Origin: Minisyncoccia bacterium
GTDB lineage: Bacteria > Patescibacteriota > Minisyncoccia > Phycocordibacterales > Phycocordibacteraceae
Reading direction: 5' to 3'
NCBI GenBank assembly: GCA_050011835.1
Contig: JBEKII010000001.1
Location: forward strand, 172,262-236,261
DNA length: 64,000 nucleotides
Shown here: positions 1 through 64,000 of the stretch, one piece after another
Numbering within the stretch: position 1 is the stretch's first letter
How the letters are laid out: each line of letters starts with the position of its first letter
Made by a program: the position numbers and the translations under genes
The notes under the pieces: generated by a model
The model's database searches: none
Told to the model about the DNA's origin: nothing
What the model saw: only the letters and a program-made list of their open reading frames with translations

Positions 1-819
1 CCGACGGCTTCGGGTAAATCAATGCGTGCGGTAGAGGAGGCATTGACGCATGGAGGTGAAATAATTTCTGTTGACTCACGGCAAGTGTATCGCGGATTGG
101 ATATTGGCACGGAAAAAATAACAAAAGAAGAAATGCGCGGTGTCCCCCATCATCTCATTGATATCCACGACGTGAACGAGACATATTCCGCCGGCGATTT
201 TGTCGCGGATGCAACTCGCCTCATTAAAGAAATTTCTGCGCGCGGGAAACTGCCGATTCTCGTCGGCGGAACACATTTTTATTTTGACGCGCTTCTGAAT
301 GGTCTTCCGGCGGATACTGATGCGAACCCTGCGCTTCGCGCGGAACTTGAAAAACTTCAAACCGAGGAACTTGCGGCGCGGGTCGCGCAGCGCGACCCGC
401 GCCGCGCCGCGAATATTGACCCGAAAAATCGCCGCCGCCTCATTCGCGCACTGGAAATCATTGAAGCACAAGGGAAAGTTCCAATACGAATCTCATCCAC
501 ACCGGCATATGAAATTAAGTGGATTATTATTGATCCGCCGCGCGAAGAATTGCGCGAGCAAATTGATGCGCGACTCATAAACGCTTTTAAACGCGGACTC
601 ATTGAAGAAGTGCGCCGCGTGCGCGAAAAAGTTGGCGACACTCGTTTGAGTGAACTCGGCCTTGAATACAAAATCGTGGGCGAATTTTTACGAGGCGAAC
701 GCGACGAGGCATCACTTTTCCCCTCTCTTTCGGCAAAACTCTGGCAGTACGCGCGGCGTCAGAAAGCGTGGCTTCGCAAACTTATTCCGGCAACACCGTC
801 GCACCAGGACAGAAACTGA
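1..819 (+). CDS. miaA: tRNA dimethylallyltransferase MiaA, 5'-partial (frame open from base 1)
   Basis: Bases 1-21 translate in frame to PTASGKS (P-loop remnant); downstream DSRQVYRGLDIGTEK, HHLID and GGTHFYF motifs typical of MiaA; the M at 22 is internal. Confidence 0.85.
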   Translation, partial: PTASGKSMRAVEEALTHGGEIISVDSRQVYRGLDIGTEKITKEEMRGVPHHLIDIHDVNETYSAGDFVADATRLIKEISARGKLPILVGGTHFYFDALLNGLPADTDANPALRAELEKLQTEELAARVAQRDPRRAANIDPKNRRRLIRALEIIEAQGKVPIRISSTPAYEIKWIIIDPPREELREQIDARLINAFKRGLIEEVRRVREKVGDTRLSELGLEYKIVGEFLRGERDEASLFPSLSAKLWQYARRQKAWLRKLIPATPSHQDRN

Positions 820-1363
820 ATCCGAGACTCTCTCCAGCATACCGTGAATTGACGCTGTTCGGTACACTGACCATATAGTTAAGCTGGCACATTTGGTCCT
901 GCGATACGTCGAGATGTGCCATGAGATACTGCTGCGCTTCTTCGCGCGTCGTCCCAATCGGTTCCTGCAATAGCGTAATGTTAAAATATTGCGTTGCGCT
1001 GATATATTCAATGATATAAGGCGGATTGGCGGTTATCGTCGGATCTGGAACTCCCTCGTTCACATGATAACCGAGGTAATAATAACCGGAATTAATCGGA
1101 TCTTTTGCTGTCGTCGGATCCTTTAAGAAATTATTTGTTTGTACAGTTCCACCACCAGCGGTTGCGATAGGTACCGTTGTTCCTTGTGAAGAAGCCGTGA
1201 CCGTAGTAGTTGTTTGCCCAACCGATCCGGCTACCGGTAGTCCAACTTGTCCATTTTGAGAGTTACTTACTGGCGTTTTGTTATTACTCGCAAACCAGAA
1301 CGCGAGCGTAAAAAGCCCGATAAGTATTACTGCTCCTACTCCTATAAACCAGATTTTATTCAT
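782..1363 (-). CDS. hypothetical membrane-anchored/secreted protein
   Basis: N-terminal TM helix (IWFIGVGAVILIGLFTLAFWF), Thr/Gly-rich linker, no recognisable catalytic motif; convergent 38-nt overlap with miaA end. Confidence 0.4.
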   Translation of the reverse strand: MNKIWFIGVGAVILIGLFTLAFWFASNNKTPVSNSQNGQVGLPVAGSVGQTTTTVTASSQGTTVPIATAGGGTVQTNNFLKDPTTAKDPINSGYYYLGYHVNEGVPDPTITANPPYIIEYISATQYFNITLLQEPIGTTREEAQQYLMAHLDVSQDQMCQLNYMVSVPNSVNSRYAGESLGFSFCPGATVLPE

Positions 1364-1374
1364 AGAGATTTTTA

Positions 1375-2334
1375 TTAGCTACCGCCATATTGCGATACGC
1401 AAGCGACTGCGTTTGGATTCCAATATGTCCCGTCAGGATTTTTCCCCGTCCACGGTTGATAGCCCTGCTTGCCGAACATTATCAAAGCCGTTTGCAGATT
1501 ACACTGAGCATCATTGCACGAGCTCGATATACTGCATGGACTTTGATGATATGCGGAATTAGACCAGTTCCCCGGTTGCGTCGTTATCTGGAATGTACCA
1601 CAGGCGCCGGTTGAACTGTTAGGTGTGTCTGGATTTCCGCTACTTTCTGTCATCGCGATACAAGACATGGCGGTCGCTTGGGCATCACTCAAGGTCATAT
1701 TGAGTGTCTGAGCCGCTTGCTGTATCGCGCTTGTGCTACACGCGGTGTTACCGCTAGAACAAGGTCCAGGTGCCTTGCCAACTTGCGGTCCCACTCCCGC
1801 GCTGGTTACGCCAGCGCCATTTGTGGATTGATTCAATCCGGTACCCACCCCTTTTTGAGGTAAACAAGTTAAAGCTCCTCCGGATGTTATGAGACTTGAC
1901 CAGTTCCGGGCGAATGTTGAGCCATTTGTGCCAGTCGTAAGAACTGCCATCAGAGCATCCACGATAAGCCAGCCGGCGAGCGCGATGACGATGCCGATGA
2001 TGGTATTAAGTAAAACGCCTTTTGCTTTACTGATTGCGCCCGAATTACCCTGACCCACGACGAGAAGAAAGCCCGAGTATGCAATCATAATCGGTGCAAC
2101 GAATAGAAGCACGATTGTGAGGAGAAACTCAATGATGTTATTAATGACCGTAATGACCGCTCCCCAGCCAAGTGCGCATTGAACAACACCGCCGGTCACA
2201 GTATTTGGGACAGTCCATGATGAATCTATGATAGGGCCAAAAAACGGAATCATCGCATGTGCGACGACTGGCAATGCAAGCGAACCGGCCGCAAGCAGAA
2301 ATATAAATAAAGGAACGCGAAAACGCATAACCAT
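1375..2334 (-). CDS. membrane protein: signal peptide + VirB2/TrbC-like double-TM hairpin fused to C-terminal SLT lytic transglycosylase domain
   Basis: Signal peptide then two hydrophobic helices separated by a short GQGNSGAISKAKG loop (pilin/TrbC-like); C-terminal AMSCIAMTESSGNPDT...GACGTFQIT matches the SLT ES...GA.GLMQ signature. Confidence 0.5.
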   Translation of the reverse strand: MVMRFRVPLFIFLLAAGSLALPVVAHAMIPFFGPIIDSSWTVPNTVTGGVVQCALGWGAVITVINNIIEFLLTIVLLFVAPIMIAYSGFLLVVGQGNSGAISKAKGVLLNTIIGIVIALAGWLIVDALMAVLTTGTNGSTFARNWSSLITSGGALTCLPQKGVGTGLNQSTNGAGVTSAGVGPQVGKAPGPCSSGNTACSTSAIQQAAQTLNMTLSDAQATAMSCIAMTESSGNPDTPNSSTGACGTFQITTQPGNWSNSAYHQSPCSISSSCNDAQCNLQTALIMFGKQGYQPWTGKNPDGTYWNPNAVACVSQYGGS

Positions 2335-2404
2335 ATCATACCGCGCCCATCACGGTGCGAGTACGGCTTTCCCCACTGCCCTGTGTCTGCTATCGTTTGA
2401 CTAC

Positions 2405-2475
2405 GGGCCTATAGTTTAGTGGTAAAACAGCGGTCTCCAAAACCGCCGTCCCAGGTTCGAGTCCTGGTGGGCCCG
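2405..2475 (+). tRNA. trnW: tRNA-Trp (anticodon CCA)
   Basis: Cloverleaf read by eye: acceptor GGGCCTA/TGGGCCC, D-arm GTTTAGTGGTAAAAC, anticodon stem GCGGT/ACCGC with loop CTCCAAA (anticodon CCA), T-arm CAGGTTCGAGTCCTG, discriminator G; CCA not encoded. Confidence 0.85.
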
Positions 2476-2480
2476 CTTAT

Positions 2481-2636
2481 TTATTTCTTCGCTTCTTTAA
2501 AGATAACGCGCTTGCGGAGCGTGGGGTCAAATTTTACGAGTTCAATCTTGCGCTCAACGTGTTTTTTATTCTTGCGAGTCCAAATAACGTGATTGGATTT
2601 CGTGGACTTGAGCCGGAGAAGACGGTCTTGAGACAT
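2481..2636 (-). CDS. rpmG: 50S ribosomal protein L33 (51 aa; below ORF-track size cutoff)
   Basis: Manual translation MSQDRLLRLKSTKSNHVIWTRKNKKHVERKIELVKFDPTLRKRVIFKEAKK; T(R/K)KNK..N..(K/R)LEL.K(Y/F)DP..RKH..F.E.K pattern of L33; adjacent to tRNA-Trp as in many bacteria. Confidence 0.75.
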   Translation of the reverse strand: MSQDRLLRLKSTKSNHVIWTRKNKKHVERKIELVKFDPTLRKRVIFKEAKK

Positions 2637-2663
2637 ATAAAAAATGTAACAGAAACTAAGTAT

Positions 2664-5342
2664 TTATGCAATTTCCGCCACTTTTGCGTGCGTCACACGC
2701 GTGGTGCGCTTCTTCACATCAAATTGCGGTTCGCCGTTCTTGATAGAAATCGTCACAGTACCGCCTTCCGTCACGCCGCGGTCAACCATAAGCGAAGCGA
2801 GCGGCGTGAGTATTTTATCTTGAATCGTACGGCGGAGAGGGCGCGCGCCGTACTGCGGGTTATATCCCTTCTCTGCGAGCCATTCGCGCACTCCAGGCGC
2901 GAATGAAAGCGCGATTCGTTTTTGCGAAAGACGCTTTATGACCTCCTCAATTTGATTATCAACGATGCGAGCCAGCGCCTCCTTTGAAAGGACATCAAAG
3001 ATAATGATATCATCCAGCCGATTGAGGAACTCGGGACGGAAATGCTCCTTAAGCGCATCCATCACTTTCTCTTTCGTTTCTTCATAGCGGGATGCTTCGG
3101 TCGCATCGGCAGTGCCGAAGCCGATATGCGCGAGCCGGTCAATGAATTCTCCGCCAATATTGCTGGTCAACACGACAATCGTATTCTTAAAATTGACCTT
3201 GCGTCCCTTACTGTCCGTGAGATTGCCGGAATCCAGTACTTGCAAAAGGATATTGAACACTTCCGGATGCGCCTTTTCAATTTCGTCAAAGAGAACCACC
3301 GCATACGGGCGATGCCGGATGCGCTCGGTCAAAGTGCCGGCTTCCTCATAACCAACATAGCCCGGGGGCGCGCCGATGAGTTTGGCGACCGAATGCTTCT
3401 CCATAAACTCGCTCATATCCACGCGCACGAGCGCATCGTCATCATTAAACATAAATTCCGCGAGTTTTTTGGATAGTTCGGTTTTCCCCACGCCGGTAGG
3501 ACCGAGGAAAAGAAAAGAGCCGATGGGGCGGTTGGGGTCGCTGATGCCAACGCGCGAACGCTTTACGGCATCCGCAACTTTTTTCACCGCAATATCTTGG
3601 CCGATAATGCCGCGCTTGAGCGTCTCCTCCATGCGGCTTAACTTCGCGACTTCCTCTTCAAGCATGCGCGCGACGGGGATACCCGTCCAACGCGAGACGA
3701 CCGCCGCAATGTCCTGCTCGGCCACTTCTTCATTCAATACGCGCCGCGATTTCTGCAGCGTTTTAAGGCGCTTTAATTTCGTTTCCAAATCTTTCTGCAG
3801 ATGAGGAATCTTGCCATAGCGAATTTCCGCGACCGTACCGAGGTCGGCGGCAGCCTCGGCGTTGTCCGCCTGTATCTTCAACGCTTCCATCTCGGTCTTA
3901 TCGGAGCGAATGCCGACAAGCACTTCCTTCTCGTTTTTCCATTTAAGTTCAAGTTCGCTGGTCTTTTCCTTCAAATCGGCTACTTCTTTTTCAATGTCTT
4001 TAATGCGCTCTTTAATCTCTTTGCTGCGTTCACCCTCAAGGTCCTTCTGGAGCGCCTGCCGCTCAATTTCTAGGCGGCGAATCTTGCGGTCGGCCTCTTC
4101 AAGCAGAGGCGGTTTGTTTTCAAGCGCGATGCGCAGTCCCGATGCGGCCTCATCAATGAGGTCAATGGCTTTGTCTGGCAAAAATCGATCACTAATATAT
4201 CGCGAAGAGAGTTCAACGGCGGCAACGATGGCGCCATCGGTAATGCGCACGCCGTGGAAAAGTTCGTACTTGTCGCGCAGTCCGCGAAGAATGGCGATGC
4301 CGTCCTCAACCGAGGGCTCTTGAACGAACACCGACTGGAAGCGGCGCGTCAGCGCGGCATCCTTCTCAATATATTTCTGATATTCCTTCAGCGTCGTCGC
4401 ACCGATAACGCGAACTTCGCCGCGCGAAAGCGCGGGCTTCAGCATGTTTGACGCGTCCAGTGAACCCTCGGCGCCGCCGGCGCCCACCAACGTATGAAGT
4501 TCGTCCACAAAGAGAATGGCCTTCCCCTCCGCCCGCTCAACTTCTTTCATCACATTCTTCATCCGCTCTTCAAACTCGCCGCGGTATTTCGTGCCGGCAA
4601 TCATAAGCCCGAGGTCAAGAGAGAGGAGCTCCTTGCCTTTCAGTGATTCAGGAACATCATTCGCCGCCATGCGCGCCGCGAGACCTTCAGCGATTGCGGT
4701 TTTCCCGACGCCCGCCTCACCGATGAGAACCGGATTATTCTTGGTGCGGCGCGCGAGTATCTGGATGACCCGATTAATCTCACTGTCACGACCGATAACC
4801 GGATCAAGCTTATTTTCGGCGGCGAGCTTAGTAAGATTGCGCGAATACTTGGCAAGTGCACGAAACTGTCTCGGCTCCGCAGCCTGGCCGTCTTTAGAAT
4901 TTTTCAATTCCTTAAGGACGGCGGCGGCGGCTTGCTGGGTTATTGAAAAACGCGCAAAAATGTCCGCGGCCCCGCCCGGATGTTCAATAACGGCGAGAAA
5001 AAGATGTTCGGTGCCAATGAACGTGTCGTTCATGCGCGCCGCAATTTTCCCCGAGGCCTCAAGCGCCTGCGCGAGGTCGGGCGTGAGATAAATCTGATAG
5101 GCAGGCGAGAGTACTGTCGCGCTCTCGGGCGTCTCAAGATGCTCAAGCACGGCATCGGCAAGCATGTTGGTATCAATCTCCATGCGGTCAAGCATAGAGA
5201 AAACGAGTGATTCTTCCTGAAGTACAAGAGCGGCGAGCAAATGAAGCGGCGATACGTGATTCTGCCCGCGCTCTATCGCGAGCTCGTGCGCGCGGCGTAC
5301 GGCCTCTTTCGCTTTGGTAGTGAAATTGTTAAATGGAGGCAT
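2664..5342 (-). CDS. clpB: ATP-dependent chaperone ClpB
   Basis: Clp N domain, two AAA+ modules (GEAGVGKT and GPTGVGKT Walker A), long coiled-coil middle domain between them, 892 aa. Confidence 0.9.
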
Positions 5343-5350
5343 ATATAGAA

Positions 5351-6121
5351 TTACTTCTCCGCAGCGGTTGAAGTTGCTATCGTTGACGTCGCGGTGAGAA
5401 GCGCAGCTATCGTATCTGCACTTATAAGGAGACCGGGCGTCGTTCCCTCTCCAATACCAACAAGATTGCCCGAGAGGTCAACCGCCGCGCTTCCGGCTCC
5501 AATATCGGGCAAGGTGGTGTGAATGCCTTTTTCGTTCACACTCGCGACAATGCCGGTGGCAGCAGAACCGTCGGCAGTGAGAGCGAGTACTGTTTCACCA
5601 AGTTTCAACCCGCCAGTCGCGACAAGAGATGGTGCCGTCGCCTTAGGCAAAGTTGCGCTATCGGCAAAACCGTAGATCGCAATCCCATTTCCATCGTGTG
5701 CGAGAGATGCGGCATCGTATGAGCCGTTCGGAAACCCAATGAGCACCTCTTTCGGCAATATGTCTTGTGCCGCAGTCGCGACGGCACGCGACTTCGGGAG
5801 ATACGTACCGATGGCGATGGCTGGCGTTGACGTGCCGGTATCCGCGGCATAGATGGCGACAGCGCGAGTTGCATCCGCTCCGATCGCCGCCGTCACGAGG
5901 TCTTGATTTGACGGCGCAGGAGCTTGAACGACCGCAGCTGGCGCCGCGGTTGCAACGGTCTCTATGGTATGCTCAATGACGCGATTTACCGTTTGGGTCA
6001 CGAAGGGCGGCGCCTGGTCAAGCAGAGAGACCGTCAGAATACCGGTCGCGACAGACGTCACGAAATTCACAAGAATCGTGAGCAGTATGAGTTGAGATTT
6101 GGAGAGTTCCTCTATGTTCAT
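5351..6121 (-). CDS. membrane-anchored trypsin-like peptidase-domain protein (possibly degenerate)
   Basis: N-terminal TM; C-terminal GAGSAAVDLSGNLVGIGEG resembles the GNSGGPL..G.vIGIN serine-protease box but the catalytic residues are not clearly conserved. Confidence 0.35.
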   Translation of the reverse strand: MNIEELSKSQLILLTILVNFVTSVATGILTVSLLDQAPPFVTQTVNRVIEHTIETVATAAPAAVVQAPAPSNQDLVTAAIGADATRAVAIYAADTGTSTPAIAIGTYLPKSRAVATAAQDILPKEVLIGFPNGSYDAASLAHDGNGIAIYGFADSATLPKATAPSLVATGGLKLGETVLALTADGSAATGIVASVNEKGIHTTLPDIGAGSAAVDLSGNLVGIGEGTTPGLLISADTIAALLTATSTIATSTAAEK

Positions 6122-6133
6122 ATGGCTATAATG

Positions 6134-7384
6134 CTACCATTGACCGTTATTGTCAATAAATGTGACTGCGCGCGTAAGGGCTCTCACAAACCGGGCGAAT
6201 TCGCGCGAGCGGGCGCGCGGACCCCAAGAAATACGCAGCGTTGAGCGAGCGCGTTCCCGGTCGTCCGTCAAAGCGAAGACCGCTCGAGATCCTTCTTCGG
6301 AATCCCTAAGCGATTCGTCAGACGAGTCGCCGGGCGACCGCTCCATGCGGAGTGGTTTGACCGTCTCGCACGCGCTCCGCGTGGAAACGGCGAATCCCGC
6401 TTCATCCAGAAGTGCGACAAGATAGTCGGTGTCGCGATCAGGGAATGAAAGGTTAAGAATGTGCGGCGCCTGTCTATCGGCTGACGGACTCCCATTTATA
6501 TATACGTTTGGAATGGCGTCGGTGATGACCTTGATAAGTTGAGCCCGTCTCTTCTCTGCAGAAGACCGGAATTGTTCACGACCGCAGACAGCGGCGCAAA
6601 GGTCTGCCGCAAAGATTTTAGCAAGCTCACCTGCTTCGCTTCCTGAACGCAACCCACGCTCCTGACCGCCGCCCACATAAAGCGGAGCGATCGGAATCGT
6701 GCGATGTGCGATCAACACACCGATACCGCGAGTTGTACCGATTTTTGAAGCATCAAGGGTGAGCATGTCCGCATCAAAATGCGCGCGCGAAATTTTCTCA
6801 GTAAACGGCGCTTGGCTTGCGTCGATATGAAGTAAAGCCCGTGAAAGAGAATCGGGAAAAGCATGTCGTATCGGCCTAGCGGCCCGAGTGCTTGCTTTTT
6901 CTGATTTTCCGAGCTGGGCTCTTTTCAAAACCTCCGCTACTTCCCGCGTATTCCACACCACGCCCGTTTCGCCGCAGACCGCGTCCATCGCAACAAGAAC
7001 GGTATCGTCTCGCAGCATTTTCGCAAGTACTTCCGCATCAACGCGGTAATTCTTAATCGGCAGAGCTTCAGTCGTCACTCCTTCCGCGGTGAGCAATTTT
7101 ATATTTTCAACAATTGAAGCGTGCGCACTTGGCAAGTACAAAACATGCATACCACTTCTCCCGTTTGCACGAAGCGCCCGAATATGGCCAAGGAGAGCGA
7201 GCGCGTTGCTTTCTGTCGCTCCGCTTGTAAAAATAATATCGTCCGGCTGCACTTCAATGAGACGCGCGATAGTCGTGCGCGCATTTTCTAGCGTTTGCTT
7301 TGCGTAGCGACCTTCCTGGTGCGGTGACGACGGATTGCCGCTTATGCCGGCCGCGCAGTCGAAATACACTCGTTTTTTAAACAT
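6134..7384 (-). CDS. cysteine desulfurase (class V aminotransferase, IscS/NifS family)
   Basis: YFDCAAG..SPHQEGR, TSGATESN and ...LDASKIG (PLP-Lys) motifs; low-complexity insertions near C-terminus. Confidence 0.8.
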   Translation of the reverse strand: MFKKRVYFDCAAGISGNPSSPHQEGRYAKQTLENARTTIARLIEVQPDDIIFTSGATESNALALLGHIRALRANGRSGMHVLYLPSAHASIVENIKLLTAEGVTTEALPIKNYRVDAEVLAKMLRDDTVLVAMDAVCGETGVVWNTREVAEVLKRAQLGKSEKASTRAARPIRHAFPDSLSRALLHIDASQAPFTEKISRAHFDADMLTLDASKIGTTRGIGVLIAHRTIPIAPLYVGGGQERGLRSGSEAGELAKIFAADLCAAVCGREQFRSSAEKRRAQLIKVITDAIPNVYINGSPSADRQAPHILNLSFPDRDTDYLVALLDEAGFAVSTRSACETVKPLRMERSPGDSSDESLRDSEEGSRAVFALTDDRERARSTLRISWGPRARSREFARFVRALTRAVTFIDNNGQW

Positions 7385-7387
7385 GCG

Positions 7388-8113
7388 CTACGGTTGTTCA
7401 ATAAGCTGATAATCGCGAGGGAAAAGATATTGGGCGATCTTAAATATGCCATACGTCATAAAAGGAGCCGCGAGCACGTCTATGGAGTAATGCACGTGCG
7501 CGAAGAGCACCGCAATGCCAAAAATGAGAGTGAGCGAAAGAAGAATGTTGCGCAAAAATCGCTCTCTCCAAAAAATGAGCGACATGAGAAACGGTAGCCC
7601 GGTGTGTCCCGAGAAAAAGAATCCGGTCTGCAAATTAAAATAGGAGTAGATGTTATCAAAAAATCCAGGGCCCGGGTCTATATGGCCCGGATAAATACCG
7701 ATGTGAGTGAGAGACATAAACAACGCGCGAACTATGATGAGAATTGCTAAAGCCTTGAGAGAAAAGAGAATGTAACGCGGCCTGAAGAAAACGATAAACA
7801 ACGTGGCGACGACAAGAGTAATCATCGCGCCTTCAACAATAATAAAATTCAAATTGACCACGGGAAGATTGTCTAAGAGAAGGTCACCGACGTAGGTGGA
7901 CGTGGGACGCATTGAATACGCAAGCGCATAAACCATGGCGAAGTGTTCGCACACAAACGAGATACAGAGCAATATCAGCGCCTTTATAAATGAACGCAAC
8001 CACGTGGGTTTAATGAGGTCTCCACGAGTGAACGGGATCGGGTCGTGCGGTTCTTCCAGCACAAAAGATGAGATAAAAACGCGAGTAAAAAAATGTGAGT
8101 CGCGCGGTTCCAT
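7388..8113 (-). CDS. PAP2-superfamily integral membrane phosphatase / phospholipid phosphotransferase-like
   Basis: Multi-TM; PAP2 motifs FFRPRY (KX6RP), FSGHTG (PSGH), HVHYSIDV (SRX5HX3D). Confidence 0.6.
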   Translation of the reverse strand: MEPRDSHFFTRVFISSFVLEEPHDPIPFTRGDLIKPTWLRSFIKALILLCISFVCEHFAMVYALAYSMRPTSTYVGDLLLDNLPVVNLNFIIVEGAMITLVVATLFIVFFRPRYILFSLKALAILIIVRALFMSLTHIGIYPGHIDPGPGFFDNIYSYFNLQTGFFFSGHTGLPFLMSLIFWRERFLRNILLSLTLIFGIAVLFAHVHYSIDVLAAPFMTYGIFKIAQYLFPRDYQLIEQP

Positions 8114-8272
8114 AGCTAATTATTCTGTAGTGTACCAGACGACTTCATTTGACGACACAAGACGTATTTGCTATTGTGGGGACATCAACCAGCGCTGGAT
8201 CCAAAGAAGTGGGATCGAGCTTCTATCTTCGGCTACTGATTTGATATCTTAGTCACACAATTTATCTCTCGT

Positions 8273-8482
8273 ATGCAAAACGGTACGGTAATTAAAAAGA
8301 ATGAGAGAGGCTTCGGCTTCATCAAAGTTGACGGCGCGCCGGAAGGCGCGAAGGACCTCTTCTTCCATTCCAATGAGCTCAAGAACATTTCGTTCGACGA
8401 ACTCCGGGAAGGCGATAAGGTCTCCTTCGAAGTTGGCGACAGCCCGAAAGGACCAAACGCCCTCAGCGTCAGCAAGATCTAA
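8273..8482 (+). CDS. cold-shock protein (CspA family)
   Basis: GTVIKKNERGFGFIKV RNP motifs, 69 aa, long 5' leader (about 160 nt). Confidence 0.85.
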   Translation: MQNGTVIKKNERGFGFIKVDGAPEGAKDLFFHSNELKNISFDELREGDKVSFEVGDSPKGPNALSVSKI

Positions 8483-8501
8483 GTATTTAGGTCGTTGAAA
8501 G

Positions 8502-8531
8502 AAATCCCGCTAGAAGCGGGATTTCTTTTTT
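8502..8531. terminator. rho-independent terminator between convergent csp and cupin genes
   Basis: AAATCCCGC-tagaa-GCGGGATTT hairpin followed by CTTTTTTT; U-tract on + strand, A-tract on the other side, so may serve both. Confidence 0.6.
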
Positions 8532-8940
8532 ACTCGGTGGTTTTACCGTCAAAGTGTTCTTCTTGCTCATCTGCTTTCGTCGCGTGAACCGTTCCGTCTT
8601 TATGGTTCGGAGGCGAATAAAGTGTATAGAGTTTCAAGTCATCAGAACCGGTATTGATGACGTTATGCCACGCACCCTCCGGTACGATAACGGAGTCGCC
8701 GTCTTTTACTGTATGCTCCACGCCATCGAGCACCACTTTCCCCTGCCCCGATTCGAAACGAAAGAATTGGTCCAGATGATGCACTTCATTGCCAATCTCT
8801 TCGCCCGGAGCAAGAGACATGAGCACGAGCTGGCTGTGCTTCGCGGTATAGAGTACCCGCCGATAATCGGTATTTTCTTTGGTCGCTTGTTCAATATGTG
8901 TGACGTATCCTTTCATATTTTTTATATTATATTTATTCAT
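8530..8940 (-). CDS. cupin-domain protein
   Basis: Cupin_2-like core (GEEIGNEVHHLDQFFRFESGQGKVVLDG..HTVKDGDSVIVPEGAWHNVINTG); ORF opens with TTG at 8970, first ATG at 8940; start uncertain. Confidence 0.6.
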   Translation of the reverse strand: MNKYNIKNMKGYVTHIEQATKENTDYRRVLYTAKHSQLVLMSLAPGEEIGNEVHHLDQFFRFESGQGKVVLDGVEHTVKDGDSVIVPEGAWHNVINTGSDDLKLYTLYSPPNHKDGTVHATKADEQEEHFDGKTTE

Positions 8941-8977
8941 TTTGATTTTAGCATACGTGGATGGTGTCAAATGCCGT

Positions 8978-9709
8978 ATGATGTACGCTATGCCCGTACC
9001 GTTCGCGCCGAATGCGAAAAAAACGCTTGAGATCTCTGCCGCGGGCGTCCGTTATCTGCGGCTTCCTGTGAAAACGCGACTCATACAAACTGGGGATAAT
9101 TTATTCAAACTTCTTGAAGAATACGTCGCACCGCACCTAGAGCCGGGTGACATGCTTTTCGTGAGCGAAAAAATCGTTTGCATTACGCAGGACCGCATCA
9201 TCCGCCGCGATGACGTAAAAACATCCTGGCTCGCGCGATTTCTCTCACGGCATGTGCACAATTATGCCGGCACGCCGGAGTTCCGCGGTCTCGGACACGG
9301 CACTGCGCCAGCAATGCAGCTTCTCATAGAAGAGGCGGGATATCCGCGTGTTCTTTTCGCCGCGTTTGTCACGGCGCTCACACGCCCGCTTGGCATCAAG
9401 GGCGCGTTCTATTATCTTGTCGGCAAACAGGCAAAATCAATTGACTGTCCGATGTCGTGGACACTCGCACCATATACGGAATACGCGAAACTTGCGCCAC
9501 TTCGGCCCAACGAAGTCGCGCGTGAAATAAAAAAACGCTTTGGCGTTGAAACCGTCATCGTTGACGCAAATTATCGCGGCGCTTTCTCGCTCGGGAAATC
9601 AACTCGCGTCATCAGCGAAAAATTCATCCGCGACGTGTTGCGCGACAATCCCGCTGGACAAGACAGCGAAATGACTCCTTTTCTTATTATCCGCAAAGCT
9701 GTCACGTAG
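8978..9709 (+). CDS. CofE-like (F420-0:gamma-glutamyl ligase family) protein
   Basis: TGDNLFKLLEEYVAPHLEPGDMLFVSEKIVCITQDRII and ...KKRFGVETVIVDANYRG resemble the CofE fold; start taken at internal ATG 8978 because upstream part overlaps the cupin gene. Confidence 0.5.
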   Translation: MMYAMPVPFAPNAKKTLEISAAGVRYLRLPVKTRLIQTGDNLFKLLEEYVAPHLEPGDMLFVSEKIVCITQDRIIRRDDVKTSWLARFLSRHVHNYAGTPEFRGLGHGTAPAMQLLIEEAGYPRVLFAAFVTALTRPLGIKGAFYYLVGKQAKSIDCPMSWTLAPYTEYAKLAPLRPNEVAREIKKRFGVETVIVDANYRGAFSLGKSTRVISEKFIRDVLRDNPAGQDSEMTPFLIIRKAVT

Positions 9710-9766
9710 ATCCCTTCCCGCGCAAAAATGGAAACCGCCCTCCAGCGCGGTTTCGCTGTGGGCGGG

Positions 9767-10039
9767 TCATTTCGGAATGGTAAGGAAGAGTTCTTCGTCG
9801 GTTAGCGAGATGACAGCAAGGTCAAGTCGACCATTTTCTTCTCTCTTAATAAGAAGACGAATTTCACCGACGGAAAGCAGGCTCTTCTGTCTTTTGGCAC
9901 GAGATGAGAAAAGATTAACTGCTTTCTCTAAACTCTCTGTTGAGCAACCTAGGTCGGCATTGCATCCCGATTCATCACTGGGGGCATTGACTTCAATCGC
10001 AATTATCTTAAAAGCTTCTTCCTTCCCCGTCCGCTCCAT
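9767..10039 (-). CDS. hypothetical protein
   Basis: ORF only; start placed at internal Met (MERTGKEEAF...) to avoid overlap with upstream gene. Confidence 0.25.
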   Translation of the reverse strand: MERTGKEEAFKIIAIEVNAPSDESGCNADLGCSTESLEKAVNLFSSRAKRQKSLLSVGEIRLLIKREENGRLDLAVISLTDEELFLTIPK

Positions 10040-10112
10040 ATACGTCCCCTTTCTTTTAATATATTTGAACTTCTGACTTAAGGATACAACTAAATTTTGT
10101 TTTTGTAAACTC

Positions 10113-10763
10113 TTACCGCGGATCGGATTTCGGCCACTCAATGAGCGTGCCGGCTTTTGTTTCTATTGAATCGGCACGGCGGACGTAGCGCCAATTCCCT
10201 TTCGGCACGAGTTCATACTGCGGTAAGGCGTCCAGAGCATCGGCAATATTCCAGAGGTCATGTTCAGCCGTAATCCACGTGGTTCCGAAACGCCGCATAT
10301 CAAGCGGTTTTGAATAGAGTTCAAGCACTTTCTCTCCTGTTGAATTTATAAACCATTCGTGAAAATACGAAAGTGCGAGCTCGCGCGGCGTGCGATATAT
10401 CGGATCTCGGAACCGTAGGCACGCATGATTCGTCTTACTGATGGCGCCATAAAGACCGCTGCGCTTGTAGAGTGCGACCACATGGTCAAAGTCGCCGCGG
10501 CCCGGCCGCGGCGAAAGATTCATAATTACGGGCGGCTCGCCATTAATCCAGAGAGCGGCAGCCGCAAGAAGCGCGCCTTCAATACAGTGCGCCTTCTTCT
10601 TTCGTAAGACGCGACGCGGGGACATATGCGTATCGCCTTTCCTCTCCCAATTAAACGAAAGCGTGTCTAAAAAATTTTGTATCTTGATTGGCGTTGAGAG
10701 GCGCGCGAGCGTCTTATATTCGCGCAGTGTCAGTCCTGATGCCGCGCGCGCGAGGCGTTTCAT
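10113..10763 (-). CDS. hypothetical protein, possible transglutaminase-like/papain-fold cysteine hydrolase
   Basis: KKAHCIEGALLAAAAL (Cys), DFDHVVALY (His), later Asp; pattern only, weak. Confidence 0.3.
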   Translation of the reverse strand: MKRLARAASGLTLREYKTLARLSTPIKIQNFLDTLSFNWERKGDTHMSPRRVLRKKKAHCIEGALLAAAALWINGEPPVIMNLSPRPGRGDFDHVVALYKRSGLYGAISKTNHACLRFRDPIYRTPRELALSYFHEWFINSTGEKVLELYSKPLDMRRFGTTWITAEHDLWNIADALDALPQYELVPKGNWRYVRRADSIETKAGTLIEWPKSDPR

Positions 10764-10788
10764 ATGCTTCTAGCATACCGCACGCGAA

Positions 10789-11373
10789 CTATTTGAGTGC
10801 GAGACCGCCGTCACCCTTAACTATCGCCGTGAGGTCGGCTTGCGTCTTTGGGAGGTGGTTCGGGTTTGTGATATTGACAAAACCAACGACGCGCACATTA
10901 GTAGTGCAGACGCCGAGTACCGTACTGGCGTTTTCTATACCGTCCGCCATTGCGTAGTTTGTCGTCGTGCTGAAAAGAAGGTCAATGCGATCGGTGTAAC
11001 GTGCATTCATCGTGTCAGCGATGACGCGATAACCGACAAGCGGCTTCACAATACCGTAGCCGCACAAACCCCCCGAGACTGATGAGCTGTCAATTTCAAT
11101 AATAGTACCAAAAGGAAACTTGCTCGCGAGATTTTGCGAGCGCGCCGCGACGGTCTCCGGATTTGAATATGTGCCAGAGGCGGTTACAAAAGGATGGTCG
11201 CTTGTTTGTTCCGGAACGGCGTTATAGGCGGTAAGTGTTACCGCGTAACTCGGCAATGCCGGCGTAATGGGCGTGCTCGTTGAAGCGGGCGGCACAAGCG
11301 CGGCGCCTGAAAAAAGAAAAAACCCCATAAGGGTTCCAAGAATAGGCATAAAATAATTTAGCGAAATAGCCAA
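10789..11373 (-). CDS. secreted 3D-domain (MltA-like barrel) protein
   Basis: Signal/TM N-terminus; TAYNAVPEQTSDHPFVTASGTYSNPETVAARS matches the 3D domain signature. Confidence 0.55.
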   Translation of the reverse strand: MAISLNYFMPILGTLMGFFLFSGAALVPPASTSTPITPALPSYAVTLTAYNAVPEQTSDHPFVTASGTYSNPETVAARSQNLASKFPFGTIIEIDSSSVSGGLCGYGIVKPLVGYRVIADTMNARYTDRIDLLFSTTTNYAMADGIENASTVLGVCTTNVRVVGFVNITNPNHLPKTQADLTAIVKGDGGLALK

Positions 11374-11491
11374 TGGCTACCTCGCTTTTTAGATACTAGC
11401 ATATTGACAATATTCTGTCAATGGGTTGAAGAAATGAAAATCCCCGGTCGCAAGTGGCCGGGGATTTTGAGGGAAGTCTAATTTCTCTTCT

Positions 11492-12577
11492 CTACCAGAG
11501 CTCATACCCGGGCCACTCCCATGGCAGATGCGCGGTAGATGCTTTCTGATTATTAGGTGGCAGATTGGCCATAAATCTGTCTCCGTACGGACGATTACCG
11601 TCTGGAAACAAAATTACAACGTGGATTCTGCCGTCATCATTACGAAGTGAGTCAAAGGTCGCCCCGGTGACATTTTCCTTACATCGTCGGAGGAACCGAA
11701 GCGCCCCCAAATAAGCGAGCCCACTACTGGGACCAACGGTGATTCCCATCGTCCAATTGAACCACGAAGCTGCCAAATATGAAGGTCTCCTTTGAATTTC
11801 AATATAATCGTCCAGTGCTTCTCGCCAGGGCAAAGTAATTTCCTCCATGCGGTTGAGGTCTCTGACTCCGGGAATCTCTTGCCCCGAAGACAGAAGTACT
11901 CCCACAATTCTGATATTCTTTAGCTTTCTGCGAAGATATTCACTGACTCCAATCAGTGTCCCTCCTGTACCGATCCCGGCAACAAAGACCGCCGGCGGAT
12001 AAACGGCTCGATTCAAGATTCTTGGCGCAGTGAGTTCCGCATGTAATTCCGTGTTAGCTGGGTTGGCATACTGGTCAAGATTGAGAACGCCATTTTCGGC
12101 ATGCCAACCTTCGGCCTTCCATCCGCCACCTCCCAATTTTCTTGCTGTACCGATAACGCTCAAACCTTCTTCAGGAGGAATGATATCCGCCCCTGCCAGA
12201 AGGAGTGGGTATCTCTTCCCGTCCGGCAAGTCAGGCGCGACCACAAGCTTAACGTGCGGTATGCCGAACGACTTCGCCATAGCCGCGAGCACGACGCCAG
12301 TGTTACCGGATGTCGCCTCCACTAAGGTATGCACGCCCCGGAGCATTCCGGATCCCTCGGCTCTCAATAACATGCCATATACGGTGAGAAATTTTATATT
12401 CTCATACGGCAAATGAGACGCAAGCGCTACCGAAATGTCGACTCCGTCATCCTTAAAAGGATTCAATTTGTCTGAAATCGGAAAAACCGGCAACGGCCAA
12501 TTACGCCAGCACTTCAAGTAATGACTACGTTGTTCTTTCATCTCTTTCTCCTTTCCTTTCTGAGATTTAAAAAACAA
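11492..12577 (-). CDS. PLP-dependent (PALP fold) cysteine synthase/CBS-like enzyme
   Basis: VEATSGNTG, G-rich loops (GIGTGGT) typical of the tryptophan-synthase-beta/cysteine synthase fold. Confidence 0.6.
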   Translation of the reverse strand: MFFKSQKGKEKEMKEQRSHYLKCWRNWPLPVFPISDKLNPFKDDGVDISVALASHLPYENIKFLTVYGMLLRAEGSGMLRGVHTLVEATSGNTGVVLAAMAKSFGIPHVKLVVAPDLPDGKRYPLLLAGADIIPPEEGLSVIGTARKLGGGGWKAEGWHAENGVLNLDQYANPANTELHAELTAPRILNRAVYPPAVFVAGIGTGGTLIGVSEYLRRKLKNIRIVGVLLSSGQEIPGVRDLNRMEEITLPWREALDDYIEIQRRPSYLAASWFNWTMGITVGPSSGLAYLGALRFLRRCKENVTGATFDSLRNDDGRIHVVILFPDGNRPYGDRFMANLPPNNQKASTAHLPWEWPGYELW

Positions 12578-12634
12578 AATCGCCCATGAAGGGCTTCCGA
12601 GCGGAAGAGTACGCCGAATTATGACTTTTGCAAA

Positions 12635-13009
12635 CTACGTTGGTCGCCAGCCTTTTTCCACCTCGGTAATGCGATTTTTATCATCCATAAAAACAACCGT
12701 GGGACTTACCTTAAGCGCATCCTTTGAATCAACCCACGCCTCGCCAAGAATGACGACCTTGTCGCCTTTCTGGAAGAGTCGCGCCGGCGGACCGTTGAGA
12801 ATGATGTCTCCCTTCCCTTTCTTGCTTTTTATAATATAGGTGCGCCAGAGAACAGCATTTGACACATTCGTAATCTGCACCATCTGCCCCGGCAAGAGCC
12901 CGGCCGCCTCAAGCAGGGTTTCATCTATCGTGATGGAGCCGACATAGTTGAGGTCAGCGTCGGTTACCGTCGCCCGATGTAATTTCGCGATACAAACATT
13001 TATCAACAT
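12635..13009 (-). CDS. panD: aspartate 1-decarboxylase
   Basis: MLINVCIAKLHRATVTDADLNYVGSITIDE...; conserved KLHRATVT and GSITID (pyruvoyl Ser) motifs; start at internal Met of the ORF. Confidence 0.8.
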   Translation of the reverse strand: MLINVCIAKLHRATVTDADLNYVGSITIDETLLEAAGLLPGQMVQITNVSNAVLWRTYIIKSKKGKGDIILNGPPARLFQKGDKVVILGEAWVDSKDALKVSPTVVFMDDKNRITEVEKGWRPT

Positions 13010-13057
13010 ACGAGAAGTATAGCATATGTGCGTTGCCACTCTCACTATGCTGTATAA

Positions 13058-14260
13058 ATGGTATTGTTAAAAGAATTTGATATGAATCTTTCTTTCTTGG
13101 TAAACATTGTTGCACTGCTCTTTTCTTTTTTCGTCATCGGAGCGGTGCTCGGCGCCGTTTTCTCTAAGCCAGTACGAAAAAAACTCGTTGCATTCTTACG
13201 CTTTGAGTATCTTCCGCGCCTCTTGCTCAATAAATCCTCGTGCAATCCAATCATCAAGCCGGGAACTCATCCTTGGACTGCAGAAGCGGTCATGAATCCG
13301 GCGGCGATTGTCCTTGATGACCGAACCCATCTCGTCTTCCGCGCGATCGGCATGGATGGCGTATCGCGACTCGGTTATGCCAGTAGCGCGAACGGTATCG
13401 TTTTTGACAAGCAATTGCCGTACCCTATCTACATCGCACAAAGCCCCCGGAGGATTCCAAGTTACCGGCGCCGATTCTCACCAGTCATGTATCCTTCAGG
13501 CGGCAGCTGGGGTGGATGTGAGGACCCACGCATGGTTGTCATAGAAGGGCGCGTGTATATCACCTTTAATATGTTTGATGGTTGGGATTTCATCCGTGTC
13601 TCCACGATCTCAATTGCAGAAAATGACTTTATGACTGAACGATTTTGGAAATGGGACGGTCCGTATCTCCTCTCGCCGCCACGACAAATCCATAAAAATT
13701 GGGTTCTCTTCCCAGAAAAAATTAGTGGGAGATTCGCCATTCTCCATAGCATTGCTCCCGAAATAGAAATCGCTTATCGCGATTCAATTGAGGATATCGG
13801 CACAGAAGAACCTTTCATTGAAAGCTGGGTCGGGGCGCGCTTCGATCTTCCGGAGCGAGAAAATACCTGGGACAGTTTCGTCCGAAATCCTGGGCCCCCG
13901 CCGATACGGACCGACCGTGGATGGCTTCTTTTTTATCACGCGTTTCATAAATCCGACCGAGAGGCATCAATCGGATATCGTATTGGCGCAATGCTTCTCG
14001 ACTTCGCTGACCCGACCAAAGTACTCTATCGCTCTGCCGCACCCGTCATTTCGCCTGAAGAAAATTACGAAAATCATGGCAATAAGTTCGGCGTCGTCTA
14101 CGCATGCGGCGCGGTCGTCCGTGATGGCACGCTCTTTGTTTATTACGGCGGTTCTGATAAAGTCGTGTGCGTTGCGACCGCGCCCTTAGATGCTTTCCTC
14201 GATGCGCTCGCTGCGGGCAGCCAACCGCGGCTGAATGAGCAAAATGCCCAAACTCCCTGA
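13058..14260 (+). CDS. GH130-family glycoside phosphorylase (mannoside-phosphorylase-like), membrane-anchored
   Basis: N-terminal TM; NPAAI, GCEDPRMV, and C-terminal YACGAVVRDGTLFVYYGGSDK motifs of the GH130/DUF377 5-bladed propeller family. Confidence 0.7.
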   Translation: MVLLKEFDMNLSFLVNIVALLFSFFVIGAVLGAVFSKPVRKKLVAFLRFEYLPRLLLNKSSCNPIIKPGTHPWTAEAVMNPAAIVLDDRTHLVFRAIGMDGVSRLGYASSANGIVFDKQLPYPIYIAQSPRRIPSYRRRFSPVMYPSGGSWGGCEDPRMVVIEGRVYITFNMFDGWDFIRVSTISIAENDFMTERFWKWDGPYLLSPPRQIHKNWVLFPEKISGRFAILHSIAPEIEIAYRDSIEDIGTEEPFIESWVGARFDLPERENTWDSFVRNPGPPPIRTDRGWLLFYHAFHKSDREASIGYRIGAMLLDFADPTKVLYRSAAPVISPEENYENHGNKFGVVYACGAVVRDGTLFVYYGGSDKVVCVATAPLDAFLDALAAGSQPRLNEQNAQTP

Positions 14261-15278
14261 CGTGACGCAAGAATCCAGAGCATATATTCAACACATTGGG
14301 AAAGTCATCGAAAATGATGCCCGTTTTAAGTATGTTATGGCCTTAACGCTTAATCCGCGTTCTGGAAACCGGGAAGGGGTCATCAGATGTATTACGAGCA
14401 GAAAAGGGAAAGAAGGCGTCGCTGGTCAAATTGACAGAAGCGTATTGCATAAAGTGAAAGGCAAATCCCTCGAGCACTTTGAGATCGGAGAAAAAATTCG
14501 CATCAAGCTTCAGGAAAAGATTATTAAAAAGTTTTCTAGGAAAAATATTGATTTCTTAGGACTGGAGGATCCAGATATTTGGGTTGATGAAAAGACAAAT
14601 CTCATACATTTATATTTCACTATACCTTTAATCGCTAAGAAGAAGACATGGATTCATCTCGGCCATGCTTTTGGAAAAGATTTGGATAATCTGAATATGA
14701 CAATGCCAGTGTTAATGGCGGGTAGGAGAGGAGGTGCAAAAGAAGTTAGTATTGCGCCGCTAAATAAAAAAGGATCGAGATACAATCTTGTTGAATCCTC
14801 GGACAAAATAAAAGATACCTATTTCTCAGTTGTTCGAACAGCTATCGCTAGAGATATGGGCAAACCTTGGAAATTTGGAAAAATAGTTTTTCATCCCGGG
14901 AGACAATCTGCTCGCTGGATTGCCGGACATGCGTCGCCCGGGCCATTTCTTCCTAGTACATTTATCGATATCGGTCCCGGTAGACGAGTAGGGATCATGA
15001 ACGGGTGTGGGGCTAATAAAATAATCGGAGGGGAAACAAAGTATGGGACTTTCTCGATCGGTCTCTTTATATACGATTATGAAAAAGGAAAAATCGATTG
15101 GGTTTCTCCGAAACCTTTTATCCAAGATAGCCAGGCAGGCAAGGTGAGAGCCATTACGTTTGCGAGCCAATTTGTGGAAACGAATCCGGGCAAAGGAATT
15201 CTTTATGCACATGTCAATGACTCTTTTGTACGCGCATATACGTTGTATGCTGAAGGCATTCAAGCGTTGCTTCCTTAA
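14235..15278 (+). CDS. divergent GH130-like beta-propeller protein
   Basis: GLEDPDIW aligns with GCEDPR box; C-terminal ...ILYAHVNDSFV like GH130 end; Lys-rich and AT-richer than neighbours; 26-nt overlap with upstream gene. Confidence 0.45.
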   Translation: MSKMPKLPDVTQESRAYIQHIGKVIENDARFKYVMALTLNPRSGNREGVIRCITSRKGKEGVAGQIDRSVLHKVKGKSLEHFEIGEKIRIKLQEKIIKKFSRKNIDFLGLEDPDIWVDEKTNLIHLYFTIPLIAKKKTWIHLGHAFGKDLDNLNMTMPVLMAGRRGGAKEVSIAPLNKKGSRYNLVESSDKIKDTYFSVVRTAIARDMGKPWKFGKIVFHPGRQSARWIAGHASPGPFLPSTFIDIGPGRRVGIMNGCGANKIIGGETKYGTFSIGLFIYDYEKGKIDWVSPKPFIQDSQAGKVRAITFASQFVETNPGKGILYAHVNDSFVRAYTLYAEGIQALLP

Positions 15279-15283
15279 TTATT

Positions 15284-17200
15284 ATGTTCGTCATCCGCCG
15301 AGAACCAAGTAATCCCATCCTCGCGCCACAACGCGAACGGCCGTGGGAATCGGTCGCAACGTATAACCCTTCTGCGGTTCGTACTCCCGAAGGTGTGCGG
15401 CTTTTTTATCGCGCGCTTGGGAATCCCAATGTGCTTCAAACGCCGACCGCTGAATTATCAAGTATCGGCACAGCTTTTGCTGAAGACGGCGTTCATTTCC
15501 ATTCGCGCCAACAGGTAATTATTCCAGAGGAATCGTGGGATGTGTTTGGGTGCGAAGACCCGCGCGTTACCTTTTTTGAAGGAAAATGGTACTGCTTCTA
15601 TACCGCGCTCGGCGGCTACCCTTTCGGTCCCGATAATATCAAAGTCGCTCTCGCTATCGGCGACACACCGGACCATTTTACAGAGCGCCACCTCATCACG
15701 CCATTTAATGCAAAAGCAGCGACGCTTTTCCCCGAACGCATTGATGGCGATATCGTGCTCCTTTTAACCACACATACCGACTGGACTCAAGAATATCCGC
15801 GACCAACTATCGCGCTTGCGCACGCGAGGCGAATAGAAGATTTTTTTGATACCGATTATTGGCACCGCTGGCATGACCATCTTGCCGATCATGCAATTCA
15901 TGAACTGCGCCGCGATGACGGCGACCATGTTGAAGTCGGCGCATCGCCTTTATTGACCGAAGACGGCTGGTTACTTATCTATTCTTATATCCAGAATTAC
16001 TATGACGAGCAAAAACGCATTTTTTCAATTGAAGCCGCGCTTCTCAACCGCGATAATCCGCAAAAGCTTATCTCGCGTACCGAGTCCTTTCTCGTACCAC
16101 AAGAGTTTTACGAGGAATACGGCCTCGTACCGCATATCGTCTTCCCCACGAGCGTAACAGTAACTAACGATACCTGCCTTGAAATTTGGTATGGCGCGGC
16201 CGATACTGTTTGCGCCAAGGCGAACGTGAAGCTTCCCGACCTTCTGCGCGCGCTTGACCCCGAACGGCCAGCGCGGACTTTCACACGCGCCGCGAACAAT
16301 CCCATCCTCGCGCCTCGCGGTGAAGGATTTGAAAATCGTGAAGTGATAAACGCCGCCGCTGTTGAGCTTAATGGCTTGATATACCTTCTCTACCGCGCGA
16401 TGGACGCCGCCAGTACTTCCACCATCGGGCTTGCGACCTCAAAAGACGGACTCACCATTGACGAGCGGCTGCCCGAACCTATTTATATCCCGCGCCAGGA
16501 ATTCGAAAAGAAACACGGAAGCCCTACCGGCAATTCTGGGTGCGAAGACCCGCGTATCGTGCGCATCGGCGACACGCTCCATATGACATACACCGCATAC
16601 GACGGCGTCCATGCGCCTGCAGGGGCGATCTCGTCAATCGGCGTTGACGACTTCCTCGCGCGGCAATGGCAGAAGTGGAACGCGCCTTTCATCCTGACGC
16701 CAGAAGGCGTCGACGATAAAGACCTCGCGCTTCTGCCTGAAAAAATCGGCGGGAATTACCTGCTTTACCATCGCATTAATAATCAAATCTGCGCCGACCT
16801 CTTGCCTGACCTCGTCTCGGGTAAACGCGCGAGCCGCGGCATAAAAATTATAGGGCCGCGCCTCGGCATGTGGGACGGCGCCAAGGTCGGCAGTACGGCA
16901 CCGCCGATTAAAGTCGGTGACAAATGGCTGATGATCTACCATGGCATCTCACGCCACGCGACGTATCGTCTCGGCGCCGCACTTCTCGGCGCTGACGGAC
17001 TCACGGTCCTTGCGCGCACCGCCGACCCAATCTTTGAACCATTGGAGAAATACGAGAAAGAAGGCGCCGTTCCGAATGTTGTCTTCTCTTGCGGCATCGT
17101 AGTGCGCGATGACACCGTCTTCCTTTATTACGGCGGCGCCGATAAAGTCCTCGGCGTCGCAACCGCCTCGCTCGCTCATATCGTTGACGCGCTTTCTTAA
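15284..17200 (+). CDS. tandem-duplicated GH130-family glycoside phosphorylase (two GH130 domains)
   Basis: Two repeats each with NPILAP... and GCEDPR(V/I) boxes and ...VVFSCGIVVRDDTVFLYYGGADKV end. Confidence 0.7.
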   Translation: MFVIRREPSNPILAPQRERPWESVATYNPSAVRTPEGVRLFYRALGNPNVLQTPTAELSSIGTAFAEDGVHFHSRQQVIIPEESWDVFGCEDPRVTFFEGKWYCFYTALGGYPFGPDNIKVALAIGDTPDHFTERHLITPFNAKAATLFPERIDGDIVLLLTTHTDWTQEYPRPTIALAHARRIEDFFDTDYWHRWHDHLADHAIHELRRDDGDHVEVGASPLLTEDGWLLIYSYIQNYYDEQKRIFSIEAALLNRDNPQKLISRTESFLVPQEFYEEYGLVPHIVFPTSVTVTNDTCLEIWYGAADTVCAKANVKLPDLLRALDPERPARTFTRAANNPILAPRGEGFENREVINAAAVELNGLIYLLYRAMDAASTSTIGLATSKDGLTIDERLPEPIYIPRQEFEKKHGSPTGNSGCEDPRIVRIGDTLHMTYTAYDGVHAPAGAISSIGVDDFLARQWQKWNAPFILTPEGVDDKDLALLPEKIGGNYLLYHRINNQICADLLPDLVSGKRASRGIKIIGPRLGMWDGAKVGSTAPPIKVGDKWLMIYHGISRHATYRLGAALLGADGLTVLARTADPIFEPLEKYEKEGAVPNVVFSCGIVVRDDTVFLYYGGADKVLGVATASLAHIVDALS

Positions 17201-17201
17201 A

Positions 17202-17957
17202 ATGAAAACCATTCCTCGCGTAATCATTTTTGACCTTGACGGCACGCTGACCGAAAGCAAGCAGCCGCTTACTCCGGAAGTGGGAGTGTGGCTTGCGCGC
17301 TTGGTGCTTAAGATGCCAGTTGCTGTGATGAGCGGCGGTTCCTATGCACAATTCCAAAAGCAATTTTTAGGCAATATGCCCAAAGATGCTGATTACAAAA
17401 ATCTATATCTTTTCCCCGCAAGCGCCACGCAGTGCTACGCATGGAAAGACGGCAGTTGGCGCATTCTCTATAACAATCTTTTCACTCCTGAAGAAAAATC
17501 TCATGTATTGCAAGCGCTTGCGGAGTCCCTCAAAGAAACGGATCTCGGTCATCCGCCGCAACTCTGGGGCGAACAAATTGAGGATCGCGGGTCGCAAATC
17601 ACTTGGTCGGCGCTCGGGCAACAGGCGCCTGTTGAAACGAAAAAGGCATGGGACCCGGACAGGGAAAAACGTTTGCCGCTCCAGAGAGCTCTTCTTCGGC
17701 GGATTCCTGATTTCTCAATTCGTATCAATGCGACGACTTCCATCGACATAACACGCAAGGGCATTACAAAAGCATATGGCATACGACAATTTTCAGAAAT
17801 TATTGCGACACCCGTTTCTGCGATGCTTTACGTCGGTGACGCTCTTTTCCCGGGGGGCAATGACGAAATCGTGAAAGAAACGGGGATTGAAACACAACAA
17901 GTCGATGGCCCGGACGAAACTGTAGAAATAATAGAAGGACTGCTTACCCTCGCATAA
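17202..17957 (+). CDS. HAD-IIB hydrolase, eukaryotic-type phosphomannomutase (PMM)-like
   Basis: IFDLDGTLT (DxDGT nucleophile motif) at N-terminus; C-terminal YVGDALFPGGNDEIV matches PMM2 FGDKTMPGGNDHEIF. Confidence 0.6.
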   Translation: MKTIPRVIIFDLDGTLTESKQPLTPEVGVWLARLVLKMPVAVMSGGSYAQFQKQFLGNMPKDADYKNLYLFPASATQCYAWKDGSWRILYNNLFTPEEKSHVLQALAESLKETDLGHPPQLWGEQIEDRGSQITWSALGQQAPVETKKAWDPDREKRLPLQRALLRRIPDFSIRINATTSIDITRKGITKAYGIRQFSEIIATPVSAMLYVGDALFPGGNDEIVKETGIETQQVDGPDETVEIIEGLLTLA

Positions 17958-19656
17958 GTCGCACGAGACGGATAGTTTCAAAAGAATAGCGGCCGCGAAG
18001 CGCATGGAAGACGGGCGAAAGGCGCTTGCTGCCGTTCTCGGCAAACGCCTCATGTATTTCATCAACTGCGCCGAGTGGCACGAGATGCGCGAAATCGGCG
18101 CGCGTCAATTTCCCCATTTCGGAAAGTTCCTCCAGATGTTTTACGATAGTGCTTATTGTCAATCCACGCTCTTTTGCTGCTTCTTTTAAATTTTTCGCAT
18201 CGCGTGCAGCTTGGAGCGTTTCCGCTAACCTCCCGGGCAAGTTCCTTTCGCGCGCGCCGCTTTGCGGCACGCGTTTTGTATCCGTATTCTCCATCCACGC
18301 CCCGCCCATTGCTTTTACAAACTTTTTCTGCATGGCGAGCGTTTCCGCTTCCGGCATTTCCGCGAATGCATCCCGCGCCGCGTCTGACGCGGCGCGAAAA
18401 TCCCTATCTTTCTTCAAAATTTCCGGATGTACTTGTAGCGCGCGTTCATTCATGCCCGTGAGATACAATCCCGAAAGCCGCCGTACTCGCGAGAGCGCAA
18501 CGTACCCCTGTCCGTATTCAAACGCTTTTGAAAGGTCAATAACCGCGGCATCCATGCTCATTCCTTGGCTTTTGTGCACCGTCATCGCGTAAGCGAGCCG
18601 GAGCGGTATCTGCGAGATGCTCGCGCGCACCTTGCCCCGCTCCTCAAGCTGCCATTCCATCGGCTCAGTAGTTATTCTCATGCCTTCCTTCGTTTTAATA
18701 ATCGGTAAATCGTCAGCGCTCCAGCCGCTGACGATGCCGAGCGTGCCGTTGACGAATTTCCCTTGAGGCGAATTCTTGGTAAACATCACTGCCGCACCTT
18801 CCTTCAGTTCCAAGATTTCCGGCGAGAGACAGCCGCGCATGAGTCCTTCTACAAGCGAGTCCTTCCCTTTTGAGCTCATGTGGAATTTCTTTGATTTGCC
18901 GGGAATTTTCGCAAGCTCGTCGGCATTGATACGGTCAACGTCGGCATTATGCGAAAAAAGTTTTGGCACCTCGCCCACGCTCGGTGTCTTTGACAAGGAC
19001 ATATGTCTCGATATGAGTCGTTCGCGGTGTTCTTCTTCAACTCGCCCTAAACGTATCGCCGAAAGTATGCCGAGAAATTCAGCATCGTCCTGCCGATATT
19101 GTTCGGTGATATAGCAGACGAGCGGATTCAACTCGCGCCAGACCGGCGACGCATAGGCGAATGCGCTGCCGCGATCGTGCGACACCGGCGGCAATTGGAA
19201 AAAATCGCCGACGAGAACGACCGGGAGCCCGCCGAACGGCGTATCAACGCGCCGCACCTCGCGGCATATAGCGTCCGCCATTTCAAATGTCGCCGCCGAA
19301 AGCATCGAGATCTCCTCAACGATAAGCACCTTCGCTTTCGTGATGCGCTTCGCGATATGTTCCTTGCTCGCGATGCGGTCCACATCGGCTCTCGTGAGCG
19401 ATTCGCTGATGCCGATGCCGCTCCACGAATGAAGCGTCATGCCGCCGACATGCGTCGCCGCGATACCGGTCGCCGCCGTTACCGAGGGTTCGATGCCCGA
19501 GGCGCGCAACCAATCAATATATTCATTTATCGTGTGCGTCTTCCCGCTCCCCGGCTCGCCAGTGAGGAATACGTTCGCGCCCGTCTTTAATATCGTGAGC
19601 GCCTCGCCTTGGGTCATTCGGACACTGTACCATCCTCTTTTTTGAATTCGAGGCAC
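17944..19656 (-). CDS. Pif1/RecD-family SF1B DNA helicase
   Basis: Walker A GEPGSGKTHTI, motif II LIVEEISM, Pif1-like layout with C-terminal UvrD_C_2-like region and HTH-like tail. Confidence 0.7.
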   Translation of the reverse strand: MPRIQKRGWYSVRMTQGEALTILKTGANVFLTGEPGSGKTHTINEYIDWLRASGIEPSVTAATGIAATHVGGMTLHSWSGIGISESLTRADVDRIASKEHIAKRITKAKVLIVEEISMLSAATFEMADAICREVRRVDTPFGGLPVVLVGDFFQLPPVSHDRGSAFAYASPVWRELNPLVCYITEQYRQDDAEFLGILSAIRLGRVEEEHRERLISRHMSLSKTPSVGEVPKLFSHNADVDRINADELAKIPGKSKKFHMSSKGKDSLVEGLMRGCLSPEILELKEGAAVMFTKNSPQGKFVNGTLGIVSGWSADDLPIIKTKEGMRITTEPMEWQLEERGKVRASISQIPLRLAYAMTVHKSQGMSMDAAVIDLSKAFEYGQGYVALSRVRRLSGLYLTGMNERALQVHPEILKKDRDFRAASDAARDAFAEMPEAETLAMQKKFVKAMGGAWMENTDTKRVPQSGARERNLPGRLAETLQAARDAKNLKEAAKERGLTISTIVKHLEELSEMGKLTRADFAHLVPLGAVDEIHEAFAENGSKRLSPVFHALRGRYSFETIRLVRLMRG

Positions 19657-20003
19657 ACCGAATTAATGCAGTAACGCTTCCCGCCGGCGTCCTTCGGCCC
19701 GTCGTCAAACACATGACCGAGGTGGGCTCCGCAGTTTTTACAGATGACCTCTGCTCTCTGCATTCCTCCGCTCGTATCCTTGCGCAATTCAACCTTTTCA
19801 AGATTCATCGGGTTGGTGAAGCTCGGCCAGCCGGTTCCGGAGTCAAATTTTGTGTCAGATGAAAAGAGTTCGGCCCCGCAAATCGCACAGCGATACATCC
19901 CTTTCCCGTGATGGTTTACGTACGCGCCGGTAAACGGCGCTTCGGTCCCGCCCTCGCGCGCGACGTGTCGAAGTTCTGGCGAAAGCTCCTCATCCTTTTT
20001 CAT
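19614..20003 (-). CDS. msrB: peptide-methionine (R)-S-oxide reductase MsrB
   Basis: CAICGAELFSSDTKFDSGTGWPSF and CxxC..HLGHVF SelR motifs; start at internal Met. Confidence 0.85.
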   Translation of the reverse strand: MKKDEELSPELRHVAREGGTEAPFTGAYVNHHGKGMYRCAICGAELFSSDTKFDSGTGWPSFTNPMNLEKVELRKDTSGGMQRAEVICKNCGAHLGHVFDDGPKDAGGKRYCINSVCLEFKKEDGTVSE

Positions 20004-20007
20004 GGCG

Positions 20008-20547
20008 TTAATGGTTATTTTTAAGCAACTCGGCAAATTCTTCCTGCACTTTCTGCACTTTTGGGCTAATGACCAATTCGCAATACGTTTTGTTCGGATT
20101 CCGTGCGAAATAATCGCGATGATAATTTTCCGCCTCGTAAAATTCCGTGAACGGTTTTACTTCCGTCACGACCGGATTCCCTTCCGTCGAGGATTCATTG
20201 ACTTCGCGGACGAACGCTTCCGCTTCTTCTTTCTGCGCCGACGTCGTGTAGAGAATAATCGAGCGATACTGCGTACCGACATCATTCCCCTGCCGATTGG
20301 GCGTCGTCGGATCGTGCGTGGCGAAGAATACCGTGAGCAACGTCCGGAAAGAAATCTGCGCCGGGTCGTATTCTATGCGCGTCACTTCGGCGTGCCCCGT
20401 TTCTCCGCTCGACACCTCTGCATAGGTCGGATTCGTCTTCGTGCCGCCCGCGTATCCGGGCATGACGGAGACGACGCCTTTCAGCATCTTAAAAATTGCT
20501 TCTGTACACCAGAAACATCCGCCGCCGAAAACCGCGACCTCTGTCAT
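20008..20547 (-). CDS. msrA: peptide-methionine (S)-S-oxide reductase MsrA
   Basis: GGGCFWC active-site motif, 179 aa. Confidence 0.85.
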   Translation of the reverse strand: MTEVAVFGGGCFWCTEAIFKMLKGVVSVMPGYAGGTKTNPTYAEVSSGETGHAEVTRIEYDPAQISFRTLLTVFFATHDPTTPNRQGNDVGTQYRSIILYTTSAQKEEAEAFVREVNESSTEGNPVVTEVKPFTEFYEAENYHRDYFARNPNKTYCELVISPKVQKVQEEFAELLKNNH

Positions 20548-20717
20548 AAAATTTTTTTCCGATGCTTGAAGAATTCCACCTGTCGTAATCGTGTCTTCGC
20601 TTCGGCAAGCGTCGCATAAGTCCCAAATCTTCGCAGCTTCCCGTTCTTCATTTTTGTTTCTCCCACGACTACGAATTTTCCGCCGATTTTCTTGATCATC
20701 GCTTACAAATATACCAC

Positions 20718-21635
20718 CTACTGCGTGATGATGAGTGTACGACGGATCGCATCAAATGTCGCGAGAAGTTCTGGCTGATTGAATTCTTGCACCATGCCTG
20801 CTGGATAATTTTCAATAACGCCGTAGTGGATGAAATACCGCATCGCGATGCACGGATTCGTGCCCGGAAGCGCATAAACCGTTTCTTCATAGCGATTGCC
20901 CGCAGCCGCGCCGGTTGACGAAGCGACCAAATAAGTAACGTCGCCATCAGTAAGCGTGCTCGTGGCTATATTCTGCGGGTCCAAGAAGAGAGTTGCGGCG
21001 CATCCACCTGCCGGCGGATTGGTCTTAGAGATTTCTTCAACGCTTATATAAGAACCGGGAGAGAGATTGGTGCCCGTCGCCACCGATGCGGGAATGGTGA
21101 ATTTGATGCCGGAGATATCTTTGTCGGGACCGAGTTCCTGATATTGATACGATTCGTCAACGGTATAATCAGCCGGCAGGCGAATAGAAAAACCATACGT
21201 GCTGTTTGAATAAATTTGCGGAAGATCCTGTCCAGCGGGATTGGGCGCCACCGCGACACAGCCGATGTAGTTTTTTTCCTGATTGTTTTCCAGAACAAGA
21301 ACGCCGTTGCCTTTACTCCAAAACACGAAAGACTCGTCGGTATTCGCATAACGGACCCCGTCGGCAGAGATGGTCTGCGCGAGCGTCATGGTGCTTCCAT
21401 CGGAGAACGTGAGCGCAACGCTTCCGCTCGGAATCGGCGGCTGACCGGGGCCAGGGGCGGGTTTGGTCACGCCTTGATAATACGTTGCCGTAATGGTCTT
21501 TCCACCGTTACAAGAATATAAGACGGTAGTAATCGGCTGACTTGAAACCTGCGAGGGAGTATGCGTGAGCCACAACGCGAGAATCGCGACGACAACAATA
21601 ATGATAAGAACGATAATTTTTGTGTGGGTAGTCAT
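20718..21635 (-). CDS. membrane-anchored protein with MliC-like (lysozyme-inhibitor-type) domain plus C-terminal unknown domain
   Basis: TM then VLYSCNGGKTITATYYQ...VALTFSDGSTMTL..SADGVRYANTDESFVFWSKGNGVLV pattern of MliC. Confidence 0.45.
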   Translation of the reverse strand: MTTHTKIIVLIIIVVVAILALWLTHTPSQVSSQPITTVLYSCNGGKTITATYYQGVTKPAPGPGQPPIPSGSVALTFSDGSTMTLAQTISADGVRYANTDESFVFWSKGNGVLVLENNQEKNYIGCVAVAPNPAGQDLPQIYSNSTYGFSIRLPADYTVDESYQYQELGPDKDISGIKFTIPASVATGTNLSPGSYISVEEISKTNPPAGGCAATLFLDPQNIATSTLTDGDVTYLVASSTGAAAGNRYEETVYALPGTNPCIAMRYFIHYGVIENYPAGMVQEFNQPELLATFDAIRRTLIITQ

Positions 21636-22288
21636 AGGTCTAGTATATATCGAAATGATTTACCGACAACTGCCCCGATAACCGAACCAATAATGGCGCC
21701 CGCGACGAATTCAGAAAACCAATGAATATTGGTGGAAACGCCGATGCCGATGTAGAGAGCGACGAGAAGCGCTCCGTACTTTATATATCGATTGCTACGG
21801 TACAGCATATAAAGCGCGACCGCCACCGCGAAGGCAACGGTCGTGTGCGTCGACGGCCAGCCCCAGAATGCCCCATGTCGCAGAAAGCCGAATTCAAATT
21901 GCCGGCTGATGTCAACGAGATTTTGCGAATGGAGCGGCGGCTGAACGCGGCCGGTAAATATTTTATAAAAAGATGAAATGAAGAGGCCGAAAAGCCCTGC
22001 CTCAGTGACGGCGTAAGCGGTATATATCGTGCGGATATTCTTGCGAACTTTTCCGACGATAAAAAGAATTATCGGGAGCAGTATCGGCACAATGCCGCCC
22101 ACAATAGCTGCCGGGAAGAGAATATTTTGGAGCCATACTTCCCGAGTGTGGGTAAAGTAGTACCAATCGAAATCCGTCACGACAATGATATACGTCAGCG
22201 CAACCGCAAGCAGTTGCCATAAAATATTTTTCCCCTTATAGCACCTAGCGATATCGGCGGCAAAACTTTTTAATATTTTGCCCGTCAT
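21632..22288 (-). CDS. PAP2-like integral membrane protein
   Basis: Six TM-like segments; WPSTHT (PSGH-like) and NIHWFSE (HxxxD/E-like) boxes. Confidence 0.4.
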   Translation of the reverse strand: MTGKILKSFAADIARCYKGKNILWQLLAVALTYIIVVTDFDWYYFTHTREVWLQNILFPAAIVGGIVPILLPIILFIVGKVRKNIRTIYTAYAVTEAGLFGLFISSFYKIFTGRVQPPLHSQNLVDISRQFEFGFLRHGAFWGWPSTHTTVAFAVAVALYMLYRSNRYIKYGALLVALYIGIGVSTNIHWFSEFVAGAIIGSVIGAVVGKSFRYILDL

Positions 22289-22338
22289 GGTGCAAGTATA
22301 TCATTCTGTGGTAGTGTGGGCGCAGAAGATTTTATGAG

Positions 22339-22587
22339 ATGAAAGGAGGTGGGATCGTGCCACGTAAGCGATGCTACATACATTCATGCCTCTTAAAGGT
22401 GAGGTATTCGAGCAAAGATGAGGCTCTAGCCTCTATAGAAGACCTCGCCAGGAAAAACAAGAATGACATTCTCGGGGCCTATCATTGCAGCTTTTGCGAC
22501 GGATGGCACGTGGGTCACCTGTCTAAAAAGCGCCGATCGGTTTTTCTTGCCGCCCAATGGGTAAAAATGGCGAGGAGACCAGCTTGA
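22339..22587 (+). CDS. hypothetical small Cys/His-containing protein
   Basis: CYIHSC...YHCSFCDGWH possible Zn-ribbon. Confidence 0.25.
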   Translation: MKGGGIVPRKRCYIHSCLLKVRYSSKDEALASIEDLARKNKNDILGAYHCSFCDGWHVGHLSKKRRSVFLAAQWVKMARRPA

Positions 22588-22613
22588 AAAGCCGCCTTCC
22601 TAAAGGAAGGCGG

Positions 22614-22796
22614 CTACATATTTTTATTACGGAATAACTTTTTTCTTCTAGCCCACAAAAATTTTATTAAAAAGATTATGAACAAAACCAAGAGAATCGG
22701 CCAAAAAAGTCCAATCATAACGGGAAACCCCAAAAACAAGGCCTTGAGATTTTCCCAAGTGAAAACCTGACCGAGTATAGTAAGAGAAGCATTCAT
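22614..22796 (-). CDS. hypothetical small membrane protein
   Basis: 60 aa, single hydrophobic helix. Confidence 0.2.
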   Translation of the reverse strand: MNASLTILGQVFTWENLKALFLGFPVMIGLFWPILLVLFIIFLIKFLWARRKKLFRNKNM

Positions 22797-22831
22797 AGAG
22801 GATAATTTCTCTTTTATATTATGCTGCCTGT

Positions 22832-23824
22832 TTAAGAACCGATTGCAACGGAATAATTATTAACCGATACTTGTACCTTCGGCGCATTTCTGGCGTTGAA
22901 GAAAAGCAATCCGAGTATGATAAGCAGTAAAAGCAATCCTCCGGCGATGATTTCTATAAACTGGACGCCTATCTTCACGACAATCGCGATAATGAGCAGT
23001 ATGAAAATAATGATGGCCAGAACGGAGAGAATATGAGTGACGGTGGATGTCGGAGATGTAGAAACCAACGCAAAGAAATTCGCGATTGATGATGAGATTG
23101 CAGATATTGCGGGAACTTGCGCTTGCGTGCCAAGCACCGCGGCCACCGGTGCTACAGCGCCTTTTTCAGGCGATACAGAGGGCGAAGGTGCTACTGTTGC
23201 CACCTTTGGCGCACCGGCAGCCGTAGCGCTCCCCTGTGACGAGGTGATTTCGGGAGAAGCGAAGAACTGCACGACAAATGTCGCCTCCTTGCCTTGATAC
23301 ATTCCATTGGCAGTGCCGATTCCTATTTGCGTGTATTGCGGCTTTACGATATTCGCGTGATGTTCTGGTGATGCCATCCATGCGCTCTCAACGGCCGACG
23401 AGTCGGTGAAGTCCACGGCGAGGTTTTCGCCCGCGTATTGGTACTTATATCCGACTAGATTGAGCCAATGCCACGGGTCTTTGCCGTCGGGACTGATATG
23501 TGCGAAGTATCCTTTCGTCGCCATATCGTTTGCGGCATCCTGCGCGGCTTGTGCGAGCTGCGCGTTCTCGCTCACGGCAGGGACATCATTTGCGGCACGA
23601 TCATCATTCGTGAGGGCTACGAGGGCACCGGGAAGCACCGCTCCGAGGAAGCTCGTATGCGGAAATACGAACTTGATCTGTGTGAGATACGCTCCTTCAA
23701 GAACTACAATCGCAAGCGCGATAACTGCTACCGATGCGACACGAAAGATGTGCGGCCTATATCCGTTATGTTTATGGGGAAAGAAATAGTGATGCACGCG
23801 ATGAGGAAGCGAGTGCTTACGCAT
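22832..23824 (-). CDS. CAP/SCP (YkwD-like) domain membrane protein
   Basis: N-TM, GYFAHISPDG...YAGENLAV...PEHHANI CAP motifs, C-terminal TM segment. Confidence 0.6.
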   Translation of the reverse strand: MRKHSLPHRVHHYFFPHKHNGYRPHIFRVASVAVIALAIVVLEGAYLTQIKFVFPHTSFLGAVLPGALVALTNDDRAANDVPAVSENAQLAQAAQDAANDMATKGYFAHISPDGKDPWHWLNLVGYKYQYAGENLAVDFTDSSAVESAWMASPEHHANIVKPQYTQIGIGTANGMYQGKEATFVVQFFASPEITSSQGSATAAGAPKVATVAPSPSVSPEKGAVAPVAAVLGTQAQVPAISAISSSIANFFALVSTSPTSTVTHILSVLAIIIFILLIIAIVVKIGVQFIEIIAGGLLLLLIILGLLFFNARNAPKVQVSVNNYSVAIGS

Positions 23825-23883
23825 ATTGAGCTAACAATAACAAACAATCCCGCTTCGGGCGGGACTGTTTACTCACACTTGGC

Positions 23884-24813
23884 TTAATTGCTGTTTCCGA
23901 GATCTGCCTCAACTTTGGCGATAGTCGCTTGATCAACTCCAAAGGATTGAAGTATCGATATGATTGCATTTACTTGCGCGGTCGTAAGACCAGCACCGCC
24001 GGAGCCAGAAGAAGAGGTCGTCTCCGGAGTTGTCGGTACAACGCCCTTATTCAAGAGAGCGAGCGTGAGCGGACCGACATAGCCCGTTTGCGGCAGGTTA
24101 TTCGCCTTTTGAAAGGCAATTACCGCCGCCTTCGTGAGTTGGCCGAAGTAGCCAGAAATCGTACCGGAATAGAATCCTTCGTCCGTGAGGAACTGCTGGA
24201 GCGCCGTTACATCAGCGCCGCGCGAGCCAACCGTGAGATTTTTGGTGAAGTTGTATGCGGCGGCACCGAGCACCTGACCTTGATGGGAAGTTGTGGTCGT
24301 TATGGCCGGTGTAGTGACCGGTACAAAGACCGGACTTATAGAACCACTAGAACCACCTCCGCCAGAGCTACCTAAAGGAACCGGTGTAAGGGTTGTGAAG
24401 GCGGATGTAGGTGTAATGGTGTATGTGTACGACGCGACGGTTGAGAACTGACCATCAGAATAGCATGAGATTGCCTCAATAGTCATTGTCGAACTCACGG
24501 GAATTGGACTGGAATAGACTGTTCCTGTAGATCCTGCAGAACAACCCAACAGTGTTGATCCATCAGTCCCGTAATGGATGCTTGATGCTCCATCGGCGGT
24601 CAAGGTCACGCTTTGCGCTGAATTGTATGAACCAGCGGCAGGAGTTGCTACCGGTGGTGCAATAACGACGCCGTTAACGGTGGCGCCAAGAGTGGCATTA
24701 AGACCTGTAGACAAGGTCCCTGTTACGGTATCAGCCAGTGCAACATTACTAATCGCAAACAGCCCAATCACGGCTGCCGCGAATACAGATGATTTCAGGA
24801 TAATTTTGTTCAT
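23884..24813 (-). CDS. secreted protein with Ig-like N-domain and peptidoglycan-binding (PG_binding_1) domain
   Basis: Signal peptide; LTVGSRGADVTALQQFLTDEGFYSGTISGYFGQLTKAAVIAFQ matches PG-binding repeat. Confidence 0.6.
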   Translation of the reverse strand: MNKIILKSSVFAAAVIGLFAISNVALADTVTGTLSTGLNATLGATVNGVVIAPPVATPAAGSYNSAQSVTLTADGASSIHYGTDGSTLLGCSAGSTGTVYSSPIPVSSTMTIEAISCYSDGQFSTVASYTYTITPTSAFTTLTPVPLGSSGGGGSSGSISPVFVPVTTPAITTTTSHQGQVLGAAAYNFTKNLTVGSRGADVTALQQFLTDEGFYSGTISGYFGQLTKAAVIAFQKANNLPQTGYVGPLTLALLNKGVVPTTPETTSSSGSGGAGLTTAQVNAIISILQSFGVDQATIAKVEADLGNSN

Positions 24814-24825
24814 AGATTTTCAGGA

Positions 24826-27720
24826 TTAGCTAACTGTCAATGTAACGTTAAGGTTGGTCACCGCCCCCGTTGCATCCTCCACCGGTGCCGTGAGAACCCA
24901 TGTTCCCGCCGTTTCGAAGGTCTGCTCCGAATAAATCGATGGCGTCAACGTCCATACATTGTTAGTAGCGTCGTAAACCAAGTTGCCGTAGGTCGCACTG
25001 GTACTCATGCCCGTTCCGTTGATTGTCACTGGATAACTCGTGATGCTCGAGTTCGCCCCGGTTATATCCACGGTCGCCGACGTCATGTAGTAGGCGGGCG
25101 GAGTAGTGGACATATCCTGAGGCACGGTAATCGTCCAGTTCACTCCGGAACCGACAGAAGTGATGCTGGGGGGAAGGCCGCTACCGTTCAGTGTGATGCT
25201 AGAGATTGCTAGCGGTGCCGCCCAACCATTCGTGTTGGTGATAGTAAGAGCAACTGTGACAGATGTTCCGTTGACATTCCCAGTCAATGTATATGTTCCC
25301 GCCGGGAAGTTGGCCGGGATGAACATTGGAGATGGATTGCCAACAGAATCTTGTGTTCCGTCTTGGATTTTGTAGTTTGTTCCATCATAGGTTATGTAGA
25401 ACATCGCTGTCTGAGTTGTTGCACCCGGAAGCGTGTTGATCAGATGCTGACCCCAAGTAGAATTCAGATTTGCTGAGTCTGCTAACTGGTTTGCTTTGTA
25501 GTACGCGCTTAGGTCAACTCCGCCCGTTGAGGTCAGCATAAATGAGATTTTTGCTGAACTTGTTAACGTCACATTGAATGGATCTGTCGCTGTGCTACTG
25601 AATTGAATTGACGTGTCACCCGTAACGGTCAACGCCGCTGTAAGTGCAGGTCCCGAACCGGCTGCAGTTCCATTGGTTAAACCGACCGACGAGTTCCAGG
25701 CCGGAGTAACTGCTGGAGTGGTGAAATTCAAGACGGTGCCAGGATACCATGTCCCGTTGACATAAGACCATGCTGCGAAGTAATACGTTGTTTTCGGTGT
25801 AACCGAGAGCCCGCTGACTGACGAAAGAGGAGCAGAAAAAGAGGCATTCGCATCGATAGGGCCAGAAATGTCTCCGTCGTTGTAAACTCCGGTTGGAGGG
25901 ACTGACGACCCTGTGCTGAACGTAGACGTTGAAACCCAGAATGAGTACTCACTAGCAATAGCATTCCCATTAATTCCATTCAGTGTTGCGCCAGTCGAAG
26001 TTACATCACGGGCAGCAACCGTCAGAGTGGTAAGAGGAATAGGATCAAATACAGCCGAGAGTATATGGTGTGTAGTAACATTTGTGAAGGTATAACTAGC
26101 GTCTGTATTTCCTGTGATCCATGCGAATCCCGTCTGACCAACTACCGATTGACCATCGACAAGCACATCTGAAATGTAGTAGTTCTGATCTGCAGTAATT
26201 TCATATGTTGGACTGCTAAATGTTGGGGTAACTGCGCTTATAGAACCTCCATTGCTATCGGAAATAGTAATGTTTTGGTTGGCTTCAATTACAATAACTG
26301 TCCTTATCACTTCTATCGCATGATTGCCGGCTGCGTCAACGGAATCATATGTCACGTGGTACGTACCCGATATTGAAGGATTTACAACGTCTCCACCAAT
26401 CGTGACAAGATCTGTGCCATCAACAATATCTGTGGCTACCGCTCCGAGTTCTGTATAAGTTCCGCCGACTACTATGTAGGTCGGATTGCCAGTGTTGCCA
26501 GAGCCGTTCAGTGTGATAATCGGTATATTCACAACGATGTCAAAGGTCGCTGAGTTGGAGCTGCCCGCGTGATTGCTGTCGCCATCATAAGTTGCATTGG
26601 CTGTCGCCGTGCCGACGTCAACGTTGCCCGTATAGGTTGGCGTAAGTTGGCCGCTCTGTCCATCGGAAGTCGAGTAGGAAGCGGTGCATGGTGTAAGGGC
26701 TAAACCGGTGTAAGGCTGAGGAGAAGCGGGGCAAGAGACCGTGGTGACAGACGCGGCTTGTGCGACTGTAACCGTGCCGTTCACATAAGCGATGGTGTAG
26801 TTGGAATCAACTGCGCCGGTGCAGGACGAGACCGTTCCCGAGACCGAACAAGTCGGTTGAGTGGTGAGTGAAGCATCGGTGTCGCCGTTAACGAATCCTA
26901 AATAGGTCGGAGTGATTGTGGGCGGTGTGCCGCCATAGGTCATCGTGCCGTCAGAAGCCGTGATGGTGAGTGGTGCCTTTACAGTGAATGAAGCGGTTGT
27001 TGAAGCAGGATAAAAGTCAGGACTACCGGCTTGCGATGCTTCAAGAGTAACAGCGCCGACGCCAGTTATCGTGGTTGTTGAGTCATTAATCGTTACTGGT
27101 CCGGAAACAACGCTGAATATGATAGGCAGCAAACCGGATGTCGAAGTTGCGGTTAAACCAAACGGCGCATCTCCAAAAGTTTTATCTGAAAGAGGTCCAA
27201 ACGAAACAGTCTGACTTGCCGGAGGATTGGTGGTAATGCCATAACTCGTCGAATATGATCCGCCTGCTGCACCCTCTGGAACTTGTGCCTCTACAGTTAT
27301 TTGAATCTGTCTGCCTCCTTGATGCATATCAAGATCTTCATTGGGGTTCAAATACATTGGACTGCTTAATGTGCTAGACGCAGTTATGCCAATGGCTTGG
27401 TCTTCGTCAGTGGCGTTTAACGACTGAGCGGAATAAAATTGAATGTTGCCATCTGCTGGTATGTAACCAAGAGCACTCGTCCAATCGTCAAATTCCATCT
27501 GTAAAATAGTTTGGTCCTTTGGAACAGTCACATCAAAAACCCATTTCCATCCTTTATCATATCCCCTGCCTGCGGTTGCATATGTTTGTACTGCTATGAT
27601 TTGTGTTACGCCCAAGACAACAGTCGGAGCATCAGCTAACGCGGAAGGAACAGAAATCCCGAAAACTAGAACGGAAAGAAGAACGGGGAGAGAAACGCGC
27701 AGTGCATTTTTCATATTCAT
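24826..27720 (-). CDS. giant secreted surface protein with Ig-like / MBG(YGX)-like repeats
   Basis: Signal peptide, 964 aa, Thr/Ser/Gly-rich, repeated TxTYxG..NGDT..NYxI..V.GTLTV motifs. Confidence 0.6.
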   Translation of the reverse strand: MNMKNALRVSLPVLLSVLVFGISVPSALADAPTVVLGVTQIIAVQTYATAGRGYDKGWKWVFDVTVPKDQTILQMEFDDWTSALGYIPADGNIQFYSAQSLNATDEDQAIGITASSTLSSPMYLNPNEDLDMHQGGRQIQITVEAQVPEGAAGGSYSTSYGITTNPPASQTVSFGPLSDKTFGDAPFGLTATSTSGLLPIIFSVVSGPVTINDSTTTITGVGAVTLEASQAGSPDFYPASTTASFTVKAPLTITASDGTMTYGGTPPTITPTYLGFVNGDTDASLTTQPTCSVSGTVSSCTGAVDSNYTIAYVNGTVTVAQAASVTTVSCPASPQPYTGLALTPCTASYSTSDGQSGQLTPTYTGNVDVGTATANATYDGDSNHAGSSNSATFDIVVNIPIITLNGSGNTGNPTYIVVGGTYTELGAVATDIVDGTDLVTIGGDVVNPSISGTYHVTYDSVDAAGNHAIEVIRTVIVIEANQNITISDSNGGSISAVTPTFSSPTYEITADQNYYISDVLVDGQSVVGQTGFAWITGNTDASYTFTNVTTHHILSAVFDPIPLTTLTVAARDVTSTGATLNGINGNAIASEYSFWVSTSTFSTGSSVPPTGVYNDGDISGPIDANASFSAPLSSVSGLSVTPKTTYYFAAWSYVNGTWYPGTVLNFTTPAVTPAWNSSVGLTNGTAAGSGPALTAALTVTGDTSIQFSSTATDPFNVTLTSSAKISFMLTSTGGVDLSAYYKANQLADSANLNSTWGQHLINTLPGATTQTAMFYITYDGTNYKIQDGTQDSVGNPSPMFIPANFPAGTYTLTGNVNGTSVTVALTITNTNGWAAPLAISSITLNGSGLPPSITSVGSGVNWTITVPQDMSTTPPAYYMTSATVDITGANSSITSYPVTINGTGMSTSATYGNLVYDATNNVWTLTPSIYSEQTFETAGTWVLTAPVEDATGAVTNLNVTLTVS

Positions 27721-28321
27721 TTTTATTGTTTTATAAAAATCGTCTCCATTATTAATTAAGTTTTACTAACACAGCAGACAATAAAGAAATGAGCTGTCAA
27801 ACTCTCCCGTAAGTCTACTCCCCTGCTATAAGCCGTCAATCCACTTGACAACTATCAATATTTTCGTTTCTGTTATCAAATTATCTCTCAAATGTCCCCC
27901 ATCCGTGGAGCCCAAAATATTTCAGCCGACAGCGAGTAATTTCGATGGTGAGCGATGGCCGTTAATGATGCGTACCTTCCCGGAAGAAACATGAAAATGG
28001 TCAGCAATAATCGCGACGATACGACGATTCGCCAGATTTTGAGCTGGCTTTTCCTTAACAGAGATTTCAAAGTGATCGGGAGAAATCATTTTTAACGATT
28101 CCTTCTTTGCGGCCGCCCGAACCAGGACTTTTACATACATGCAGGTACGGTACCATGGCGGGTTCAAATATCCTCCATCCGGCGGAGCTAAAGTTCTGAA
28201 CGTGTCCTGAAAAAAATGTCCTGCGATGGCAAACGGCACGTGTACGTGTATATAGTAGAATACTTCCGGAATATAAATCAGCTCTTCCGTCGTTAAACCA
28301 TACTCTGAAAGGGGGAATGAG

Positions 28322-28546
28322 ATGAAAATACTGACTGCATTGTTCATTGCGATTGCGATTTTCACTCTGCCGCTCAACGAATGGGAAAAGGCCTCCGAAC
28401 AGGAGAGAACCGATGTCTGTGAGAGAATGTTTAGAAGTTTCAAAGCGGACAATCCCTCATGCCTGAGAGTGAGGATCGGCACCCTCATCATCGGAAACGA
28501 GCTGAAGGTGCTCATCGAATGCGTGGAAAGCGGAACAGGAATATGA
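28322..28546 (+). CDS. hypothetical small secreted protein
   Basis: GGGGGA RBS 8 nt before ATG; N-terminal signal-like helix; 74 aa. Confidence 0.35.
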   Translation: MKILTALFIAIAIFTLPLNEWEKASEQERTDVCERMFRSFKADNPSCLRVRIGTLIIGNELKVLIECVESGTGI

Positions 28547-28735
28547 CGATCATACCCGTACCTCCGAACCCCAGTCCGTGGACGTAGTGGTGGATACGGT
28601 AAAGAGAAAGGTGAGAGGGTTCGGAGGAAGCACCAACCGCTCATCTTTTTCACCGCCCGGAGAGCGTGGACCCGTAATGGTTATGCATGCCGATGGGGTA
28701 TGTTGCAAATAGCCAAGACACGAAAAACTTCTACG

Positions 28736-28804
28736 CCGCATGATTCGCTCTGCGGTTTTTCTTTTTATACAAAACACATTCGAATATAGTCCAGTCAGCG
28801 GAAG
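28736..28804 (+). repeat. junction element copy 1
   Basis: CCGCA..TGCGG hairpin + TTTTTCTTTTTAT + TTCGAATATAGTCCAGTCAGCGGAAG. Confidence 0.55.
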
Positions 28805-28903
28805 TTTTTATTGTTATTGACCGATGACTGCGAGAAAGCTAACATCAGCAGCGGAACTTTGCTGTTCCTTATTAAACTCAAGAGGGGAAGGGGGGTGAGG
28901 AAG

Positions 28904-29593
28904 ATGAACAAAATCAGCCGCAGAGCTATTCTGGAAATCGCGAAGACGCTTGTTGGCAGTATCATCAACAAGGTTCCTATTCAACAACAAGTTGTCCAAA
29001 AACTTTCCAACATTCTGGGAGTCCAGAGATGTGTGATCTTCAGAGTCGGCAATCATCGCGAAGGTGATGACTACGACGTTGAAATCACGGCTGGCGTGCC
29101 CATTGAAGAACACGGCATCGGCCTCAAGGAGTCCGTCACAAAACATCCAGACATCGAAGCAGCCGTTCGTCTCGGTAAAGTGATGGTTATTGCCGATCCC
29201 AAAACATCATCGATGACTGTTCATCTCAGAGGGATCATCGAAAAGAAAAACATCACACAGATCCTGTATCTGCCGCTTATTTCTTCCGGAGTAAAAGTCA
29301 AGACCATCGGTGTAATAGTGCTTGACGATGCGGGGGAGAAAGATAATTTTGAGCCGGAAGAGATAGAATTTTGCGGTGAGGTCGGCGAGCTTATATCGCT
29401 TACTATGGATCGCGAGGAAATCCTGATTCAACAGATGAGAGATATCATCATAAACCGTGTTGCCGCGTTAGGCGGATTTACGAGCCGATTGGACAAATCC
29501 ACAGAAGAATTCTCTAAGGGCGTCAAGAACATCCTGGAAGAAATTCGCATGCTTGAGGAGAGCTGTCCGAAAGGAGGCAGAATTAATTTTTAA
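28904..29593 (+). CDS. GAF-like domain protein with C-terminal helical tail
   Basis: Start at internal Met after GAGGAAG; GAF-like core (..QRCVIFRVGN...LYLPLISSGVKVKTIGVIVLDD..). Confidence 0.45.
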   Translation: MNKISRRAILEIAKTLVGSIINKVPIQQQVVQKLSNILGVQRCVIFRVGNHREGDDYDVEITAGVPIEEHGIGLKESVTKHPDIEAAVRLGKVMVIADPKTSSMTVHLRGIIEKKNITQILYLPLISSGVKVKTIGVIVLDDAGEKDNFEPEEIEFCGEVGELISLTMDREEILIQQMRDIIINRVAALGGFTSRLDKSTEEFSKGVKNILEEIRMLEESCPKGGRINF

Positions 29594-29617
29594 CATGCTC
29601 TAAAAAGGAGAAGGGCG

Positions 29618-29821
29618 ATGAAAAATTTAATTGTGCTGATATTAATGATAGGTTTGGCAGGTCTGAGTTTGGTTGCTTGTGCAGCTTGTGCAAATATCTC
29701 CTTAAAGATTTATCATCCAATCGCTGGATCATTGCCACCAAATGTCGGCTACAATGACTGCAGCGCATCTGAGATGTGGAAGTGTTACTATCCACCTGGA
29801 ATCGTGATCGCAGTATGGTGA
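29618..29821 (+). CDS. small Cys-rich putative lipoprotein
   Basis: AGGAGA RBS; signal peptide with lipobox-like SLVAC; 5 Cys in 45-aa mature part. Confidence 0.45.
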   Translation: MKNLIVLILMIGLAGLSLVACAACANISLKIYHPIAGSLPPNVGYNDCSASEMWKCYYPPGIVIAVW

Positions 29822-30063
29822 GGCTTTGGGCACCTGATCGAACAAGAAACACGATTGAGTGCCCTTTTTATTTAGGTCATAAATCGCTGATGCGTTTGAA
29901 GCCCGAGATACCTTTATTTCGTCTCAAAACTTAGGTTCTAACGTCGACCGATATACAGAGCAAAAAATTGACAGTATTTTTATATCGTGATATACAAGAA
30001 GACAGACCGCGACTCAGGCTCATTTGTACAAATTCATTCCAAACTGATTCAAGGAGGTATGCC

Positions 30064-30375
30064 ATGCTTAAAGCAATTGCAACCACGCCCTGGTACTTCC
30101 GCTTCTTACCAAACTTCTTCTGGATGAAACCGTTCGTCGAGAAAGTCCGGATCGTGGACATGGCGAAGCGCGATCTCCAGCCGATTTCATCAGGTGATCG
30201 GCAGCGATATACCAGTTCGTACGCATATGCTGTCTGGGTCAAGACAAGTCACGGCAACCTTTACCTGGAGGTATCGAAAGAGGTCTATCACCGCTTAAGG
30301 CGGAACGACCAGTTAATTGTTCGCTACCAATGTGGTCGCCGAACGGAGAGACTCAGAGGTCATATCGCGCGTTAA
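30064..30375 (+). CDS. hypothetical protein (103 aa)
   Basis: Strong AAGGAGG RBS 6 nt upstream of ATG 30064. Confidence 0.4.
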   Translation: MLKAIATTPWYFRFLPNFFWMKPFVEKVRIVDMAKRDLQPISSGDRQRYTSSYAYAVWVKTSHGNLYLEVSKEVYHRLRRNDQLIVRYQCGRRTERLRGHIAR

Positions 30376-30422
30376 CCGCTACCTCGATGAGACAGGAAGC
30401 TAAACTTCTATCTCATGACAGA

Positions 30423-30493
30423 GGGGCGGTTTTCTGTTTCTACACATTCTACACAAAACATATTTGAACATCTTCCAGCCAGCGGAGCTGACA
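30423..30493 (+). repeat. junction element copy A
   Basis: GGGGCGGTTTTCTGTTTC...TTTGAACATCTTCCAGCCAGCGGAGCTGACA. Confidence 0.55.
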
Positions 30494-30521
30494 GTTCATA
30501 AAATCTATGGTATATTAGGAA

Positions 30522-30752
30522 ATGATGAGAACACGGGATTTTGATAAAGAGCGCAGTGAGCAGTCACATTCACTCGCTGACTTTTTGAATGTCTATAACG
30601 AGAACCTTTCTCCCGCCTTTCCTCGGGCGTCAATTGCCTTGCTTAAAGAATTTAAGAACACTCATCAGAATCTCTTTAAGTCGAATGGGGTGTGGTCGTT
30701 GGACCTTCACCGGAAAAAGGTCATGGATTGGCTACATCCTCGCTCAACATAG
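30522..30752 (+). CDS. hypothetical protein (76 aa)
   Basis: ORF only; preferred over overlapping 30589-30936 ORF whose product is low-complexity. Confidence 0.25.
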   Translation: MMRTRDFDKERSEQSHSLADFLNVYNENLSPAFPRASIALLKEFKNTHQNLFKSNGVWSLDLHRKKVMDWLHPRST

Positions 30753-30799
30753 TTCGAACTGTCCCGACCGCGCTAGCGGAGACCAACTTTCTGGTCTGA

Positions 30800-30910
30800 C
30801 CGCCACACTTGAGGAATCCGCCTACCTGGGCCATATTTCCTCAGTGGGCGGTTTTCTCTTTTCATACCGAATAGGTTTGAACATCCTCTATCCAGCGGCA
30901 ACTCTAACGC
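30800..30910 (+). repeat. junction element copy B
   Basis: CCGCCACACTTGAGG...CCTCAGTGGGCGG hairpin + TTTTCTCTTTTC + GGTTTGAACATCCTCTATCCAGCGGCAACTCTAAC; right end overlaps RelE 3' end. Confidence 0.55.
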
Positions 30911-31182
30911 TTCCCCATTTCCTTGTAGACCACTGAACGATGAAGAATGGCGAGTATGAGAACCTTGGTTCCTGCGATACGAAAAACAACGCGATAGTCG
31001 CCAATACGAAGCTTGCGGTATCCTTTTAGGGAGCGCCGCAGGGGTTTGCCATAAAGATCGGGGTAGGAAGAGAGTTTCTCTTCGATAGCGGCTTGTATTT
31101 TAACTCTCCAAGCAGATGTGAGTTGCGGGATGTCTTCCTCGACGACTTTCTGCTGATAGATAACCTCAAAATCTAGCGCCAT
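30904..31182 (-). CDS. type II toxin, RelE/ParE family
   Basis: LRIGDYRVVFRIAGTKVLILAILHR C-terminal signature; 92 aa. Confidence 0.75.
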   Translation of the reverse strand: MALDFEVIYQQKVVEEDIPQLTSAWRVKIQAAIEEKLSSYPDLYGKPLRRSLKGYRKLRIGDYRVVFRIAGTKVLILAILHRSVVYKEMGKR

Positions 31183-31394
31183 GCCAGGGAGTGAGGAAGG
31201 AATGAAGTTTTGCCCACATCACGCTTTCTGGCAATTTCATCAAGAACCTGATCTTCTTCAATCTCAAGAGCTATCCGAAGAAGGTGTTCGGCCTTCGTTG
31301 CCTGAGGAACTTGGTCGCGTTTAGCGAGTTTGCCGAGCAAATCATCTAGATCTTTGGAAACACTAATATTAATGCGTTTTTTGGTGGTGGCCAT
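31173..31394 (-). CDS. antitoxin, ribbon-helix-helix (CopG-like) family
   Basis: MATTKKRINISVSKDLDDLL RHH N-terminus; stop overlaps RelE start by 10 nt; ORF could also open at TTG 31412. Confidence 0.6.
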   Translation of the reverse strand: MATTKKRINISVSKDLDDLLGKLAKRDQVPQATKAEHLLRIALEIEEDQVLDEIARKRDVGKTSFLPHSLAWR

Positions 31395-31878
31395 ATGAAT
31401 AGAGTGTATCAAAAGTGTATCTATGTCGTCAATAGTATTAGGGTGAACAAGTGCACATCGTGAACATTACACAATCATCAAGAATGCTAACTTCCCTACC
31501 CTACATAGGTTCGAGCATCCTCTAGCCAGCGGAACTGACATTTTTATAGTTTGTGATAAAATTAAAGCTAGACAGAACATTCCAAAAAGAAAGGGAGGGG
31601 TCCATTATGAGTCATGAGATCAGGATTGTGTCGGCGTACAATGGACGACTGCACGAATCAACCATTCACAGGGCCGAGGTGCTCATTGGCATCGAGGTAG
31701 ACAGTAAGGTAGTTTTATTTCAACAATGAGGAGGCGAGAAGGCACGGAGTGACCTATGAATATGAAAAAGGTCGAGAGACGATAATTCGGGCGAAGTTCT
31801 AACATTAATTAACTCCTCGAATTCTGTGTCTACGTGGCAGAGATTACTGCGACGAACTCATTAAAGGAGGTGGTCCCT

Positions 31879-32223
31879 GTGGGCAGTGGCAATGTTGTTG
31901 CCAAAAAGTATTCCTCTAACACATTGGTGGTCCATTGGACTCTCGGTTCTTCCCTCCGTTTTGCTTGGGATGAGGGCGAAAACAAGTGGCGCTGTGTTTC
32001 GAGTTATAAGCTTATATCCTGCAACGCAGACCCCGCATTGAAGGTACTTGAATTCACAGCAGCCCCAATTCCTGACCGCTGTTACACTCCTGAGGAAGCT
32101 AAATCTCTAGCCCAAAGGCCGAGCCGATGGAAAAAGAGTATCAACGACCCATCAATTGACATTGATGACCTGGTACTGGAAGTTATGAGGTCACGAGGTG
32201 TCAAAGTAGAATGTCTCTACTGA
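31879..32223 (+). CDS. hypothetical protein (114 aa, GTG start)
   Basis: AAGGAGG RBS 7 nt before GTG 31879; followed by strong terminator. Confidence 0.4.
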   Translation: MGSGNVVAKKYSSNTLVVHWTLGSSLRFAWDEGENKWRCVSSYKLISCNADPALKVLEFTAAPIPDRCYTPEEAKSLAQRPSRWKKSINDPSIDIDDLVLEVMRSRGVKVECLY

Positions 32224-32226
32224 CTA

Positions 32227-32313
32227 CCGCCCACGAAAGCCGGATGGCTCTCGTGGGCGGTTTCTGTTTTTTATACTAAAGTTCAAACATCCTCTATCCA
32301 GCTCAACTGACCC
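32227..32313 (+). repeat. junction element copy C (includes rho-independent terminator 32227-32274)
   Basis: CCGCCCACGA-loop-TCGTGGGCGG + TTTCTGTTTTTTAT, then GTTCAAACATCCTCTATCCAGCTCAACTGACCC. Confidence 0.6.
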
Positions 32314-32578
32314 AATTCCCTCTCAACCTGTGCCCAATTGAGAGTTCTGAACTCATCCAGCCAGCGGAGCTACAACGTCACCGTTGAGGATTATTACTTA
32401 CACCCCACATGTTATAGCTTTTTGACTCGGTATTATTCCGGTCGTCTCATCTATACCAAAAATAAAAGCGGAGTATTCCGGATATAATTTATATAGGATT
32501 AACCCCGCCCTGACTATGAAGAAAAAACACTGGTTCAAGAAAAAATTCCTTGAGAAAAGTTTTAAACGCGGAGCTGAT

Positions 32579-33283
32579 ATGAAATTCGGAGACGTACCGA
32601 ATACGGGAGCTCCTTACACCCGCATTATCTCCGGGATTCGACCCTCGTTCTCGAGGAACAGAGATACCGTTATTGTTACCATCTACAGGGCACTACAGAA
32701 GGATCCAAAACAAGACCTTTACTACGTGATTGCTATCGACCGACGACGGTGCACGTATGTAGAGGAAGTGGAATTCAGTGCAGACCATATACAACGCATG
32801 CATTCTGACGAAATCAGCATGGATTTGGAAAGCGAATATAATGGGTTCTCTCGCCTACTGAGTGATGCGATACCCACCGAATTTTCGAGACCCTCATTTA
32901 CTTTCCATCGCAAAGACGGCAATCGGTTTTTGACCCCGCTCGGAGTACGGCGCGTATCCGGTTTATTTACTAAGGGACTGATAGTCTTGCCTTCAGATTT
33001 TAACGATTCTCACACCAGAGAGGAGATAAATCTTCTCCGGCAAGAGATGGATGCATATCCGAAAGATCCTATTGGCAGTACTCTATTCGCATTAACACTT
33101 GCCTTGGTGGCTGAAGTTGGCCTTACGCGCCAAAAGATTCTTATTCCTGAGAAATCTAAGCCAACACCGACACCAGGAACACATCCTGTCTTGACTGGAG
33201 GAAGGAATTTTGAAGAGAGCCCCGAAGGTCAGGAGATGCGGAAATTATTGGCCCAGTCAATGGCGTATTACAAAAAACATTGA
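32579..33283 (+). CDS. hypothetical protein (about 235 aa)
   Basis: GGAG 5 nt before ATG 32579 (ORF opens at 32516). Confidence 0.35.
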   Translation: MKFGDVPNTGAPYTRIISGIRPSFSRNRDTVIVTIYRALQKDPKQDLYYVIAIDRRRCTYVEEVEFSADHIQRMHSDEISMDLESEYNGFSRLLSDAIPTEFSRPSFTFHRKDGNRFLTPLGVRRVSGLFTKGLIVLPSDFNDSHTREEINLLRQEMDAYPKDPIGSTLFALTLALVAEVGLTRQKILIPEKSKPTPTPGTHPVLTGGRNFEESPEGQEMRKLLAQSMAYYKKH

Positions 33284-33289
33284 TTGGAT

Positions 33290-33544
33290 TTATAATCCCC
33301 CTTGAGGATTAGGTATTGGCAGTAATTCTGGCCAACTTGTTTCAAACACCCCATTAATGTCCATGGATAATGTAATCTTCAACTCGTTCGGCGGTCGCTT
33401 GTACTCGTCAGCGGGGACGCGTTCGACAGGGAAAACGACACTCAAAGACTGACCGCCAACATGAAGAGGAGCAATTTTCTGTTTGACTTGGCATATCTCA
33501 AACCTATCTACGTTTCTTTTCTTTGCGCTACGGTGTTTGCTCAT
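33290..33544 (-). CDS. hypothetical small protein
   Basis: ORF only. Confidence 0.2.
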   Translation of the reverse strand: MSKHRSAKKRNVDRFEICQVKQKIAPLHVGGQSLSVVFPVERVPADEYKRPPNELKITLSMDINGVFETSWPELLPIPNPQGGL

Positions 33545-33616
33545 GCGTCCATAGTACCATCACGAGAAGAGTTGGAAGATCATAAACCACTTTTATAGAG
33601 GGCGGCTTTCTTACCT

Positions 33617-34666
33617 TTACTTCGATGCGCTTGTCGTCGCATATTCTTGCGCGACTGATGCGTAGGCGGTGCGAGAAATATTCGCGATGATGGAACTCGC
33701 GGTCGGTACATCGGAAGAGCTGGTCATGACGCAGAGAAGATAGGGATGCGCCGGATAATAAATGATGCCGCAGTCGGATAATTCGACGCCGGTGGCGACG
33801 CCGTTTTGGGAGAGCACATGCTCGCCATATTTATTGGCGACGACTGTTCCCTTCGGCACTCCTGCGACGAGGCCGTTATCGAAAGTCGTTTGCGAGAGAA
33901 GTTTCAATGCCTGCTCGGAGGACTCGGGTGAAAGATATGTGGCGTTATAGAGAATACGGAAGAAAAGCCCGTACGTGCGCGCCGAGATCTGATAATTCGC
34001 GGAATCGTCTCCCGGATTCTGGATGCCGAGCGCGACATAGACCTCATTGAGAAAATCCGGATTGATGCGATCCAGCAGCGTGAAGGTCGCGCCGTTGTCG
34101 GAATCAATGATCATGCTGTTTATAAGGTCTTGAATGGAATAGTCATGGTTCGCGATGAGCGCCGACGGCGCCAGAAATGGATCATTCGGCATAACGCTCG
34201 GATCATAGGTGATGTCTTGTGAGAGTAGAGATGGATCTTCTTCCGCTTCCTTGTAGTACGCGATCATGGTCGGCACTTTGAGCAGGCTCGCGGGATAGTA
34301 AGTATCGTTCTGATTGATGCCGATCCACAGCCCCGCGTCAAGGTCGCGGAAATAGATCGCCGCGCGCGCCGCATTGCCTCCGCTCACTGCCGAATTAATT
34401 ATTGTTTGCAGAGAGTTCTTAAGGGACGTGTAGTCTCCAAGCGTAGTCGCCTCGGGCGTGCGATATGCGAGCAGGGGGTGCACGAAGGCGTAGGGGGATC
34501 CTTTTTCTTCAATGGGCGCGAACGATTGTTTGATTGAACTCACTATTGCGTTGGATTCCGCCCTGCCAATAAAATATCCCGCGGCGATCCCGACACACAA
34601 CCCGAACACTAAAAGCGTGACGCCCTTCAGGAGTGGGGAATGCTTGCCTTGCGCAAGGAAACTCAT
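33617..34666 (-). CDS. membrane-anchored class A beta-lactamase-like serine hydrolase
   Basis: N-terminal TM; SLLK (SxxK), IIDSDN (SDN), KYGE (KTG-like) boxes in class-A order. Confidence 0.6.
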   Translation of the reverse strand: MSFLAQGKHSPLLKGVTLLVFGLCVGIAAGYFIGRAESNAIVSSIKQSFAPIEEKGSPYAFVHPLLAYRTPEATTLGDYTSLKNSLQTIINSAVSGGNAARAAIYFRDLDAGLWIGINQNDTYYPASLLKVPTMIAYYKEAEEDPSLLSQDITYDPSVMPNDPFLAPSALIANHDYSIQDLINSMIIDSDNGATFTLLDRINPDFLNEVYVALGIQNPGDDSANYQISARTYGLFFRILYNATYLSPESSEQALKLLSQTTFDNGLVAGVPKGTVVANKYGEHVLSQNGVATGVELSDCGIIYYPAHPYLLCVMTSSSDVPTASSIIANISRTAYASVAQEYATTSASK

Positions 34667-34785
34667 GCTATCGAGTATAACACTTGAAACGCAGCGATCG
34701 ACTTAAACAAAATCAGCTATGCTGCGTAGTAAATAGGAGCTGGCCGCATTATACTTACCATACTTATTTTCCTAATTTATCTTGC

Positions 34786-36609
34786 ATGCCTCCCACCAAA
34801 ACTTTAAAGACCACAAACACCGTGTGGCATTCTATTCGAACGTATGCCGCCGCGCATAAAGTAATTGCGACCGTAGTTGTCCTCGCAGTCCTTTACGGTT
34901 GCTACTACACGTATAAGACCGTCACCGCTCCCTCAACCGCGACCCGCTATGTCACCACGACAATCGCAACCGGCACCGTCGTCGCGGCGATGACCGAAAC
35001 CGGACAAGTAAGCGCCTCGCAGCAGATTACGCTTTCGCCAAAGGCCTCCGGCGAAGTGGTCGGCGTATACGTAAAGACCGGCGACCAGGTGCAGGCAGGG
35101 CAAGTCGTCGCCCAACTTGATGCTACCGATGCACAGCAGTCGCTCCAGAACGCGGAACTCGCCCTCCAGAACGCGGAACTCTCCTACGAGCAGACAACGG
35201 CAACATCAACATTGGCGCTCAATCTTATCGTCGCGCAAAATAATGTTACCAATGCCCAAGTTGCACTCAGTAAAGCGCACGACGATACCTACTCCTCACT
35301 TGCAAGTATTTATACCGACTTGTCTACCATTGTAAGCGGCCTGGATGGTGTGCTCTATGATTCAAACGTCGCCGGACGCACCAACCAGCAAAACGTTAAT
35401 GCCTATACTGACCTTGTTTCCTCACAAGACAGTACTATCCCTATTTATGAGAACTCGGCTGAAACGTCGTATACGGCCGCATACACGGCCTACAACAACG
35501 CGCTTGCGTCATATAAAGCGACAAGCTCTTCCATTTCAGACAGCGACCTCGTGGCGTTGGCACAGACAACGTATACGGCGGTTCAGGTGGTTGCCGAAGC
35601 GGTAAAAGATTCGCACGACTTCTTTGACCGCGTGAACACAGACTACTCGCTCTACAATCTTGGGAATTCTTCAACGCTTACCGGTCTCCTCACATCCACA
35701 AACACATATACCTCAACCGTTTCAACCGACCTCGGCAACGCGCTTACCGACCAGACGGATATCGTCTCTGCCGAACAGACGCTCGCGCAGGCGCAAAATA
35801 CGCTCCAGTCGACTGAGGGCGGCTCAAATGCGCTCACCGTTCAATCAGCCGCGCTGTCGCTTCAGCAAGCCAAGGACGCCGTCACGACTGCGCGGGAGAA
35901 TCTCGCCGATTACACGGTCGCCGCCCCGTTTACTGGCACCATCGCCGCCGTCGGCGTGCAGACATACGACCAGGCGGGAAGCGGTACATCGGTCGCGACG
36001 CTCGTCACGAACGAAGAAACGGCCGACATTACCGTGAATGAAGTTGATGCGGCTAAACTTAAAGTCGGACAGAAAGCGACGCTCACTTTTGACGCATTGC
36101 CAAATGTTTCCATCGCGGGCACCGTTTCTTCGATCAACGAAGTCGGCACCGTCTCTTCCGGAGTCGTTTCTTATGCCGCCGTCGTTACCTTTGACACCTC
36201 CAACGCGAACGTGAAGCCCGGCATGAGCGTAACGGCCGATATCATCACCGGCGTCGAAACCGGTCTGGTCCTGCCAAGCAGTGCTATAAAGGCGTCCGGC
36301 ACGCAGAGTTATGTGGAGGTCTTTAATCCACCGCTCGCTGGAAGCGAAACAAGCGCCGGCGCAACTTCGGCCGTCGCGCCGACACGTGTCACGATTACTA
36401 CTGGATTCACTGACAACATAAACACCATTATTGAGAGCGGCCTCACGGCCGGCGCACAGGTAGTAAAGCAAACCATCGCGGGAACGAGCGCGACGACTCC
36501 GACCACGACATCCGCTCCTTCAATTCTGAACGCCGCAGGCGGACGTGGCGGTGGGGGCGCCGTGCGCGCCGGCGGCGGCGCGGCGGTCTTTCGCGCAGTG
36601 GACGGGTAA
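34786..36609 (+). CDS. efflux periplasmic adaptor (HlyD/MacA-like membrane fusion protein), unusually long
   Basis: TM anchor, biotinyl/lipoyl-like hairpin (EVVGVYVKTGDQVQAGQVVAQLD), very long coiled coil, beta-barrel, Gly/Arg tail. Confidence 0.65.
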   Translation: MPPTKTLKTTNTVWHSIRTYAAAHKVIATVVVLAVLYGCYYTYKTVTAPSTATRYVTTTIATGTVVAAMTETGQVSASQQITLSPKASGEVVGVYVKTGDQVQAGQVVAQLDATDAQQSLQNAELALQNAELSYEQTTATSTLALNLIVAQNNVTNAQVALSKAHDDTYSSLASIYTDLSTIVSGLDGVLYDSNVAGRTNQQNVNAYTDLVSSQDSTIPIYENSAETSYTAAYTAYNNALASYKATSSSISDSDLVALAQTTYTAVQVVAEAVKDSHDFFDRVNTDYSLYNLGNSSTLTGLLTSTNTYTSTVSTDLGNALTDQTDIVSAEQTLAQAQNTLQSTEGGSNALTVQSAALSLQQAKDAVTTARENLADYTVAAPFTGTIAAVGVQTYDQAGSGTSVATLVTNEETADITVNEVDAAKLKVGQKATLTFDALPNVSIAGTVSSINEVGTVSSGVVSYAAVVTFDTSNANVKPGMSVTADIITGVETGLVLPSSAIKASGTQSYVEVFNPPLAGSETSAGATSAVAPTRVTITTGFTDNINTIIESGLTAGAQVVKQTIAGTSATTPTTTSAPSILNAAGGRGGGGAVRAGGGAAVFRAVDG

Positions 36610-36615
36610 CGCTTC

Positions 36616-37353
36616 ATGATTGATATTAAAAACATCACGAAGACCTACGGTATAGCGCCCGAGGATTACACGGCACTCAAGGGCATCACCTTTTCAGTGG
36701 ATGAAGGAGAGTTTGTTGCCATCATGGGGCCGTCGGGCTCGGGTAAGTCAACGCTCATGCACATCATCGGGTGTCTTGATACGCCGACCTCGGGCACGTA
36801 TGTGCTTGACGGCAAGGACGTCTCGGAAATGACCGATGACGAACTCGCGGGAATCCGCAAAGATAAAATTGGCTTCGTCTTTCAGTCCTTCAATCTCCTG
36901 CCGCGTACGACTGTTCTTCGAAACGTGGTGCTCCCGCTTATCTACGCCGGCATACCAGGCGAAGAACGCGAGAACCGCGCGGCGACGGCCCTTATGGCTG
37001 CGGGACTGACACGTGAATATTTCACGCACCTTTCAAATCAGCTCTCGGGCGGACAGATCCAACGCGTCGCCATCGCACGCGCGCTCGTGAACGACCCCGC
37101 ACTCGTCCTCGCCGATGAACCGACCGGCAACCTTGATTCAAAGACCAGCCTGATCGTGCTCGGCACGCTCCAGAATCTGAACCGCAAACATGGCCGCACC
37201 ATCGTCCTCATTACGCACGAGCCGGATATCGCCGAACACGCCAACCGCATTATTCGCCTTCGCGACGGTATCATCGTTTCAGATGAAAAAAATACGGTTC
37301 CTCGCGATGCGATGAGAGAGACCGTACTCTACGATGATTTGCAAACGACATGA
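36616..37353 (+). CDS. ABC transporter ATP-binding protein (MacB/LolD type)
   Basis: Walker A GPSGSGKST, signature LSGGQIQR, Walker B LVLADEPT. Confidence 0.85.
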   Translation: MIDIKNITKTYGIAPEDYTALKGITFSVDEGEFVAIMGPSGSGKSTLMHIIGCLDTPTSGTYVLDGKDVSEMTDDELAGIRKDKIGFVFQSFNLLPRTTVLRNVVLPLIYAGIPGEERENRAATALMAAGLTREYFTHLSNQLSGGQIQRVAIARALVNDPALVLADEPTGNLDSKTSLIVLGTLQNLNRKHGRTIVLITHEPDIAEHANRIIRLRDGIIVSDEKNTVPRDAMRETVLYDDLQTT

Positions 37354-38585
37354 TTACGCGCGACCTTTTTGAAGAAACTTACGTGGCACTCTCGAGCAAC
37401 TATGTGCGCTCGGGACTCACGACCCTCGGCATTGTCATCGGCATTGCCTCCGTCATCGCACTCATCGCTATCGGCCAGGGCGCGCAAAATTCCGTTTCAA
37501 ACTCGATTAACTCGCTTGGGTCAAACCTGCTTGAGGTGACACCGGGTGCGGCTCGGACAATCGGCTTCGGCGTTTCCGGCGGCCGCGGCACCGCCAAGTC
37601 CCTCACGCCGGGCGATGAGACAGCGATCATGAGTGTCCAGAATGTCGCGGCGGTCTCCGGCGAATATTCTTCCAGATACCAAGTCACCGTCGCGGGCGCC
37701 AATACGAACACGACGGTTGATGGCGTGGACGCCTCCTATGCGGCCATCCGCAATATTTCAATGGACCAAGGGTCGTTTATCTCCGACAGTCAGTCCCTCT
37801 CGCTATCAAAGGTCGCGGTCATTGGCTCAACGGTCGCTTCAGATCTCTTCGGAGCCGATGCAACCTCGACCAATCTCGTCGGACAAAATATCCGCATCAA
37901 CAGCATGCAGTTCACTATTATTGGACTCATGGCAACAAAGGGTGGTTCCGGTTTCGGAAGCCAAAACAACGAAATATTCATTCCGATTGGCACCGCGCTT
38001 CAGTATTTTGCGGGCAATGGCAACCAATTCCTCTCAACTATTGATATTCAGGCGGCAACGCAAGGATCGATGACTCAAGTACAAAATGACGTGACGACGC
38101 TTCTTCTCTCGCGCCATAACATCTCTGACCCGACGCTGGCAGATTTCAGCATCTTAAATCAGCAAGATCTTGTTTCAGCCGCTTCAAGCGTAACGGGCAC
38201 CTTCACCACATTGCTTGCCGCAGTCGCCGGTATTTCACTCTTGGTCGGCGGTATCGGCATTATGAACATGATGCTCACAAATGTCACCGAGCGCATGCGC
38301 GAGATCGGTCTGCGCAAGGCAATTGGCGCAACGAAAAAAGATATCAATACACAATTTCTCGCCGAGGCAATTGCGCTTACCTTCATCGGGGGCGCGATTG
38401 GCATCGTGCTTGGCTGGACGGCGGCATATATTGTCACCGCCATCGGCCTCGTCGCGGCACAGGTTACTCTCTCGTCTGTCGTGCTCGCGTTCGGCGTGTC
38501 CGCTGTCATCGGCATCGCTTTCGGCTGGTATCCGGCTCGTCGCGCATCAAACTTAAACCCGATTGACGCGCTCCGATATGAATAA
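37350..38585 (+). CDS. ABC transporter permease (MacB-like, FtsX domain)
   Basis: N-TM, large periplasmic domain, C-terminal 3-TM FtsX-like segment; start overlaps ATPase stop. Confidence 0.8.
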   Translation: MITRDLFEETYVALSSNYVRSGLTTLGIVIGIASVIALIAIGQGAQNSVSNSINSLGSNLLEVTPGAARTIGFGVSGGRGTAKSLTPGDETAIMSVQNVAAVSGEYSSRYQVTVAGANTNTTVDGVDASYAAIRNISMDQGSFISDSQSLSLSKVAVIGSTVASDLFGADATSTNLVGQNIRINSMQFTIIGLMATKGGSGFGSQNNEIFIPIGTALQYFAGNGNQFLSTIDIQAATQGSMTQVQNDVTTLLLSRHNISDPTLADFSILNQQDLVSAASSVTGTFTTLLAAVAGISLLVGGIGIMNMMLTNVTERMREIGLRKAIGATKKDINTQFLAEAIALTFIGGAIGIVLGWTAAYIVTAIGLVAAQVTLSSVVLAFGVSAVIGIAFGWYPARRASNLNPIDALRYE

Positions 38586-38628
38586 AAAGAAAGGTGAAAG
38601 CGTACTAATAAAAAACTAATAAAAAAAT

Positions 38629-39045
38629 ATGAACAAAACCATCGTACTCACGGCAGTCATCGCGCTTGTGGTCGGTCTCGGTATTGGTTATGAAGGAGCG
38701 GGTCTTCTTCATCCGGCAACGGCCACACAAACCGCGCGCGGAAACTTTACAGGGACTGGCAACTTTGCGCGCACCGGGGCAGGAGGCACAGCGGGCGCTG
38801 GACTTCTTTCCGGCACCGTCGCCACAAAGGACTCCGGAAGCATTACGTTAGACACGCGAGACGGCAGTTCGCACGTCGTCCTCGTTACGCCGGACACGAC
38901 CATTTCCAAGAGCGTGAGCGGAACGGAGGACGACGTTACGGTCGGCTCAACCGTTATTGTTTCCGGTACGACCAACAGTGACGGTAGTGTTTCGGCTTCT
39001 TCTGTTCAATTGCGGCCTACTGCTCCTCCTGCTACAGTGCAGTAA
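38629..39045 (+). CDS. small secreted beta-rich protein (DUF5666-like)
   Basis: TM/signal, GTVATKDSGSITLDTRDGSSHVVLVTPDTTI..VGSTVIVSGTTNSDGSVSA pattern. Confidence 0.4.
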   Translation: MNKTIVLTAVIALVVGLGIGYEGAGLLHPATATQTARGNFTGTGNFARTGAGGTAGAGLLSGTVATKDSGSITLDTRDGSSHVVLVTPDTTISKSVSGTEDDVTVGSTVIVSGTTNSDGSVSASSVQLRPTAPPATVQ

Positions 39046-39276
39046 TGAAACGCGCGCTCGCTATTATCATCGTTCTTCTTCTCGCGCTCGGAATGGTGGG
39101 GCTCTTCTTCCCCGCCCTTGTTTCTGGAACGCATTAAGTACATTGTCCCCACGTGTCTTGCGTTTTGAAGGCATTTCTGGCATACTTTATTTCACTCGCA
39201 GAGTATTCGAGCTTCGCAGTGTCCGCAAGACCTCAAGTGTTCAGTTTCGGCGAGGTTAATCAGTTAAATCCAATAC

Positions 39277-39642
39277 ATGGACAATCAGCAGTCAGCAGGA
39301 CCAGTACAGGGAAACAAGCTCTATGTGGGCGGTATCCCTTATCGCTCAACGGAAGATGACATAAAAAAGGCCTTTAGCGAGGCCGGCACGGTCGTCTCCG
39401 CGAGCATCATTAGCGACCGTATGACGGGTCGCTCGCGGGGCTTCGGCTTCGTCGAAATGGCTTCCGAAGCGGAAGCGCAAGCGGCAATTGACCGTTGGGA
39501 CGGCAAGGAGATGGACGGGCGTACGCTCTCGGTCTCTTTCGCTCGTCCGCAAGGCGACCGTCCGCCACGCCGCGAAGGCGGATTCGGTGGCGGTGATCGC
39601 GGCGGTTACGGTGGCGGCGGCTATGGCCGCGGCGGCTATTAA
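39277..39642 (+). CDS. glycine-rich RNA-binding protein (RRM domain)
   Basis: RNP-2 LYVGGI and RNP-1 RGFGFVEM; C-terminal GG(Y/R)GGG tail. Confidence 0.8.
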   Translation: MDNQQSAGPVQGNKLYVGGIPYRSTEDDIKKAFSEAGTVVSASIISDRMTGRSRGFGFVEMASEAEAQAAIDRWDGKEMDGRTLSVSFARPQGDRPPRREGGFGGGDRGGYGGGGYGRGGY

Positions 39643-39663
39643 AACTCGTCAGTAAAACAAAAA

Positions 39664-39702
39664 CATCCGTCCGCCAGTCGGCGGACGGATGTTTTTGTTT
39701 GT
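39664..39702 (+). terminator. rho-independent terminator
   Basis: ACATCCGTCCGCC-agtc-GGCGGACGGATGT then TTTTGTTTG. Confidence 0.7.
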
Positions 39703-39716
39703 GGTAACTTTTTTAC

Positions 39717-40517
39717 ATGAATCAAGACGAGCGTTGGCTTCTAAAAGAAAAATATAATGGGATCAAAACCCCAGAATACGAAAAAGACAAAAAGCGGCTC
39801 GCCAGAGGCGAGCCGCTTGGATACGTCATTGGCTGGCAGCCGTTTCTTGGTTTAAAAATCTTCCTTGATTCAAAACCGTTTATCCCGCGACCGGAAACGG
39901 AGTGGTGGACAGAGCAAGCCATCGCCGTGATTTTGGCGGCTTCCGCGAGCGACGACGAACGGCATGAGCAAATTTTCAGTAGAAAATTATGCGCGCCCCA
40001 AAATCACGGCGATGGCCTGCGATTTCTGGATCTCTGTGCGGGCTCTGGCGCCATCGGATGTGCGGCGCTCGCGCGATTGCCGAACGCGCAAGTTTATTTC
40101 GGTGAAATTAACCATACGCACGAAGCGACTATCTTGAAAAATATCCGCAAAAATAATTTAAATGAATCACGCACCATTATTCGCATCGGTAATTTATTTA
40201 AGCCGTTCGGCAATCTGAAATTTAATATCATCATCGCAAACCCTCCTTACATCCCAAAAGACCGCGCGTTGCCGAGAAGCGTCGCCGATTATGAGCCCTC
40301 GATCGCTCTCTATGCCGGCGCTGATGGACTTGATTGTATCCGCCGCATTGCGAAAGAATTACCACACCACCTCAAAAAAAATGGCACTGCATGGATTGAG
40401 TGTGATGGTGAACATGCCGAAATTGCGCGAGCACTATTTCAAAATAAAGATTTTAATGCCGAGATAAAAACTGACCAATACGGCGTTCCGCGCACTATTG
40501 TAGTATCATTCCCTTAA
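39717..40517 (+). CDS. prmC: release-factor glutamine N5-methyltransferase PrmC/HemK
   Basis: PLGYVIGWQPFLGL, IPRPETE, NPPY motifs. Confidence 0.8.
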   Translation: MNQDERWLLKEKYNGIKTPEYEKDKKRLARGEPLGYVIGWQPFLGLKIFLDSKPFIPRPETEWWTEQAIAVILAASASDDERHEQIFSRKLCAPQNHGDGLRFLDLCAGSGAIGCAALARLPNAQVYFGEINHTHEATILKNIRKNNLNESRTIIRIGNLFKPFGNLKFNIIIANPPYIPKDRALPRSVADYEPSIALYAGADGLDCIRRIAKELPHHLKKNGTAWIECDGEHAEIARALFQNKDFNAEIKTDQYGVPRTIVVSFP

Positions 40518-41752
40518 TGTCAGAACCGCTTCCCACCGATCCGTATAAAGGCGTTCGTGATTTCTATCCCGATGAGTGGGCGCGCCTTGAGGCGCTGTTC
40601 GCGTGCATTCGTGAGACACTGGCGCTCTGGGGCTATGAAGAATACAACGCTTCCCCGCTGGAGCGCGCTGAATTATATGAGGCAAAAACTTCGGAAGAAA
40701 TTGTGAATGAGCAGACCTATACCTTCACTGATCGCGGCGACCGCCGCGTGACGCTGCGCCCCGAGATGACTCCAACGTTAGCGCGCATGCTTGCCGCCAA
40801 ACGCCGCGAACTCACCTTCCCGCTCCGTTGGTTCTCAATCGGCAACCGCTTCCGCTATGAACGGCCGCAAAAGGGCCGTTTGCGCGAATTTTATCAAGCG
40901 GACATTGACCTGATCGGTCTTCCCGAAGGAGAAGCGGATATTGAAATTGTACAATTGGCGTCTGCACTACTAAAAAATTTTGGTGCGACAGAAAATGACT
41001 TTGTCATTCGCATAAGTTCGCGGTCGCTCCTAAACGACGCTTGCAAGGCGGCGGGTCTCACGGGCGATGGTATCCAACAATATTTACATCTGCTTGATAA
41101 AAAATTGAAAATGACACCCGAGGCGTTTGCCGCGGCGCAAAGCGTTATTTCAATGAAAGACCCTCTTTCTTTCATTGAGCCAAAAGCGATGGAAAATTTC
41201 ATCGCGACCCTTAAAGAACGCGGTGTCGGCAATGTCATTTTTGACCCAAGCATCACGCGCGGTTTTGACTATTACACCGGCATGGTGTTCGAGGTATACG
41301 ATACGAATCCGGCGAATCCGCGCGCACTCTTCGGAGGCGGACGCTATGATAAGCTTGTCGCATTATTCGGCGGGAATCCGATTCCTGCCGTCGGCTTTGC
41401 ACTCGGCGATGTGACGCTTGCCGATTTTCTTAAAACGCACTCGCTCGCGCTAAATGGAAACACCGCAAAGCCGCAGCTTTATCTCGGTACACCGAGCGTC
41501 AGCGATATTCCCGCCGCACAGGCATTTGCCGATACATTACGTAAACAGAATTGCCGCGTTTTCGTTAACCTTACCGATCGAACTCTGGGAAGCCAAATAA
41601 AAGATGCTGTGAAGCGCAACATTCCCCTCTTTATCGCCTACGGCGCGGATGAGATCGCGAACAACACCGTCCGAATGAAAATTCTCGCGACGAACAAGGA
41701 AATCACACTTCCGGTATCTGATCTTCTGGCGCATCTTCGCTCTGGTAACTGA
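40517..41752 (+). CDS. hisS: histidine--tRNA ligase
   Basis: Class II aaRS motifs; GVRDF..., RPEMTP, FR(Y)ERPQKGR(L)REF(Y)Q signature of HisRS. Confidence 0.9.
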   Translation: MSEPLPTDPYKGVRDFYPDEWARLEALFACIRETLALWGYEEYNASPLERAELYEAKTSEEIVNEQTYTFTDRGDRRVTLRPEMTPTLARMLAAKRRELTFPLRWFSIGNRFRYERPQKGRLREFYQADIDLIGLPEGEADIEIVQLASALLKNFGATENDFVIRISSRSLLNDACKAAGLTGDGIQQYLHLLDKKLKMTPEAFAAAQSVISMKDPLSFIEPKAMENFIATLKERGVGNVIFDPSITRGFDYYTGMVFEVYDTNPANPRALFGGGRYDKLVALFGGNPIPAVGFALGDVTLADFLKTHSLALNGNTAKPQLYLGTPSVSDIPAAQAFADTLRKQNCRVFVNLTDRTLGSQIKDAVKRNIPLFIAYGADEIANNTVRMKILATNKEITLPVSDLLAHLRSGN

Positions 41753-41756
41753 AGTT

Positions 41757-42338
41757 ATGCGCGCCGTTACCTTTGATATTGAGTCCGTCTCCGATTCTGC
41801 GGTACACGGTCATGTTGATGTGAACGAACAGGAGCTCACCATTGTGGCAATTCACGATTCAGAAACTAACGCCTATTCCTCGTATCTTAAAGAAGAATTG
41901 CCAAAGCTCTGGCCCATCCTTGAGCGCACCGACATGCTCATCGGTTTTAATTCCAACTCGTTTGATATTCCGCTTTTAAATCGCTATTACCCTGGAGACC
42001 TTTCACATATCCGCTCGCTTGACCTCTTAAACGAAGTACAGGAAATACTCGGACGGCGCGTTCGGCTTCAATCGCTTGCCGAAGCGACACTCGGCAGAGG
42101 GAAATCAGGTGACGGACTCAAAGCCGGCGAGTGGTGGAAGAAAGGAGAAATAGATAAAGTTCGCGAATATTGCATTGAAGATGTTCGTCTGACGCGCGAA
42201 TTATATGAATATGCACTTCTACATGGCGAACTTAAGTATAAAGACCTGCGCGACATTCGCAGTATCAAGCTTGATACTTCCCGGTGGAATCAAGGAGCTG
42301 GCGCAATACCGACGATGACACATGCGTTTCCTTTATGA
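41757..42338 (+). CDS. DEDD-family 3'-5' exonuclease (DnaQ-like)
   Basis: Exo I FDIE, Exo II FNSNSFDIPLL, Exo III YCIEDV. Confidence 0.6.
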   Translation: MRAVTFDIESVSDSAVHGHVDVNEQELTIVAIHDSETNAYSSYLKEELPKLWPILERTDMLIGFNSNSFDIPLLNRYYPGDLSHIRSLDLLNEVQEILGRRVRLQSLAEATLGRGKSGDGLKAGEWWKKGEIDKVREYCIEDVRLTRELYEYALLHGELKYKDLRDIRSIKLDTSRWNQGAGAIPTMTHAFPL

Positions 42339-43009
42339 AACAATCTTTAACGATTCCAATCGCAATTATTCTCGGCGGCATCGTTATCGCGGGAGCGGTA
42401 TATTTTTCACTACGGAGTCCTGCGATTCCGGGCAACGCGGGTAATCCGGCCTTGGTGCGGCCTGTTGGCGCGAACGACCATATTCTCGGAAATCCCGCGG
42501 CACCGGTGGTGATTGTTGAGTATGCCGATTTTGATTGCGAATTCTGCAAGGACTTTGAAGAAACACTTCACAGAATCGTCGCTGATGAAGGCGCCACCGG
42601 CGAGGTCGCGTGGGTCTTCCGTGAATTTCCTCTTGTTGAAATTCACCCGAATGCGTTCTCGCACGCCCGCGCCGCTGAATGCGCTGCGGACGTTGCGGGC
42701 AATGATGCCTTTTGGAAATTCGCGGATGCGCTTTTCGCAAATCAACCGGTTGACCCTTCGCAATACGGCGCGCTCGCCGCTTCGGCGGGAATTTCCAGTG
42801 ACGATTTTGCGACTTGTTACGCCACCGCGTCATCAACGCTTGACGCGCGCATTAATGCCGACCGACAAAACGCGCTGGATATCGGCGCGCAGGGTACGCC
42901 TTACTCGCTCATCCTTATCAAAGGCCAACCGCCTATCGTTATGGGCGGCGCCTATTCTTATGATGCTGTAAAACAATTAGTTGACCAGGCGCTTCAAAAT
43001 ATAAAATAG
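42335..43009 (+). CDS. DsbA-like thiol:disulfide oxidoreductase, membrane-anchored
   Basis: TM then thioredoxin fold with CEFC (CxxC) active site. Confidence 0.7.
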   Translation: MKQSLTIPIAIILGGIVIAGAVYFSLRSPAIPGNAGNPALVRPVGANDHILGNPAAPVVIVEYADFDCEFCKDFEETLHRIVADEGATGEVAWVFREFPLVEIHPNAFSHARAAECAADVAGNDAFWKFADALFANQPVDPSQYGALAASAGISSDDFATCYATASSTLDARINADRQNALDIGAQGTPYSLILIKGQPPIVMGGAYSYDAVKQLVDQALQNIK

Positions 43010-43039
43010 AAACCCTTGCAGACAAACTTGCAAGGGTTT
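43010..43039. terminator. hairpin terminator (T-tract on minus strand side)
   Basis: AAACCCTTGCA-gacaaac-TGCAAGGGTTT; revcomp followed by TATTTTATATTTT. Confidence 0.5.
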
Positions 43040-43060
43040 CGTGCACGCACGGGAATCTTG

Positions 43061-43342
43061 TTATTTTTTGGAAAACCTCCGCTCAGCGCGCCACGAGGCA
43101 ATTTTCGGGTTAACTTTCATAGCGACCTCACCGTTTGGCTTTCTCTTTACGGCGATGAGATCCCGGATAGCCCTGTTCTCAGCTTCGTGGTTGTGGAAAA
43201 TGTTGAGGCAAGAGAGGATTTTCCCAAAGAGGGGCTTTCTATCCCATTTTTTAAGGAGCTTTTTCAATTCCCCGTTTGACTTGTCCATGTGTTTGAACAG
43301 GTAGTTGTTGTACACCGCTCCATCTGGATACATTCCGGGCAT
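43061..43342 (-). CDS. hypothetical protein (93 aa)
   Basis: ORF only; lies downstream of and co-directional with the nuclease gene. Confidence 0.3.
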   Translation of the reverse strand: MPGMYPDGAVYNNYLFKHMDKSNGELKKLLKKWDRKPLFGKILSCLNIFHNHEAENRAIRDLIAVKRKPNGEVAMKVNPKIASWRAERRFSKK

Positions 43343-43412
43343 AATGGACCTCCTTTCTTTTTCTCAACTTCGAATCGCTCTGGGTCCTACAATACATTAA
43401 AATTATTCCCCG

Positions 43413-44243
43413 TCAATACCTCTCCGAATCGTCTATCAAGCCGAGGCGATAGATGTCAAAAGAATTATCACCCTCAAATATGTCGGACGGATTCGGTAGG
43501 TAAATGCGCCGGCGGGAGATTTCAGTCGTTGCGTCTTTGATAAGTCGGTGGAATAAGGCAAATTCTTCCTGAAGAAAGCGGAAATCAATCACGTGACGGC
43601 GCAATTGCTTTGAACCATCAGCGTTCTTCGATTTTTTGCATTCATACACGATGAAGCGCCGCACGGGCTTGCCGAACAATTCTCTGACGGTGTAATAATT
43701 GAAAATCGCTTGAATGGCGAAAGCGGGTTTCTGCACGCCGTTCTTGCTGAAAGCATTGACGAACTTATGGTCCACGATATCAACGGCGCCCTCTTCAACG
43801 CGCGAAGCAACCACTAAATCCGAAATTGCTTTCAAAGGTAATGGAAGCCCGGGCACAGCGACAATGCCTTTTACTTCTACACCAAGCACTTTATGCCTCG
43901 GCGGCTTCTCCAAATAAAACGAAACGGCTTGTAGATATTCTCGCTCCATTTCCGCGCGTTTTTCCTTCTTCGCGCGGCGCGTTCTCGCCTTACCAAAATC
44001 AATTTCAAAGTCCGGGACCGCACGCAGATATTCAAGACCGAGTTTGATAGCAATTTCTTTATTAGCGCCAGAGTAGAAATGTTCAAGCGCCACGTGCCCG
44101 GCGCGGCCGATGATTGAGGCGGGCGAGACGGGCGTATCGTATATTTCTTCAACATATCGTTTGTACCACGCCAAGGGATTTCTCAAAAACGCCATCAAGC
44201 TGGAATGGCTCCAGTGCTTGATCGGTAACTTTTTCCGCTTCAT
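43413..44243 (-). CDS. PD-(D/E)XK nuclease superfamily protein (RecB-like)
   Basis: N-terminal HWSHSSLMAFLRNPLAWYKRYV, catalytic D..VDIVDHKFV (D-x-(D/E)xK); no Cas4-type Cys cluster. Confidence 0.6.
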   Translation of the reverse strand: MKRKKLPIKHWSHSSLMAFLRNPLAWYKRYVEEIYDTPVSPASIIGRAGHVALEHFYSGANKEIAIKLGLEYLRAVPDFEIDFGKARTRRAKKEKRAEMEREYLQAVSFYLEKPPRHKVLGVEVKGIVAVPGLPLPLKAISDLVVASRVEEGAVDIVDHKFVNAFSKNGVQKPAFAIQAIFNYYTVRELFGKPVRRFIVYECKKSKNADGSKQLRRHVIDFRFLQEEFALFHRLIKDATTEISRRRIYLPNPSDIFEGDNSFDIYRLGLIDDSERY

Positions 44244-44330
44244 GCCGGCAGTATACCAGACGCTTGACATTTACATTCAAATACGCTATGCTTTCACCAG
44301 GGTTCAATTATTTTGAGAAAGGAGTTCTTT

Positions 44331-44513
44331 ATGAATGCGAAACGTCAAGGTGAAATCGCTCGTGTCCTCCTCAAGAAGATTCTTAAAGAAGAAAGTGTAA
44401 AAGTCACACCAGAGGGTGTGCTTCAGAAAATGAAAGCTATGGCTATGATAATTGTCGAAGTCCCATTAAGGGAAACCATGGCGTTAGTGAGTGAACTGTT
44501 GTTGGAGGAGTAA
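44331..44513 (+). CDS. hypothetical small protein
   Basis: GAAAGGAG RBS before ATG 44331. Confidence 0.2.
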   Translation: MNAKRQGEIARVLLKKILKEESVKVTPEGVLQKMKAMAMIIVEVPLRETMALVSELLLEE

Positions 44514-44583
44514 CTCACTAAATTGGATTGCTCGTGCTCCCGAAGACCGCGTCGTACAGGAGGACGGCGCGGTTCTTTCTTTT

Positions 44584-45777
44584 TTAATACGACTTCAGAT
44601 GCCGCGCTTTTTCGTGAGTGCGAATTTTTTCTAGCGCTTTCGCTTCAATCTGACGGATGCGCTCGCGCGTGACGCCGAATTCCCTGCCCACTTCTTCCAA
44701 CGTGTGATAGATGCCGTCCATAAGACCGTGGCGCATCTCCAAAATCTTGCGCTCTTTGGGCGAGAGGTCGCCGAGAATGGCGCGCACTTGTTCCGCGAGG
44801 ATGCGCTCGGACGATTCCTGCGCCGGCGAAGGTATCTTGTCGTCTGGAATAAAATCACCGAGCGTTGAGCGGTCATCGTCATCGCTACCGACGGGGTTTT
44901 CCAACGAGAGCGTATCTTGATTTATTTTTTCTATTTGATAAATCTTTTCCGGCTCCACGCCCATTTCTATCGCGATTTCCTCCGCCTGCGGTTCGCGCCC
45001 CAGCATCTGCGAAAGACGCCGCGAAACCTGTTTGTATTTCGCGATTGTCTCAACCATATGGACCGGAATGCGAATCGTGCGCGACTGGTCGGCGAGCGCA
45101 CGCGTAATCGCTTGGCGAATCCACCACGTCGCATACGTTGAAAATTTGTAGCCCTTCTTCCAGTCAAATTTATCCACCGCGCGGAAGAGGCCGAGATTCC
45201 CTTCTTGGATAAGATCAAGCAGCGTCAAGTCAGGCGAGCGGCCGACATATTTCTTCGCAATGGAAACCACGAGACGAAGGTTGCTGCGCGCGAGAATGTT
45301 GCGCGCTTCACTGTCGCCTTTTTCAATGCGCTTGGCTAATTCGCGTTCTTCGGCGGCGGTGAGAAGCGGATATTGCCCGATTTCGCGGAGATATATTTGA
45401 ATGGAATCGTAGCTGGTTGAATGACGGTCTTTGATATTGCGCGTGGCGAGATACTCGTCGGCGACATCTTCCAGTATTCCGCCTTCAAGCACATCAACAC
45501 CCGCGGTGGCGAAACGCTCATAGAGCGATTCAAGAAAATTAACATCATCCTCCACATGCGGGAATGATTTGAGAATTTCGCTGTAGGTGACATAGCCGCG
45601 CTCCTTGCCTTTTTCAATGAGCGCATCCGCCGAGAGCGCCTTTTGCGACTCTGCTTTTGCCCTCGCATTCCGTGCCGCCAAACGAACAACTTGTTTCTTC
45701 GTACTGTGTCGGCGAATGCGCTGGGTTTTCTTTACGCTCTTTCTCTTTTTCTTTTTTGCAATAAATTTTTTTACCAT
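44584..45777 (-). CDS. rpoD: RNA polymerase sigma-70 factor RpoD
   Basis: [12 protein letters not shown], regions 2-4 conserved. Confidence 0.9.
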
Positions 45778-45795
45778 ATATAGAAAAATAGGTAA

Positions 45796-47481
45796 CTACC
45801 GACCGAATGCGGCAAGACGCGCAAAAATCTTCGCGCACGTCGCTTGTGCATCCTGAATCGCAGAAACATCTCCTCGGGCCTCAATTTTACGTAGCTGCGC
45901 CACTGCTTCTTGATACGCCTCGCGGATGACCGCTTCTTCAAAGGCGCGGAGAAGCTCGTCTGCTGCATCCTCTTTTGGCTCCTCGCCGAATGTCTGTTCT
46001 GTTTTGAACAAGACCGATTCCGGGAGTACATCAGAGGGCAACTGTTCGGCTTCGGTAATTCGACAATACTCTTTTTTAATGCGTTTCGCAAGCGGCGTAT
46101 CGGGATAAACGCTTAAAATGGCGAGTAGCTGTTCCGAGCGAATATCTCTGGGCGAGCGCGCCGTCTCAAATGGAGTCGCCTTTTGGATATCGTGTTCGGT
46201 CTCAAATTGTTTTGGCACACGCCGAAGCGATTCGCGGATGGCTTCGCTGGAGAGCCCTAGAACTCGAGCGGTTGTCTGCATGAAATGCTCGCGTTCCATC
46301 GGGCTCGGAATCGCGGCTATTAAAGGGAGCACGATGCTTTCAGCGGCGCGCAGAAGCCGATGGGGTTCGCGTTCCTGCTCAATAAGAACCGCGAGAAAGA
46401 AGTCCGCGATCGGTTTTGCTTCTTTAATGCGTTTCGAGAATCCGCCCTTGTCCTCGTTGATGAGGTCCGCCGGGTCCTTTCCTTTCGGGAGCTGAACTGC
46501 CTTCACTCTAAGACCCTGCCGAAGGGCGAGTGCAGCCGATTTCGCTGTTGCCGAGAGTCCGGCAGCATCCGCGTCAAGAACGAGCATGAGATTCTCGCTG
46601 TAACGCTTCATAAGCGCACAATGTTTTTCGGAAAGTGCTGTGCCCGAAAGTGCGACCGCGTTCCCAAAGCCTGCTTGATGCACGAGAAGCACGTCCATCT
46701 GCCCTTCAACGAGCATTGTGAAGCCACGTGTGCGTATCGCGTCTCGGGCGCGGTCCATGCCAAAAAGGATTTCGGATTTACGGTAGAGTTCCGTCTCCGG
46801 ACTATTGAGATATTTGGCTGACTCATCGGGAGACAAAGCACGACCGGTGAACGCAACAACACGGCCGGCGGCATCGCGTATAGGAAATAAGAGCCGATTA
46901 CGGAAACGGTCATAATAAGTGCCTGGCTTCCCGTCCGCCTCCTTTATTAATCCCGCGCCGAGAAGCTCTGCGGTTGTGAATCCGAGAGCGGTCAACGCTT
47001 CAAGAAGAGCGCGCCACGCATCAGGCGCATAGCCGAGACGCCACGCGCGAATGGTCTCATCGGAGAGACCACGCTGTTTTGCATAAATTTCAGCGGGACT
47101 TCCCGAGAGCTTCTCGGCGTACCATTCACTCGCTTGACCCATCGCTTCGCGCAACCGTTCTTTCTTTGATTTTTCTTCATCACTTCCTCTTTGAGAAAAT
47201 TCAATTGTAACGCCCGCTTTCTCCGCGAGAATTTTCAGAGCTCCTTTAAAATCAACGCCTTCAATTTTTTCAATAAAAGAAAAACCGTCTCCGCCGAGGC
47301 CGCAACCGAAGCAGTGCCATGTGCCGCGTTCAACCGAAACATGAAAGGACGGCGTTTTTTCTTTATGAAAAGGGCACAATCCTACGAGCGATTTCCCCGC
47401 CCGCTTCAGCTTCACATACGGCGCAACAATATCTTGAATGTTCAACCGCTCCTTAATCTGCTGAACCGTGTCAGTCGCCAT
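45796..47481 (-). CDS. dnaG: DNA primase
   Basis: Zn-ribbon CPFHKEKTPSF..HCFGCG, TOPRIM domain; upstream of rpoD. Confidence 0.9.
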   Translation of the reverse strand: MATDTVQQIKERLNIQDIVAPYVKLKRAGKSLVGLCPFHKEKTPSFHVSVERGTWHCFGCGLGGDGFSFIEKIEGVDFKGALKILAEKAGVTIEFSQRGSDEEKSKKERLREAMGQASEWYAEKLSGSPAEIYAKQRGLSDETIRAWRLGYAPDAWRALLEALTALGFTTAELLGAGLIKEADGKPGTYYDRFRNRLLFPIRDAAGRVVAFTGRALSPDESAKYLNSPETELYRKSEILFGMDRARDAIRTRGFTMLVEGQMDVLLVHQAGFGNAVALSGTALSEKHCALMKRYSENLMLVLDADAAGLSATAKSAALALRQGLRVKAVQLPKGKDPADLINEDKGGFSKRIKEAKPIADFFLAVLIEQEREPHRLLRAAESIVLPLIAAIPSPMEREHFMQTTARVLGLSSEAIRESLRRVPKQFETEHDIQKATPFETARSPRDIRSEQLLAILSVYPDTPLAKRIKKEYCRITEAEQLPSDVLPESVLFKTEQTFGEEPKEDAADELLRAFEEAVIREAYQEAVAQLRKIEARGDVSAIQDAQATCAKIFARLAAFGR

Positions 47482-47805
47482 TATTTTAATTTTACCTCAT
47501 CGCGCATGCGCTTGACAATAAAAATAATGGCATGCTAATCTATCTTAGGAAATGGAATTCATCCTAAGGGGAGGGAGATGGAGATGAAAATAATTTCGTA
47601 TTTTCTCGCGGCAATTTGTTTTGTACTCGGAGGAGTTTATATCGAAGGGTATGCTCATACTCTCAAGCTCGGTCAACTCGCGATTGGAGTTTCGCTAGCC
47701 GGATTCGGTTTTATCTCCTGCTGGACGACAAAAGAGAGCGGGTAGGCGATCTACCAAGGCGGCGCAGGGAATCTGATTCCTTGTGCCGCCTTACTTTTTA
47801 CTTAA

Positions 47806-50800
47806 CTAGAGCGTGCGACTCGTGCGCGCGAAGAAACTGGGGCGCGAGACGGTTGAGGGCGCAGGACGCGCAGATTGAAGTTTTGCGATAGATGCGTGTT
47901 TCTTACTTCCCTTGAAGCCCGTACCCGCCGGAATGAGCCGGCCAAGAATGATATTCTCCTTCAAGCCGCGCAGATGGTCAACACTGCCGCGAAGAGCCGC
48001 ACCGATGAGAATTTTCGTCGTCTGTTCAAAAGATGCCGCCGAGAGGAAGGAACGCCGCGAGAGCGCACTCTCCTTGATACCGAGCACAATCTCGCGTGCC
48101 GCGGGCTCCATTTTACCCGCCGCTTTCATCTCCGATACTATTTTAGCGAATTCCCAATCCTCAACAACATCGCCAACAGAATAATCAGTATCGCCTGCAT
48201 CGGTAATCTTCACGCGCGAAAACATCTGCTTCACGATGACTTCAAGGTGTTTGCGGGACACGTGCGCGCCCTGAAGTTCATAAATTTTTGAAACCTCGGC
48301 AATAATATATTCCTGTACCGCCGCGCGGCCGGAATACTCAAAGAGGTCGTCAAGGTCAATGGAGCCATCAGTAAGAATTTGACCTTTCGCCACAGAATCG
48401 CCTTCTTTAACCAGCGCGACACGCGGATACGGAGCGAGATATTCAATCAGTGCATCATCTTTTTTCCCTTGCCCCGCGAGAGGCGCCACGATGATAACTT
48501 TTTCATGGCCGACGTCTTTTATTTCTGTCACGAGCCCGTCGGTCTTTGAAATAACCGCCGGATTCTTTGGCGAACGTTTTTCAAAGACCTCTTCAACGCG
48601 CGGGAGACCGCTCGTGATATCGCCTCCGATAGATGCCACGCCGCCCGTATGGAAGGTGCGCAGCGTAAGCTGCGTACCCGGCTCGCCGATGGCTTGCGCG
48701 GCGACGGTCCCGACCGCTTCGCCTACGTCAACAAGTTCCTGGGTCGTGAGATCCATGCCGTAGCAAATTTGGCAGATGCCGTAGCGCGTTTCGCAGGACA
48801 TCGGCGAGCGCGCAACGATTGAAGTGATTGATGAGGCGGCAAGCGTTTCCGCGTCTGCTGCAGAAAGATAGTGCCCTTTTTTGAAAAGAATCGTTCCATC
48901 CACGTCCTTCACGTCTTCGGAGAGCACGCGGCCTCGCAATGCTTCAGCATAATCAATACGAATGCCGGAAGCGCTTACCCGATTAATATTCACTCCGCGC
49001 TTTGTCCCGCAATCTTTTTCAGTCACGATGGAATCCTGTGCAACGTCAAAGAGGCGGCGCGTGAGATAGCCGGCTTTGGCGGTACCAAGCGCCATATCGG
49101 TGAGACCCTTGCGCGAGCCGTGCGTCGACATGAAGTATTCAACCGGATTGAGCCCTTCGCTAAATGAAGAGGTGATGGGCACTTCAATGGTCTCGCCGGC
49201 GGTGTTCTGAATGAGTCCTTTCATTCCGGCCATTTGGGTCAAATTGCCGAGCGTGCCGCGCGCGCCCGAGCGCACCATATCGGCGACAGAACCCATCGGG
49301 TCAAGGGTTTCGGCAACAAGTTGTTCTACTTCCTGTTTGACGCCTTGCCATGTCTCTATGACCATACGGCGCTTTTCTTCTTCAGAAAGAAGTCCGTTCC
49401 GGTAGTCATCTTCAATTTTTGTTACTTTCTCCACAGCTCGTTCAATAACCTGCGGCTTCTTTTCCGGTACGGAGACATCGTCCACACACCACGAGACACC
49501 CGACTTCGTTGCGTACTCAAAACCAAAGCGCTTCACTTTGTTTACAATATCCGGCACCGCGTCAAGTCCATACCGCGCAATACAGTCGGTCACAATCCGT
49601 GCGAGTACTTTCTTAGTAATGTTTTCATTAACGAACGGATAATCAACAGGCAAAACCGTGTTAAAGAGAAGCCGGCCGACGGTTGTTTCAAACGGATGAC
49701 CGTCAAACGCCGCGTATTTTTCTTTTCCAGCGACCGGCAGTATCTTGATTGAGGCTCGCATATCAATGGCGTTGTATTCGGACGCAAGAATGGCTGCATT
49801 CGGCGAGGCGAAGTATTCGCCTTCGCCCTTCGCTTTTTCAACCGCCTTGGTAAGCCAGTACACGCCGAGAATAATATCCAACGGCTTGCCAATGAGAACA
49901 ATCATATCTCCGCTCCCGGGCTTCAAAATATTTTTATTGGCGCTCATAATATGCTCCGCTTCCCACTGCGCTTCTTCCGAAAGCGGCACGTGCACGGCCA
50001 TTTGGTCGCCGTCGAAGTCGGCGTTGAACGCGTTACAAACGAGCGGATGCAATTGGATAGCGTCACCTTCAATGAGCCGCGGGCGAAATGCCTGAACGCC
50101 CTGACGATGCAGTGTCGGCGCGCGATTAAGAAGTACGTACTTGTCTGCGATGACTTCTTCAAGAATTTCCCATACCTCGGGAACGCCATCTTCAATGAGA
50201 CGCCCCGCACCGCGAATATTGAATGCGAGTTCGCGTTGCAAGAGCCCGGCGATGACGAACGGGCGAAAGAGCTCAAGTGCCATGTGCTTCGGGAGGCCGC
50301 ACTCGTCAAGTTCCAAATCGGGACCGACAACGATGACCGAACGTCCGGAATAATCAACGCGTTTACCGAGCAGATTCTGGCGGAAATATCCCTGCTTGCC
50401 TTTCAAATAATCGGCAAGTGATTTAAGCGGACGGCGTTGGGCAAGCGTCAGCGCACCGGCCGAAGCACCGCTCTTGCGGATGGAATTATCAAGGAGCGCA
50501 TCAACCGCTTCTTGGAGAATGCGCTTCTCGTTTCGCAGGATGACTTCCGGCGCATGGATGTCAATAAGTTTTTTGAGGCGATTGTTGCGATTGATGACGC
50601 GGCGATAAAGATCGTTTACATCAGAAGTCGCGTGACGACCGCCTTCAAGCGCGACCATCGGACGAAGCGCCGGCGGAATAACCGGGATCCGCGTGAGAAA
50701 GAGCCATTCCGGCCGTATGCCTGACGCAATAAGCCCCGCGATGAGCGAGAGACGCTTCGCGAGTTTCTCGCGCTCGGCAGCGCCGGCCTTTTCGTAGCGC

Positions 50801-51543
50801 GCGGCGAGCGTTTTCTCAAGCTCCTTGAGATTAATTTTGCAGAAAATATCGTAAATCGCTTCGGCACCGATACGCGCTTCAAAAAGTCCGCCGTACTTTA
50901 CCGAAAAACGATGATATTCAAGCTCGTCAAGAACCTTGCCCACGACGACGCTTTCAATCTCGTTCTTGGTAAACGTCATTTTTTCTTTTAACGCATCGCG
51001 TTCGTCGTCGCTCTCAAGTGATTTGTATTTTGACTTATATTCGCTTTCAAGTTCGGCGAGGAGATGCTTCTTTTCATCTTCCGCAATTTTGGTGACGATG
51101 TAGCCCGCGAAATATATCACCTTCTCAATATCCGCCGATGGAACCCCAAGCAGGAGCGCCATACGGGAAGGAACGCTACGGAGAAACCAAATATGCGCAA
51201 CCGGCGTGCAAAGTTCAATATGTCCCATACGTTCACGGCGCACAATGGAACGCGTAATTTCAACGCCACATTTATCACAAACAATACCTTTATAACGTAT
51301 GCCCTTGTATTTGCCGCAGTAGCATTCGTAATCCTTTTCCGGTCCGAAAATTTTCTCATCAAAGAGTCCGTGCTTTTCGCTCCGTTGGGTGCGATAGTTG
51401 ATGGTTTCAGGCTTGGTGACCTCACCGGAGGACCATGAAAGTATGCGCTCGGGCGACGCGAGCGTGAGACGCAAGCCGTTCCATATATCTTGCCTACCGG
51501 CAGATAAGCGCGAGGTGAAATTAGTGCGGGGGGTAGATGCCAT
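47806..51543 (-). CDS. rpoC: DNA-directed RNA polymerase subunit beta'
   Basis: NADFDGD catalytic motif, 1245 aa. Confidence 0.95.
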   Translation of the reverse strand: MASTPRTNFTSRLSAGRQDIWNGLRLTLASPERILSWSSGEVTKPETINYRTQRSEKHGLFDEKIFGPEKDYECYCGKYKGIRYKGIVCDKCGVEITRSIVRRERMGHIELCTPVAHIWFLRSVPSRMALLLGVPSADIEKVIYFAGYIVTKIAEDEKKHLLAELESEYKSKYKSLESDDERDALKEKMTFTKNEIESVVVGKVLDELEYHRFSVKYGGLFEARIGAEAIYDIFCKINLKELEKTLAARYEKAGAAEREKLAKRLSLIAGLIASGIRPEWLFLTRIPVIPPALRPMVALEGGRHATSDVNDLYRRVINRNNRLKKLIDIHAPEVILRNEKRILQEAVDALLDNSIRKSGASAGALTLAQRRPLKSLADYLKGKQGYFRQNLLGKRVDYSGRSVIVVGPDLELDECGLPKHMALELFRPFVIAGLLQRELAFNIRGAGRLIEDGVPEVWEILEEVIADKYVLLNRAPTLHRQGVQAFRPRLIEGDAIQLHPLVCNAFNADFDGDQMAVHVPLSEEAQWEAEHIMSANKNILKPGSGDMIVLIGKPLDIILGVYWLTKAVEKAKGEGEYFASPNAAILASEYNAIDMRASIKILPVAGKEKYAAFDGHPFETTVGRLLFNTVLPVDYPFVNENITKKVLARIVTDCIARYGLDAVPDIVNKVKRFGFEYATKSGVSWCVDDVSVPEKKPQVIERAVEKVTKIEDDYRNGLLSEEEKRRMVIETWQGVKQEVEQLVAETLDPMGSVADMVRSGARGTLGNLTQMAGMKGLIQNTAGETIEVPITSSFSEGLNPVEYFMSTHGSRKGLTDMALGTAKAGYLTRRLFDVAQDSIVTEKDCGTKRGVNINRVSASGIRIDYAEALRGRVLSEDVKDVDGTILFKKGHYLSAADAETLAASSITSIVARSPMSCETRYGICQICYGMDLTTQELVDVGEAVGTVAAQAIGEPGTQLTLRTFHTGGVASIGGDITSGLPRVEEVFEKRSPKNPAVISKTDGLVTEIKDVGHEKVIIVAPLAGQGKKDDALIEYLAPYPRVALVKEGDSVAKGQILTDGSIDLDDLFEYSGRAAVQEYIIAEVSKIYELQGAHVSRKHLEVIVKQMFSRVKITDAGDTDYSVGDVVEDWEFAKIVSEMKAAGKMEPAAREIVLGIKESALSRRSFLSAASFEQTTKILIGAALRGSVDHLRGLKENIILGRLIPAGTGFKGSKKHASIAKLQSARPAPSTVSRPSFFARTSRTL

Positions 51544-51567
51544 AAAAGTTGCAAGAAAATGAATAAG

Positions 51568-54500
51568 TTACACCTCCGCCGAGGGCGGCAGATTGAGCGG
51601 CTCAATATCAAGCGCGAGACCGCGAATTTGGTTGGTAAGAACTCCGAATGATGCGGGTGTGCCGGTATGGCTGATTGCTTCGTTTTTCACAATCGCATCG
51701 AAAGCCGCCGAACGGCCCTGGATATCGTCCGATTTAATGGTGAGCATCTCGCGCAGCGTGTACGCGGCGCCATAGCCGAGAAGCGCCCACACCTCCATCT
51801 CGCCGAAACGCTGGCCGCCGTTCTGCGCCTTGCCGCCCAAGGGTTGTTGCGTAATAAGCGAATACGGACCGATTGAACGCATATGAATTTTATCTTCCAC
51901 CATATGATGAAGCTTGAAGATATACATATAGCCGACGGCGATTGTCTGCGCGAATGCCTCGCCCGTACGACCGTCATAAAGTTGCATTTTCCCGCTTCTC
52001 GCAAAACCAGCCGCCTCAAGCTCGCTACGAATTTCGTCCGCAGTCGCACCCGCGAAGGGCGGAACAATCGCTTGGTAGCCAAGCGTGTGCGCCGCAAGAC
52101 CGAGGTGCATCTCAAGAATCTGCCCGAGATTCATGCGCGAAGGAACGCCAAGCGGCGTAAGAATGATGTCAACCGGATTGCCATCCTTGTCGTAGGGCAT
52201 ATCTTCAACCGGCAACACGCGGCTGATGACACCCTTGTTGCCGTGACGCCCGGCGAGTTTATCGCCGACGCTGATGTTACGAACTTGCGCGATGGTAACC
52301 ATAATTTTCTTGATAATGCCGCTTTCAAGCTGATCGCCTCGCTCCCGAGAAAAAACCCGAACGCCTATCACGCGTCCGCGCTTGCCGCCCTCCATCCGCA
52401 AAGAAGTATCTTTCACATCTTTCGCTTTATCGCCAAAGATACTCCGTAGGAGACGCTCCTCCGGCGTGAGCTGTGTTTCGCCTTTGGGTGTCACCTTGCC
52501 GACGAGAATATCGCCGGGACGCACTTCCGCGCCAATCCGAATAACGCCTTCTTCATCAAGATTCTTCAGCCGCAACTCTCCGACATTTGGAATATCATGT
52601 GTTGTCGTCTCGGGTCCCAGTTTCGTGTCGCGCACGACGCAATCAAAGTCCTCAATATGAACGGTGGTGAATTTCGCGTCTTCAACGAGACGTTCGGAAA
52701 TAATAATGGCATCTTCATAATTTGCGCCGTTCCAACTCATAAAAGCGACGCGCATGTTCTGACCCAGGGCGAGTTGTCCATGGTCGGTAGAGGAATTGTC
52801 AGCGAGCACATCGCCCTTCTTCACGATATCGCCCGTCCTGACTGACGGACGCTGCATGAACGTTGAGTTCTGATTCGTTCGCGTAAGTCTCTGGAGAACG
52901 TATTCTTTTGATTTCCCTTCTTTGTTCTTCACAATAATTTTTCGCGCATCGACATAGAAGACCTCGCCTGCTTCAAGAGCAAGTACGAGACGACCGGTGC
53001 TACGGGCGGCATGGGCTTCAATACCGGTTGCGACAAGCGGTGCCTCGGGGATAAGAACCGGGGTCGCCTGCTTTTGCATATTTGAGCCCATCAAAGCGCG
53101 ATTTGCATCATCATGGTTGATGAAAGGAATCATCGCGGTCGCAACGGAAAACATTTGATACAACGAGGCGTCCAAGAGCGTGATTGCATTGCGCACGGCG
53201 ATAATCGGCTCGCCCTTATGCCGCGCTTCAACGAGGTCGGAGGTAATGCGGCCATTTTCATCAAGATTGGTTGCGCCATGCGCAATCGTTTCCTTCTCTT
53301 CTTCAAGCGCATTAAGATAGACGACTTCGCGAGTCACAACTCCTTTTTCTACGCGAACGTAGGGCGTTTCGATAACGCCGAAATTATTCGTACGCGCATT
53401 GGTCGCGAGCCGAAGAATGAGTCCGATGTTTTGGCCTTCTGGCGTATGAATAGGACAGAGGCGTCCATAGTGACTAGGATGCACGTCGCGCACTTCAAAG
53501 CCCGCACGCTCTCTCGTGAGCCCGCCCGGGCCGAGCGCCGAGAGCGTGCGCATGTTCTCAAGTTCGGCCAAACTGTTCTGCTGTTCCATGAACTGCGAAA
53601 GTTGGTTGGCGGTAAAGAACTCGTGCACCGCCGCATGAAAGGGGCGCGGATTGATAAGCGCCATAGGGAGCGTGGTCTCGGTCGGCATCGTTGACATACG
53701 GTCTTGGATATTCCGCTTCATGCGACTCATGCCGACACGCATGCGCGCCTGCAAAAGTTCACCGACAAAACGCACTCGGCGGAACCCAAGATGGTCAATA
53801 TCATCGGGGCGCGCCGCAGGATCGGCATTTAATTTCGTTATTTCAGAAATAATGCGAACGAAATCCGAGAGAGTAAGCGTGCGTTTCTCAAGCGCTTTTT
53901 CAGAAACCGGAAGGCCGAAGCGCGTATTGAGGCGATGGCGGCCTACTTTCCCGATATCATAGCGTTCAGTGGAGAAGAGTGACTGTACAAAATTTTTCGC
54001 ATTTTCTGGAGTTGCGAGGTCGCCGTCGCGCATGCGGCGGTGAATTTCAATATATGCCTCTTCAACCGATTTTGCTTCATCATGCGCGAGCGTGGCTTTA
54101 AGAGCGGCAAGTGCAAGCGGGTCATTCTCAAAATGCTTCGCGAGTGAGTCACCTAATCCGCCGCCAAAAATCGTAAGGAGCTGAGTAACGGGGAACTTGC
54201 GCTTCCTATCAATTTTCACAAAAATGGCGCCGTCTGCTTCCGAGTCAAATTCAATCCAAACGCCGCGCAAGGGAATAATCTTTGCGCCAAAAAACGGTTT
54301 GCCGCGCAAGAGTTCTGAAACGAAGAATGCGCCAAAAGAACGTGCCAGTTGCGGAACGATGACTCGCTCAACGCCTGAAACGATGAAGGAACCGTGCGGC
54401 GTCATAAGCGGCATGTCCGCGAGGAAAATTTCCTGCGATTTCTCCGAGCCGAGCGTCTTATTAATAAGCTTCACGGTCGCTTTCAACGGCGCTTCGTACG

Positions 54501-54744
54501 TGCGCATGGTGTCGCGCACGAAGTCCTCGTCATATTTCGGTTCGCCAATTTCAAAACTCTCAAATTGAAGTTCAAACTTTTTACCCGAGTAGCCACTAAT
54601 TGGCGAAAATTCCTTAAAAAGCTCGGTAAGACCGTCTTTCAGAAGCCAATTAAATGAGCTGCGCTGATGCCCCACAAGGTCGGGGAACGGTACTCGCGGC
54701 GCCCGATATGCACCGAATGTCTTTTGAACGAGGTTCTTACGCAT
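51568..54744 (-). CDS. rpoB: DNA-directed RNA polymerase subunit beta
   Basis: Conserved rpoB blocks throughout; ORF opens at 54807 (GTG) but MRKNLVQKTFG Met at 54744 fits typical N-terminus. Confidence 0.95.
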   Translation of the reverse strand: MRKNLVQKTFGAYRAPRVPFPDLVGHQRSSFNWLLKDGLTELFKEFSPISGYSGKKFELQFESFEIGEPKYDEDFVRDTMRTYEAPLKATVKLINKTLGSEKSQEIFLADMPLMTPHGSFIVSGVERVIVPQLARSFGAFFVSELLRGKPFFGAKIIPLRGVWIEFDSEADGAIFVKIDRKRKFPVTQLLTIFGGGLGDSLAKHFENDPLALAALKATLAHDEAKSVEEAYIEIHRRMRDGDLATPENAKNFVQSLFSTERYDIGKVGRHRLNTRFGLPVSEKALEKRTLTLSDFVRIISEITKLNADPAARPDDIDHLGFRRVRFVGELLQARMRVGMSRMKRNIQDRMSTMPTETTLPMALINPRPFHAAVHEFFTANQLSQFMEQQNSLAELENMRTLSALGPGGLTRERAGFEVRDVHPSHYGRLCPIHTPEGQNIGLILRLATNARTNNFGVIETPYVRVEKGVVTREVVYLNALEEEKETIAHGATNLDENGRITSDLVEARHKGEPIIAVRNAITLLDASLYQMFSVATAMIPFINHDDANRALMGSNMQKQATPVLIPEAPLVATGIEAHAARSTGRLVLALEAGEVFYVDARKIIVKNKEGKSKEYVLQRLTRTNQNSTFMQRPSVRTGDIVKKGDVLADNSSTDHGQLALGQNMRVAFMSWNGANYEDAIIISERLVEDAKFTTVHIEDFDCVVRDTKLGPETTTHDIPNVGELRLKNLDEEGVIRIGAEVRPGDILVGKVTPKGETQLTPEERLLRSIFGDKAKDVKDTSLRMEGGKRGRVIGVRVFSRERGDQLESGIIKKIMVTIAQVRNISVGDKLAGRHGNKGVISRVLPVEDMPYDKDGNPVDIILTPLGVPSRMNLGQILEMHLGLAAHTLGYQAIVPPFAGATADEIRSELEAAGFARSGKMQLYDGRTGEAFAQTIAVGYMYIFKLHHMVEDKIHMRSIGPYSLITQQPLGGKAQNGGQRFGEMEVWALLGYGAAYTLREMLTIKSDDIQGRSAAFDAIVKNEAISHTGTPASFGVLTNQIRGLALDIEPLNLPPSAEV

Positions 54745-54936
54745 GTGGTATGGCGTGAAGTAATAAATAAAAGGAAAATATACAAATATAAACGCACGCA
54801 GACTCACCTCGCTTTTGCGTTCTTCTTCAATTCACGTATAAATTTTTTGCACCCCTGCCCTTCATTACTCACTCGTATCTGTATCTCCAATGTATCAGAC
54901 CGCCTTTATTTGCGCAAGTGGGCTGGGGATAAAGGT

Positions 54937-55224
54937 TCAGTTCACAAGACGTATTGATGAAAAGACGCCAATAAGGGAATCGAGCGCCGACTGGAAAGAT
55001 GCGAGCGACTTGGGTGTTGCGCGAGCAAGCGCGAGACCGCGAAGCATAAGGAGCCCCTCTTCATATGCTTCGGGGCGAGTAGTTTTGTGTAAAAGTTCAA
55101 GCGTCTGATATGCACGTGACAGCGAATCGTCATAGCGCGATTCATTTCCCTGCTTCGCCGCGTTGATACAACGAGAAACATCGGCGCCAAGATTCGCGAA
55201 GTAGAATGCGGCATCGCGCGTCAT
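54937..55224 (-). CDS. hypothetical all-helical protein (95 aa)
   Basis: ORF only; start overlaps upstream gene stop (ATGA). Confidence 0.3.
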   Translation of the reverse strand: MTRDAAFYFANLGADVSRCINAAKQGNESRYDDSLSRAYQTLELLHKTTRPEAYEEGLLMLRGLALARATPKSLASFQSALDSLIGVFSSIRLVN

Positions 55225-55577
55225 AAGCCAAGAAATGGAATCGCAAGCGCCACTACTTTACGTACAGCATTCCGCGTTTCTTCGCTCGTAATTTCCATGC
55301 TTCGATTCCCTTGCAGAGGCCGAATATTAATAAGCGAATTGTATTCAATTGCCGCCTCTCCCTTCTCTTTCGGATAAATATTAAAACCCCAGAGATTTTT
55401 TTGTTGTGAGCCATCTTCAATCAAGCGATTATTGGCGTCTATGTGCCATTCGCCGCCAAGAGCGACAATGGCGCGCGAAATATCTGCAACGCCTTTTACG
55501 AGCACGTGGTGCCACTCCTTCGCAAGCGCGTCAAGTGTTATTTTGTCTACTGGCTTGCGAACAATGAGTATTTCCAT
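55221..55577 (-). CDS. hypothetical protein (118 aa)
   Basis: ORF only; translationally coupled to 54937-55224. Confidence 0.3.
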   Translation of the reverse strand: MEILIVRKPVDKITLDALAKEWHHVLVKGVADISRAIVALGGEWHIDANNRLIEDGSQQKNLWGFNIYPKEKGEAAIEYNSLINIRPLQGNRSMEITSEETRNAVRKVVALAIPFLGL

Positions 55578-55594
55578 TTACTAATTATACCTTA

Positions 55595-55630
55595 TAAAAA
55601 CAGAACCGCCCTCCAACGGTTCTGTCGTTG
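55595..55630 (-). terminator. rho-independent terminator for gene 55643-56038
   Basis: On minus strand ACAGAACCG-ttggaggg-CGGTTCTGT followed by TTTTTATAAGG. Confidence 0.55.
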
Positions 55631-55642
55631 AAAGGCGGGTTA

Positions 55643-56038
55643 TTATCTTGACATTGCTCTTGCTACCATTGCAACGGTCCTGCGTCCGCAAAGATACCAA
55701 CCGACAGCGCGTAGTCGTTCCGAACGGCTTTGGGTTAGCAGATAAATATCTGCTTCGCTTGTGATGTCGAATATCAGGACTTCCTCGAATGCCTTCTTGC
55801 GATAGGATGCTTTGGTGCATCCTGCGATGCGGACCCAGTCCTCAAGAGATCTCGCTGTTTCGACGGCTCGTTTTAGCGACGCCGCCCGGAGATATTTGAG
55901 ATTACAATAGGGTTTACTCGCAAGATAGATATTGAGGCATTCCCCCGATTGAAGTCGCTCAAGAGCGTTATCAATTTTTCTTTTCGAAAAGCTCTTGGCT
56001 CTTCTAACGAAATTCCTGACTAACTCCATTTTCAACAC
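55643..56038 (-). CDS. hypothetical protein (131 aa)
   Basis: ORF only. Confidence 0.3.
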   Translation of the reverse strand: MLKMELVRNFVRRAKSFSKRKIDNALERLQSGECLNIYLASKPYCNLKYLRAASLKRAVETARSLEDWVRIAGCTKASYRKKAFEEVLIFDITSEADIYLLTQSRSERLRAVGWYLCGRRTVAMVARAMSR

Positions 56039-56082
56039 CTCCTTCCTTTGTGATAAATGACTGTCGTCTTCTGAATTAAATA

Positions 56083-56730
56083 CTACCTGCTAGACCGCCA
56101 CTTGTCAATGTTGGCGTGGTGGCCAGTTTGGAGGACAGTGGGGACGCGATATTTTTTCTTTTTATACAAAATGGTTTCGGGGCGGGTATAGACCGCACGA
56201 GAGGCAATGCGGCGCTCTTCAACTGACTCATCTTTCCCGAGAACGCCCGGGAGACGGCGCGTGATGGCATCAACGATAGCAAGCGCCGGAACTTCCCCGC
56301 CAGTATAAACGGCTTCACCGACGGCAAATTCTTTTACGGGCACGAGCGTCTTAAGGATTTTCTTTGCACGTTCATCAATGCCCTCGTAACGGCCGCAGAC
56401 AAGAGCGACCTCATCACATCTCGCAAGCACATCGGCATCTTTATTGGTAAATTGTTTCCCGCCCGGCGAGAACCAAACGACAACTTTCTTCTTAGAAGGG
56501 CTTCGGAGACTTTTCATGACAGCCTTCACCACAGGAAGTGCCATCATCACCATCCCGGGACCGCCACCGTACGGCCGCTCATCTACTTTCCCCCATTTAT
56601 TATCTACAAAATCGCGCGGGTTCTGATAATTCACCACAATCTTTTTTTCTTTTCGTGCACGTCCAATAATTGACGCCGAGAGATATGCATCGCACGCTTC
56701 AGGAAACAATGTGATTATATGAAACTTCAC
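56083..56730 (-). CDS. trmD: tRNA (guanine37-N1)-methyltransferase
   Basis: MKFHIITLFPE..., GYEGID, SPOUT knot motifs. Confidence 0.9.
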   Translation of the reverse strand: MKFHIITLFPEACDAYLSASIIGRARKEKKIVVNYQNPRDFVDNKWGKVDERPYGGGPGMVMMALPVVKAVMKSLRSPSKKKVVVWFSPGGKQFTNKDADVLARCDEVALVCGRYEGIDERAKKILKTLVPVKEFAVGEAVYTGGEVPALAIVDAITRRLPGVLGKDESVEERRIASRAVYTRPETILYKKKKYRVPTVLQTGHHANIDKWRSSR

Positions 56731-57035
56731 GACTTTATTTCATCAACGGCCTGGTCAACGGTCTTGTTTTCCTTCTCTCTCTTTCCTCCAATCGGCTCAT
56801 TAATCTTTAGATTCACTCGCGCATTCCCTTTCATCCCGACAACGCGGAGCAATATACGAATAGCTTCGGCAGTTTTACCGCTTTTACCGATGATCTTCCC
56901 CATATCTTCTGGGTGAACGACGAGGGTGAGCAACACTCCCATTTGGTCAATCGTACGTGTCGTTTCAACCGCCTCGGGATGGTCGGCGAGTGCTTTCACT
57001 ACGTATTCAAGAAATGCTTGGTCCGGTTCCATCAT
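56727..57035 (-). CDS. KH-domain RNA-binding protein (YlqC/UPF0109)
   Basis: IIGKSGKTAEAIR GXXG KH loop; sits between rpsP and trmD. Confidence 0.75.
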   Translation of the reverse strand: MMEPDQAFLEYVVKALADHPEAVETTRTIDQMGVLLTLVVHPEDMGKIIGKSGKTAEAIRILLRVVGMKGNARVNLKINEPIGGKREKENKTVDQAVDEIKS

Positions 57036-57037
57036 AA

Positions 57038-57373
57038 TTATGCCGCTGGCGCCGCTTCTGCAGCCGTTTCCGCAACCGCCTCTTTTATTTCCTTTTTAAT
57101 TGGTGTCTTCTTTGAAAGCACGTTCACTTTCTTCCCCTCAATAATTCCCTTAGTAATGAGGAGATTTCGGATTGAGCCGGTCAGCTGCGCACCCCGGGCA
57201 ACCCATTCCTTCACGCGCGCTTCGTCAAGCGTCAGCGCCTTGCTCCGAGGATTATACGTGCCGAGTTGCTCGGTAATATTGCCAGCTTTTGCCGCGCGCC
57301 CTTTTTCCAAAAGCACAATGCGAAACGCCGGGTCATTGGTCCGGCCGATGCGTTGGAATCGAATCATCAACAT
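57038..57373 (-). CDS. rpsP: 30S ribosomal protein S16
   Basis: MLMIRFQRIGRTNDPAFRIV...YNP conserved S16 N-terminus. Confidence 0.9.
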   Translation of the reverse strand: MLMIRFQRIGRTNDPAFRIVLLEKGRAAKAGNITEQLGTYNPRSKALTLDEARVKEWVARGAQLTGSIRNLLITKGIIEGKKVNVLSKKTPIKKEIKEAVAETAAEAAPAA

Positions 57374-57422
57374 GAGTAACGACTATAGCAGAAGTTCCCT
57401 ACTATTGCTAGAGTATAAGAAA

Positions 57423-59390
57423 ATGCCGTTAGAAACGATATATGAAGGCCCGATAACGATGACCCGGAAGGGTTTCGGTTTTTTCTCCGTTGACAAAGAA
57501 AAAGAAGACCTCATTATTCCGCCGGAATGGACCAATCATGCGCTCGCGGGCGATATCGTGAAGGTTGCCCCCGCGGGAGATTATCGTGACCCTACGGGAA
57601 GGATGCCTCCGCGCGCCTCTGGCAAAGTTATTGAAATTGTTTCGCGCGCGCGCGAGACGTTTGTCGGCACACTGATTGAAGAAAATGGAAAAATTTTACT
57701 CGCGCCGGATTATAAAAAAATGTATGCTCCGCTTGAAGTCCGCGAAACGGGAGATGCTCCGCTCGGATTTAAAGTGCTCGTCCGAATGAAAGGTTGGGAG
57801 GAAGAAGTCCCCTATCCATGGGGCGTTGTTGAAGAAATTATTGGTGCGGCAGGCGTTCATGAGACCGAGATGCGAGCGCTTGCGCTCGGGCAGGGATTTT
57901 CGCCAAATTTTCCTCCCGGCGTAGTCATTGAAGCGAAGAGTCTTGAGGAACGCGGAACGGTTATCCTTGAGGAAGAAACGGCGAATCCCAAACGCCACGA
58001 CTTCAGGGAAGTCGCCACCTGCACCATTGACCCGTTTGATGCGAAGGACTTTGACGACGCTCTTTCGGTACAGAAACGTGACGACGGAAAGATCGAGGTC
58101 GGCGTTCACATTGCCGATGTATCTTTCTTCGTGACGCCAGGAAGCGAATTGGACAAAGAAGCCCGCGAAAGAGCAACGAGTGTTTATCTCGTTGACCGCA
58201 CGATTCCGATGCTCCCCGAAATTCTTTCCAACGACCTTTGTTCGCTTAAGCAAGACGAAGACCGCCTCGCGGTTTCCGCCGTTTTTATTCTTGACAACGA
58301 AGCGAATATTCAGGACGTATGGTTCGGCGAAACAATTATTCGCTCCCGCAAGCGCTTTACGTACGAAGAGGCGCAAGACGTTCTTGACAGCGGCAAAGGA
58401 ATTATGGGCGAAGAGCTTTCCCTTTTGTTCAATCTCTCTAGGAAAATCCGCGCGCGGCGGCAAGCGAAAGGTGCCATTGAATTTGACACCGCTGAAGTGA
58501 AAGTTGAACTTAATGCCGAAGGTAAACCCATTGCGATCCACTTAAAAGAACAAAAGGCAACAAATCGCCTCATTGAGGACTTCATGCTCCTCGCGAACGA
58601 AGCGGTGGCGAAACACCTTGCAGGATTAACAAGCAATGATCCGTCGGCTGACGGGCATTTCGCGTCGCTCTACCGCATTCACGATGTACCCGATGCCGAC
58701 CGCATTGAAAATCTTGCGAACCTTTTGCGCGTCATGGGCTACCATTTGAAAACTTCAGGCGGGAAGGTCTCCGGCGCGGAATTAAACAGATTACTTGAAG
58801 AAGTGAAAGGCAAACCAGAAGAATATCTCGTGAAGACTGCGACTTTACGCTCCATGAGCAAGGCAGTGTATGCAACGCGCAACATCGGCCACTTTGGTCT
58901 CGCGTTTGATTTCTACACACATTTCACCTCGCCGATACGGCGCTATCCCGATCTCGTTATCCACCGGCTCGTAAAGGCGCATGCGGGGCCGCCCGGCCAG
59001 GGCGGCGCTCCGATTTCTAAACAAGAAATGCAAGAATTTGACTCGCTCGCGCTTCATGCATCAGAGCGCGAAGTCGCGGCGGCTGATGCCGAACGCGATT
59101 CAATCAAAATGAAACAGGTTGAATTTTTCGCCGGAAGAATAGGCGAGGAGTTTGATGCAGTTATTTCAGGCGTTACCGAACACGGTTTGTATGTTGAAGA
59201 AAAAGAAACGCACGCCGATGGAATGATTAATATTCGCAATGTGGGCGACGATTATTTTGAATATGACGAAAAACACTACTGTCTCCTCGGCCGCCGCACA
59301 AAAAAATGTTTCCGCCTCGGCGACCCGATCCGCGTTCGTCTCATCGCCGCCCGCATCCCTGAAAAAGAATTGGATTTTGTCCCGACATAA
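57423..59390 (+). CDS. rnr: ribonuclease R (RNB family exoribonuclease)
   Basis: Cold-shock-like N-domain, RNB catalytic core (..HFGLAFDFYTHFTSPIRRYPDLVIHR..), S1 tail; ORF is open from 56913 antisense through rpsP, so start taken at MPLETIYEG (alternative ATG 57372). Confidence 0.85.
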   Translation: MPLETIYEGPITMTRKGFGFFSVDKEKEDLIIPPEWTNHALAGDIVKVAPAGDYRDPTGRMPPRASGKVIEIVSRARETFVGTLIEENGKILLAPDYKKMYAPLEVRETGDAPLGFKVLVRMKGWEEEVPYPWGVVEEIIGAAGVHETEMRALALGQGFSPNFPPGVVIEAKSLEERGTVILEEETANPKRHDFREVATCTIDPFDAKDFDDALSVQKRDDGKIEVGVHIADVSFFVTPGSELDKEARERATSVYLVDRTIPMLPEILSNDLCSLKQDEDRLAVSAVFILDNEANIQDVWFGETIIRSRKRFTYEEAQDVLDSGKGIMGEELSLLFNLSRKIRARRQAKGAIEFDTAEVKVELNAEGKPIAIHLKEQKATNRLIEDFMLLANEAVAKHLAGLTSNDPSADGHFASLYRIHDVPDADRIENLANLLRVMGYHLKTSGGKVSGAELNRLLEEVKGKPEEYLVKTATLRSMSKAVYATRNIGHFGLAFDFYTHFTSPIRRYPDLVIHRLVKAHAGPPGQGGAPISKQEMQEFDSLALHASEREVAAADAERDSIKMKQVEFFAGRIGEEFDAVISGVTEHGLYVEEKETHADGMINIRNVGDDYFEYDEKHYCLLGRRTKKCFRLGDPIRVRLIAARIPEKELDFVPT

Positions 59391-59599
59391 AAAGAGTAAG
59401 CCGCCACGATTAAACGTAGCGGCACGTGTCAGGTTTATAACCTAGGGAAGCCTCTCGTGTCGCGCCACGAGGAGTGAAGAAAGGTTACTAGGCCCTAAAT
59501 AAGCTTGCAGTTCGGACTCGACTGCGCCCCTCGCCTTTCCATTCCAAATGGAACCTGACTTGCCAGAAGAGTAGCGGTTGCTGTAAATCTAGTCAAGCA
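59391..59599. ncRNA. candidate structured ncRNA in convergent rnr/smc intergenic region (SRP-RNA-like GUCAGG...GGGAAGC motif; identity unresolved)
   Basis: 209-nt gap between two converging genes in an otherwise compact genome; several perfect hairpins (GCCGC/GCGGC, CTCGTG/CACGAG, GCAGT/ACTGC, TTCCATT/ATGGAA). Confidence 0.25.
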
Positions 59600-61810
59600 T
59601 CATTTCGCCACCGCGACGGCTTCGTCAAATTTAACGGACAATAATTTCGAGACACCGTCGCCGCCCATCGTGACGCCATAGAGGATATTTGTGCGGCTCA
59701 TGGTCTCGCGATTATGCGTAATAACGATAAGTTGGGACTTCTGCGCGAGGTTCTCTATCATATCGCCGTAGCGGCGGCTATTCGCTTCGTCAAGTGCAGC
59801 ATCGGTCTCGTCCAAAATAAGGAACGGCGGCGGATTCACTTGGCTCATCGCGAAGATAAGCGCGATAGAAGTGAGGGCCCGCTCGCCACCCGAAAGTTGC
59901 ATAAGAGAATGGATTTTCTTTTTTGGCAGATTGACCATGATTTCAATACCTGGCCTTTGTTTCTCTATTTCCATGTCTTCGTCCAATGACTCCTCAACGT
60001 CCTCACCCTCAGCTTCGGACTCCGGTTCCTCTAACACAAGTCGCGCACTTCCGCCACCGAACATAAGTGCGAAATATTCGTTGAATGATGCATTAACCTT
60101 GGAGAGTCCTTCGGAAAAATGTTTTGCGAGTTCCGTATCTAAATCGTGAATGAGCGCGCCCAAGCCTGCGGAGGACTTCGCGAGGTCTTCAAGCTCGGTG
60201 GAGAGAAACGCTTCACGTTCTTTAACTTCTTTGTGTTCCTGGCGGATTTCTTCGCTTGTGCCCCCCGCTTCTTCCAAACGAATCTTCATGCGTTCAAGAG
60301 CGCGCTTCCGATCCTCTTGAATCTTGCGCTCCTCCGCCGGCAATTTCACGAGCGGTTCGTAGGAGAGGGCCGCCGCACCGGCAAGAGCGAGCGCCTCTGC
60401 TTTATTCCGCTCAAGTTCTTCGGAAAGGAGTTTGAGTTCATGTTCTCGCGCATCGGCTTTCGCTATTTCGCTCTCCTCATGCGCCTTTGACTGCGCGGAA
60501 TCCAGAATCCGCCGCCGAATCTCGCGGCCAGTTTCCTCCAAGGCAAGCATTGCTTCACGCGCCCGCATTCGGGCGGATTCCGCTTTTTCAAGGTCGGCTG
60601 ATAGTGCGGCATATTTTTCAGCCAGCTTCGCGCGCTCTGTCTCAAGCCGAAGCGCGGCGTCTTCTTCGTCGGAAAATTGCTCATCATGCGGAGCGCCATG
60701 CCGCGTGAAAAATAGTTTAACTGCGGAGTGGATGGCCATGAGCGCCGCACGCAATCCTTCAATTTTTTCGCCTGCGCCAGTGACCTGTCGTTCAACTTCA
60801 TAATGCAATGCTTCCAGCTCCTCGCGCGGAACCTTCGCGTACGGCTCGCGCGCGACCGTTGTCGCGCGGCGCTTCACTTCGCTGAATGCTCCTTCAACTC
60901 GACCTACCTCGCGCGAAAGTTCGGCGCGGCGAGCAGAAAGTTCTGCGACCTCGTGTTCCGCCTTCTGAAGCGCTTCGGCGCGCTTCATCGTTTCGCGATC
61001 TGCTGACTTCGGGTCCGCGACCCTATCAAGCTCAATTTTTGCGAGAGCAAGGTGCTCAATCGCGTCTTGTTTTTTTTCTGTGACTTTCAGCTTTTCGCGC
61101 GCAAGATATGCATCTTCCGATACGAAATAGATTTGTGCGAGACCAACGAGATTGGAACGAAGAGTGTCAGCACGTTCAAATTTTTTAACTTGGCTCTCAA
61201 GGAAACGCAGATGCGGCACAAGTTCTCTCCGGAGAGAATTCACTTGCGCGATATTTTCTTCCGTTTTTTGTAGCTTCCGCTGTGCTTCGCGCTTCTTGAA
61301 TTCGTATATTTTGAGCCCGAGCGCATCTTCCAACATTGCACGGCGCTCTTGAGTAGAGGCAAGCAATATCCGGTCCGCCTCACCTTGAGAAATAATGTGG
61401 TGACCTGTTCCGGCGATATTTGCGCCAGCAAGCAGTTCTTCAATGTCGCGGAGACGCACGCGCGAGCCATTAATGGAATATTCGCTCACCCCGTCGCGGA
61501 AGACAACGCGCTCAATTGTAACCTCATCAAAATCAATCTTGAAAGAATGGCGGGAATTATCAAAGATAATGGCGATCGCCGCGCGATTCGCGCGCGGCAT
61601 TGAATGCGAACCGCCCCAGATGAGGTCTTCGGCGCGCTTACCGCGCATGCTTTTCATTGATTGTTCGCCAAGGGCGAAACGGAACGCTTCAGCGACATTG
61701 CTTTTCCCGGAACCGTTGGGACCGACGATCGCCGTGGTCGCGCTTGAAAAATCCAAGACGGTCTTCTTGGCAAACGACTTAAATCCGACGATTTCCAATC
61801 GCTTGAGCAT
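59600..61810 (-). CDS. smc: SMC-family chromosome segregation ATPase, short hinge-less form (about 736 aa)
   Basis: N-terminal MLKRLEIVGFKSF...GPNGSGKSN, C-terminal LSGGERALTSIALIFA...LDETDAALD; central region pure coiled coil with no hinge. Confidence 0.75.
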   Translation of the reverse strand: MLKRLEIVGFKSFAKKTVLDFSSATTAIVGPNGSGKSNVAEAFRFALGEQSMKSMRGKRAEDLIWGGSHSMPRANRAAIAIIFDNSRHSFKIDFDEVTIERVVFRDGVSEYSINGSRVRLRDIEELLAGANIAGTGHHIISQGEADRILLASTQERRAMLEDALGLKIYEFKKREAQRKLQKTEENIAQVNSLRRELVPHLRFLESQVKKFERADTLRSNLVGLAQIYFVSEDAYLAREKLKVTEKKQDAIEHLALAKIELDRVADPKSADRETMKRAEALQKAEHEVAELSARRAELSREVGRVEGAFSEVKRRATTVAREPYAKVPREELEALHYEVERQVTGAGEKIEGLRAALMAIHSAVKLFFTRHGAPHDEQFSDEEDAALRLETERAKLAEKYAALSADLEKAESARMRAREAMLALEETGREIRRRILDSAQSKAHEESEIAKADAREHELKLLSEELERNKAEALALAGAAALSYEPLVKLPAEERKIQEDRKRALERMKIRLEEAGGTSEEIRQEHKEVKEREAFLSTELEDLAKSSAGLGALIHDLDTELAKHFSEGLSKVNASFNEYFALMFGGGSARLVLEEPESEAEGEDVEESLDEDMEIEKQRPGIEIMVNLPKKKIHSLMQLSGGERALTSIALIFAMSQVNPPPFLILDETDAALDEANSRRYGDMIENLAQKSQLIVITHNRETMSRTNILYGVTMGGDGVSKLLSVKFDEAVAVAK

Positions 61811-61919
61811 TATGCAGATAGTATAACGCGCCATGCGCCGTTCGGCTCGTAGCACGCGATATCCACAGCCTCTTACATACTCGTTTTATCTATGCTACCT
61901 TGCTCTAACAAGGTACTAT

Positions 61920-62249
61920 ATGGAATCTGGTATCCACGAGAAATTCACCGCCATCCGCAAAGGACTCCTCGAGTTCTTGGTGGCGAAAATTATCGCCGCC
62001 GAGAGCGTGTATGCGGCCGACATTCTCAACCGGGTTTCCAGTACCGAGTTCAGTACCCAAGAAGGCACGCTCTATCCCCTCTTGTCGAAGATGCGGCGCG
62101 AAGGACTGCTCGATTATGAGTGGCAGGAGTCTGAGAACGGTCCGCCGCGCAAATATTATCGGCTGACCGCTAAGGGCAAGGATCAGCTCGCGGCCTTGGA
62201 GAAATACTGGCAAGAGATTATCGCCACCGTTAAACATATTCAAAAATAA
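61920..62249 (+). CDS. PadR-family transcriptional regulator
   Basis: GTLYPLLSKMRREGLL...YYRLTAKG winged-helix signature. Confidence 0.75.
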   Translation: MESGIHEKFTAIRKGLLEFLVAKIIAAESVYAADILNRVSSTEFSTQEGTLYPLLSKMRREGLLDYEWQESENGPPRKYYRLTAKGKDQLAALEKYWQEIIATVKHIQK

Positions 62250-62259
62250 TACCTTCCGT

Positions 62260-63099
62260 ATGAACAAAATTGTCACTATCAGCCTAAACGGAAACGCCTA
62301 TCAGGTTGAGGAAATCGGGCATGAAGCCCTCCAGGCATATCTTGACCGCGCGCGGAATCGGCTCGCCGGCAATCCGGACTGCGATGAGATTGTGCGTGAC
62401 CTTGAACAGGCGATTGCGGAGAAGTTCCAACGTTTCCTCGGCGCGCACAAAACGGTTGTCACCGGAATGGAAGTCGCTCAAGCGCTTGACGAAATGGGCC
62501 CCGTGGAAGATGCTGGCGAATCGCCGGGCCAGGAAAAATCCGCCGCCGGGCCTGCGGCAAAAAAATTGTATCGCATTCCGAACGGCGCCATTCTCGCCGG
62601 CGTTGCGAACGGTATTGCCACGTATTTTGACATTGATGTCACGCTGGTGCGCATTCTCTTCGTTTTGCTTACCATCTTCAGCGGCGGCGCGTGGGTCGTC
62701 GTGTATATCGCGATGGCCATCTTCGTACCGCGCGCCGATACGCCGGAGCAAATTTCGCATGCGCGCGGCGCACCCTTCAACGCGCAAGAAGTTATGAGCC
62801 GCGCACACCGTCTTGCCGAAGATATCCACACGAATGCGCACCACTGGAAACAGGAAAAGCGCGAATGGAGACGCCAGTGGCGCGAGGAGAAACGGCGTAT
62901 TAAGTGGGAGGCGCGGCAGCAATATCGCTGGCACCATCACCATCATTCGGTGATTGGAGAACTCGTCCAAATCGCGATATTGGTCGCAATCGCCTGGGCG
63001 GTCTACGCCTATATCCCGTCAATACATCCGTTCTATCAAACGGTCGGCGCCGATGTTCAATCGGGCTGGGCGTGGCTTAATGCAAAGGTGGTGCGCTAA
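62260..63099 (+). CDS. PspC-domain membrane protein
   Basis: LYRIPNGAILAGVANGIATYFDIDVTLVRILFVLLTIFSGGAWVVVYIAMAIF PspC domain; His-rich tail; second TM. Confidence 0.7.
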   Translation: MNKIVTISLNGNAYQVEEIGHEALQAYLDRARNRLAGNPDCDEIVRDLEQAIAEKFQRFLGAHKTVVTGMEVAQALDEMGPVEDAGESPGQEKSAAGPAAKKLYRIPNGAILAGVANGIATYFDIDVTLVRILFVLLTIFSGGAWVVVYIAMAIFVPRADTPEQISHARGAPFNAQEVMSRAHRLAEDIHTNAHHWKQEKREWRRQWREEKRRIKWEARQQYRWHHHHHSVIGELVQIAILVAIAWAVYAYIPSIHPFYQTVGADVQSGWAWLNAKVVR

Positions 63100-63156
63100 A
63101 GAAACAGGCTCTGTACGAACTTTCCATAAGAGCCTGTGCAATGAACTGACTTGAAA

Positions 63157-63438
63157 CTAACGGAACACATAGGCGGGCCATCCATGTGGGCGGCGACGAT
63201 TTTCATCCTTTCTGACAAAAAGGTTGTGTGTTTTAGCAAGAATCTCCACGAAATTTGTGAAGTCGGATTCCGTTCGAATGAAAGTCGCACGCTGTTTATT
63301 GTCGCCCCACCAAGTCAGTTGTTTACCATCCTTTTCGAACACCACAATGCTCCGGGCCTCAGGATCAAAGCAGATGCAGTGACCCGCCGTTAACGTTGTG
63401 GGGTTGCCCTTGCTATCCTTTAAAGCAATGTCCATCAA
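63157..63438 (-). CDS. hypothetical protein
   Basis: ORF only. Confidence 0.25.
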   Translation of the reverse strand: MMDIALKDSKGNPTTLTAGHCICFDPEARSIVVFEKDGKQLTWWGDNKQRATFIRTESDFTNFVEILAKTHNLFVRKDENRRRPHGWPAYVFR

Positions 63439-63493
63439 GGTCTCCTTTCTTTTGAAAAAGTTCTATACAAGCTCTCTGCCTTATAAAGTACGC

Positions 63494-64000
63494 CTACCAA
63501 CCCATTTTGTCAAGTCCCGCTTCCGCAGCCAGCTGCTCTGCTTCTTGCTTGCTCTGTCCTTCTCCGCGTGCAATTTCTTCATCGCCGATAAAAACACCGA
63601 CGGTAAAAAGCTTCGCGTGGTCGGGACCTTCTTCAGAAAGCGTTTCGTAGCGCGGTGTAACGCCGCGGTTCTCTTGCGCTATCTCTTGAAACCGGCTCTT
63701 CGCGTCTTGATAGGAGCGATGGGCGATAATCGCGTCAATTTTTTTGTAAAGATTTTTCGCGATGAACGTTTCGGCGTTCCCGAAGCCCGAATCAAGATAG
63801 ATGGCGCCGATAAGCGCTTCAAATGCGTCCGCAAGTATCACTTCGCGTGCGCGACCGGTGTCCTTCGCCTCGCCTTTTGAAAGCAGAAGATATTCATTAA
63901 TGCCGAGCGCTTGCGCGCTCTCGGCAAGAGATTGGGTATTTACCAAGGCGGCGCGATAGCTGGTGAGCTCTCCCTCCGGCGTGGCGGGAAATTTCTTAAA
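63494..64000 (-). CDS. rnc: ribonuclease III, N-terminally truncated by window end
   Basis: DAFEALIGAIYLD catalytic box and C-terminal dsRBD; frame stays open to 64000 (..EGELTSYRAAL). Confidence 0.85.
   Translation of the reverse strand, partial: FKKFPATPEGELTSYRAALVNTQSLAESAQALGINEYLLLSKGEAKDTGRAREVILADAFEALIGAIYLDSGFGNAETFIAKNLYKKIDAIIAHRSYQDAKSRFQEIAQENRGVTPRYETLSEEGPDHAKLFTVGVFIGDEEIARGEGQSKQEAEQLAAEAGLDKMGW

Follow-up and report, generated by a model that had tools for sequence, protein, structure and literature searches.

A pilin-like membrane hairpin joined to a lysozyme-like domain: a candidate carrier for exchangeable wall hydrolases in Paceibacteria

A 319-aa fusion protein, encoded on the minus strand at nt 1375..2334 of the 64-kb window (the whole stretch of DNA analysed here) in an ultrasmall bacterium of the Patescibacteria (CPR), joins a signal peptide and a hydrophobic helical hairpin to a Cys-rich, lysozyme-like C-terminal head, and among its relatives the N-terminal carrier is retained while the heads differ. 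Comparisons across these relatives suggest a Paceibacteria-wide polymorphic family in which a conserved carrier (signal peptide, hairpin and neck) bears interchangeable peptidoglycan-hydrolase heads. What is new relative to the sequence-only reading of this DNA is that the hairpin is a swappable carrier that serves several kinds of wall hydrolase, and that a Tae3-like version occurs beside a homologue of the Tai3 immunity family. The fusion itself is very probably a tethered extracytoplasmic peptidoglycan glycosidase. As the best explanation of the whole, we tentatively propose a surface-tethered hydrolase that acts together with a partner protein and belongs to a polymorphic family whose carrier is coupled to a type IV secretion system (T4SS) or pilus.

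Much of bacterial diversity falls within the Patescibacteria. Their cells apparently live in attachment to hosts, and the only species amenable to genetics depends on a T4SS that includes arrayed VirB2-like pilins. PF18895 proteins were scored as pilins in a recent survey (PMC12102498). In Paceibacteria, part of this 'pilin' family actually carries wall hydrolases, and the set of carrier, heads and partner proteins resembles an effector-immunity system in its behaviour. Matches to PF18895 should be checked for enzyme heads before they are counted as pilus subunits. The locus also bears on how Patescibacteria breach a cell wall, be it their own or that of a host.

Architecture of the fusion protein

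The gene is an ATG-started open reading frame in the ORF list, with its stop codon at nt 1375-1377 of the minus strand. Since homologues begin at Met3, the true start is probably at nt 2328, and a 317-aa protein on the JGI contig Ga0427919_0000068 (P0001) is 100% identical to the fusion from Met3 onwards. Homologues are numerous, with 538 at E<=1e-3 in a search among 90% clusters and 3,937 among 50%-identity representatives, including 79 at E<=1e-30. HMM searches with hairpin, head and partner each returned no second copy in the 64-kb window, and a scan of nt 600-2800 for promoters and terminators gave counts at chance level.

The overall layout consists of a signal peptide (aa 1-27), a hairpin (aa ~57-133), a flexible linker of ~55 aa and the head (aa ~190-319). 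This fusion architecture had been read from the sequence and was borne out by hydropathy and charge analysis, AlphaFold and conserved columns; the recommended structure and topology check likewise returned two long helices after the signal peptide, followed by a confidently modelled C-terminal domain. The signal peptide (MVMRFRVPLFIFLLAAGSLALPVVAHA, followed by M; 2254..2334, minus strand) is recognisable by its h-region, two N-terminal Arg and the conservation of Pro22 and Ala27. The h-region ends in AHA at aa 27, directly ahead of M, with Pro22 invariant and Ala27 97% conserved, and cleavage is predicted after aa 27. It is followed by an extracytoplasmic pre-helix segment (aa 28-56; 2167..2253, minus strand) that contains a conserved IPFFGPI motif and Cys53 (97% conserved). 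The pilin-like hydrophobic hairpin (aa 57-133; 1936..2166, minus strand) is modelled by AlphaFold as two helices of 37 (aa 57-93) and 36 residues (aa 98-133), both longer than a plain TM anchor requires, and its loop (GQGNSGAISKAK, aa 94-104) is short and contains Lys. The neck with the invariant Trp145 and with Cys157 then leads into a Gly/Ser/Thr/Asn-rich linker (together aa 134-189; 1768..1935, minus strand), a region delimited by pLDDT and BLAST breakpoints, with AlphaFold pLDDT values <50 at aa 167-180. All sampled family members possess at least one Cys in the pre-helix segment and exactly one shortly past helix 2, and a disulfide between Cys53 and Cys157 may staple both ends of the hairpin.

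The combination of a signal peptide, two hydrophobic helices and a short polar/basic loop is the layout of the T4SS_pilin family PF18895. The pilin/TrbC-like nature that had been assigned to the hairpin holds at the family level, where PF18895 is matched by 67/75 relatives at E<=0.01 (best E 1.9e-11) and PF04956 (TrbC/VirB2) by 8/75 (best 2.6e-5), but the protein itself remains below the PF18895 gathering cut-off of 26.6 bits (20.7 bits, E 4e-4, aa 62-128) and shows no match to the PF04956 profile. Sister fusions score 35-39 bits against PF18895, and the hairpin HMM picks up stand-alone PF18895 genes of ~96 aa at E 2e-10. A profile search of the PDB retrieved no solved VirB2, TraA or TrbC chains, and the comparison of the hairpin fold was non-specific, returning many generic helical hairpins. 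PF18895 pilins of the same lineage, e.g. SEML1_0014-0019 of Southlakia epibionticum, likewise have a signal peptide, two long hydrophobic helices and a short basic loop, and share sequence homology with the fusion at the family level. In contrast to these pilins, the fusion scores below the Pfam cut-off, adds ~190 residues of linker plus enzyme head past helix 2, has conserved Cys flanking the hairpin on each side, and is not encoded beside virB4.

The head (aa 190-319; 1378..1767, minus strand) is lysozyme-like and of the SLT_3 type, and was modelled alone with a pLDDT of 94.5 and a pTM of 0.89 (AlphaFold). The C-terminal domain is indeed as Cys-rich as first described, holding eight of the ten Cys of the protein, each 89-100% conserved, and the two motifs quoted for it, MTESSGNP and GACGTFQI, are both present and rank among the most conserved columns. 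Conservation, alignment and a translation check designate Glu230 of the TES motif (codon 1645..1647, minus strand) as the predicted catalytic acid: it is invariant (75/75 sequences), is the sole acidic head residue conserved at >=80%, and falls on Glu35 of hen lysozyme in the alignment, with Ala244 (93% conserved) at the position equivalent to Asp52. The SLT domain postulated by the sequence-only reading is better described as a lysozyme-like fold with a single catalytic-type Glu in an E-S motif and without a second catalytic carboxylate. Both PF01464 (16.1 bits, E 8e-3, aa 223-265; cut-off 21.3) and PF18896 SLT_3 (20.1 bits, E 9e-4, aa 215-296; cut-off 27) score the protein below threshold. 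At E<=0.01, PF01464 is matched by 40/75 relatives and PF18896 by 68/75 (best 1.1e-8; 27.9 bits in P0215).

A profile search of the PDB also matched 3cb7 (E 1e-4), which prompted us to consider membership in GH22 (c-type lysozymes). This was ruled out because the Asp52 equivalent is Ala and the hhalign comparison with hen lysozyme was not significant (E 0.32). Lacking an equivalent of Asp52, the head would therefore not follow a GH22-like mechanism, and the predicted single-Glu chemistry is that expected of lytic transglycosylases or goose-type lysozymes and differs from that of the hen type. Such chemistry is normal in GH23 lytic transglycosylases. GH23 enzymes (Slt70, MltE, MltF, EtgA) and GH22 share the Glu-Ser and G-x-x-Q-I motifs with the head in the same register, and its eight Cys equal in number those of the four disulfides in c-type lysozymes. 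Compared to both families, however, the head is small (130 residues) and Cys-rich, with neither an Asp52 equivalent nor a PF01464 match above threshold.

Exchangeable heads and a partner gene

Among 263 relatives, 182 have a lysozyme-like head and 77 combine the same carrier with other tails. The carrier (aa ~3-175) is 40-74% identical to the carriers of proteins with unrelated heads, and BLAST similarity to these other-head proteins mostly stops at query residues 158-179 (median 175). Confirmed alternative heads are Peptidase_M15_4, VanY and a Tae3-like amidase, the latter matching PDB 4hz9 at E 1e-17. Some other heads bear H...D / H.D motifs recalling LAS peptidases, without Pfam or PDB confirmation, and the divergent head of one relative (P0100) had no PDB match. 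Lysozyme fusion and M15/VanY peptidase fusion are often coupled in the Paceibacteria cassette. As in polymorphic toxins, a conserved N-terminal module is thus combined with variable C-terminal domains.

The partner gene (193 aa; 782..1363, minus strand) begins 11 nt past the stop codon of the fusion. Its product has a TM anchor at the N-terminus (aa ~4-25), then a linker rich in Ser, Thr, Gly and Gln, and a conserved extracytoplasmic domain of ~115 aa with the invariant Cys159 and Cys185. No Pfam or PDB similarity was found for the partner, even with a 40-sequence profile; a VirB8/NTF2-like fold is conceivable from its bitopic build alone. The gene is present in 49/52 species loci and lies directly downstream on the same strand in 48/52, so that the earlier suggestion of a partnership with this neighbour is strongly supported by synteny; identity across three syntenic loci amounts to 47-72%. 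It is missing where the slot carries another head (L066, L067) and after third-gene peptidase fusions, while a divergent head is accompanied by a divergent partner in L065. The same chromosomal slot of L067 harbours a Tae3-like fusion next to a DUF3828 protein, i.e. a member of the family of the Tai3 immunity protein, and this DUF3828 protein shares the build of the partner (TM anchor, linker and small domain). This arrangement of a Tae3-like head beside a Tai3-family protein looks like effector-plus-inhibitor logic.

In a mirror-tree analysis of the lysozyme-head set, partner identity was correlated with carrier identity at r 0.49 (partial 0.43) and with head identity at r 0.29 (partial 0.16). 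As partner identity thus follows the carrier more closely than the head, head-specific co-evolution of the partner is not supported within this set and seems to be mildly argued against. We consider it likely that the partner physically cooperates with the fusion enzyme, and a role as its inhibitor is plausible but less secure.

These features resemble the Tae3-Tai3 pairs of type VI secretion systems (T6SS) and polymorphic toxins, where a conserved N-terminal module, variable peptidoglycan-hydrolase heads and a small extracytoplasmic neighbour likewise occur together. Another effector-immunity likeness is provided by X-Tfe/X-Tfi of Xanthomonadales, which are T4SS-delivered wall hydrolases. In contrast to Tae3-Tai3, there is no T6SS, the N-terminal module is a membrane hairpin and not a secretion-signal or PAAR/VgrG-type adaptor, and the partner shares no sequence similarity with known immunity families. 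Unlike effector-immunity pairs, moreover, the locus is core and syntenic instead of sporadic, and co-variation did not single out the head.

Genomic context and the question of a T4SS

The fusion and its partner are embedded in conserved housekeeping surroundings (ClpB-L33-fusion-partner-miaA-ParB-RelA-TopA), and this position is kept across 52 species. The sequence-only reading had recommended a search for T4SS, type IV pilus and competence genes, and none were detected in the ~82 kb of the source contig that the 64-kb window and its two flanks make up. More specifically, VirB4, VirD4 and VirB6 were absent from the window, the 8.6 kb left flank and the 9.1 kb right flank, and no VirB4-like cluster was found among the large ORFs of the 52 loci (±10 kb), where the Pfam check covered recurrent clusters and five large singletons. 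The lone nearby ATPase of the VirB4/VirD4 superfamily is encoded by a 928-aa DUF87/TrwB-like gene upstream of the cassette in L065 only. In a related genome, six small PF18895 genes form an array that lies ~10 kb upstream of the cassette, and no VirB4 was present in the further 10 kb past this array.

Given this negative outcome of the context check, a role of the fusion as a component of cell-wall-piercing machinery, for which it had been named a candidate, can be suggested but not taken as established, and the link to a T4SS therefore rests on homology and on the parallel between the fusions and the T4SS locus of Southlakia. PF18895 genes are located near virB4 in 1,135/1,948 Patescibacteria assemblies (~58%), with VirB1 homologues mostly missing (PMC12102498). 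Patescibacterial PF18895 proteins, stand-alone ones included, are not known to polymerise into a pilus, and a VirB2-type filament would have difficulty accommodating a C-terminal load of ~190 residues on each subunit. That the function of the fusion depends on a T4SS or pilus is possible, albeit somewhat less likely than not.

Proposed function and alternative explanations

We propose that the fusion would be exported by Sec, its signal peptide removed and the enzyme displayed at the cell surface. A hairpin of the VirB2/PF18895 type would be inserted into the cytoplasmic membrane such that both of its ends, perhaps stapled by Cys53-Cys157, face outwards, and the flexible linker of ~55 residues would keep the disulfide-rich, lysozyme-fold head outside the cell, where it would cleave the glycan strands of peptidoglycan through Glu230. 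The fusion is presumably co-transcribed with the membrane-anchored 193-aa partner, which may act as a cognate binding or inhibitory ('immunity-like') protein. In the reading that we favour by a narrow margin, the carrier would couple the hydrolases to the Patescibacterial T4SS/pilus apparatus, and the hydrolases would open peptidoglycan at the site of cell-cell contact, either in the host wall or to provide passage for the pilus. A more far-reaching version regards the PF18895 hairpin as a delivery module, with the fusions as enzyme-bearing minor T4SS-pilus subunits or as membrane cargo extracted by the T4SS, the heads reaching the host surface, and the adjacent anchored proteins serving as self-protecting immunity factors. 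We consider this unlikely, yet if true, a VirB2-type pilin would for the first time be seen to carry polymorphic antibacterial or host-breaching effectors, and the essential T4SS and pilin arrays found in these episymbionts would gain a defined task.

Alternatively, the fusion might be a core, cis-acting autolysin or 'space-maker' with the hairpin as a mere anchor of pilin ancestry and the partner as a regulator, remodelling the cell's own wall for growth, daughter-cell separation or the insertion of envelope machines in a VirB1-like role. The conserved position among housekeeping genes in species with orthologues of 26-66% identity, the single copy of the gene in the window, and the lack of a nearby secretion ATPase (window and flanks, and large-ORF screen of the 52 loci ±10 kb) all fit such an enzyme. 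Cells are also known to possess inhibitors dedicated to their own lytic enzymes, e.g. Ivy/MliC-type inhibitors and lytic transglycosylases. Further, monoderm T4SS hydrolases are also membrane-anchored and vary in their catalytic domains (PMC12102498). On the other hand, one TM helix would be enough as an anchor, whereas the entire module of signal peptide, hairpin and Cys-bearing neck is retained while the heads swap. Moreover, one of these heads is closely related to a T6SS antibacterial effector and paired with an immunity-family homologue, and a pattern of effector plus immunity would be expected of weapons more than of housekeeping enzymes. An autolysin is thus a serious possibility, but one that we would not call probable.

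The missing Asp52-equivalent residue might also hint at an inactive lysozyme-fold domain that binds peptidoglycan or other glycans, i.e. an adhesin on a membrane or pilus carrier. This is very unlikely, as Glu230 and the ES and G-x-F-Q-I motifs vary little or not at all across 75 sequences, a single Glu suffices in lytic transglycosylases, and the sister heads belong to enzyme families (M15_4, VanY, Tae3-like). Still less credible, to the point of being negligible, is the remnant of a phage lysis cassette with a holin-like two-TM segment fused to an endolysin. The likeness of a two-TM segment plus muralytic domain to holin/endolysin pairs is superficial, and a weak PHROGs match (E 7e-4) concerns the lysozyme-bearing region of tape-measure proteins, while no endolysin or holin PHROG was matched by the fusion. 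A phage origin is further disfavoured by the absence of surrounding phage genes, a chromosomal position conserved across 52 species, a signal peptide that is predicted to be cleavable, and the homology of the hairpin to PF18895.

A surface-tethered hydrolase coupled to a T4SS or pilus, our favoured reading, has counterparts in VirB1 (diderms), TraG (pIP501), PrgK (pCF10) and Southlakia SEML1_0006/0007, which are also membrane-associated glycosidases of the lysozyme/SLT type. Monoderm T4SS hydrolases come with peptidase or amidase activities, and the Paceibacteria cassette often adds an M15/VanY fusion. However, a pilin-like hairpin replaces the plain TM segment as the anchor of the fusion, separate genes encode the different activities in Paceibacteria, and a dedicated small partner is present; compared to VirB1-type hydrolases, the fusion has a muralytic fold but sits outside any recognisable T4SS operon. 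The essential T4SS locus of Southlakia contains separate genes for lysozyme-like hydrolases, a protein of the DD-peptidase fold, and six PF18895 pilins beside VirB4, and it is these three ingredients (lysozyme-like, peptidase and PF18895) that appear as fusions in Paceibacteria.

Architecture of the fusion protein and its hairpin

The fusion gene (window 1375-2334, minus strand, 319 codons with an ATG start) is no chance ORF: a 90%-clustered collection includes 538 homologues at E≤1e-3, and 50%-identity representatives include 3,937 (79 at E≤1e-30), with named sources from Patescibacteria only (Kaiserbacteria, Adlerbacteria, Paceibacterota/Minisyncoccota, Parcubacteria). Since homologues begin at residue 3 of the window ORF, the real start is probably Met3; a 317-aa protein (P0001) on the 276,909-bp JGI metagenome contig 3300037993 Ga0427919_0000068 is identical from there on, and the window evidently forms part of this contig. 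The proposed layout of a signal peptide, two transmembrane helices and a C-terminal SLT-like domain was recovered alike from an AlphaFold model (mean pLDDT 84) and from the distribution of charge and hydropathy. The signal peptide (aa 1-27) ends in AHA, with Pro22 invariant and Ala27 97% conserved, and is followed by a pre-helix segment (aa 28-56) with an IPFFGPI motif and Cys53. Two hydrophobic helices (aa 57-93 and, in the AlphaFold model, 98-133) enclose a short, Lys-containing loop (aa 94-104; modelled helix break at 94-97). A neck from aa 134 carries the invariant Trp145 and Cys157, and a low-complexity linker (pLDDT <50 at 167-180) extends to aa ~189, leading into a compact head (aa ~190-319). 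Some relatives of 445-657 aa (L024, L029, L033, L041, L042, L046, L049, L056, L059 and L060 among the loci; P0131, P0166, P0203 and P0215 among the proteins) have 130-390 extra residues without Pfam match ahead of the hairpin, which in the locus ORFs may partly be a start-codon artefact.

In VirB2-type pilins the hairpin loop lies in the cytoplasm. By analogy, the loop of the fusion would be cytoplasmic and both hairpin ends and the head would lie outside the cell, a placement that fits the ten cysteines of the protein and the presence of a DsbA-like gene in the window. In all family members sampled, helix 1 is preceded by one or more cysteines and helix 2 is closely followed by a single one, so that a putative disulfide may staple both hairpin ends together.

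The VirB2/TrbC-like nature of the hairpin, claimed in the sequence-only reading, stands at the family level, but the window protein itself matches the Patescibacterial T4SS_pilin family (PF18895; aa 62-128) at 20.7 bits, below the cut-off of 26.6. PF18895 was matched by 67 of 75 relatives (best E 1.9e-11) and TrbC/VirB2 (PF04956) by eight, and an HMM of the hairpin region picks up stand-alone PF18895 genes of ~96 aa in related genomes (E 2e-10). Homology to the Patescibacterial “VirB2-like pilin” family is thus well supported, and some database records already label such proteins “pilin”. A profile search of the PDB detected none of the solved VirB2, TraA or TrbC structures by sequence. In one locus (L063, GCA_021802705.1), six consecutive small genes follow an SBP_bac_1 solute-binding-protein gene ~10 kb upstream of the cassette (6326-10291). 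PF18895 is matched by five of them, a Cys-rich repeat region precedes the hairpin of the first, and the 96-aa member shows 70-80% identity among many Paceibacteria; VirB4 was not found within 10 kb of this array.

A lysozyme-like head with one conserved acidic residue

Modelled on its own, using 26 homologous sequences, the head reached a pLDDT of 94.5 and a pTM of 0.89. Comparison figures for this fold were 8.9 with Bombyx c-type lysozyme, 8.8 with Pseudomonas Slt, 8.6 with DslA, 8.5 with both Slt70 and MltF, 7.6 with MltE, 7.1 with the T3SS-associated EtgA and 6.8 with RpfB, indicating that the head is lysozyme-like and no nearer to one glycosidase family than to another. A family profile against the PDB found insect c-type lysozymes (3cb7 at E 1e-4). 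Among aligned relatives, SLT_3 (PF18896) was matched by 68/75, SLT (PF01464) by 40/75 and an Rpf-type transglycosylase-like domain by 15/75. The window protein scored 20.1 bits for SLT_3 and 16.1 bits for SLT, both under the curated cut-offs; the domain proposed from sequence as SLT is better described as a lysozyme-like fold with an E-S motif. Glu230 (codon 1645-1647) of this motif is invariant, aligns with Glu35 of hen lysozyme and is the only acidic head residue conserved at 80% or more. In contrast to hen lysozyme, an equivalent of the second carboxylate, Asp52, is absent, its position being taken by Ala244 (93% conserved). The head shares this single-Glu arrangement with lytic transglycosylases and goose-type lysozymes. 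Its eight cysteines are 89-100% conserved. The gene thus encodes an exported protein combining a pilin-type hairpin with an extracytoplasmic lysozyme-fold head that has a conserved catalytic Glu.

The partner gene and interchangeable heads

When each GTDB species was scanned through a single genome, 52 related loci emerged, all from Patescibacteria. These loci share a strongly conserved neighbourhood (ClpB - L33 - [fusion] - [partner] - miaA - (AhpC) - ParB - RelA/SpoT - TopA), with large-ORF clusters recurring in 20-36 loci. The neighbouring 193-aa gene (window 782-1363), suspected from sequence to be a partner, lies 11 nt downstream of the fusion on the same strand and overlaps the convergent miaA (22-819) with its 3′ end. 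It was found in 49 of the 52 loci (of the three others, L012 is truncated at a contig end), and in 48 it is immediately downstream on the same strand, which speaks for the suspected partnership. The partner is co-conserved, co-oriented and anchored: an N-terminal TM anchor and a Ser/Thr/Gly-rich linker precede a ~115-residue domain with two invariant cysteines and no resemblance to anything in Pfam or the PDB. Another carrier fusion is encoded no more than 3 kb away in 17 loci, in most cases directly behind the partner; it joins a hairpin of this kind (PF18895 at 35-39 bits) to Peptidase_M15_4, to VanY or to an unassigned head. Directly upstream of one cassette (L035, 770-9958) we observed an AAA_15 plus OLD-type TOPRIM protein, a UvrD-family helicase and a large serine recombinase; by domain content the first two form a Gabija-like pair. 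The three together point to a defence island that was inserted next to the cassette.

The carrier is modular and its wall-hydrolase heads are interchangeable. Of 263 relatives collected, 182 combine the hairpin with this head, 77 have the hairpin with another tail and four have the head only. The first ~160-175 residues of the fusion are 40-74% identical to proteins with unrelated tails, and BLAST similarity to these mostly stops at residues 158-179, just past Cys157. The tail of one relative (P0140) is closely related to PDB entry 4hz9 (E 1e-17), identified as Tae3 (PMC10318531), a T6SS peptidoglycan amidase effector. Three sister loci hold the same chromosomal slot adjoining miaA: L066 has an unassigned head and lacks the partner, L067 has a Tae3-like amidase head next to a convergent DUF3828 gene, and L065 has a divergent, unassigned head that the head HMM does not match, together with a correspondingly divergent partner (E 3e-19). 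Partner presence hence tracks head type. The immunity protein of Tae3, Tai3, belongs to DUF3828 (bioRxiv 10.1101/2025.03.19.644130), and the DUF3828 protein of L067 has the same build as the window partner (TM anchor, Pro/Ser/Thr linker, small domain). Mirror-tree analysis over 36 loci demonstrated no head-specific co-evolution of the partner: correlation of partner identity was higher with the carrier (r 0.49, partial 0.43) than with the head (r 0.29, partial 0.16). In L065 only, a pair of 928-aa and 819-aa proteins is encoded ~4 kb upstream of the sister cassette (3165-8415); the former has DUF8128, a weak DUF87 and a Walker A region weakly like the coupling protein TrwB (E 0.07), the latter no similarity to anything.

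Proposed function and chromosomal surroundings

The link of the cassette to type IV secretion is indirect. T4SS, type IV pilus and competence genes, which the sequence-only reading had suggested searching for, are missing from the 64-kb window, where all large ORFs are accounted for and none encodes VirB4, VirD4, VirB6, PilB/T/C or ComEC, and from ~8.6 kb to its left (ParB, RelA/SpoT, TopA, SerRS) and ~9.1 kb to its right (DnaE, GyrB). Likewise, no VirB4-like cluster occurs among the large-ORF clusters within ±10 kb of the 52 loci, and Pfam-checked large singletons are unrelated enzymes or belong to a defence island. Southlakia epibionticum, the only Patescibacterium with genome-wide genetics, has an essential locus adjoining dnaN that encodes VirB4, PrgI, VirB6, six PF18895 pilins, a protein that combines a cysteine-peptidase domain with two lysozyme-like domains, and one with a DD-peptidase (Hedgehog/M15-type) fold (PMC10633639 and its supplementary tables). 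Three of these components (PF18895 module, lysozyme fold, M15 peptidase) recur as fusions in the Paceibacteria cassette, so that a Rosetta-stone type argument would suggest that they are functionally linked. In a survey of 3,035 genomes, PF18895/VirB2-like genes lay near virB4 in 1,135 of 1,948 assemblies, VirB1 homologues were mostly absent and hydrolase fusions went unmentioned (PMC12102498).

The fusion is very probably a tethered peptidoglycan glycosidase. We infer that its head would cleave glycan strands, that the partner would bind and restrain the head, and that the carrier would couple the enzyme to a T4SS or pilus apparatus, opening peptidoglycan at the contact site; this full effector-with-inhibitor scheme at the contact site is plausible but tentative. 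Somewhat less likely, the protein might act in cis as a core autolysin or space-maker, with the hairpin serving just to anchor it. A bolder and rather unlikely reading makes these proteins pilus subunits that bear an enzyme, or polymorphic effectors that the T4SS extracts and that have immunity partners; if true, it would explain what the essential T4SS and the pilin arrays do in these episymbionts. An inactive binding domain and a phage lysis remnant are both very unlikely. Both domains are known as Pfam families, as is the lineage-specific “pilin” family. The literature searched on PF18895, PF18896 and pilin or VirB2 with peptidoglycan hydrolases in these bacteria does not describe the fusion or cassette; the pilin module as swappable wall-hydrolase carrier, the conserved two- or three-gene cassette with its orphan partner and the Tae3/Tai3-like sister pair all appear to be undescribed in the searchable literature.

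The window is an ordinary segment of a small Patescibacterial chromosome (miaA, ClpB, cysteine desulfurase, two GH130 phosphorylases, PIF1 helicase, surface proteins, MacB-type ABC exporter, hisS, rpoD, dnaG, rpoB/C, trmD, RNase R, SMC) and has no second copy of hairpin, head or partner. A tRNA-Trp(CCA) predicted by ARAGORN (2405-2476, plus strand) is wedged between rpmG (2481-2636, minus) and the fusion gene, antiparallel to both. The syntenic block upstream of ClpB includes a predicted exported protein of 194 aa (10789-11373, minus) without Pfam match even at E≤1. Two GH130 genes (beta-1,4-mannooligosaccharide phosphorylase family; 13058-17957), one encoding 638 aa with the profile matched in two stretches, flank an unannotated 347-aa ORF and are followed by a PMM/HAD-type phosphatase gene, an arrangement that resembles a small cluster for mannoside utilisation, here within a reduced genome. 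Several genes for secreted or cell-wall-related products stand in a row (20718-27720, minus); they encode a PAP2 phosphatase, a CAP/SCP protein, a PG_binding_1 plus CHB_HEX_C protein, a 964-aa surface protein with MBG_2 and Ig-like domains, and, in 305 aa, a protein whose MliC domain (E 6e-11) is of the type that inhibits c-type lysozyme; the co-occurrence of such an inhibitor with a c-type-lysozyme-like head in one genome is suggestive. A stretch of lower GC (29600-33550; 0.46-0.47) contains small ORFs without Pfam match, among them an overlapping pair (30904-31182 and 31173-31412, minus) that by eye looks like a putative RelE/ParE-type toxin and ribbon-helix-helix antitoxin.

Follow-up and report, generated by a model that had tools for sequence, protein, structure and literature searches.

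The island and its genes

The window (the whole 64,000-nt stretch of DNA that was analysed) carries, between 27 and 34 kb, an AT-rich island with a GC content of 0.44–0.48, as opposed to about 0.50–0.57 in the flanks, in agreement with an earlier note on this sequence. That note had also described a repeated element at the gene junctions. A repeat search together with nhmmer defines it as a 27-nt box, GTTCGAACATCCTCYANCCAGCGGAGC, with seven co-oriented + strand copies (c1 to c7) between 28.16 and 32.37 kb, whose E-values ranged from 8e-9 to 5e-6 in the first nhmmer scan. No eighth box was found by nhmmer in the rest of the 64-kb window, where the next-best match had E>1; a degenerate box pattern gave 5 matches in the window versus 0 in 100 shuffles. 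The features are as follows.

27922–28140, − strand: DUF167/YggU gene, left flank of the array (PF02594, E=2.8e-11)
28162–28188, + strand: box c1, GTTCAAATATCCTCCATCCGGCGGAGC (nhmmer E=6e-8 and 4e-9 in two scans)
28189–28804, + strand: cassette 1, with a 74-aa signal-peptide protein (28322–28546), hairpin plus T-run, and box c2
28778–28804, + strand: box c2 (nhmmer E=2e-6 and 0.0035 in two scans)
28805–30488, + strand: cassette 2, with GAF, lipoprotein-like and 103-aa ORFs, terminator and box c3
28904–29593, + strand: GAF protein (PF01590, E=6e-11)
29618–29821, + strand: Cys-rich lipoprotein-like ORF, 67 aa
29935–29961: candidate decayed box (16/27 matches, nhmmer E=0.75), followed by a AAAATTGACA promoter
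30064–30375, + strand: 103-aa ORF, no family, after the candidate decayed box
30462–30488, + strand: box c3 (nhmmer E=2e-8)
30488–30516, + strand: promoter-like site, −35 CTGACA from the last base of c3, extended −10 TG-N-TATATT
30489–30901, + strand: cassette 3, with a 76-aa protein (30522–30752), terminator and box c4
30875–30901, + strand: box c4 (nhmmer E=3e-7)
30902–31535, genes on the − strand: cassette 4, inverted toxin-antitoxin unit between co-oriented boxes c4 and c5
30904–31182, − strand: ParE-family toxin (PF05016, E=7.6e-10)
31173–31412, − strand: RHH antitoxin (PF01402, E=0.0018)
31509–31535, + strand: box c5, closing the inverted toxin-antitoxin unit
31535–31562, + strand: promoter-like site, CTGACA from the last base of c5, 16 nt, TAAAAT, with TG
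31536–32307, + strand: cassette 5, with a 40-aa ORF (31607–31729), a 114–129-aa ORF (31834/31879–32223), terminator and box c6
32281–32307, + strand: box c6 (nhmmer E=5e-6)
32308–32370, + strand: empty 63-bp unit ending in box c7
32344–32370, + strand: box c7, variant with GTTCTGAAC, last in the array (nhmmer E=1.5e-6)
32516–33283, + strand: distal flank, 255-aa ORF (235–255 aa), no family
33290–33544, − strand: distal flank, 84-aa ORF, no family
33617–34666, − strand: beta-lactamase-like gene, 349 aa (PF13354, E=3e-38)

The gene inventory of the earlier note (a signal-peptide protein, a GAF protein, a Cys-rich lipoprotein-like protein, several unknowns and an inverted pair of ParE and RHH genes) was broadly right; the 76-, 103-, 114–129- and 235–255-aa ORFs are assigned to no family. 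The − strand ORF 27922–28653 was rejected as a full gene: only its last 73 codons are real, the PF02594 match covering the C-terminal 70 residues. In related genomes the DUF167/YggU gene neighbours tRNA-Asn, and box c1 lies 22 nt upstream of the DUF167 start, at the position held there by tRNA-Asn. The window DUF167 is 44% identical (tblastn) to that of the related locus L010, which adjoins HNH and tRNA-Asn.

The element had been placed at every junction. The unit boundaries do carry boxes, those of the toxin-antitoxin unit included; the GAF and lipoprotein genes have no box between them, and the junction before the 103-aa gene has only the decayed candidate, which, given its 16/27 matches and E=0.75, is not significant alone. 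Cassette 2 is possibly two fused units. The most decayed of the clear window copies is c2, and the hairpin before it folds weakly (z=−1.6); the terminator of cassette 5 (32226–32261) is strong (−21.3 kcal/mol, z=−5.9). The earlier note had likened the layout to integron arrays of promoterless cassettes, yet at least some cassettes here have a predicted sigma-70-like promoter directly after the box. Both promoter-like sites have 10/12 consensus matches with TG, and the one at 30488–30516 would drive cassette 3. In L039 a homologue of the 76-aa protein makes up a single-gene cassette with a box on either side; others occur in L003, L032 and L064. The GTTCTGAAC variant of c7 recurs as a decayed box in L021, and tiny units are also found in other loci (for example, 27 nt in L068).

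As no box follows 32370, the 255- and 84-aa genes are located past c7, the last box. Their ORFs (32516–33544) had no Pfam or PADLOC matches, and the distal flank represents either the oldest unit or part of the chromosome beside the array. Two further assemblies of this strain break off at 32203 and 32429.

The matches listed for the window ORFs scanned (best 25 of 73 families) include no recombinase family and no Phage_integrase, and tblastn found no serine-recombinase homologue in the window. The earlier note's statement that no recombinase is in view is correct for the window; the likely enzyme, a large serine recombinase, and the tRNA-Asn anchor described below are seen only in related loci. 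The sole tRNA of the window is tRNA-Trp (2405–2476), a tRNA-Asn exon being absent throughout the 64 kb. No other array has boxes as diverged as those of the window (mean 3.5 mismatches versus 1.27 elsewhere). Because it has neither tRNA-Asn nor recombinase and its boxes are the most diverged, we read the window array, detached from tRNA-Asn, as probably a relic.

The box across Patescibacteria

A scan beyond the window, as the earlier note had suggested, recovered about 200 copies of the box in about 85 Patescibacteria loci (nhmmer gave 201 matches in all, and the few in non-Patescibacteria loci were set aside). It recurs in Paceibacteria-type MAGs and metagenomes. In the 49 non-redundant loci with at least two copies, all 158 boxes are co-oriented within their locus. 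Box spacing has a median of 0.8 kb, and units (median 803 bp) range from 0.05 to 5 kb.

The conserved core spans 27 nt with sharp edges, information falling from 1–2 bits to about 0.1 directly after GGAGC, to the right of which there is no conservation. In this set, which was gathered via exact box matches and is thus skewed to well-conserved copies, most boxes are 0–1 positions off the consensus in genomes of 36–54% GC, which argues for selection on the site. What is conserved is sequence, not structure: with both strands folded, the box is unstructured, no attC-like imperfect palindrome or bulged hairpin being found on either strand, and only the gene-specific terminators fold. Dyad symmetry is limited to the 8-bp GTTCGAAC. 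A search of 2.9 million viral contigs with three patterns found no box, and hence no free donor element has come to light; nor was a circular intermediate or excision junction observed.

The boxes are mosaic boundaries, and a box is linked over its whole length to the unit upstream of it. Near-identical strains in related genomes diverge exactly at boxes, as a comparison of strains proposed in the earlier note now shows. Comparison of loci with 85% identity or more gave 22 internal right-hand homology ends, and in 10 of these the homology stops at the box end, or just past it, in both loci of the pair. In L023/L053, L028/L046, L078/L083 and L046/L044, identity extends through GGAGC, and the sequences beyond it are unrelated. 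In all eight pairs that have only the upstream side in common the boxes match, and in seven they are identical; those of L021/L077 differ at two positions, with a common unit that is 96% identical. Where units are common only downstream (L021/L077, L037/L068, L040/L046), the left-hand boxes are unrelated, or a tRNA end stands there. Units start exactly after GGAGC, and the L021/L077 unit has different neighbours on both sides.

The tRNA-Asn end as a probable half-site

In 19 non-redundant loci a tRNA-Asn(GTT) gene lies upstream on the same strand, and the array starts at its 3′ end. The gene is never found inside or after an array and is not split by one; it is missing from 18 loci whose sequence reaches 1.5 kb or more upstream, the window included. 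Box and tRNA-Asn end are equivalent. Thus, in L040 the tRNA end stands where L046 has a box, before 5.4 kb of 99.4% identity, and the kinds of sequence that follow the tRNA end are the same as those that follow boxes.

The box, which starts with the T-loop-like GGTTCGAA, resembles the T-arm plus acceptor end of tRNA-Asn. Both contain an outer motif, CAGGTTCGAA, and an inner motif, GCCNNCGGAGC, and these are 5 bp further apart in the box: the tRNA reads CAGGTTCGAA + 3 nt + 12 nt, the box CAGGTTCGAA + 8 nt + 12 nt. The box accordingly exceeds the tRNA 3′ part by 5 nt, and it shows conservation of its own. In serine-integrase attB sites, the motif for the zinc-ribbon domain is 5 bp closer to the crossover than in attP, whose half-sites are 25–26 bp (PMC3783163). 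The 5-bp shift between tRNA end and box is the same spacing difference as that known between the attP and attB half-sites of large serine recombinases.

A serine recombinase linked to the box

Three loci (L095, L098 and L003) hold elements of 7.5–9.6 kb that encode a large serine recombinase and end in a box. The recombinase gene of L095 and L098 runs into the tRNA-Asn 3′ end, with the box 7.5 and 9.6 kb further on, respectively; in L003, an element of this type ends in DUF5677 and a box. These recombinase-bearing elements are bounded by tRNA-Asn end and box, the tRNA-Asn end being visible on the opposite side in two of the three. A truncated recombinase lies downstream of a box in L023, and the link between recombinase and box rests on three or four loci. 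More distant homologues of the enzyme abut tRNA-His and tRNA-Gly, and no box-like mimic for these was found within 11.5 kb. Many recombinase genes of this Patescibacteria clade are called as two ORFs, and these may be defective. Unlike a canonical serine-integrase site, which consists of two related half-sites, the site here has no conserved sequence to the right of the crossover, and the recombinase-bearing elements begin on the left with something other than an inverted box copy.

How the array may have been built

The array is an integron-like accretion array with tRNA-Asn as its docking site. Of the readings in the earlier note, the one that comes closest to the evidence is that of an island formed by accretion through repeated site-specific insertions. 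We think it fairly probable that this is a tandem array of small mobile cassettes docking at tRNA-Asn and built by a large serine recombinase. Each cassette would be a self-contained transcription unit, consisting of a promoter, one to three genes, a terminator and a 27-bp attachment-site half, the box, which would imitate the T-arm and acceptor end of tRNA-Asn(GTT). Patescibacteria arrays would grow outward from the tRNA-Asn 3′ end. Crossover would fall immediately after ...CGGAGC, so that the tRNA stays intact and the inserted unit becomes body plus box; as every product site would keep a recognisable left half, the next unit could dock there, or a block could be excised. The likeliest enzyme would come from the Patescibacteria clade of large serine recombinases, with the tRNA end as attB-type and the box as attP-type half-site, and most cassettes, which have no recombinase, would be moved in trans. 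We infer that a recombinase of this clade acts on the boxes and mobilises the small cassettes in trans. Several of the results weigh against this reading: a recombinase remnant is seen in only 2 of 85 array loci, many genes of the clade may be defective, a second related half-site is missing, the tRNA-His and tRNA-Gly relatives have no box-like mimic within 11.5 kb, 18 loci show no tRNA-Asn upstream, and neither free donor nor excision product was observed.

Alternatively, full-size elements could have integrated serially at tRNA-Asn and then been eroded by deletion, the boxes being old, inactive attR sites. Such elements of 7.5–9.6 kb between tRNA-Asn end and box do exist, L023 has its truncated recombinase, decay tends to be greatest in the distal boxes of an array (L070; c6 and c7 in the window), and among arrays that of the window has the most diverged boxes. 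Nonetheless, we regard this passive origin as unlikely. The recombinase gene is tRNA-proximal and overlaps the junction, so deletion should rarely leave a precise left boundary, and yet units start exactly after GGAGC. A recombinase remnant is present in only 2 of 85 array loci, leaving 83 without; the units are complete promoter-gene-terminator modules of 803 bp in the median; the L021/L077 unit differs in both neighbours; and the near-consensus boxes speak for selection on the site.

A tyrosine integrase of the kind known from classical tRNA-gene islands, with the boxes as displaced or element-borne tRNA 3′ fragments, would suit the T-loop-like start of the box. tRNA genes are the classical targets of such enzymes, and repeated partial tRNAs mark Islander and tycheposon islands (bioRxiv 10.1101/2020.12.28.424599). 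We nevertheless consider it improbable. The greater length and independent conservation of the box show that it is no tRNA fragment, and crossover in the T-loop or anticodon loop predicts a repeat that moves with the downstream element, whereas the box moves with the upstream one and the tRNA is unsplit. In addition, no Phage_integrase appeared among the matches listed (best 25 families) for 122 ORFs of 237–634 aa from 50 loci, where, with only the top 25 families listed, single matches could be hidden.

Equally improbable is that no dedicated enzyme is involved, the 27-bp boxes serving as portable homology by which cassettes are swapped through general recombination after DNA uptake. T4-type phage regulatory cassettes, which are promoter-stem-loop units, are a proposed analogue of the terminator, box and promoter layout; most arrays have no recombinase nearby, and homologous exchange would also put breakpoints at conserved repeats. 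However, junctions would then be expected anywhere in the repeat and no tRNA anchor would be needed, whereas the box is tied to the upstream side only, and the tRNA-Asn end substitutes for it with only short motifs, not 27 bp, in common. The sharp 27-bp edges and strict polarity rather look like a protein-binding site.

The box could also be an operator, insulator or upstream promoter element of accessory genes, in line with the shared transcription-punctuation module suggested in the earlier note. It does lie between terminator and −35 hexamer in many units, the order box then TTGACA recurring in many related loci, and one lineage has a second GTTCGAACC motif just 5′ of the extended −10, about 50 nt past the box. 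This we hold to be very improbable, given that the spacing between box and −35 is not fixed (0 to 8 nt), that box orientation is unchanged around inverted-gene or empty units (c4, c6 and c7 in the window; L016), and that boxes are restricted to one locus per genome region with no regulon-like scatter; strain breakpoints and tRNA equivalence would be left unexplained. Finally, a true non-canonical integron with its IntI outside the view would explain why the cassettes are short and mostly co-oriented and include an inverted toxin-antitoxin unit, and integron cassette arrays without a nearby integrase (CALINs) are known. This can hardly be the case, since the matches listed for the window ORFs include no tyrosine recombinase of the IntI type and none recurred in the related-locus ORFs scanned, no attC hairpin folds, cassettes have promoters of their own, tRNA-Asn stands in the attI position, and the recombinase that accompanies the site is of the serine type.

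Comparison with known systems

The cassette array of the earlier note thus stands as regards boxes at unit boundaries and strain breakpoints, not as regards membership of the integron family. Cassette arrays of this kind are common in the ultra-small Patescibacteria (CPR) bacteria and appear to be built by a serine recombinase, not by an integron. Similar to chromosomal integrons, they consist of tandem short units of one polarity, mostly with one gene each, with the recombination site at the 3′ end of the unit, a single docking site at the array head, a crossover at the very edge of the site with almost no conservation to its right, inverted toxin-antitoxin units, and often no recombinase nearby. 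They differ in that the recombinase linked to the boxes is not a tyrosine recombinase such as IntI, the site is a 27-bp conserved duplex sequence instead of the structure-conserved folded hairpin of attC, docking is at the tRNA-Asn 3′ end instead of attI, and units have their own promoter and terminator instead of depending on Pc.

The CIME arrays of Streptococcus ICEs and the pdif modules of Acinetobacter plasmids, which are served by ICE integrases and XerC/D, all tyrosine recombinases, likewise place recombinase-less modules, including small accessory and toxin-antitoxin ones, between recombination sites, with the enzyme encoded elsewhere. Here a serine recombinase is linked, and the boxes are all direct with no dyad beyond 8 bp, unlike the alternating, dyad-symmetric pdif sites.

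Islander-type islands likewise grow beside a tRNA gene as site-specific insertions accumulate, with newer elements pushing older ones outward and partial-tRNA-like repeats scattered inside, and so do Prochlorococcus tycheposons, a minority of which use large serine recombinases (bioRxiv 10.1101/2020.12.28.424599). In contrast to the true tRNA fragments and the kilobase elements with integrase and replication genes of those islands, the repeat here is a distinct, conserved mimic that exceeds the tRNA end by 5 nt, almost every unit is minimal and has no integrase, and the tRNA is not split.

In SCCmec/SCC islands, the CcrAB large serine recombinases act at the rlmH 3′ end. There the target is not a tRNA gene, the host phylum differs, the elements are larger (3–60 kb versus 0.05–5 kb, median 0.8 kb, here), and the repeat is a 15–18-bp core rather than a 27-bp half-site with 5-bp attP-type spacing. 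What the two systems share is docking at the 3′ end of a housekeeping gene, conserved and left undestroyed, a direct repeat at the end of each element that imitates the end of the target gene, and tandem arrays in which some elements lack a recombinase and are presumed to move in trans. Few serine recombinases are reported to recombine like-with-like sites, and CcrAB is among them (PMC3783163).

The array in the window

The earlier note described an AT-rich island of short genes punctuated by a conserved element, and this description is largely borne out. The GC content of 27.7–33.6 kb is 0.44–0.48, as opposed to 0.50–0.57 in the flanks, a modest AT enrichment. The element (hereafter the box) is a 27-nt sequence ending in GGAGC. 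Seven copies (c1 to c7), all on the + strand, were located by a repeat search, a degenerate pattern and an nhmmer profile. The degenerate pattern matched five times in the window and never in 100 shuffles; with the profile, no further box better than E = 1 was found in the 64 kb, and the element is thus repeated through the island and nowhere else in the window.

Features of the array and its left flank (window coordinates)
24826–27720, −, left neighbour of the array, 964-aa surface protein with MBG and bacterial Ig-like domains
27922–28140, −, DUF167/YggU gene of 73 codons, left edge of the array
28162 (start), +, box c1
28778 (start), +, box c2
29935–29961, likely a decayed box
30462 (start), +, box c3
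30875 (start), +, box c4
31509 (start), +, box c5
32281 (start), +, box c6
32344 (start), +, box c7

The array contains six units and one possibly fused unit. Pfam agrees with the GAF protein and the inverted toxin-antitoxin pair (ParE/RHH, between c4 and c5) named previously, and gives no family for the other small ORFs of the island; it also shows that, of the long minus-strand ORF on the left border, only the DUF167 part is real. The unit between c6 and c7 is empty and measures 63 bp. The likely decayed box matches at 16 of 27 positions and is preceded by CAAAACTTAGG and followed by a AAAATTGACA-N17-TATATC promoter; if real, it would divide cassette 2 into two units. A possible box at 27889–27914, just beyond the DUF167 3' end, has no statistical support.

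The lack of a recombinase in view was confirmed. Thus, no recombinase family was found in the window ORFs scanned (in the bulk scan, among the matches listed, the best 25 of 73 families), the intI-like enzyme that had been suggested for a search near the array included, and tblastn returned no serine-recombinase homologue in the window. The sole tRNA is a tRNA-Trp 26 kb from the array, with nothing else from Rfam at gathering thresholds, and no tRNA-Asn exon occurs anywhere in the window. Box c1 abuts DUF167, whereas in L010 (handles of this form denote related Patescibacteria loci with boxes or recombinase relatives) an HNH ORF and a tRNA-Asn stand between DUF167 and the array. The window boxes are the most diverged of all arrays with at least three copies, with a mean of 3.5 mismatches vs 1.27 elsewhere in a comparison set that favours good copies, and c7 carries an indel. 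The window array is probably an old one, severed from its anchor, and its present activity is doubtful. Two independent assemblies of the same strain (L103 and L104) are 100% identical to the window over 12 kb, and their contigs stop at 32203 and 32429, each some 80 bp or less from c6/c7, where the array ends distally. Population heterogeneity could explain these ends, and so could breaks induced by the repeats, with neither proved; as evidence for presence or absence of single cassettes in the window's own strain they are indirect.

A cluster of secreted/envelope proteins adjoins the accessory array: beyond the surface protein, 20718–24813 (−) included, lie PG-binding/CHB_HEX, CAP-domain, PAP2 and MliC-like proteins. 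The rest of the window is housekeeping (RNA polymerase subunits, RNase R, ClpB, SMC, DnaG, HisRS and sigma-70). The idea that the window cargo forms a defence island was dropped, as PADLOC gave no match in it.

Box anatomy and promoter context

When aligned, 39 copies, taken from the window and from other genomes, define a core of 27 nt, GTTCGAACATCCTCYANCCAGCGGAGC, with sharp edges. Upstream, conservation is merely loose (a T-run, then ATAC-AAAAC-AG); downstream, it falls to background within the first base or two past GGAGC. The box usually lies 3' of the intrinsic terminator of the preceding gene, and a TTGACA-type −35 with an extended −10 often follows within 0–8 nt. By consensus matching, sigma-70-like promoters with extended −10 begin at the last base of c3 and of c5. 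At least some cassettes therefore appear to carry their own predicted promoters, unlike the promoterless units that the earlier note had envisaged and that integrons read from a common Pc. Placed between terminator and promoter, the box is probably not transcribed.

The order of terminator, box and promoter speaks for a shared transcription-punctuation module, the alternative raised in the earlier note; the orientation of the box speaks against it, being unchanged before an inverted unit (the toxin-antitoxin pair of the window, c4–c5), with an empty unit (c6–c7) or before the terminator of a convergent gene. A promoter role for the box makes no sense in any of these three settings.

When both strands of the seven elements were folded as ssDNA, only the gene-specific terminators were stable (that of c6 at −21 kcal/mol, z about −6), five of the seven elements folded no better than shuffles, and the box was unpaired. 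What is conserved is primary sequence; the box is unstructured and therefore not an attC, and the bulged hairpins for which the earlier note had advised folding are ruled out. A known RNA was rejected likewise, Rfam at gathering thresholds giving only the tRNA-Trp in the window. By inspection, a sigma-54 promoter is dismissed by its GG-N9-GC spacing and wrong orientation, a Xer/dif-like site by the lack of dyad symmetry past GTTCGAAC, and CRISPR by an unsuitable repeat spacing of 0.06–5 kb.

A second motif was observed in a low-GC lineage (L070, L077, L052, L026, L057 and others), where many cassettes open with a bidirectional-terminator-like hairpin, AAAAATAACC...GGTTATTTTT. It is followed, about +47 to +62 past the box end, by a T-arm-like palindrome, GTTCGAACC, just 5' of an extended −10, TGNTATACT; in L095 and L098, AGGTTCGAAC stands about 56 nt past the tRNA end. 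This palindrome could conceivably be an operator, an accessory recombinase site or a promoter element.

The box in other genomes

When one genome per species was scanned for the exact pattern, boxes turned up in MAGs of Paceibacterota, Parcubacteria, Kaiserbacteria and Nomurabacteria, as well as in L010, a MAG labelled Saccharibacteria; the densest arrays have 8 copies in 8 kb. Metagenomes contributed another 74 loci, and a profile built from the collected copies gave 201 matches in all, including a few in non-Patescibacteria loci that were later set aside. The genome-scan matches in Lachnospiraceae, Hyphomicrobium, Nitrospira and L008 ('Saccharibacteria') are single copies, weak in nhmmer and devoid of the terminator-ATAC context, that of L008 sitting among ordinary genes; we judge these four to be chance or coding-sequence hits. 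A phage attP as the source of the box was rejected, since three box patterns had no match among 2.9 million viral contigs.

In the 49 non-redundant loci with at least two copies, all 158 boxes are co-oriented within their locus. From start to start, neighbouring boxes are a median of 803 bp apart (10–90% range 415–1812 bp, extremes 53 and 5452 bp), the GC content of the hosts ranges from 36 to 54%, and the largest arrays stack at least 11 single-gene units. The cargo comprises small secreted or membrane proteins, toxin-antitoxin pairs, kinases, transporters, and restriction or reverse-transcriptase modules. One cassette, seen just before a box in several arrays (L034:1658–2932, L059 and L083), pairs a 424-aa ORF with a partner ORF of 668–1030 aa. 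The former is a reverse transcriptase with a YxDD motif, to which two RVT_1 matches of the batch search probably belong; the N-terminus of the latter resembles, by eye, the type I restriction enzyme HsdR. This cassette may be a defence-type module.

Boxes as recombination junctions

All loci were compared pairwise, and the internal right-hand ends of alignments with at least 85% identity were counted. Ten of the 22 such ends fall at or just past the box end in both partners, six of them on its last base. For example, L023/L053, L028/L046 (=L022), L078/L083, L046/L044 and L059/L034 are identical through ...CCCAGCGGAGC and unrelated from the next base. The eight pairs that are alike upstream only all have matching boxes, variable positions included. 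Seven of these are identical; in the eighth, L021/L077, the boxes differ at two positions and the common unit is 96% identical. Conversely, units alike downstream only are preceded by unlike sequences: a decayed box in L021 vs a canonical one in L077, a decayed box in L068 vs a canonical one in L037/L082, and a tRNA end in L040 vs a box in L046. Since upstream-only pairs match in the box and downstream-only pairs differ in it, the box is the 3' end of the left-hand unit, and the alignments place the joint immediately past GGAGC.

Units also change company. The unit that is 96% identical in L021 and L077 has different neighbours on both sides, and another directly follows the tRNA in L051 and a box in L001, L016 and L088. 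The presence or absence of single units, for which the earlier note advised a comparison of strains, is thus seen in related loci, with junctions at the element, and so is the recurrence of one unit in different arrays. That boxes are cassette ends and recombination junctions is well supported.

The tRNA-Asn anchor and its intron

In 13 loci, ARAGORN detects a tRNA-Asn(GTT) that precedes the first box and shares its strand. Seven further loci seemed to be without one; in these, the anticodon loop is interrupted by a group I intron (Rfam RF00028, 66–85 bits), with recognisable 5' and 3' exons; ARAGORN fails to find genes so interrupted.

tRNA-Asn(GTT) genes with a group I intron (Rfam RF00028)
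L001, 6967–7192, −
L017, 7058–7305, −
L025, 877–1084, −
L027, 3328–3557, +
L030, 11231–11461, −
L068, 1918–2157, +
L081, 4983–5256, −

Counted directly, a tRNA-Asn 3' end stands ahead of the array in 19 non-redundant loci (11 intact, 8 interrupted). It is never inside or after an array, and in L025 it is on the opposite strand; 18 loci whose upstream sequence extends for at least 1.5 kb show no tRNA-Asn. The tRNA end of L040 (CAGGTTCGAATCCTGCCGTCGGAGC) stands exactly where L046 has a box, and the 5.4 kb that follow are 99.4% identical in both. After the tRNA end, as after boxes, comes a promoter (with TTGACA in many loci) or a bidirectional terminator. The tRNA-Asn 3' end is a well-supported anchor of the arrays.

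A small HNH ORF recurs upstream of arrays in eight loci. As a candidate cassette enzyme it was rejected, being inside the intron in L017 and beside the tRNA-Asn gene in L001 and L010; it is best read as the homing endonuclease of the group I intron.

Putative half-site geometry of box and tRNA end

The box and the 3' part of tRNA-Asn have two motifs in common: CAGGTTCGAA on the outside, corresponding to the T-arm, and GCCNNCGGAGC on the inside, corresponding to the acceptor strand with the discriminator base. Between the two motifs lie 8 nt in the box vs 3 nt in the tRNA; the middle of the box is thus 5 nt longer, and different in sequence, and CAGGTTCGAA to GGAGC spans 27–30 bp in the box vs 22–25 bp in the tRNA end. 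In large serine integrases, the motif for the zinc-ribbon domain stands closer to the crossover in attB, by 5 bp, than it does in attP, and an attP half-site measures 25–26 bp (PMC3783163). The outer motif is shifted by the same 5 bp between box and tRNA end, and on this reading the tRNA end would be a B-type and the box a P-type half-site.

The sites depart from the textbook in their other half, as two inverted half-sites around a central dinucleotide are not seen. Thus, the 39-copy alignment has no conservation right of GGAGC, neither the L095 nor the L098 element has an inverted copy of the box as its left end, and GTTCGAAC-like motifs, two of them at +14 and others at +47 to +62, are too distant for a canonical half-site. 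A search for a second case of the 5-bp rule, among recombinase relatives at tRNA-His and tRNA-Gly, found no mimic box within 11.5 kb.

A candidate enzyme

L003 holds an element with a large serine recombinase gene (Resolvase domain, E = 3e-20) at one end and, at the other, DUF5677 and a box. This recombinase has more than 1000 homologues, and the few with a source name are from Patescibacteria. The recombinase genes of L095 (78% identical) and L098 are convergent with tRNA-Asn and extend over its 3' end. Further along the tRNA's strand, after 7.5 kb and 9.6 kb, respectively, comes a box; the L095 box has a DUF5677 gene before it, and a small cassette and another box after it. L023 has a shortened recombinase copy just past a box. 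More distant homologues are convergent with, and abut, tRNA-His and tRNA-Gly. These overlaps and terminal boxes therefore indicate that the clade targets tRNA 3' ends and that its tRNA-Asn members end in a box.

A recombinase with Resolvase, Recombinase and zinc-ribbon domains is thus carried on the element, beside one att site, in L003, L095 and L098. Neither the window nor 83 of the 85 array loci have one, and the other two contain a recombinase remnant. It is moderately supported that the serine recombinase of this clade is the array enzyme; its activity on box and tRNA sites is putative, and recombinase-less units would be mobilised in trans. Against this assignment weigh the rarity of recombinase genes in arrays, the lack of a conserved right half-site and the many clade members with split gene calls.

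Many recombinase genes of the clade were called as two, or even three, consecutive ORFs.

Recombinase genes with split calls
L095, 10001–11615
L098, 10001–11598
L099, 10001–11622
L100, 7743–9415
L101, 10001–11693

The Resolvase part is followed, in a different frame, by the Recombinase/zinc-ribbon part, and the last ORF overlaps the tRNA gene, on its antisense strand, by 28–40 nt. These could be pseudogenes, cases of programmed frameshifting or a genuinely split enzyme.

Proposed mechanism and significance

We tentatively propose, as a possibility that we rate somewhat short of probable, that Patescibacteria have a phylum-wide, integron-like form of gene capture. Docking would be at the tRNA-Asn 3' end, the cassette site would be the 27-bp pseudo-tRNA box, a large serine recombinase would act on sites with one conserved half, and minimal, promoter-bearing, recombinase-less cassettes (median 0.8 kb) would be moved in trans. 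In the mechanism proposed for the arrays, a circular unit with box|start would recombine with tRNA-Asn-end|flank just past CGGAGC, giving tRNA|unit...box|flank. The left halves alone are conserved, so both products would look like substrates; the next unit would dock at the tRNA end, and any block from the tRNA end to a box could leave again. Events between two boxes would require P × P recombination, which is unusual and has been reported for A118 integrase and CcrAB (PMC3783163).

Neither the box sequence nor, in work on integrons or serine recombinases in Patescibacteria, a system like this one was found in the searchable literature. Patescibacteria (CPR) have tiny genomes; to our knowledge, few mobile elements have been recognised in them and their exchange of accessory genes is poorly understood. 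A conserved tRNA-Asn hotspot would provide a concrete, searchable mechanism for their strain-level variation. The 27-nt box is also a simple marker of such islands in metagenomes. If a single half-site does hold all the conserved information, and if attP-type and attB-type halves do differ by the textbook 5-bp shift, this would be an unusual natural serine-recombinase system, maybe useful for engineering.

Comparison with known systems

The logic is similar to that of SCCmec, for which a housekeeping gene's 3' end is the docking site and whose repeats imitate that end; alike, too, are the tandem stacking of recombinase-less units and the serine recombinase found with the site.

With integrons, the similarity lies in array architecture. 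The earlier note's comparison with integron cassette arrays stands as to cassette-wise presence and absence at a site, seen in related loci, and falls as to the defining features of integrons, IntI, attC and promoterless cassettes, none of which was seen in the loci examined. Among 122 ORFs of 237–634 aa from 50 related loci, no IntI-type tyrosine recombinase recurred among the matches listed (best 25 families), and none was found among 20 related-locus ORFs checked singly. The attC sites are imperfect palindromes (R''-L''...L'-R') that form bulged single-strand hairpins, conserved in structure, with GTTRRRY/RYYYAAC cores; as noted before, such cores are lacking here, GTTCGAAC not fitting GTTRRRY.

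There is also a resemblance to tRNA-seeded islands, e.g., those of tycheposons. A classical tRNA island made by a tyrosine integrase does not match: it expects an exact copy of the tRNA 3' end and a split tRNA, neither of which the array has, and against its layout the repeat here is linked to the upstream unit, not to the downstream one.

Follow-up and report, generated by a model that had tools for sequence, protein, structure and literature searches.

The window analysed here, a 64,000-nucleotide stretch of the genome of a Minisyncoccia bacterium (its NCBI name, in agreement with the CPR origin guessed from the letters alone), contains a row of small gene cassettes whose borders are marked by a repeated element. 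The element is built around a 27-nt core with the consensus GTTCGAACATCCTCYAKCCAGCGGAGC, preceded by a weaker lead-in (TATAC..ACAGG) and, in five window copies, by a hairpin and T-run. Six clear core copies, one weak and one doubtful, lie between 28.16 and 32.37 kb, all on the + strand, and none occurs elsewhere in the 64 kb. A window scan with the pattern GTTYRAACATCCTCTATCCAGC, allowing up to three mismatches, gave four matches against 0.00 expected, and a repeat finder run over the 64 kb returned a six-copy family on the + strand throughout, from 28163 to 32367 only; both bear out the repeated element that an earlier, sequence-only reading had placed at 28161–32376. GC content is 46–47% in the array region, compared with about 50–56% across most of the remaining window.

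On its left the array is bounded by a DUF167 gene (PF02594-like; 27922–28140, − strand; Pfam label and BLASTP). The public 141-aa call of this gene is over-extended, since a 72-aa homologue at locus L015 aligns by BLASTP from residue 70 of the ORF, placing the true start at the ATG at 28138–28140. Loci L015, L065 and L072 have a member of this family in the vicinity of their tRNA-Asn gene. Core copy 1 (GTTCAAATATCCTCCATCCGGCGGAGC; 28162–28188, +; three mismatches, here and below relative to the CPR consensus where computed; nhmmer E = 1.5e-9) has no hairpin and is separated by 21 nt from the start codon of DUF167. Cassette 1 carries a 68-aa ORF without family (28340–28546, +; gene calls and ORF list) and a weak terminator-like hairpin with T-run (28735–28767, +; −9.1 kcal/mol, z −2.2), followed by the degenerate core copy 2 (28778–28804, +; seven mismatches; E = 1.5e-4), downstream of which TTGACC-17-TAACAT is found at 28817–28845. 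Cassette 2 (28904–29821, +; Pfam and gene calls) encodes a GAF-domain protein (28904–29593; Pfam GAF 6e-11) and a 67-aa ORF (29618–29821). The sequence-only reading listed a copy of the element at 29828–29946, and a good terminator is indeed present there (hairpin and T-run, 29828–29869, +; −15.7 kcal/mol, z −4.6), but the core-like part (29935–29961, +) matches at only 16 of 27 positions by manual count and was not detected by nhmmer. We regard it as a possible, strongly degenerate core copy 3: it ends in GAGC, TTGACA-17-TATACA follows 7 nt on, and its position and flanks fit the pattern.

Cassette 3 consists of a 103-aa ORF without family (30064–30375, +; gene calls) and a terminator at 30374–30442 (+), in which a long imperfect hairpin (30374–30431; −24.6 kcal/mol, z −4.9) is followed by a T-run. 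Core copy 4 (ATTTGAACATCTTCCAGCCAGCGGAGC; 30462–30488, +; three mismatches; E = 2.6e-11) comes next, and the promoter-like CTGACA-17-TATATT (30488–30516, +) begins on its last base, ahead of the 76-aa ORF of cassette 4 (30522–30752). The terminator of cassette 4 (30798–30864, +; long hairpin 30798–30853 and T-run; −31.1 kcal/mol, z −5.2) leads to core copy 5 (GTTTGAACATCCTCTATCCAGCGGCAA; 30875–30901, +; four mismatches; E = 2e-10), whose right end is altered and which is followed 3 nt on by the stop codon of a reversed ParE gene. This cassette 5 (30904–31394, −; Pfam) comprises a ParE toxin (30904–31182) and an RHH antitoxin (31173–31394) with their own promoter (31432–31403), and because it is reversed, core copy 6 (GTTCGAGCATCCTCTAGCCAGCGGAAC; 31509–31535, +; two mismatches; E = 1.2e-12) has no hairpin. 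Cassette 6 begins with the promoter-like CTGACA-16-TAAAAT (31535–31562, +), contains gene calls of 40 aa (31607–31729) and 129 aa (31834–32223), and closes with a terminator at 32226–32272 (+; hairpin 32226–32261 and T-run; −30.4 kcal/mol, z −7.2) and core copy 7 (GTTCAAACATCCTCTATCCAGCTCAAC; 32281–32307, +; four mismatches; E = 6e-8). The weak, indel-shifted core copy 8 (GTTCTGAACTCATCCAGCCAGCGGAGC; 32344–32370, +; repeat family D1; E = 0.015) follows copy 7 at a distance of only 36 nt, leaving an "empty" cassette in between. The last cassette carries a 255-aa ORFan (32516–33283, +), for which a protein search among 5.8 billion proteins returned only the self-match, and no core is found in the sequence that follows it. 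The GCGGAGCTGA at 32568, previously taken as an echo of the right end of the element just before a start codon, lies within the ORF called from 32516 and is at chance level, GCGGAGC occurring 15 times in the window compared with 14.6 expected.

The three long copies (4, 5 and 7) had been described as alike almost base for base. This holds for about 50 nt, over which T-run and core align well, but not for the whole 70–110 nt: the hairpins have common ends (ACCGC...GGGCGG) and differing interiors. All three hairpins are stable (z −4.9 to −7.2) and followed by a U-run, and among 55 copies the T-run tracks a co-oriented upstream gene (31/41 versus 6/14, p = 0.045), in support of the earlier proposal that the left half is an intrinsic terminator. 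The perfect palindrome reported for copy 8 was likewise recovered (GAGTTCTGAACTC, 6+1+6). Dyad symmetry in the consensus core is confined to an 8-bp palindrome, GTTCGAAC, the counterpart of the T-loop part in a tRNA-Asn-like sequence. The pair GTTCAAAC/GTTTGAAC, to which meaning had been attached as reverse complements, is without significance, as each is one transition away from GTTCGAAC (CpG to TpG or CpA).

Same-strand arrays of this core are present in other genomes of the ultra-small CPR (Patescibacteria) bacteria. A profile search yielded 70 non-redundant copies at 24 loci, the window included, and exact-pattern scans found it in about 11 CPR genomes and 21 metagenome stretches; viral contigs, phages and plasmids gave no matches. 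These CPR-wide arrays and the tRNA-Asn link described below are the main points that lay beyond the view of the sequence-only reading. Cores are spaced 198–2894 bp apart (median 770 bp) and point one way within every locus (mixed-strand loci, 0/24), while the genes between them vary in orientation, the largest ORF being co-oriented with the cores in 36 cassettes and reversed in 10. The core is nearly invariant across CPR lineages and keeps its sequence between genomes with different CPR group labels, confirming that conservation of the right half goes far beyond the requirements of a promoter. Information content is 0.6–2.0 bits at positions 0 to +26, mostly at least 1.2, and at most 0.4 bits right after GGAGC; these figures are inflated because an exact pattern spanning positions 1–23 was used to find the loci. 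Unlike this abrupt right edge, conservation decays gradually on the left, and the 27 nt are much better conserved than the adjoining T-run and lead-in. The cargo is mixed and accessory, including ParE, zeta toxin/AAA_33, methyltransferase, histidine kinase, GAF, NYN, protease and nucleotidyltransferase, and most ORFs have no family. What follows the core is variable: 15/70 copies under strict criteria (control 0/70) have a −35/−10 pair that starts between −5 and +12 nt relative to the end of the core, and alternatives are the terminator of a reversed gene, a pseudo-tRNA unit, or a further core 36–240 nt away. The core thus behaves as a boundary, not as part of a promoter.

Six independent loci (L006, L015, L021, L022, L026 and L036) have a co-oriented tRNA-Asn(GTT) gene immediately upstream of the array. 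Where the upstream sequence is long enough to judge, about half of the loci lack a tRNA-Asn beside the first core, and the window is one of these. Among tRNA 3′ ends, those of tRNA-Asn give the core itself its best alignments (score 23–31, versus 14–19 for Trp, Gly and Ile; 0/5000 shuffles reach 31), with 23 of 25 aligned tRNA positions identical and five extra bases in the core. It is a copy of no resident tRNA-Asn, for the same five extra bases recur across genomes while the resident 3′ ends differ. L015 combines an intact tRNA with a complete core at the distal end of its first cassette, a layout that fits a crossover at the 3′-terminal GGAGC, not in the T-loop. The array regions also contain exact 12–16-nt copies of the 3′ end of the local tRNA-Asn; exact duplications of a tRNA 3′ end are classical att duplications.

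In relatives, identical modules begin just 3′ of ...GCGGAGC despite differing left contexts. An HNH module starts immediately 3′ of TACCCGCGGAGC behind the tRNA in L006 and behind a short unit in L065; a mini-module beginning CGAGTGA starts at that point too, preceded by the tRNA in L072, by a pseudo-tRNA unit in L006 and by another unit in L026; and a module of terminator and pseudo-tRNA stands behind the tRNA in L022 and behind type-1 cores in L006, L021 and L036.

How might such units come to be joined? We give an even chance to the reading that the array is integron-like and the element a cassette-borne recombination site mimicking the 3′ end of tRNA-Asn. The hairpin and T-run would serve as intrinsic terminator of the cassette to their left, and the core with its lead-in as an attachment site imitating the T-arm start and acceptor 3′ strand of tRNA-Asn. 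A unit of own promoter, one or more ORFs, terminator and core would become linked to others through recombination at the shared ...GCGGAGC or slightly within it, and would have as partner either a real tRNA-Asn 3′ end (the primary site, at the array head) or another core. This would produce a same-strand array downstream of tRNA-Asn, akin to the stacking of integron cassettes at attI. The site-specificity of joining, its enzyme and the excision of cassettes as circles are parts that we infer.

Several observations weigh against this reading. Pfam lists contain no recombinase gene within about 25–30 kb of the window array and none recurs beside the arrays of other loci, the only two leads being an IS200-like Y1 transposase (L036) and a large serine recombinase immediately beside tRNA-Asn (L067). 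No presence/absence polymorphism of cassettes between strains was seen, and the window array showed no differences between five samples. Between L028 and L046 one homologous gene is inverted with respect to the cores, an arrangement not expected from simple site-specific cassette transfer. Homologues of the window ParE/RHH genes elsewhere in CPR (78–80% at the nucleotide level) lack flanking cores, and, as noted, about half of the loci with sufficient upstream sequence lack an adjacent tRNA-Asn. Finally, nothing is conserved to the right of GGAGC, where a classical double-stranded tyrosine-recombinase site would need its second arm.

The lack of a recombinase and the two gene orientations would suit a different explanation, improbable in our judgement yet the strongest of the alternatives, in which hairpin and core are portable homology blocks of about 50–100 nt, exchanged without dedicated recombinase by RecA-type swaps or insertions after DNA uptake, with tRNA-Asn as universal left anchor, a mechanism reportedly put forward for the PeSL elements of T4-type phages. 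Whole hairpin types are common to cassettes of distant genomes (L015 and L017, 90% over 80 nt; the L006 hairpin and three L017 cassettes, 82–86%), so that homology exceeds the 27-nt core, and the L036 array is flanked on either side by copies of one 45-nt segment, as after a single crossover. However, the conservation of the core far above T-run and lead-in, with its abrupt edge after GGAGC, suggests recognition of a specific sequence; many cores lack a hairpin, leaving only about 30–45 nt of homology; and the tRNA-Asn 3′ resemblance, with modules starting at the same base after GCGGAGC, is typical of att-type junctions. Less probable still is that the cores are mere scars, fossil partial-tRNA repeats left by successive tRNA-Asn-targeting elements (prophages, plasmids, tycheposon-like elements) since deleted to remnants, and have no present role as cassette sites. 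The exact tRNA 3′-end copies, the serine recombinase element of L067, a strain-variable restriction-modification island behind tRNA-Asn in a Giovannonibacteria population, and the degeneracy of every window core are in keeping with scars, but a core that is constant across CPR groups and differs from the resident tRNA-Asn by five extra bases is not, nor are units as regular and complete as these (promoter, ORF, terminator, core), with 0 integrase fragments in 47 cassette ORFs. We consider it very unlikely that the core is an operator or activator site of a CPR-conserved DNA-binding protein, for example a silencer of acquired genes, in a composite of terminator, operator and promoter: co-oriented cassettes do have a sigma-70-like −35 within 0–12 nt, sometimes overlapping the core as GGAGCTGACA, and the 8-bp palindrome could be read likewise, but the variable distance to the −35, the cores with no promoter after them, their common direction whatever the neighbouring genes, the want of further dyad symmetry and the unexplained resemblance and physical link to tRNA-Asn all speak against it, so that of the recombinase or dimeric-regulator site proposed earlier the recombination site is favoured and the dimeric regulator fits poorly.

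The recombination-site reading invites comparison with integrons (attC, sedentary chromosomal integrons and CALINs). Both have small, mostly co-oriented cassettes of about 0.4–1.5 kb with mostly ORFans and toxin-antitoxin genes, a repeated site that ends each cassette and points one way, a hairpin within the 3′ module, and conservation left of the presumed crossover that stops where the next cassette starts. In contrast to integrons, no intI adjoins the array, the head is a tRNA-Asn gene instead of attI, cassettes carry their own promoter and terminator, and the site is common to genomes labelled as different CPR groups instead of species-specific. The core is moreover a conserved sequence, not an R″-L″/L′-R′ imperfect inverted repeat; its GTTCGAA misfits GTTRRRY, and conservation runs 23 nt past GTT. 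Promoter-early stem-loops (PeSL), reportedly described by Arbiol et al. in Genome Biol Evol in 2010 as mobile regulatory cassettes of T4-type phages and said to promote modular shuffling in a hyperplastic region via homology, are a similar stem-loop and promoter composite repeated between small ORFs of unknown function, but here the setting is a bacterial chromosome, and a 27-nt tRNA-like core lies outside the promoter. CIMEs beside ICEs and Xer-dependent dif modules are integrase-less, site-bounded, mobilised in trans and often carry toxin-antitoxin genes; the cassettes are likewise integrase-less modules bounded by putative recombination sites, whereas the core lacks the 11-6-11 layout of dif, its copies are direct instead of alternating, and no helper element is in view. 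In tRNA-anchored islands of streamlined genomes, such as the Prochlorococcus tycheposons, new arrivals displace older ones away from the tRNA (bioRxiv 10.1101/2020.12.28.424599), and a full tRNA at one end with partial-tRNA-like direct repeats amid flexible genes recalls the present arrays. Tycheposons, however, are multi-kb elements with integrase and replication genes (bioRxiv 10.1101/2020.12.28.424599), unlike our units of about 0.8 kb that have neither, and our repeat has a consensus of its own, which exceeds the resident tRNA end by 5 nt instead of copying it.

With no tRNA and all of its cores degenerate, the window array is most likely old, decaying and inactive now. We found no earlier description of these arrays in the literature. 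In conclusion, the evidence points to an integron-like gene-capture site in CPR bacteria, not merely a terminator joined to a promoter, and to a type of site that is as yet undescribed.

The repeated element at 28.1–32.4 kb of the window marks the boundaries between small gene cassettes. Its left half, a hairpin and a U-run, takes the form of a terminator for the cassette to the left, and its right half is a 27-nt core that resembles the 3′ end of tRNA-Asn and has a sharp right edge, at which the next cassette begins. The repetition noticed in the sequence-only reading holds up: the pattern proposed there, with up to three mismatches, has four matches in the window against 0.00 expected, and a repeat finder returns a six-copy family, all on the + strand, at 28163–32367 with none in the remaining 59 kb. 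A profile derived from the full set of copies places 27-nt cores (+) at starts 28162, 28778, 30462, 30875, 31509 and 32281 and a shifted copy at 32344 (+); a possible, very weak copy lies at 29935 (+; 16/27 by count). The inter-core genes encode, in order, 68 aa; a GAF protein and 67 aa; 103 aa; 76 aa; ParE/RHH on the − strand; 40 and 129 aa; none between copies 7 and 8, where 36 nt separate the end of the one from the start of the other; and 255 aa. The 255-aa protein is an ORFan without relatives among 5.8 billion proteins.

On its left the array is bounded by a DUF167 gene, whose true start codon lies 21 nt from the first core; no core was found at the right edge. The array region has a GC content of 46–47%, against about 50–56% over most of the remaining window, and lies in an ordinary chromosomal stretch of a CPR bacterium, with rpoB/C, rpoD, dnaG and hisS nearby. 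In public annotation the DUF167 gene is called too long, at 27922–28347 (−) with 141 aa (a second sample has 197 aa), and runs over the first core; comparison with a 72-aa homologue puts the start at 28140. Directly past the stop of the 76-aa ORF, 47 nt upstream of the terminator hairpin, GTTCGAACTGTCCCGACCGCGCTAGCGGAGACC at 30752–30790 (+) has both core end motifs (GTTCGAAC ... GCGGAG) around a different middle; it may be a further decayed core, or chance.

The left half of the composite had been read as an intrinsic terminator, and folding supports this: a G+C-rich hairpin with a U-run is predicted at the gene 3′ end upstream of five window core copies, the three long hairpins having energies of −24.6, −31.1 and −30.4 kcal/mol (z −4.9 to −7.2). 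Cores 28162 and 31509 have no hairpin, the latter because the ParE/RHH cassette to its left is reversed, so that its promoter and not its 3′ end faces the core. Over all loci, a T-run is present in 42 of 70 copies, mostly behind a strong hairpin, and is associated with a co-oriented upstream gene (31/41 vs 6/14, p=0.045), for which reason the hairpin is best read as the terminator of the upstream gene. A few hairpin types recur on distinct cassettes and in distant genomes (L015 and L017 at 90%; L006 against three L017 cassettes; L numbers denote loci in other genomes or metagenomes), indicating that hairpin and core move or are copied as a single module.

Information in the core (G TTCGAACATCCTCYAKCCAGCGGAGC) ranges from 0.6 to 2.0 bits per position, with most positions at or above 1.2 bits, falls to at most 0.4 bits at the first base past GGAGC, and decays gradually leftward through ACAGG, TATAC and the T-run. 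Conservation at positions 1–23 is inflated, as the loci were found by a pattern covering exactly these positions; the extra copies within each array and positions 0 and 24–26 were not selected by the pattern. Past the core the sequence is one of three things: a sigma-70-like promoter, whose start lies −5 to +12 nt from the end of the core; a terminator belonging to a reversed gene; or a further unit. Promoter-like pairs under strict criteria occur past 15 of 70 cores vs 0/70 in upstream control sequence, and the window has −35/−10 pairs at 30488 and 31535 by consensus match; promoter and terminator calls throughout are consensus and folding predictions. Neither GTTCGAAC nor GCGGAGC is enriched in the window as a separate word, and a T-arm or minihelix fold of the core is rejected, with 3–4 weak, unconserved pairs at best.

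In 36 cassettes the largest ORF runs in the direction of the core, and in 10 it runs against it; a Pfam family was assigned to about a quarter to a third of 47 cassette ORFs. The cargo is mixed, comprising zeta toxin/AAA_33, ParE, methyltransferase, histidine kinase, GAF, NYN, trypsin-like, ice-binding-like and nucleotidyltransferase families. Homologous cassette genes at L028:1118–1569 and L046:979–1425 (76% nucleotide identity) lie in opposite orientations relative to their cores.

How widely are these boundaries distributed? Scanning one genome per species for the exact degenerate core pattern yielded 20 loci, about 11 of which are labelled Paceibacterota, Parcubacteria, Nomurabacteria, Kaiserbacteria, Paceibacteria or Saccharibacteria, the labels being those of the deposited MAGs. 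These about 11 share the composite, that is hairpin, T-run, TATAC..ACAGG and core, followed by variable sequence. The rest are mostly inside coding regions of unrelated bacteria and seem to reflect chance or convergence. Another 21 stretches came from a scan of metagenomes, and a profile search places the exact matches in arrays, with, for example, eight copies in 8 kb at L017, seven at L022 and five at L024/L031, other genomes being read as 8–20-kb pieces only. The non-redundant total is 70 copies at 24 loci, window included, spaced 198–2894 bp apart (median 770 bp); at none of the 24 do copies lie on both strands. Diverged core-like sequences downstream of tRNA-Asn in other lineages, with cassette-like ORFs after each, are AGTTCCGAACTTCATCCATTGCCCGGAGC and AGTTACGAACACCACCCATTGCCCGGAGC (L068:10924–10952 and 15559–15587, +) and AGGTTCGAAACTCGTCCAGCACGCGACGCTC (L072:11124–11154, +), the last followed by TTGACA. 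Given these sequences, the core family is probably wider than the strict consensus. On a Nomurabacteria contig, a LOOT RNA (Rfam RF03000, 73.6 bits; L008:2978–3094, +) lies 2.5 kb upstream of a solitary core. A phage or plasmid origin is rejected: two patterns gave no match in IMG/VR viral contigs, phage and plasmid collections gave none, and the window is ordinary chromosome.

Of the tRNAs compared, the core aligns best with tRNA-Asn. Its consensus scores 23–31 against tRNA-Asn 3′ ends and 14–19 against Trp, Gly and Ile tRNAs from the same data, and 0 of 5000 shuffles reach 31. The matching segments are CAGGTTCGA, ATCCT and CC.GCGGAGC, agreeing at 23 of 25 aligned positions, and with five extra bases and a consensus of its own the core is not a copy of a resident tRNA 3′ end. 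The GTTYRAAC of the sequence-only reading is the T-loop-like GTTCGAAC, from which the window variants GTTCAAAC and GTTTGAAC each differ by one transition. Cores are themselves neither tRNAs nor other known RNAs: ARAGORN has no match to them in the window or the loci, and Rfam has none at E≤1 in window 27–34 kb and none at gathering score in the window or the loci.

A tRNA-Asn gene also heads several of the arrays. A tRNA-Asn(GTT) lies upstream of the first core and in the same orientation in L015, L021 and L036/L037. For L022, L006 and L026, ARAGORN reports no tRNA and Rfam reports a group I intron, and reading of the sequence gives a tRNA-Asn split in the anticodon loop; the interruption by the intron explains why ARAGORN misses these genes. 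A tRNA upstream of and co-oriented with the cores is thus present in six independent loci (L006, L015, L021, L022, L026, L036), and it is Asn in 6/6; the window, L008, L029, L030 and L045 have no tRNA-Asn at the array head. The tRNA-Asn genes interrupted in the anticodon loop by a group I intron lie at L006:6925–7220 (−), L022:7010–7640 (−), L026:11190–11480 (−), L065:9480–9900 (+) and L067:9934–10625 (+), and a small HNH endonuclease gene sits inside the intron (L022, L067), after the tRNA (L006, L065) or before it (L015). This arrangement agrees with the literature on Patescibacteria, of which split tRNA-Asn genes are a known feature, their introns being accompanied by HNH genes (PMC13011429). 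One Giovannonibacteria population (L056–L064) has a strain-variable type I restriction-modification island past tRNA-Asn/HNH at about 10400–16400, replaced in L059 by an SMC/AAA_15 gene; several of its contigs end just past the tRNA, and no cores are present. Such a core-free variable island makes tRNA-Asn a hotspot for flexible genes even without the core.

What happens at the junctions can be read from relatives, in which extra tRNA-Asn loci reached through the intron-associated HNH family supplied the comparisons; perfect cores were not found at these added loci. L015 has an intact tRNA; its first cassette starts 5 nt past ...GGAGCA with TTGACA, and a full core stands at the far end of the cassette. 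This layout fits a crossover at the extreme 3′ end, at the shared CGGAGC/GCGGAGC, and not one in the T-loop, which would have broken the tRNA. Exact 12–16-nt copies of the resident tRNA-Asn 3′ end lie beside cores in tRNA-proximal regions of relatives, and none in the window; modules begin right past these copies. A module encoding an HNH endonuclease, whose two copies are 84% identical in protein, begins immediately past TACCCGCGGAGC behind the tRNA in L006 and behind a short unit in L065. A mini-module that begins with CGAGTGA follows the tRNA (L072), a pseudo-tRNA unit (L006) and another unit (L026), and a terminator plus pseudo-tRNA module follows the tRNA (L022) and type-1 cores (L006, L021, L036). 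Because the same modules occur in different left contexts, any of the three, tRNA 3′ end, local copy of it or core, can stand as the left partner at ...GCGGAGC. This interchangeability, which comes from the relatives and not from the window, is the strongest indication obtained of junction-specific recombination.

Further units accompany these junctions. Gene-less mini-modules of about 75–95 nt (L026:10990–11185, −; L065:9900–9975, +; L072:10570–10645, +; L006:3190–3270, −) consist of a two-way terminator and ...GCAAGC..TGCTTACCCGCGGAGC, begin right past the previous ...GGAGC, end in a local tRNA-Asn 3′-end copy, and form a tandem series that separates the tRNA from the first cassette. Pseudo-tRNA-Asn-like units of 120–145 nt lie inside arrays on the same strand as the cores (L006:3271–3416, −; L021:4265–4394, +; L021:5514–5643, +; L022:6841–6963, −; L036:2036–2160, −; L030:42–188, +; L021:6372–6450, +; L032:2071–2205, −). 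An acceptor-like stem GCTCCGCGG/CCGCGGAGC matches the resident tRNA, and a T-stem-like CAGGA/TCCTG closes three hairpins. Two-sided change occurs in 19 of 43 pairs (5 copies), vs 8.2±2.1 in shuffles and 2–5 in slid controls. The unit matches no Rfam family and is absent from the window; it may work as a small RNA or as a folded, single-stranded substrate for recombination.

Neither a tRNA-Asn nor a group I intron was found in the window, whose only tRNA is a tRNA-Trp at 2405, and the array adjoins DUF167, which lies within a few genes of tRNA-Asn in L015, L065 and L072. Its cores have 2–7 mismatches to the consensus, and none keeps both TTCGAA and GCGGAGC intact. The array is identical across five samples, and no gain or loss of cassettes was seen between strains. 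It is probably an old, decaying array whose tRNA anchor has been lost, and its predicted terminators and promoters may still serve the genes.

How do the arrays relate to known systems? Integrons have an intI tyrosine recombinase gene beside the array, and their cassettes are generally promoterless and driven from a common Pc; their attC sites are imperfect inverted repeats (R″-L″...L′-R′) in which R′, GTTRRRY, lies at the cassette boundary and about 7 nt are conserved there. The arrays described here share with integrons short cassettes, sites in one orientation, mostly co-oriented ORFs, and a cargo of ORFans and toxin-antitoxin genes. However, no intI gene lies by the window array (Pfam, window 3–61 kb), promoter-like pairs lie by the core, and co-oriented cassettes each have their own predicted terminator. 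Unlike attC, the core has no inverted-repeat partner, its GTTCGAA differs from GTTRRRY, and conservation extends 23 nt past GTT; a 5′ sequence that could pair with CCAGCGGAGC in the way R″ pairs with R′ exists in L036 and L015 but is not general. A classical integron is rejected on these grounds, the lack of intI and a site unlike attC. There is also a resemblance to tycheposons and similar islands, which are anchored on a tRNA gene and contain partial-tRNA repeats, whereas the units here are about 0.8 kb, lack an integrase, and have a repeat that is not a copy of the resident tRNA. REP/BIME, MITE and Correia-type repeats have many scattered genomic copies and are often palindromic or have terminal inverted repeats; the clustered, co-oriented core has no copies in the other 59 kb and is non-palindromic save for one 8-mer. 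Xer/dif sites have 28 bp, with two partly palindromic 11-bp arms and a 6-bp spacer, and inspection of the consensus finds no dyad symmetry between the core halves, which argues against a dif-type site (dif modules, IMEX). We group the arrays with two known kinds of arrangement, cassette arrays and tRNA-targeted integration; a search of the published literature gave no description of such arrays and no occurrence of the motif string.

How might the arrays be built? Recombination in or beside GCGGAGC would insert units of promoter, ORF, terminator and core, the target being the tRNA-Asn 3′ end or another core, and successive insertions would build a co-oriented array, as integron cassettes do at attI. 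The catalysing enzyme would be encoded elsewhere. We give this integron-like insertion about an even chance of being correct. Pfam finds no Phage_integrase or other recombinase family among genes at window 3–61 kb, none of 47 cassette ORFs encodes an integrase, and no recombinase family recurs or ranks among the 25 families listed for 146 locus ORFs, where single weaker matches would not appear. A search of flanks and the 146 ORFs gave single cases only, a Y1 transposase (L036) and a serine recombinase (L067). The former is IS200-like (L036:13–687), two genes beyond the bracketed array. The latter (L067:10467–12203, −), a large serine recombinase of 578 aa (Resolvase, Recombinase, Zn_ribbon_recom) on a 528-kb CPR contig, ends right beside the 3′ end of the intron-containing tRNA-Asn, with small unknown genes after it. 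No other recombinase was seen near a tRNA-Asn locus, and the arrangement has the look of an element integrated at this hotspot.

That no recombinase was found would suit the main rival explanation, in which the same modular exchange proceeds by homology alone between hairpin-core modules after DNA uptake, as is reportedly proposed for phage PeSL elements. A 45-nt segment, TTTAGCTATAGTTAGTAATCTAAAAAAGTTCG(A/G)ATC.., occurs in L036 at 2945–2995 (−) directly past tRNA-Asn and again at 1300–1350 (−) past the last core, thus bracketing a two-cassette array as a single crossover would leave it; this duplication and the gene found in both orientations relative to cores (L028, L046) also favour homology. 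We nevertheless consider exchange by homology alone rather unlikely; if it did apply, the composite would still clearly parallel, in bacteria, the PeSL idea from phages. Cores could also be scars of larger elements, which would account for the exact local copies of tRNA ends but leaves unexplained why there is one core consensus, 5 nt longer than the tRNA end, where the genomes' own tRNA-Asn 3′ ends differ, and we regard scars as improbable. A regulator site is very unlikely, since the spacing between core and promoter is variable, many cores lack a following promoter, and the link to tRNA would go unexplained.

Cassette cargo may travel in more than one way. ParE homologues of 65–89% identity lie in other contexts without cores, and the ParE/RHH segment at window 30904–31432 (−), including its promoter/operator region, has 78–80% nucleotide-identical relatives in other CPR genomes. 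The neighbourhoods of these relatives are unrelated (gapdh, an SLT gene, MacB, tRNA-Ile) and free of cores, so the pair also moves by another route.

Returning to cassette insertion by an enzyme encoded elsewhere, a broader proposal can be built on it, which we put forward tentatively and at somewhat below even probability: a distinct, CPR-wide and undescribed gene-capture platform, analogous but unrelated to integrons. The 3′ end of the tRNA-Asn gene would be its primary attachment site, and self-contained mini-cassettes, each with promoter, gene and terminator, would carry the 27-nt tRNA-Asn-mimicking site. A trans-acting recombinase encoded away from the array would stack and exchange cassettes within and between distant CPR lineages, and the structured pseudo-tRNA-Asn units may act as secondary landing pads or folded recombination substrates.

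In conclusion, CPR/Patescibacteria have tiny genomes and depend on hosts, and their acquisition and exchange of genes are little understood. If the proposal is true, the arrays would represent a second independent answer to the integron problem, on a tRNA gene instead of attI and intI, and the mechanism of horizontal transfer in CPR would become directly testable. The 27-nt core would then serve as a sequence handle for retrieving accessory genes from metagenomes, and the tRNA-Asn cassette junction would be where CPR keep and trade such genes, among them toxins, kinases, surface and signalling proteins and many ORFans.
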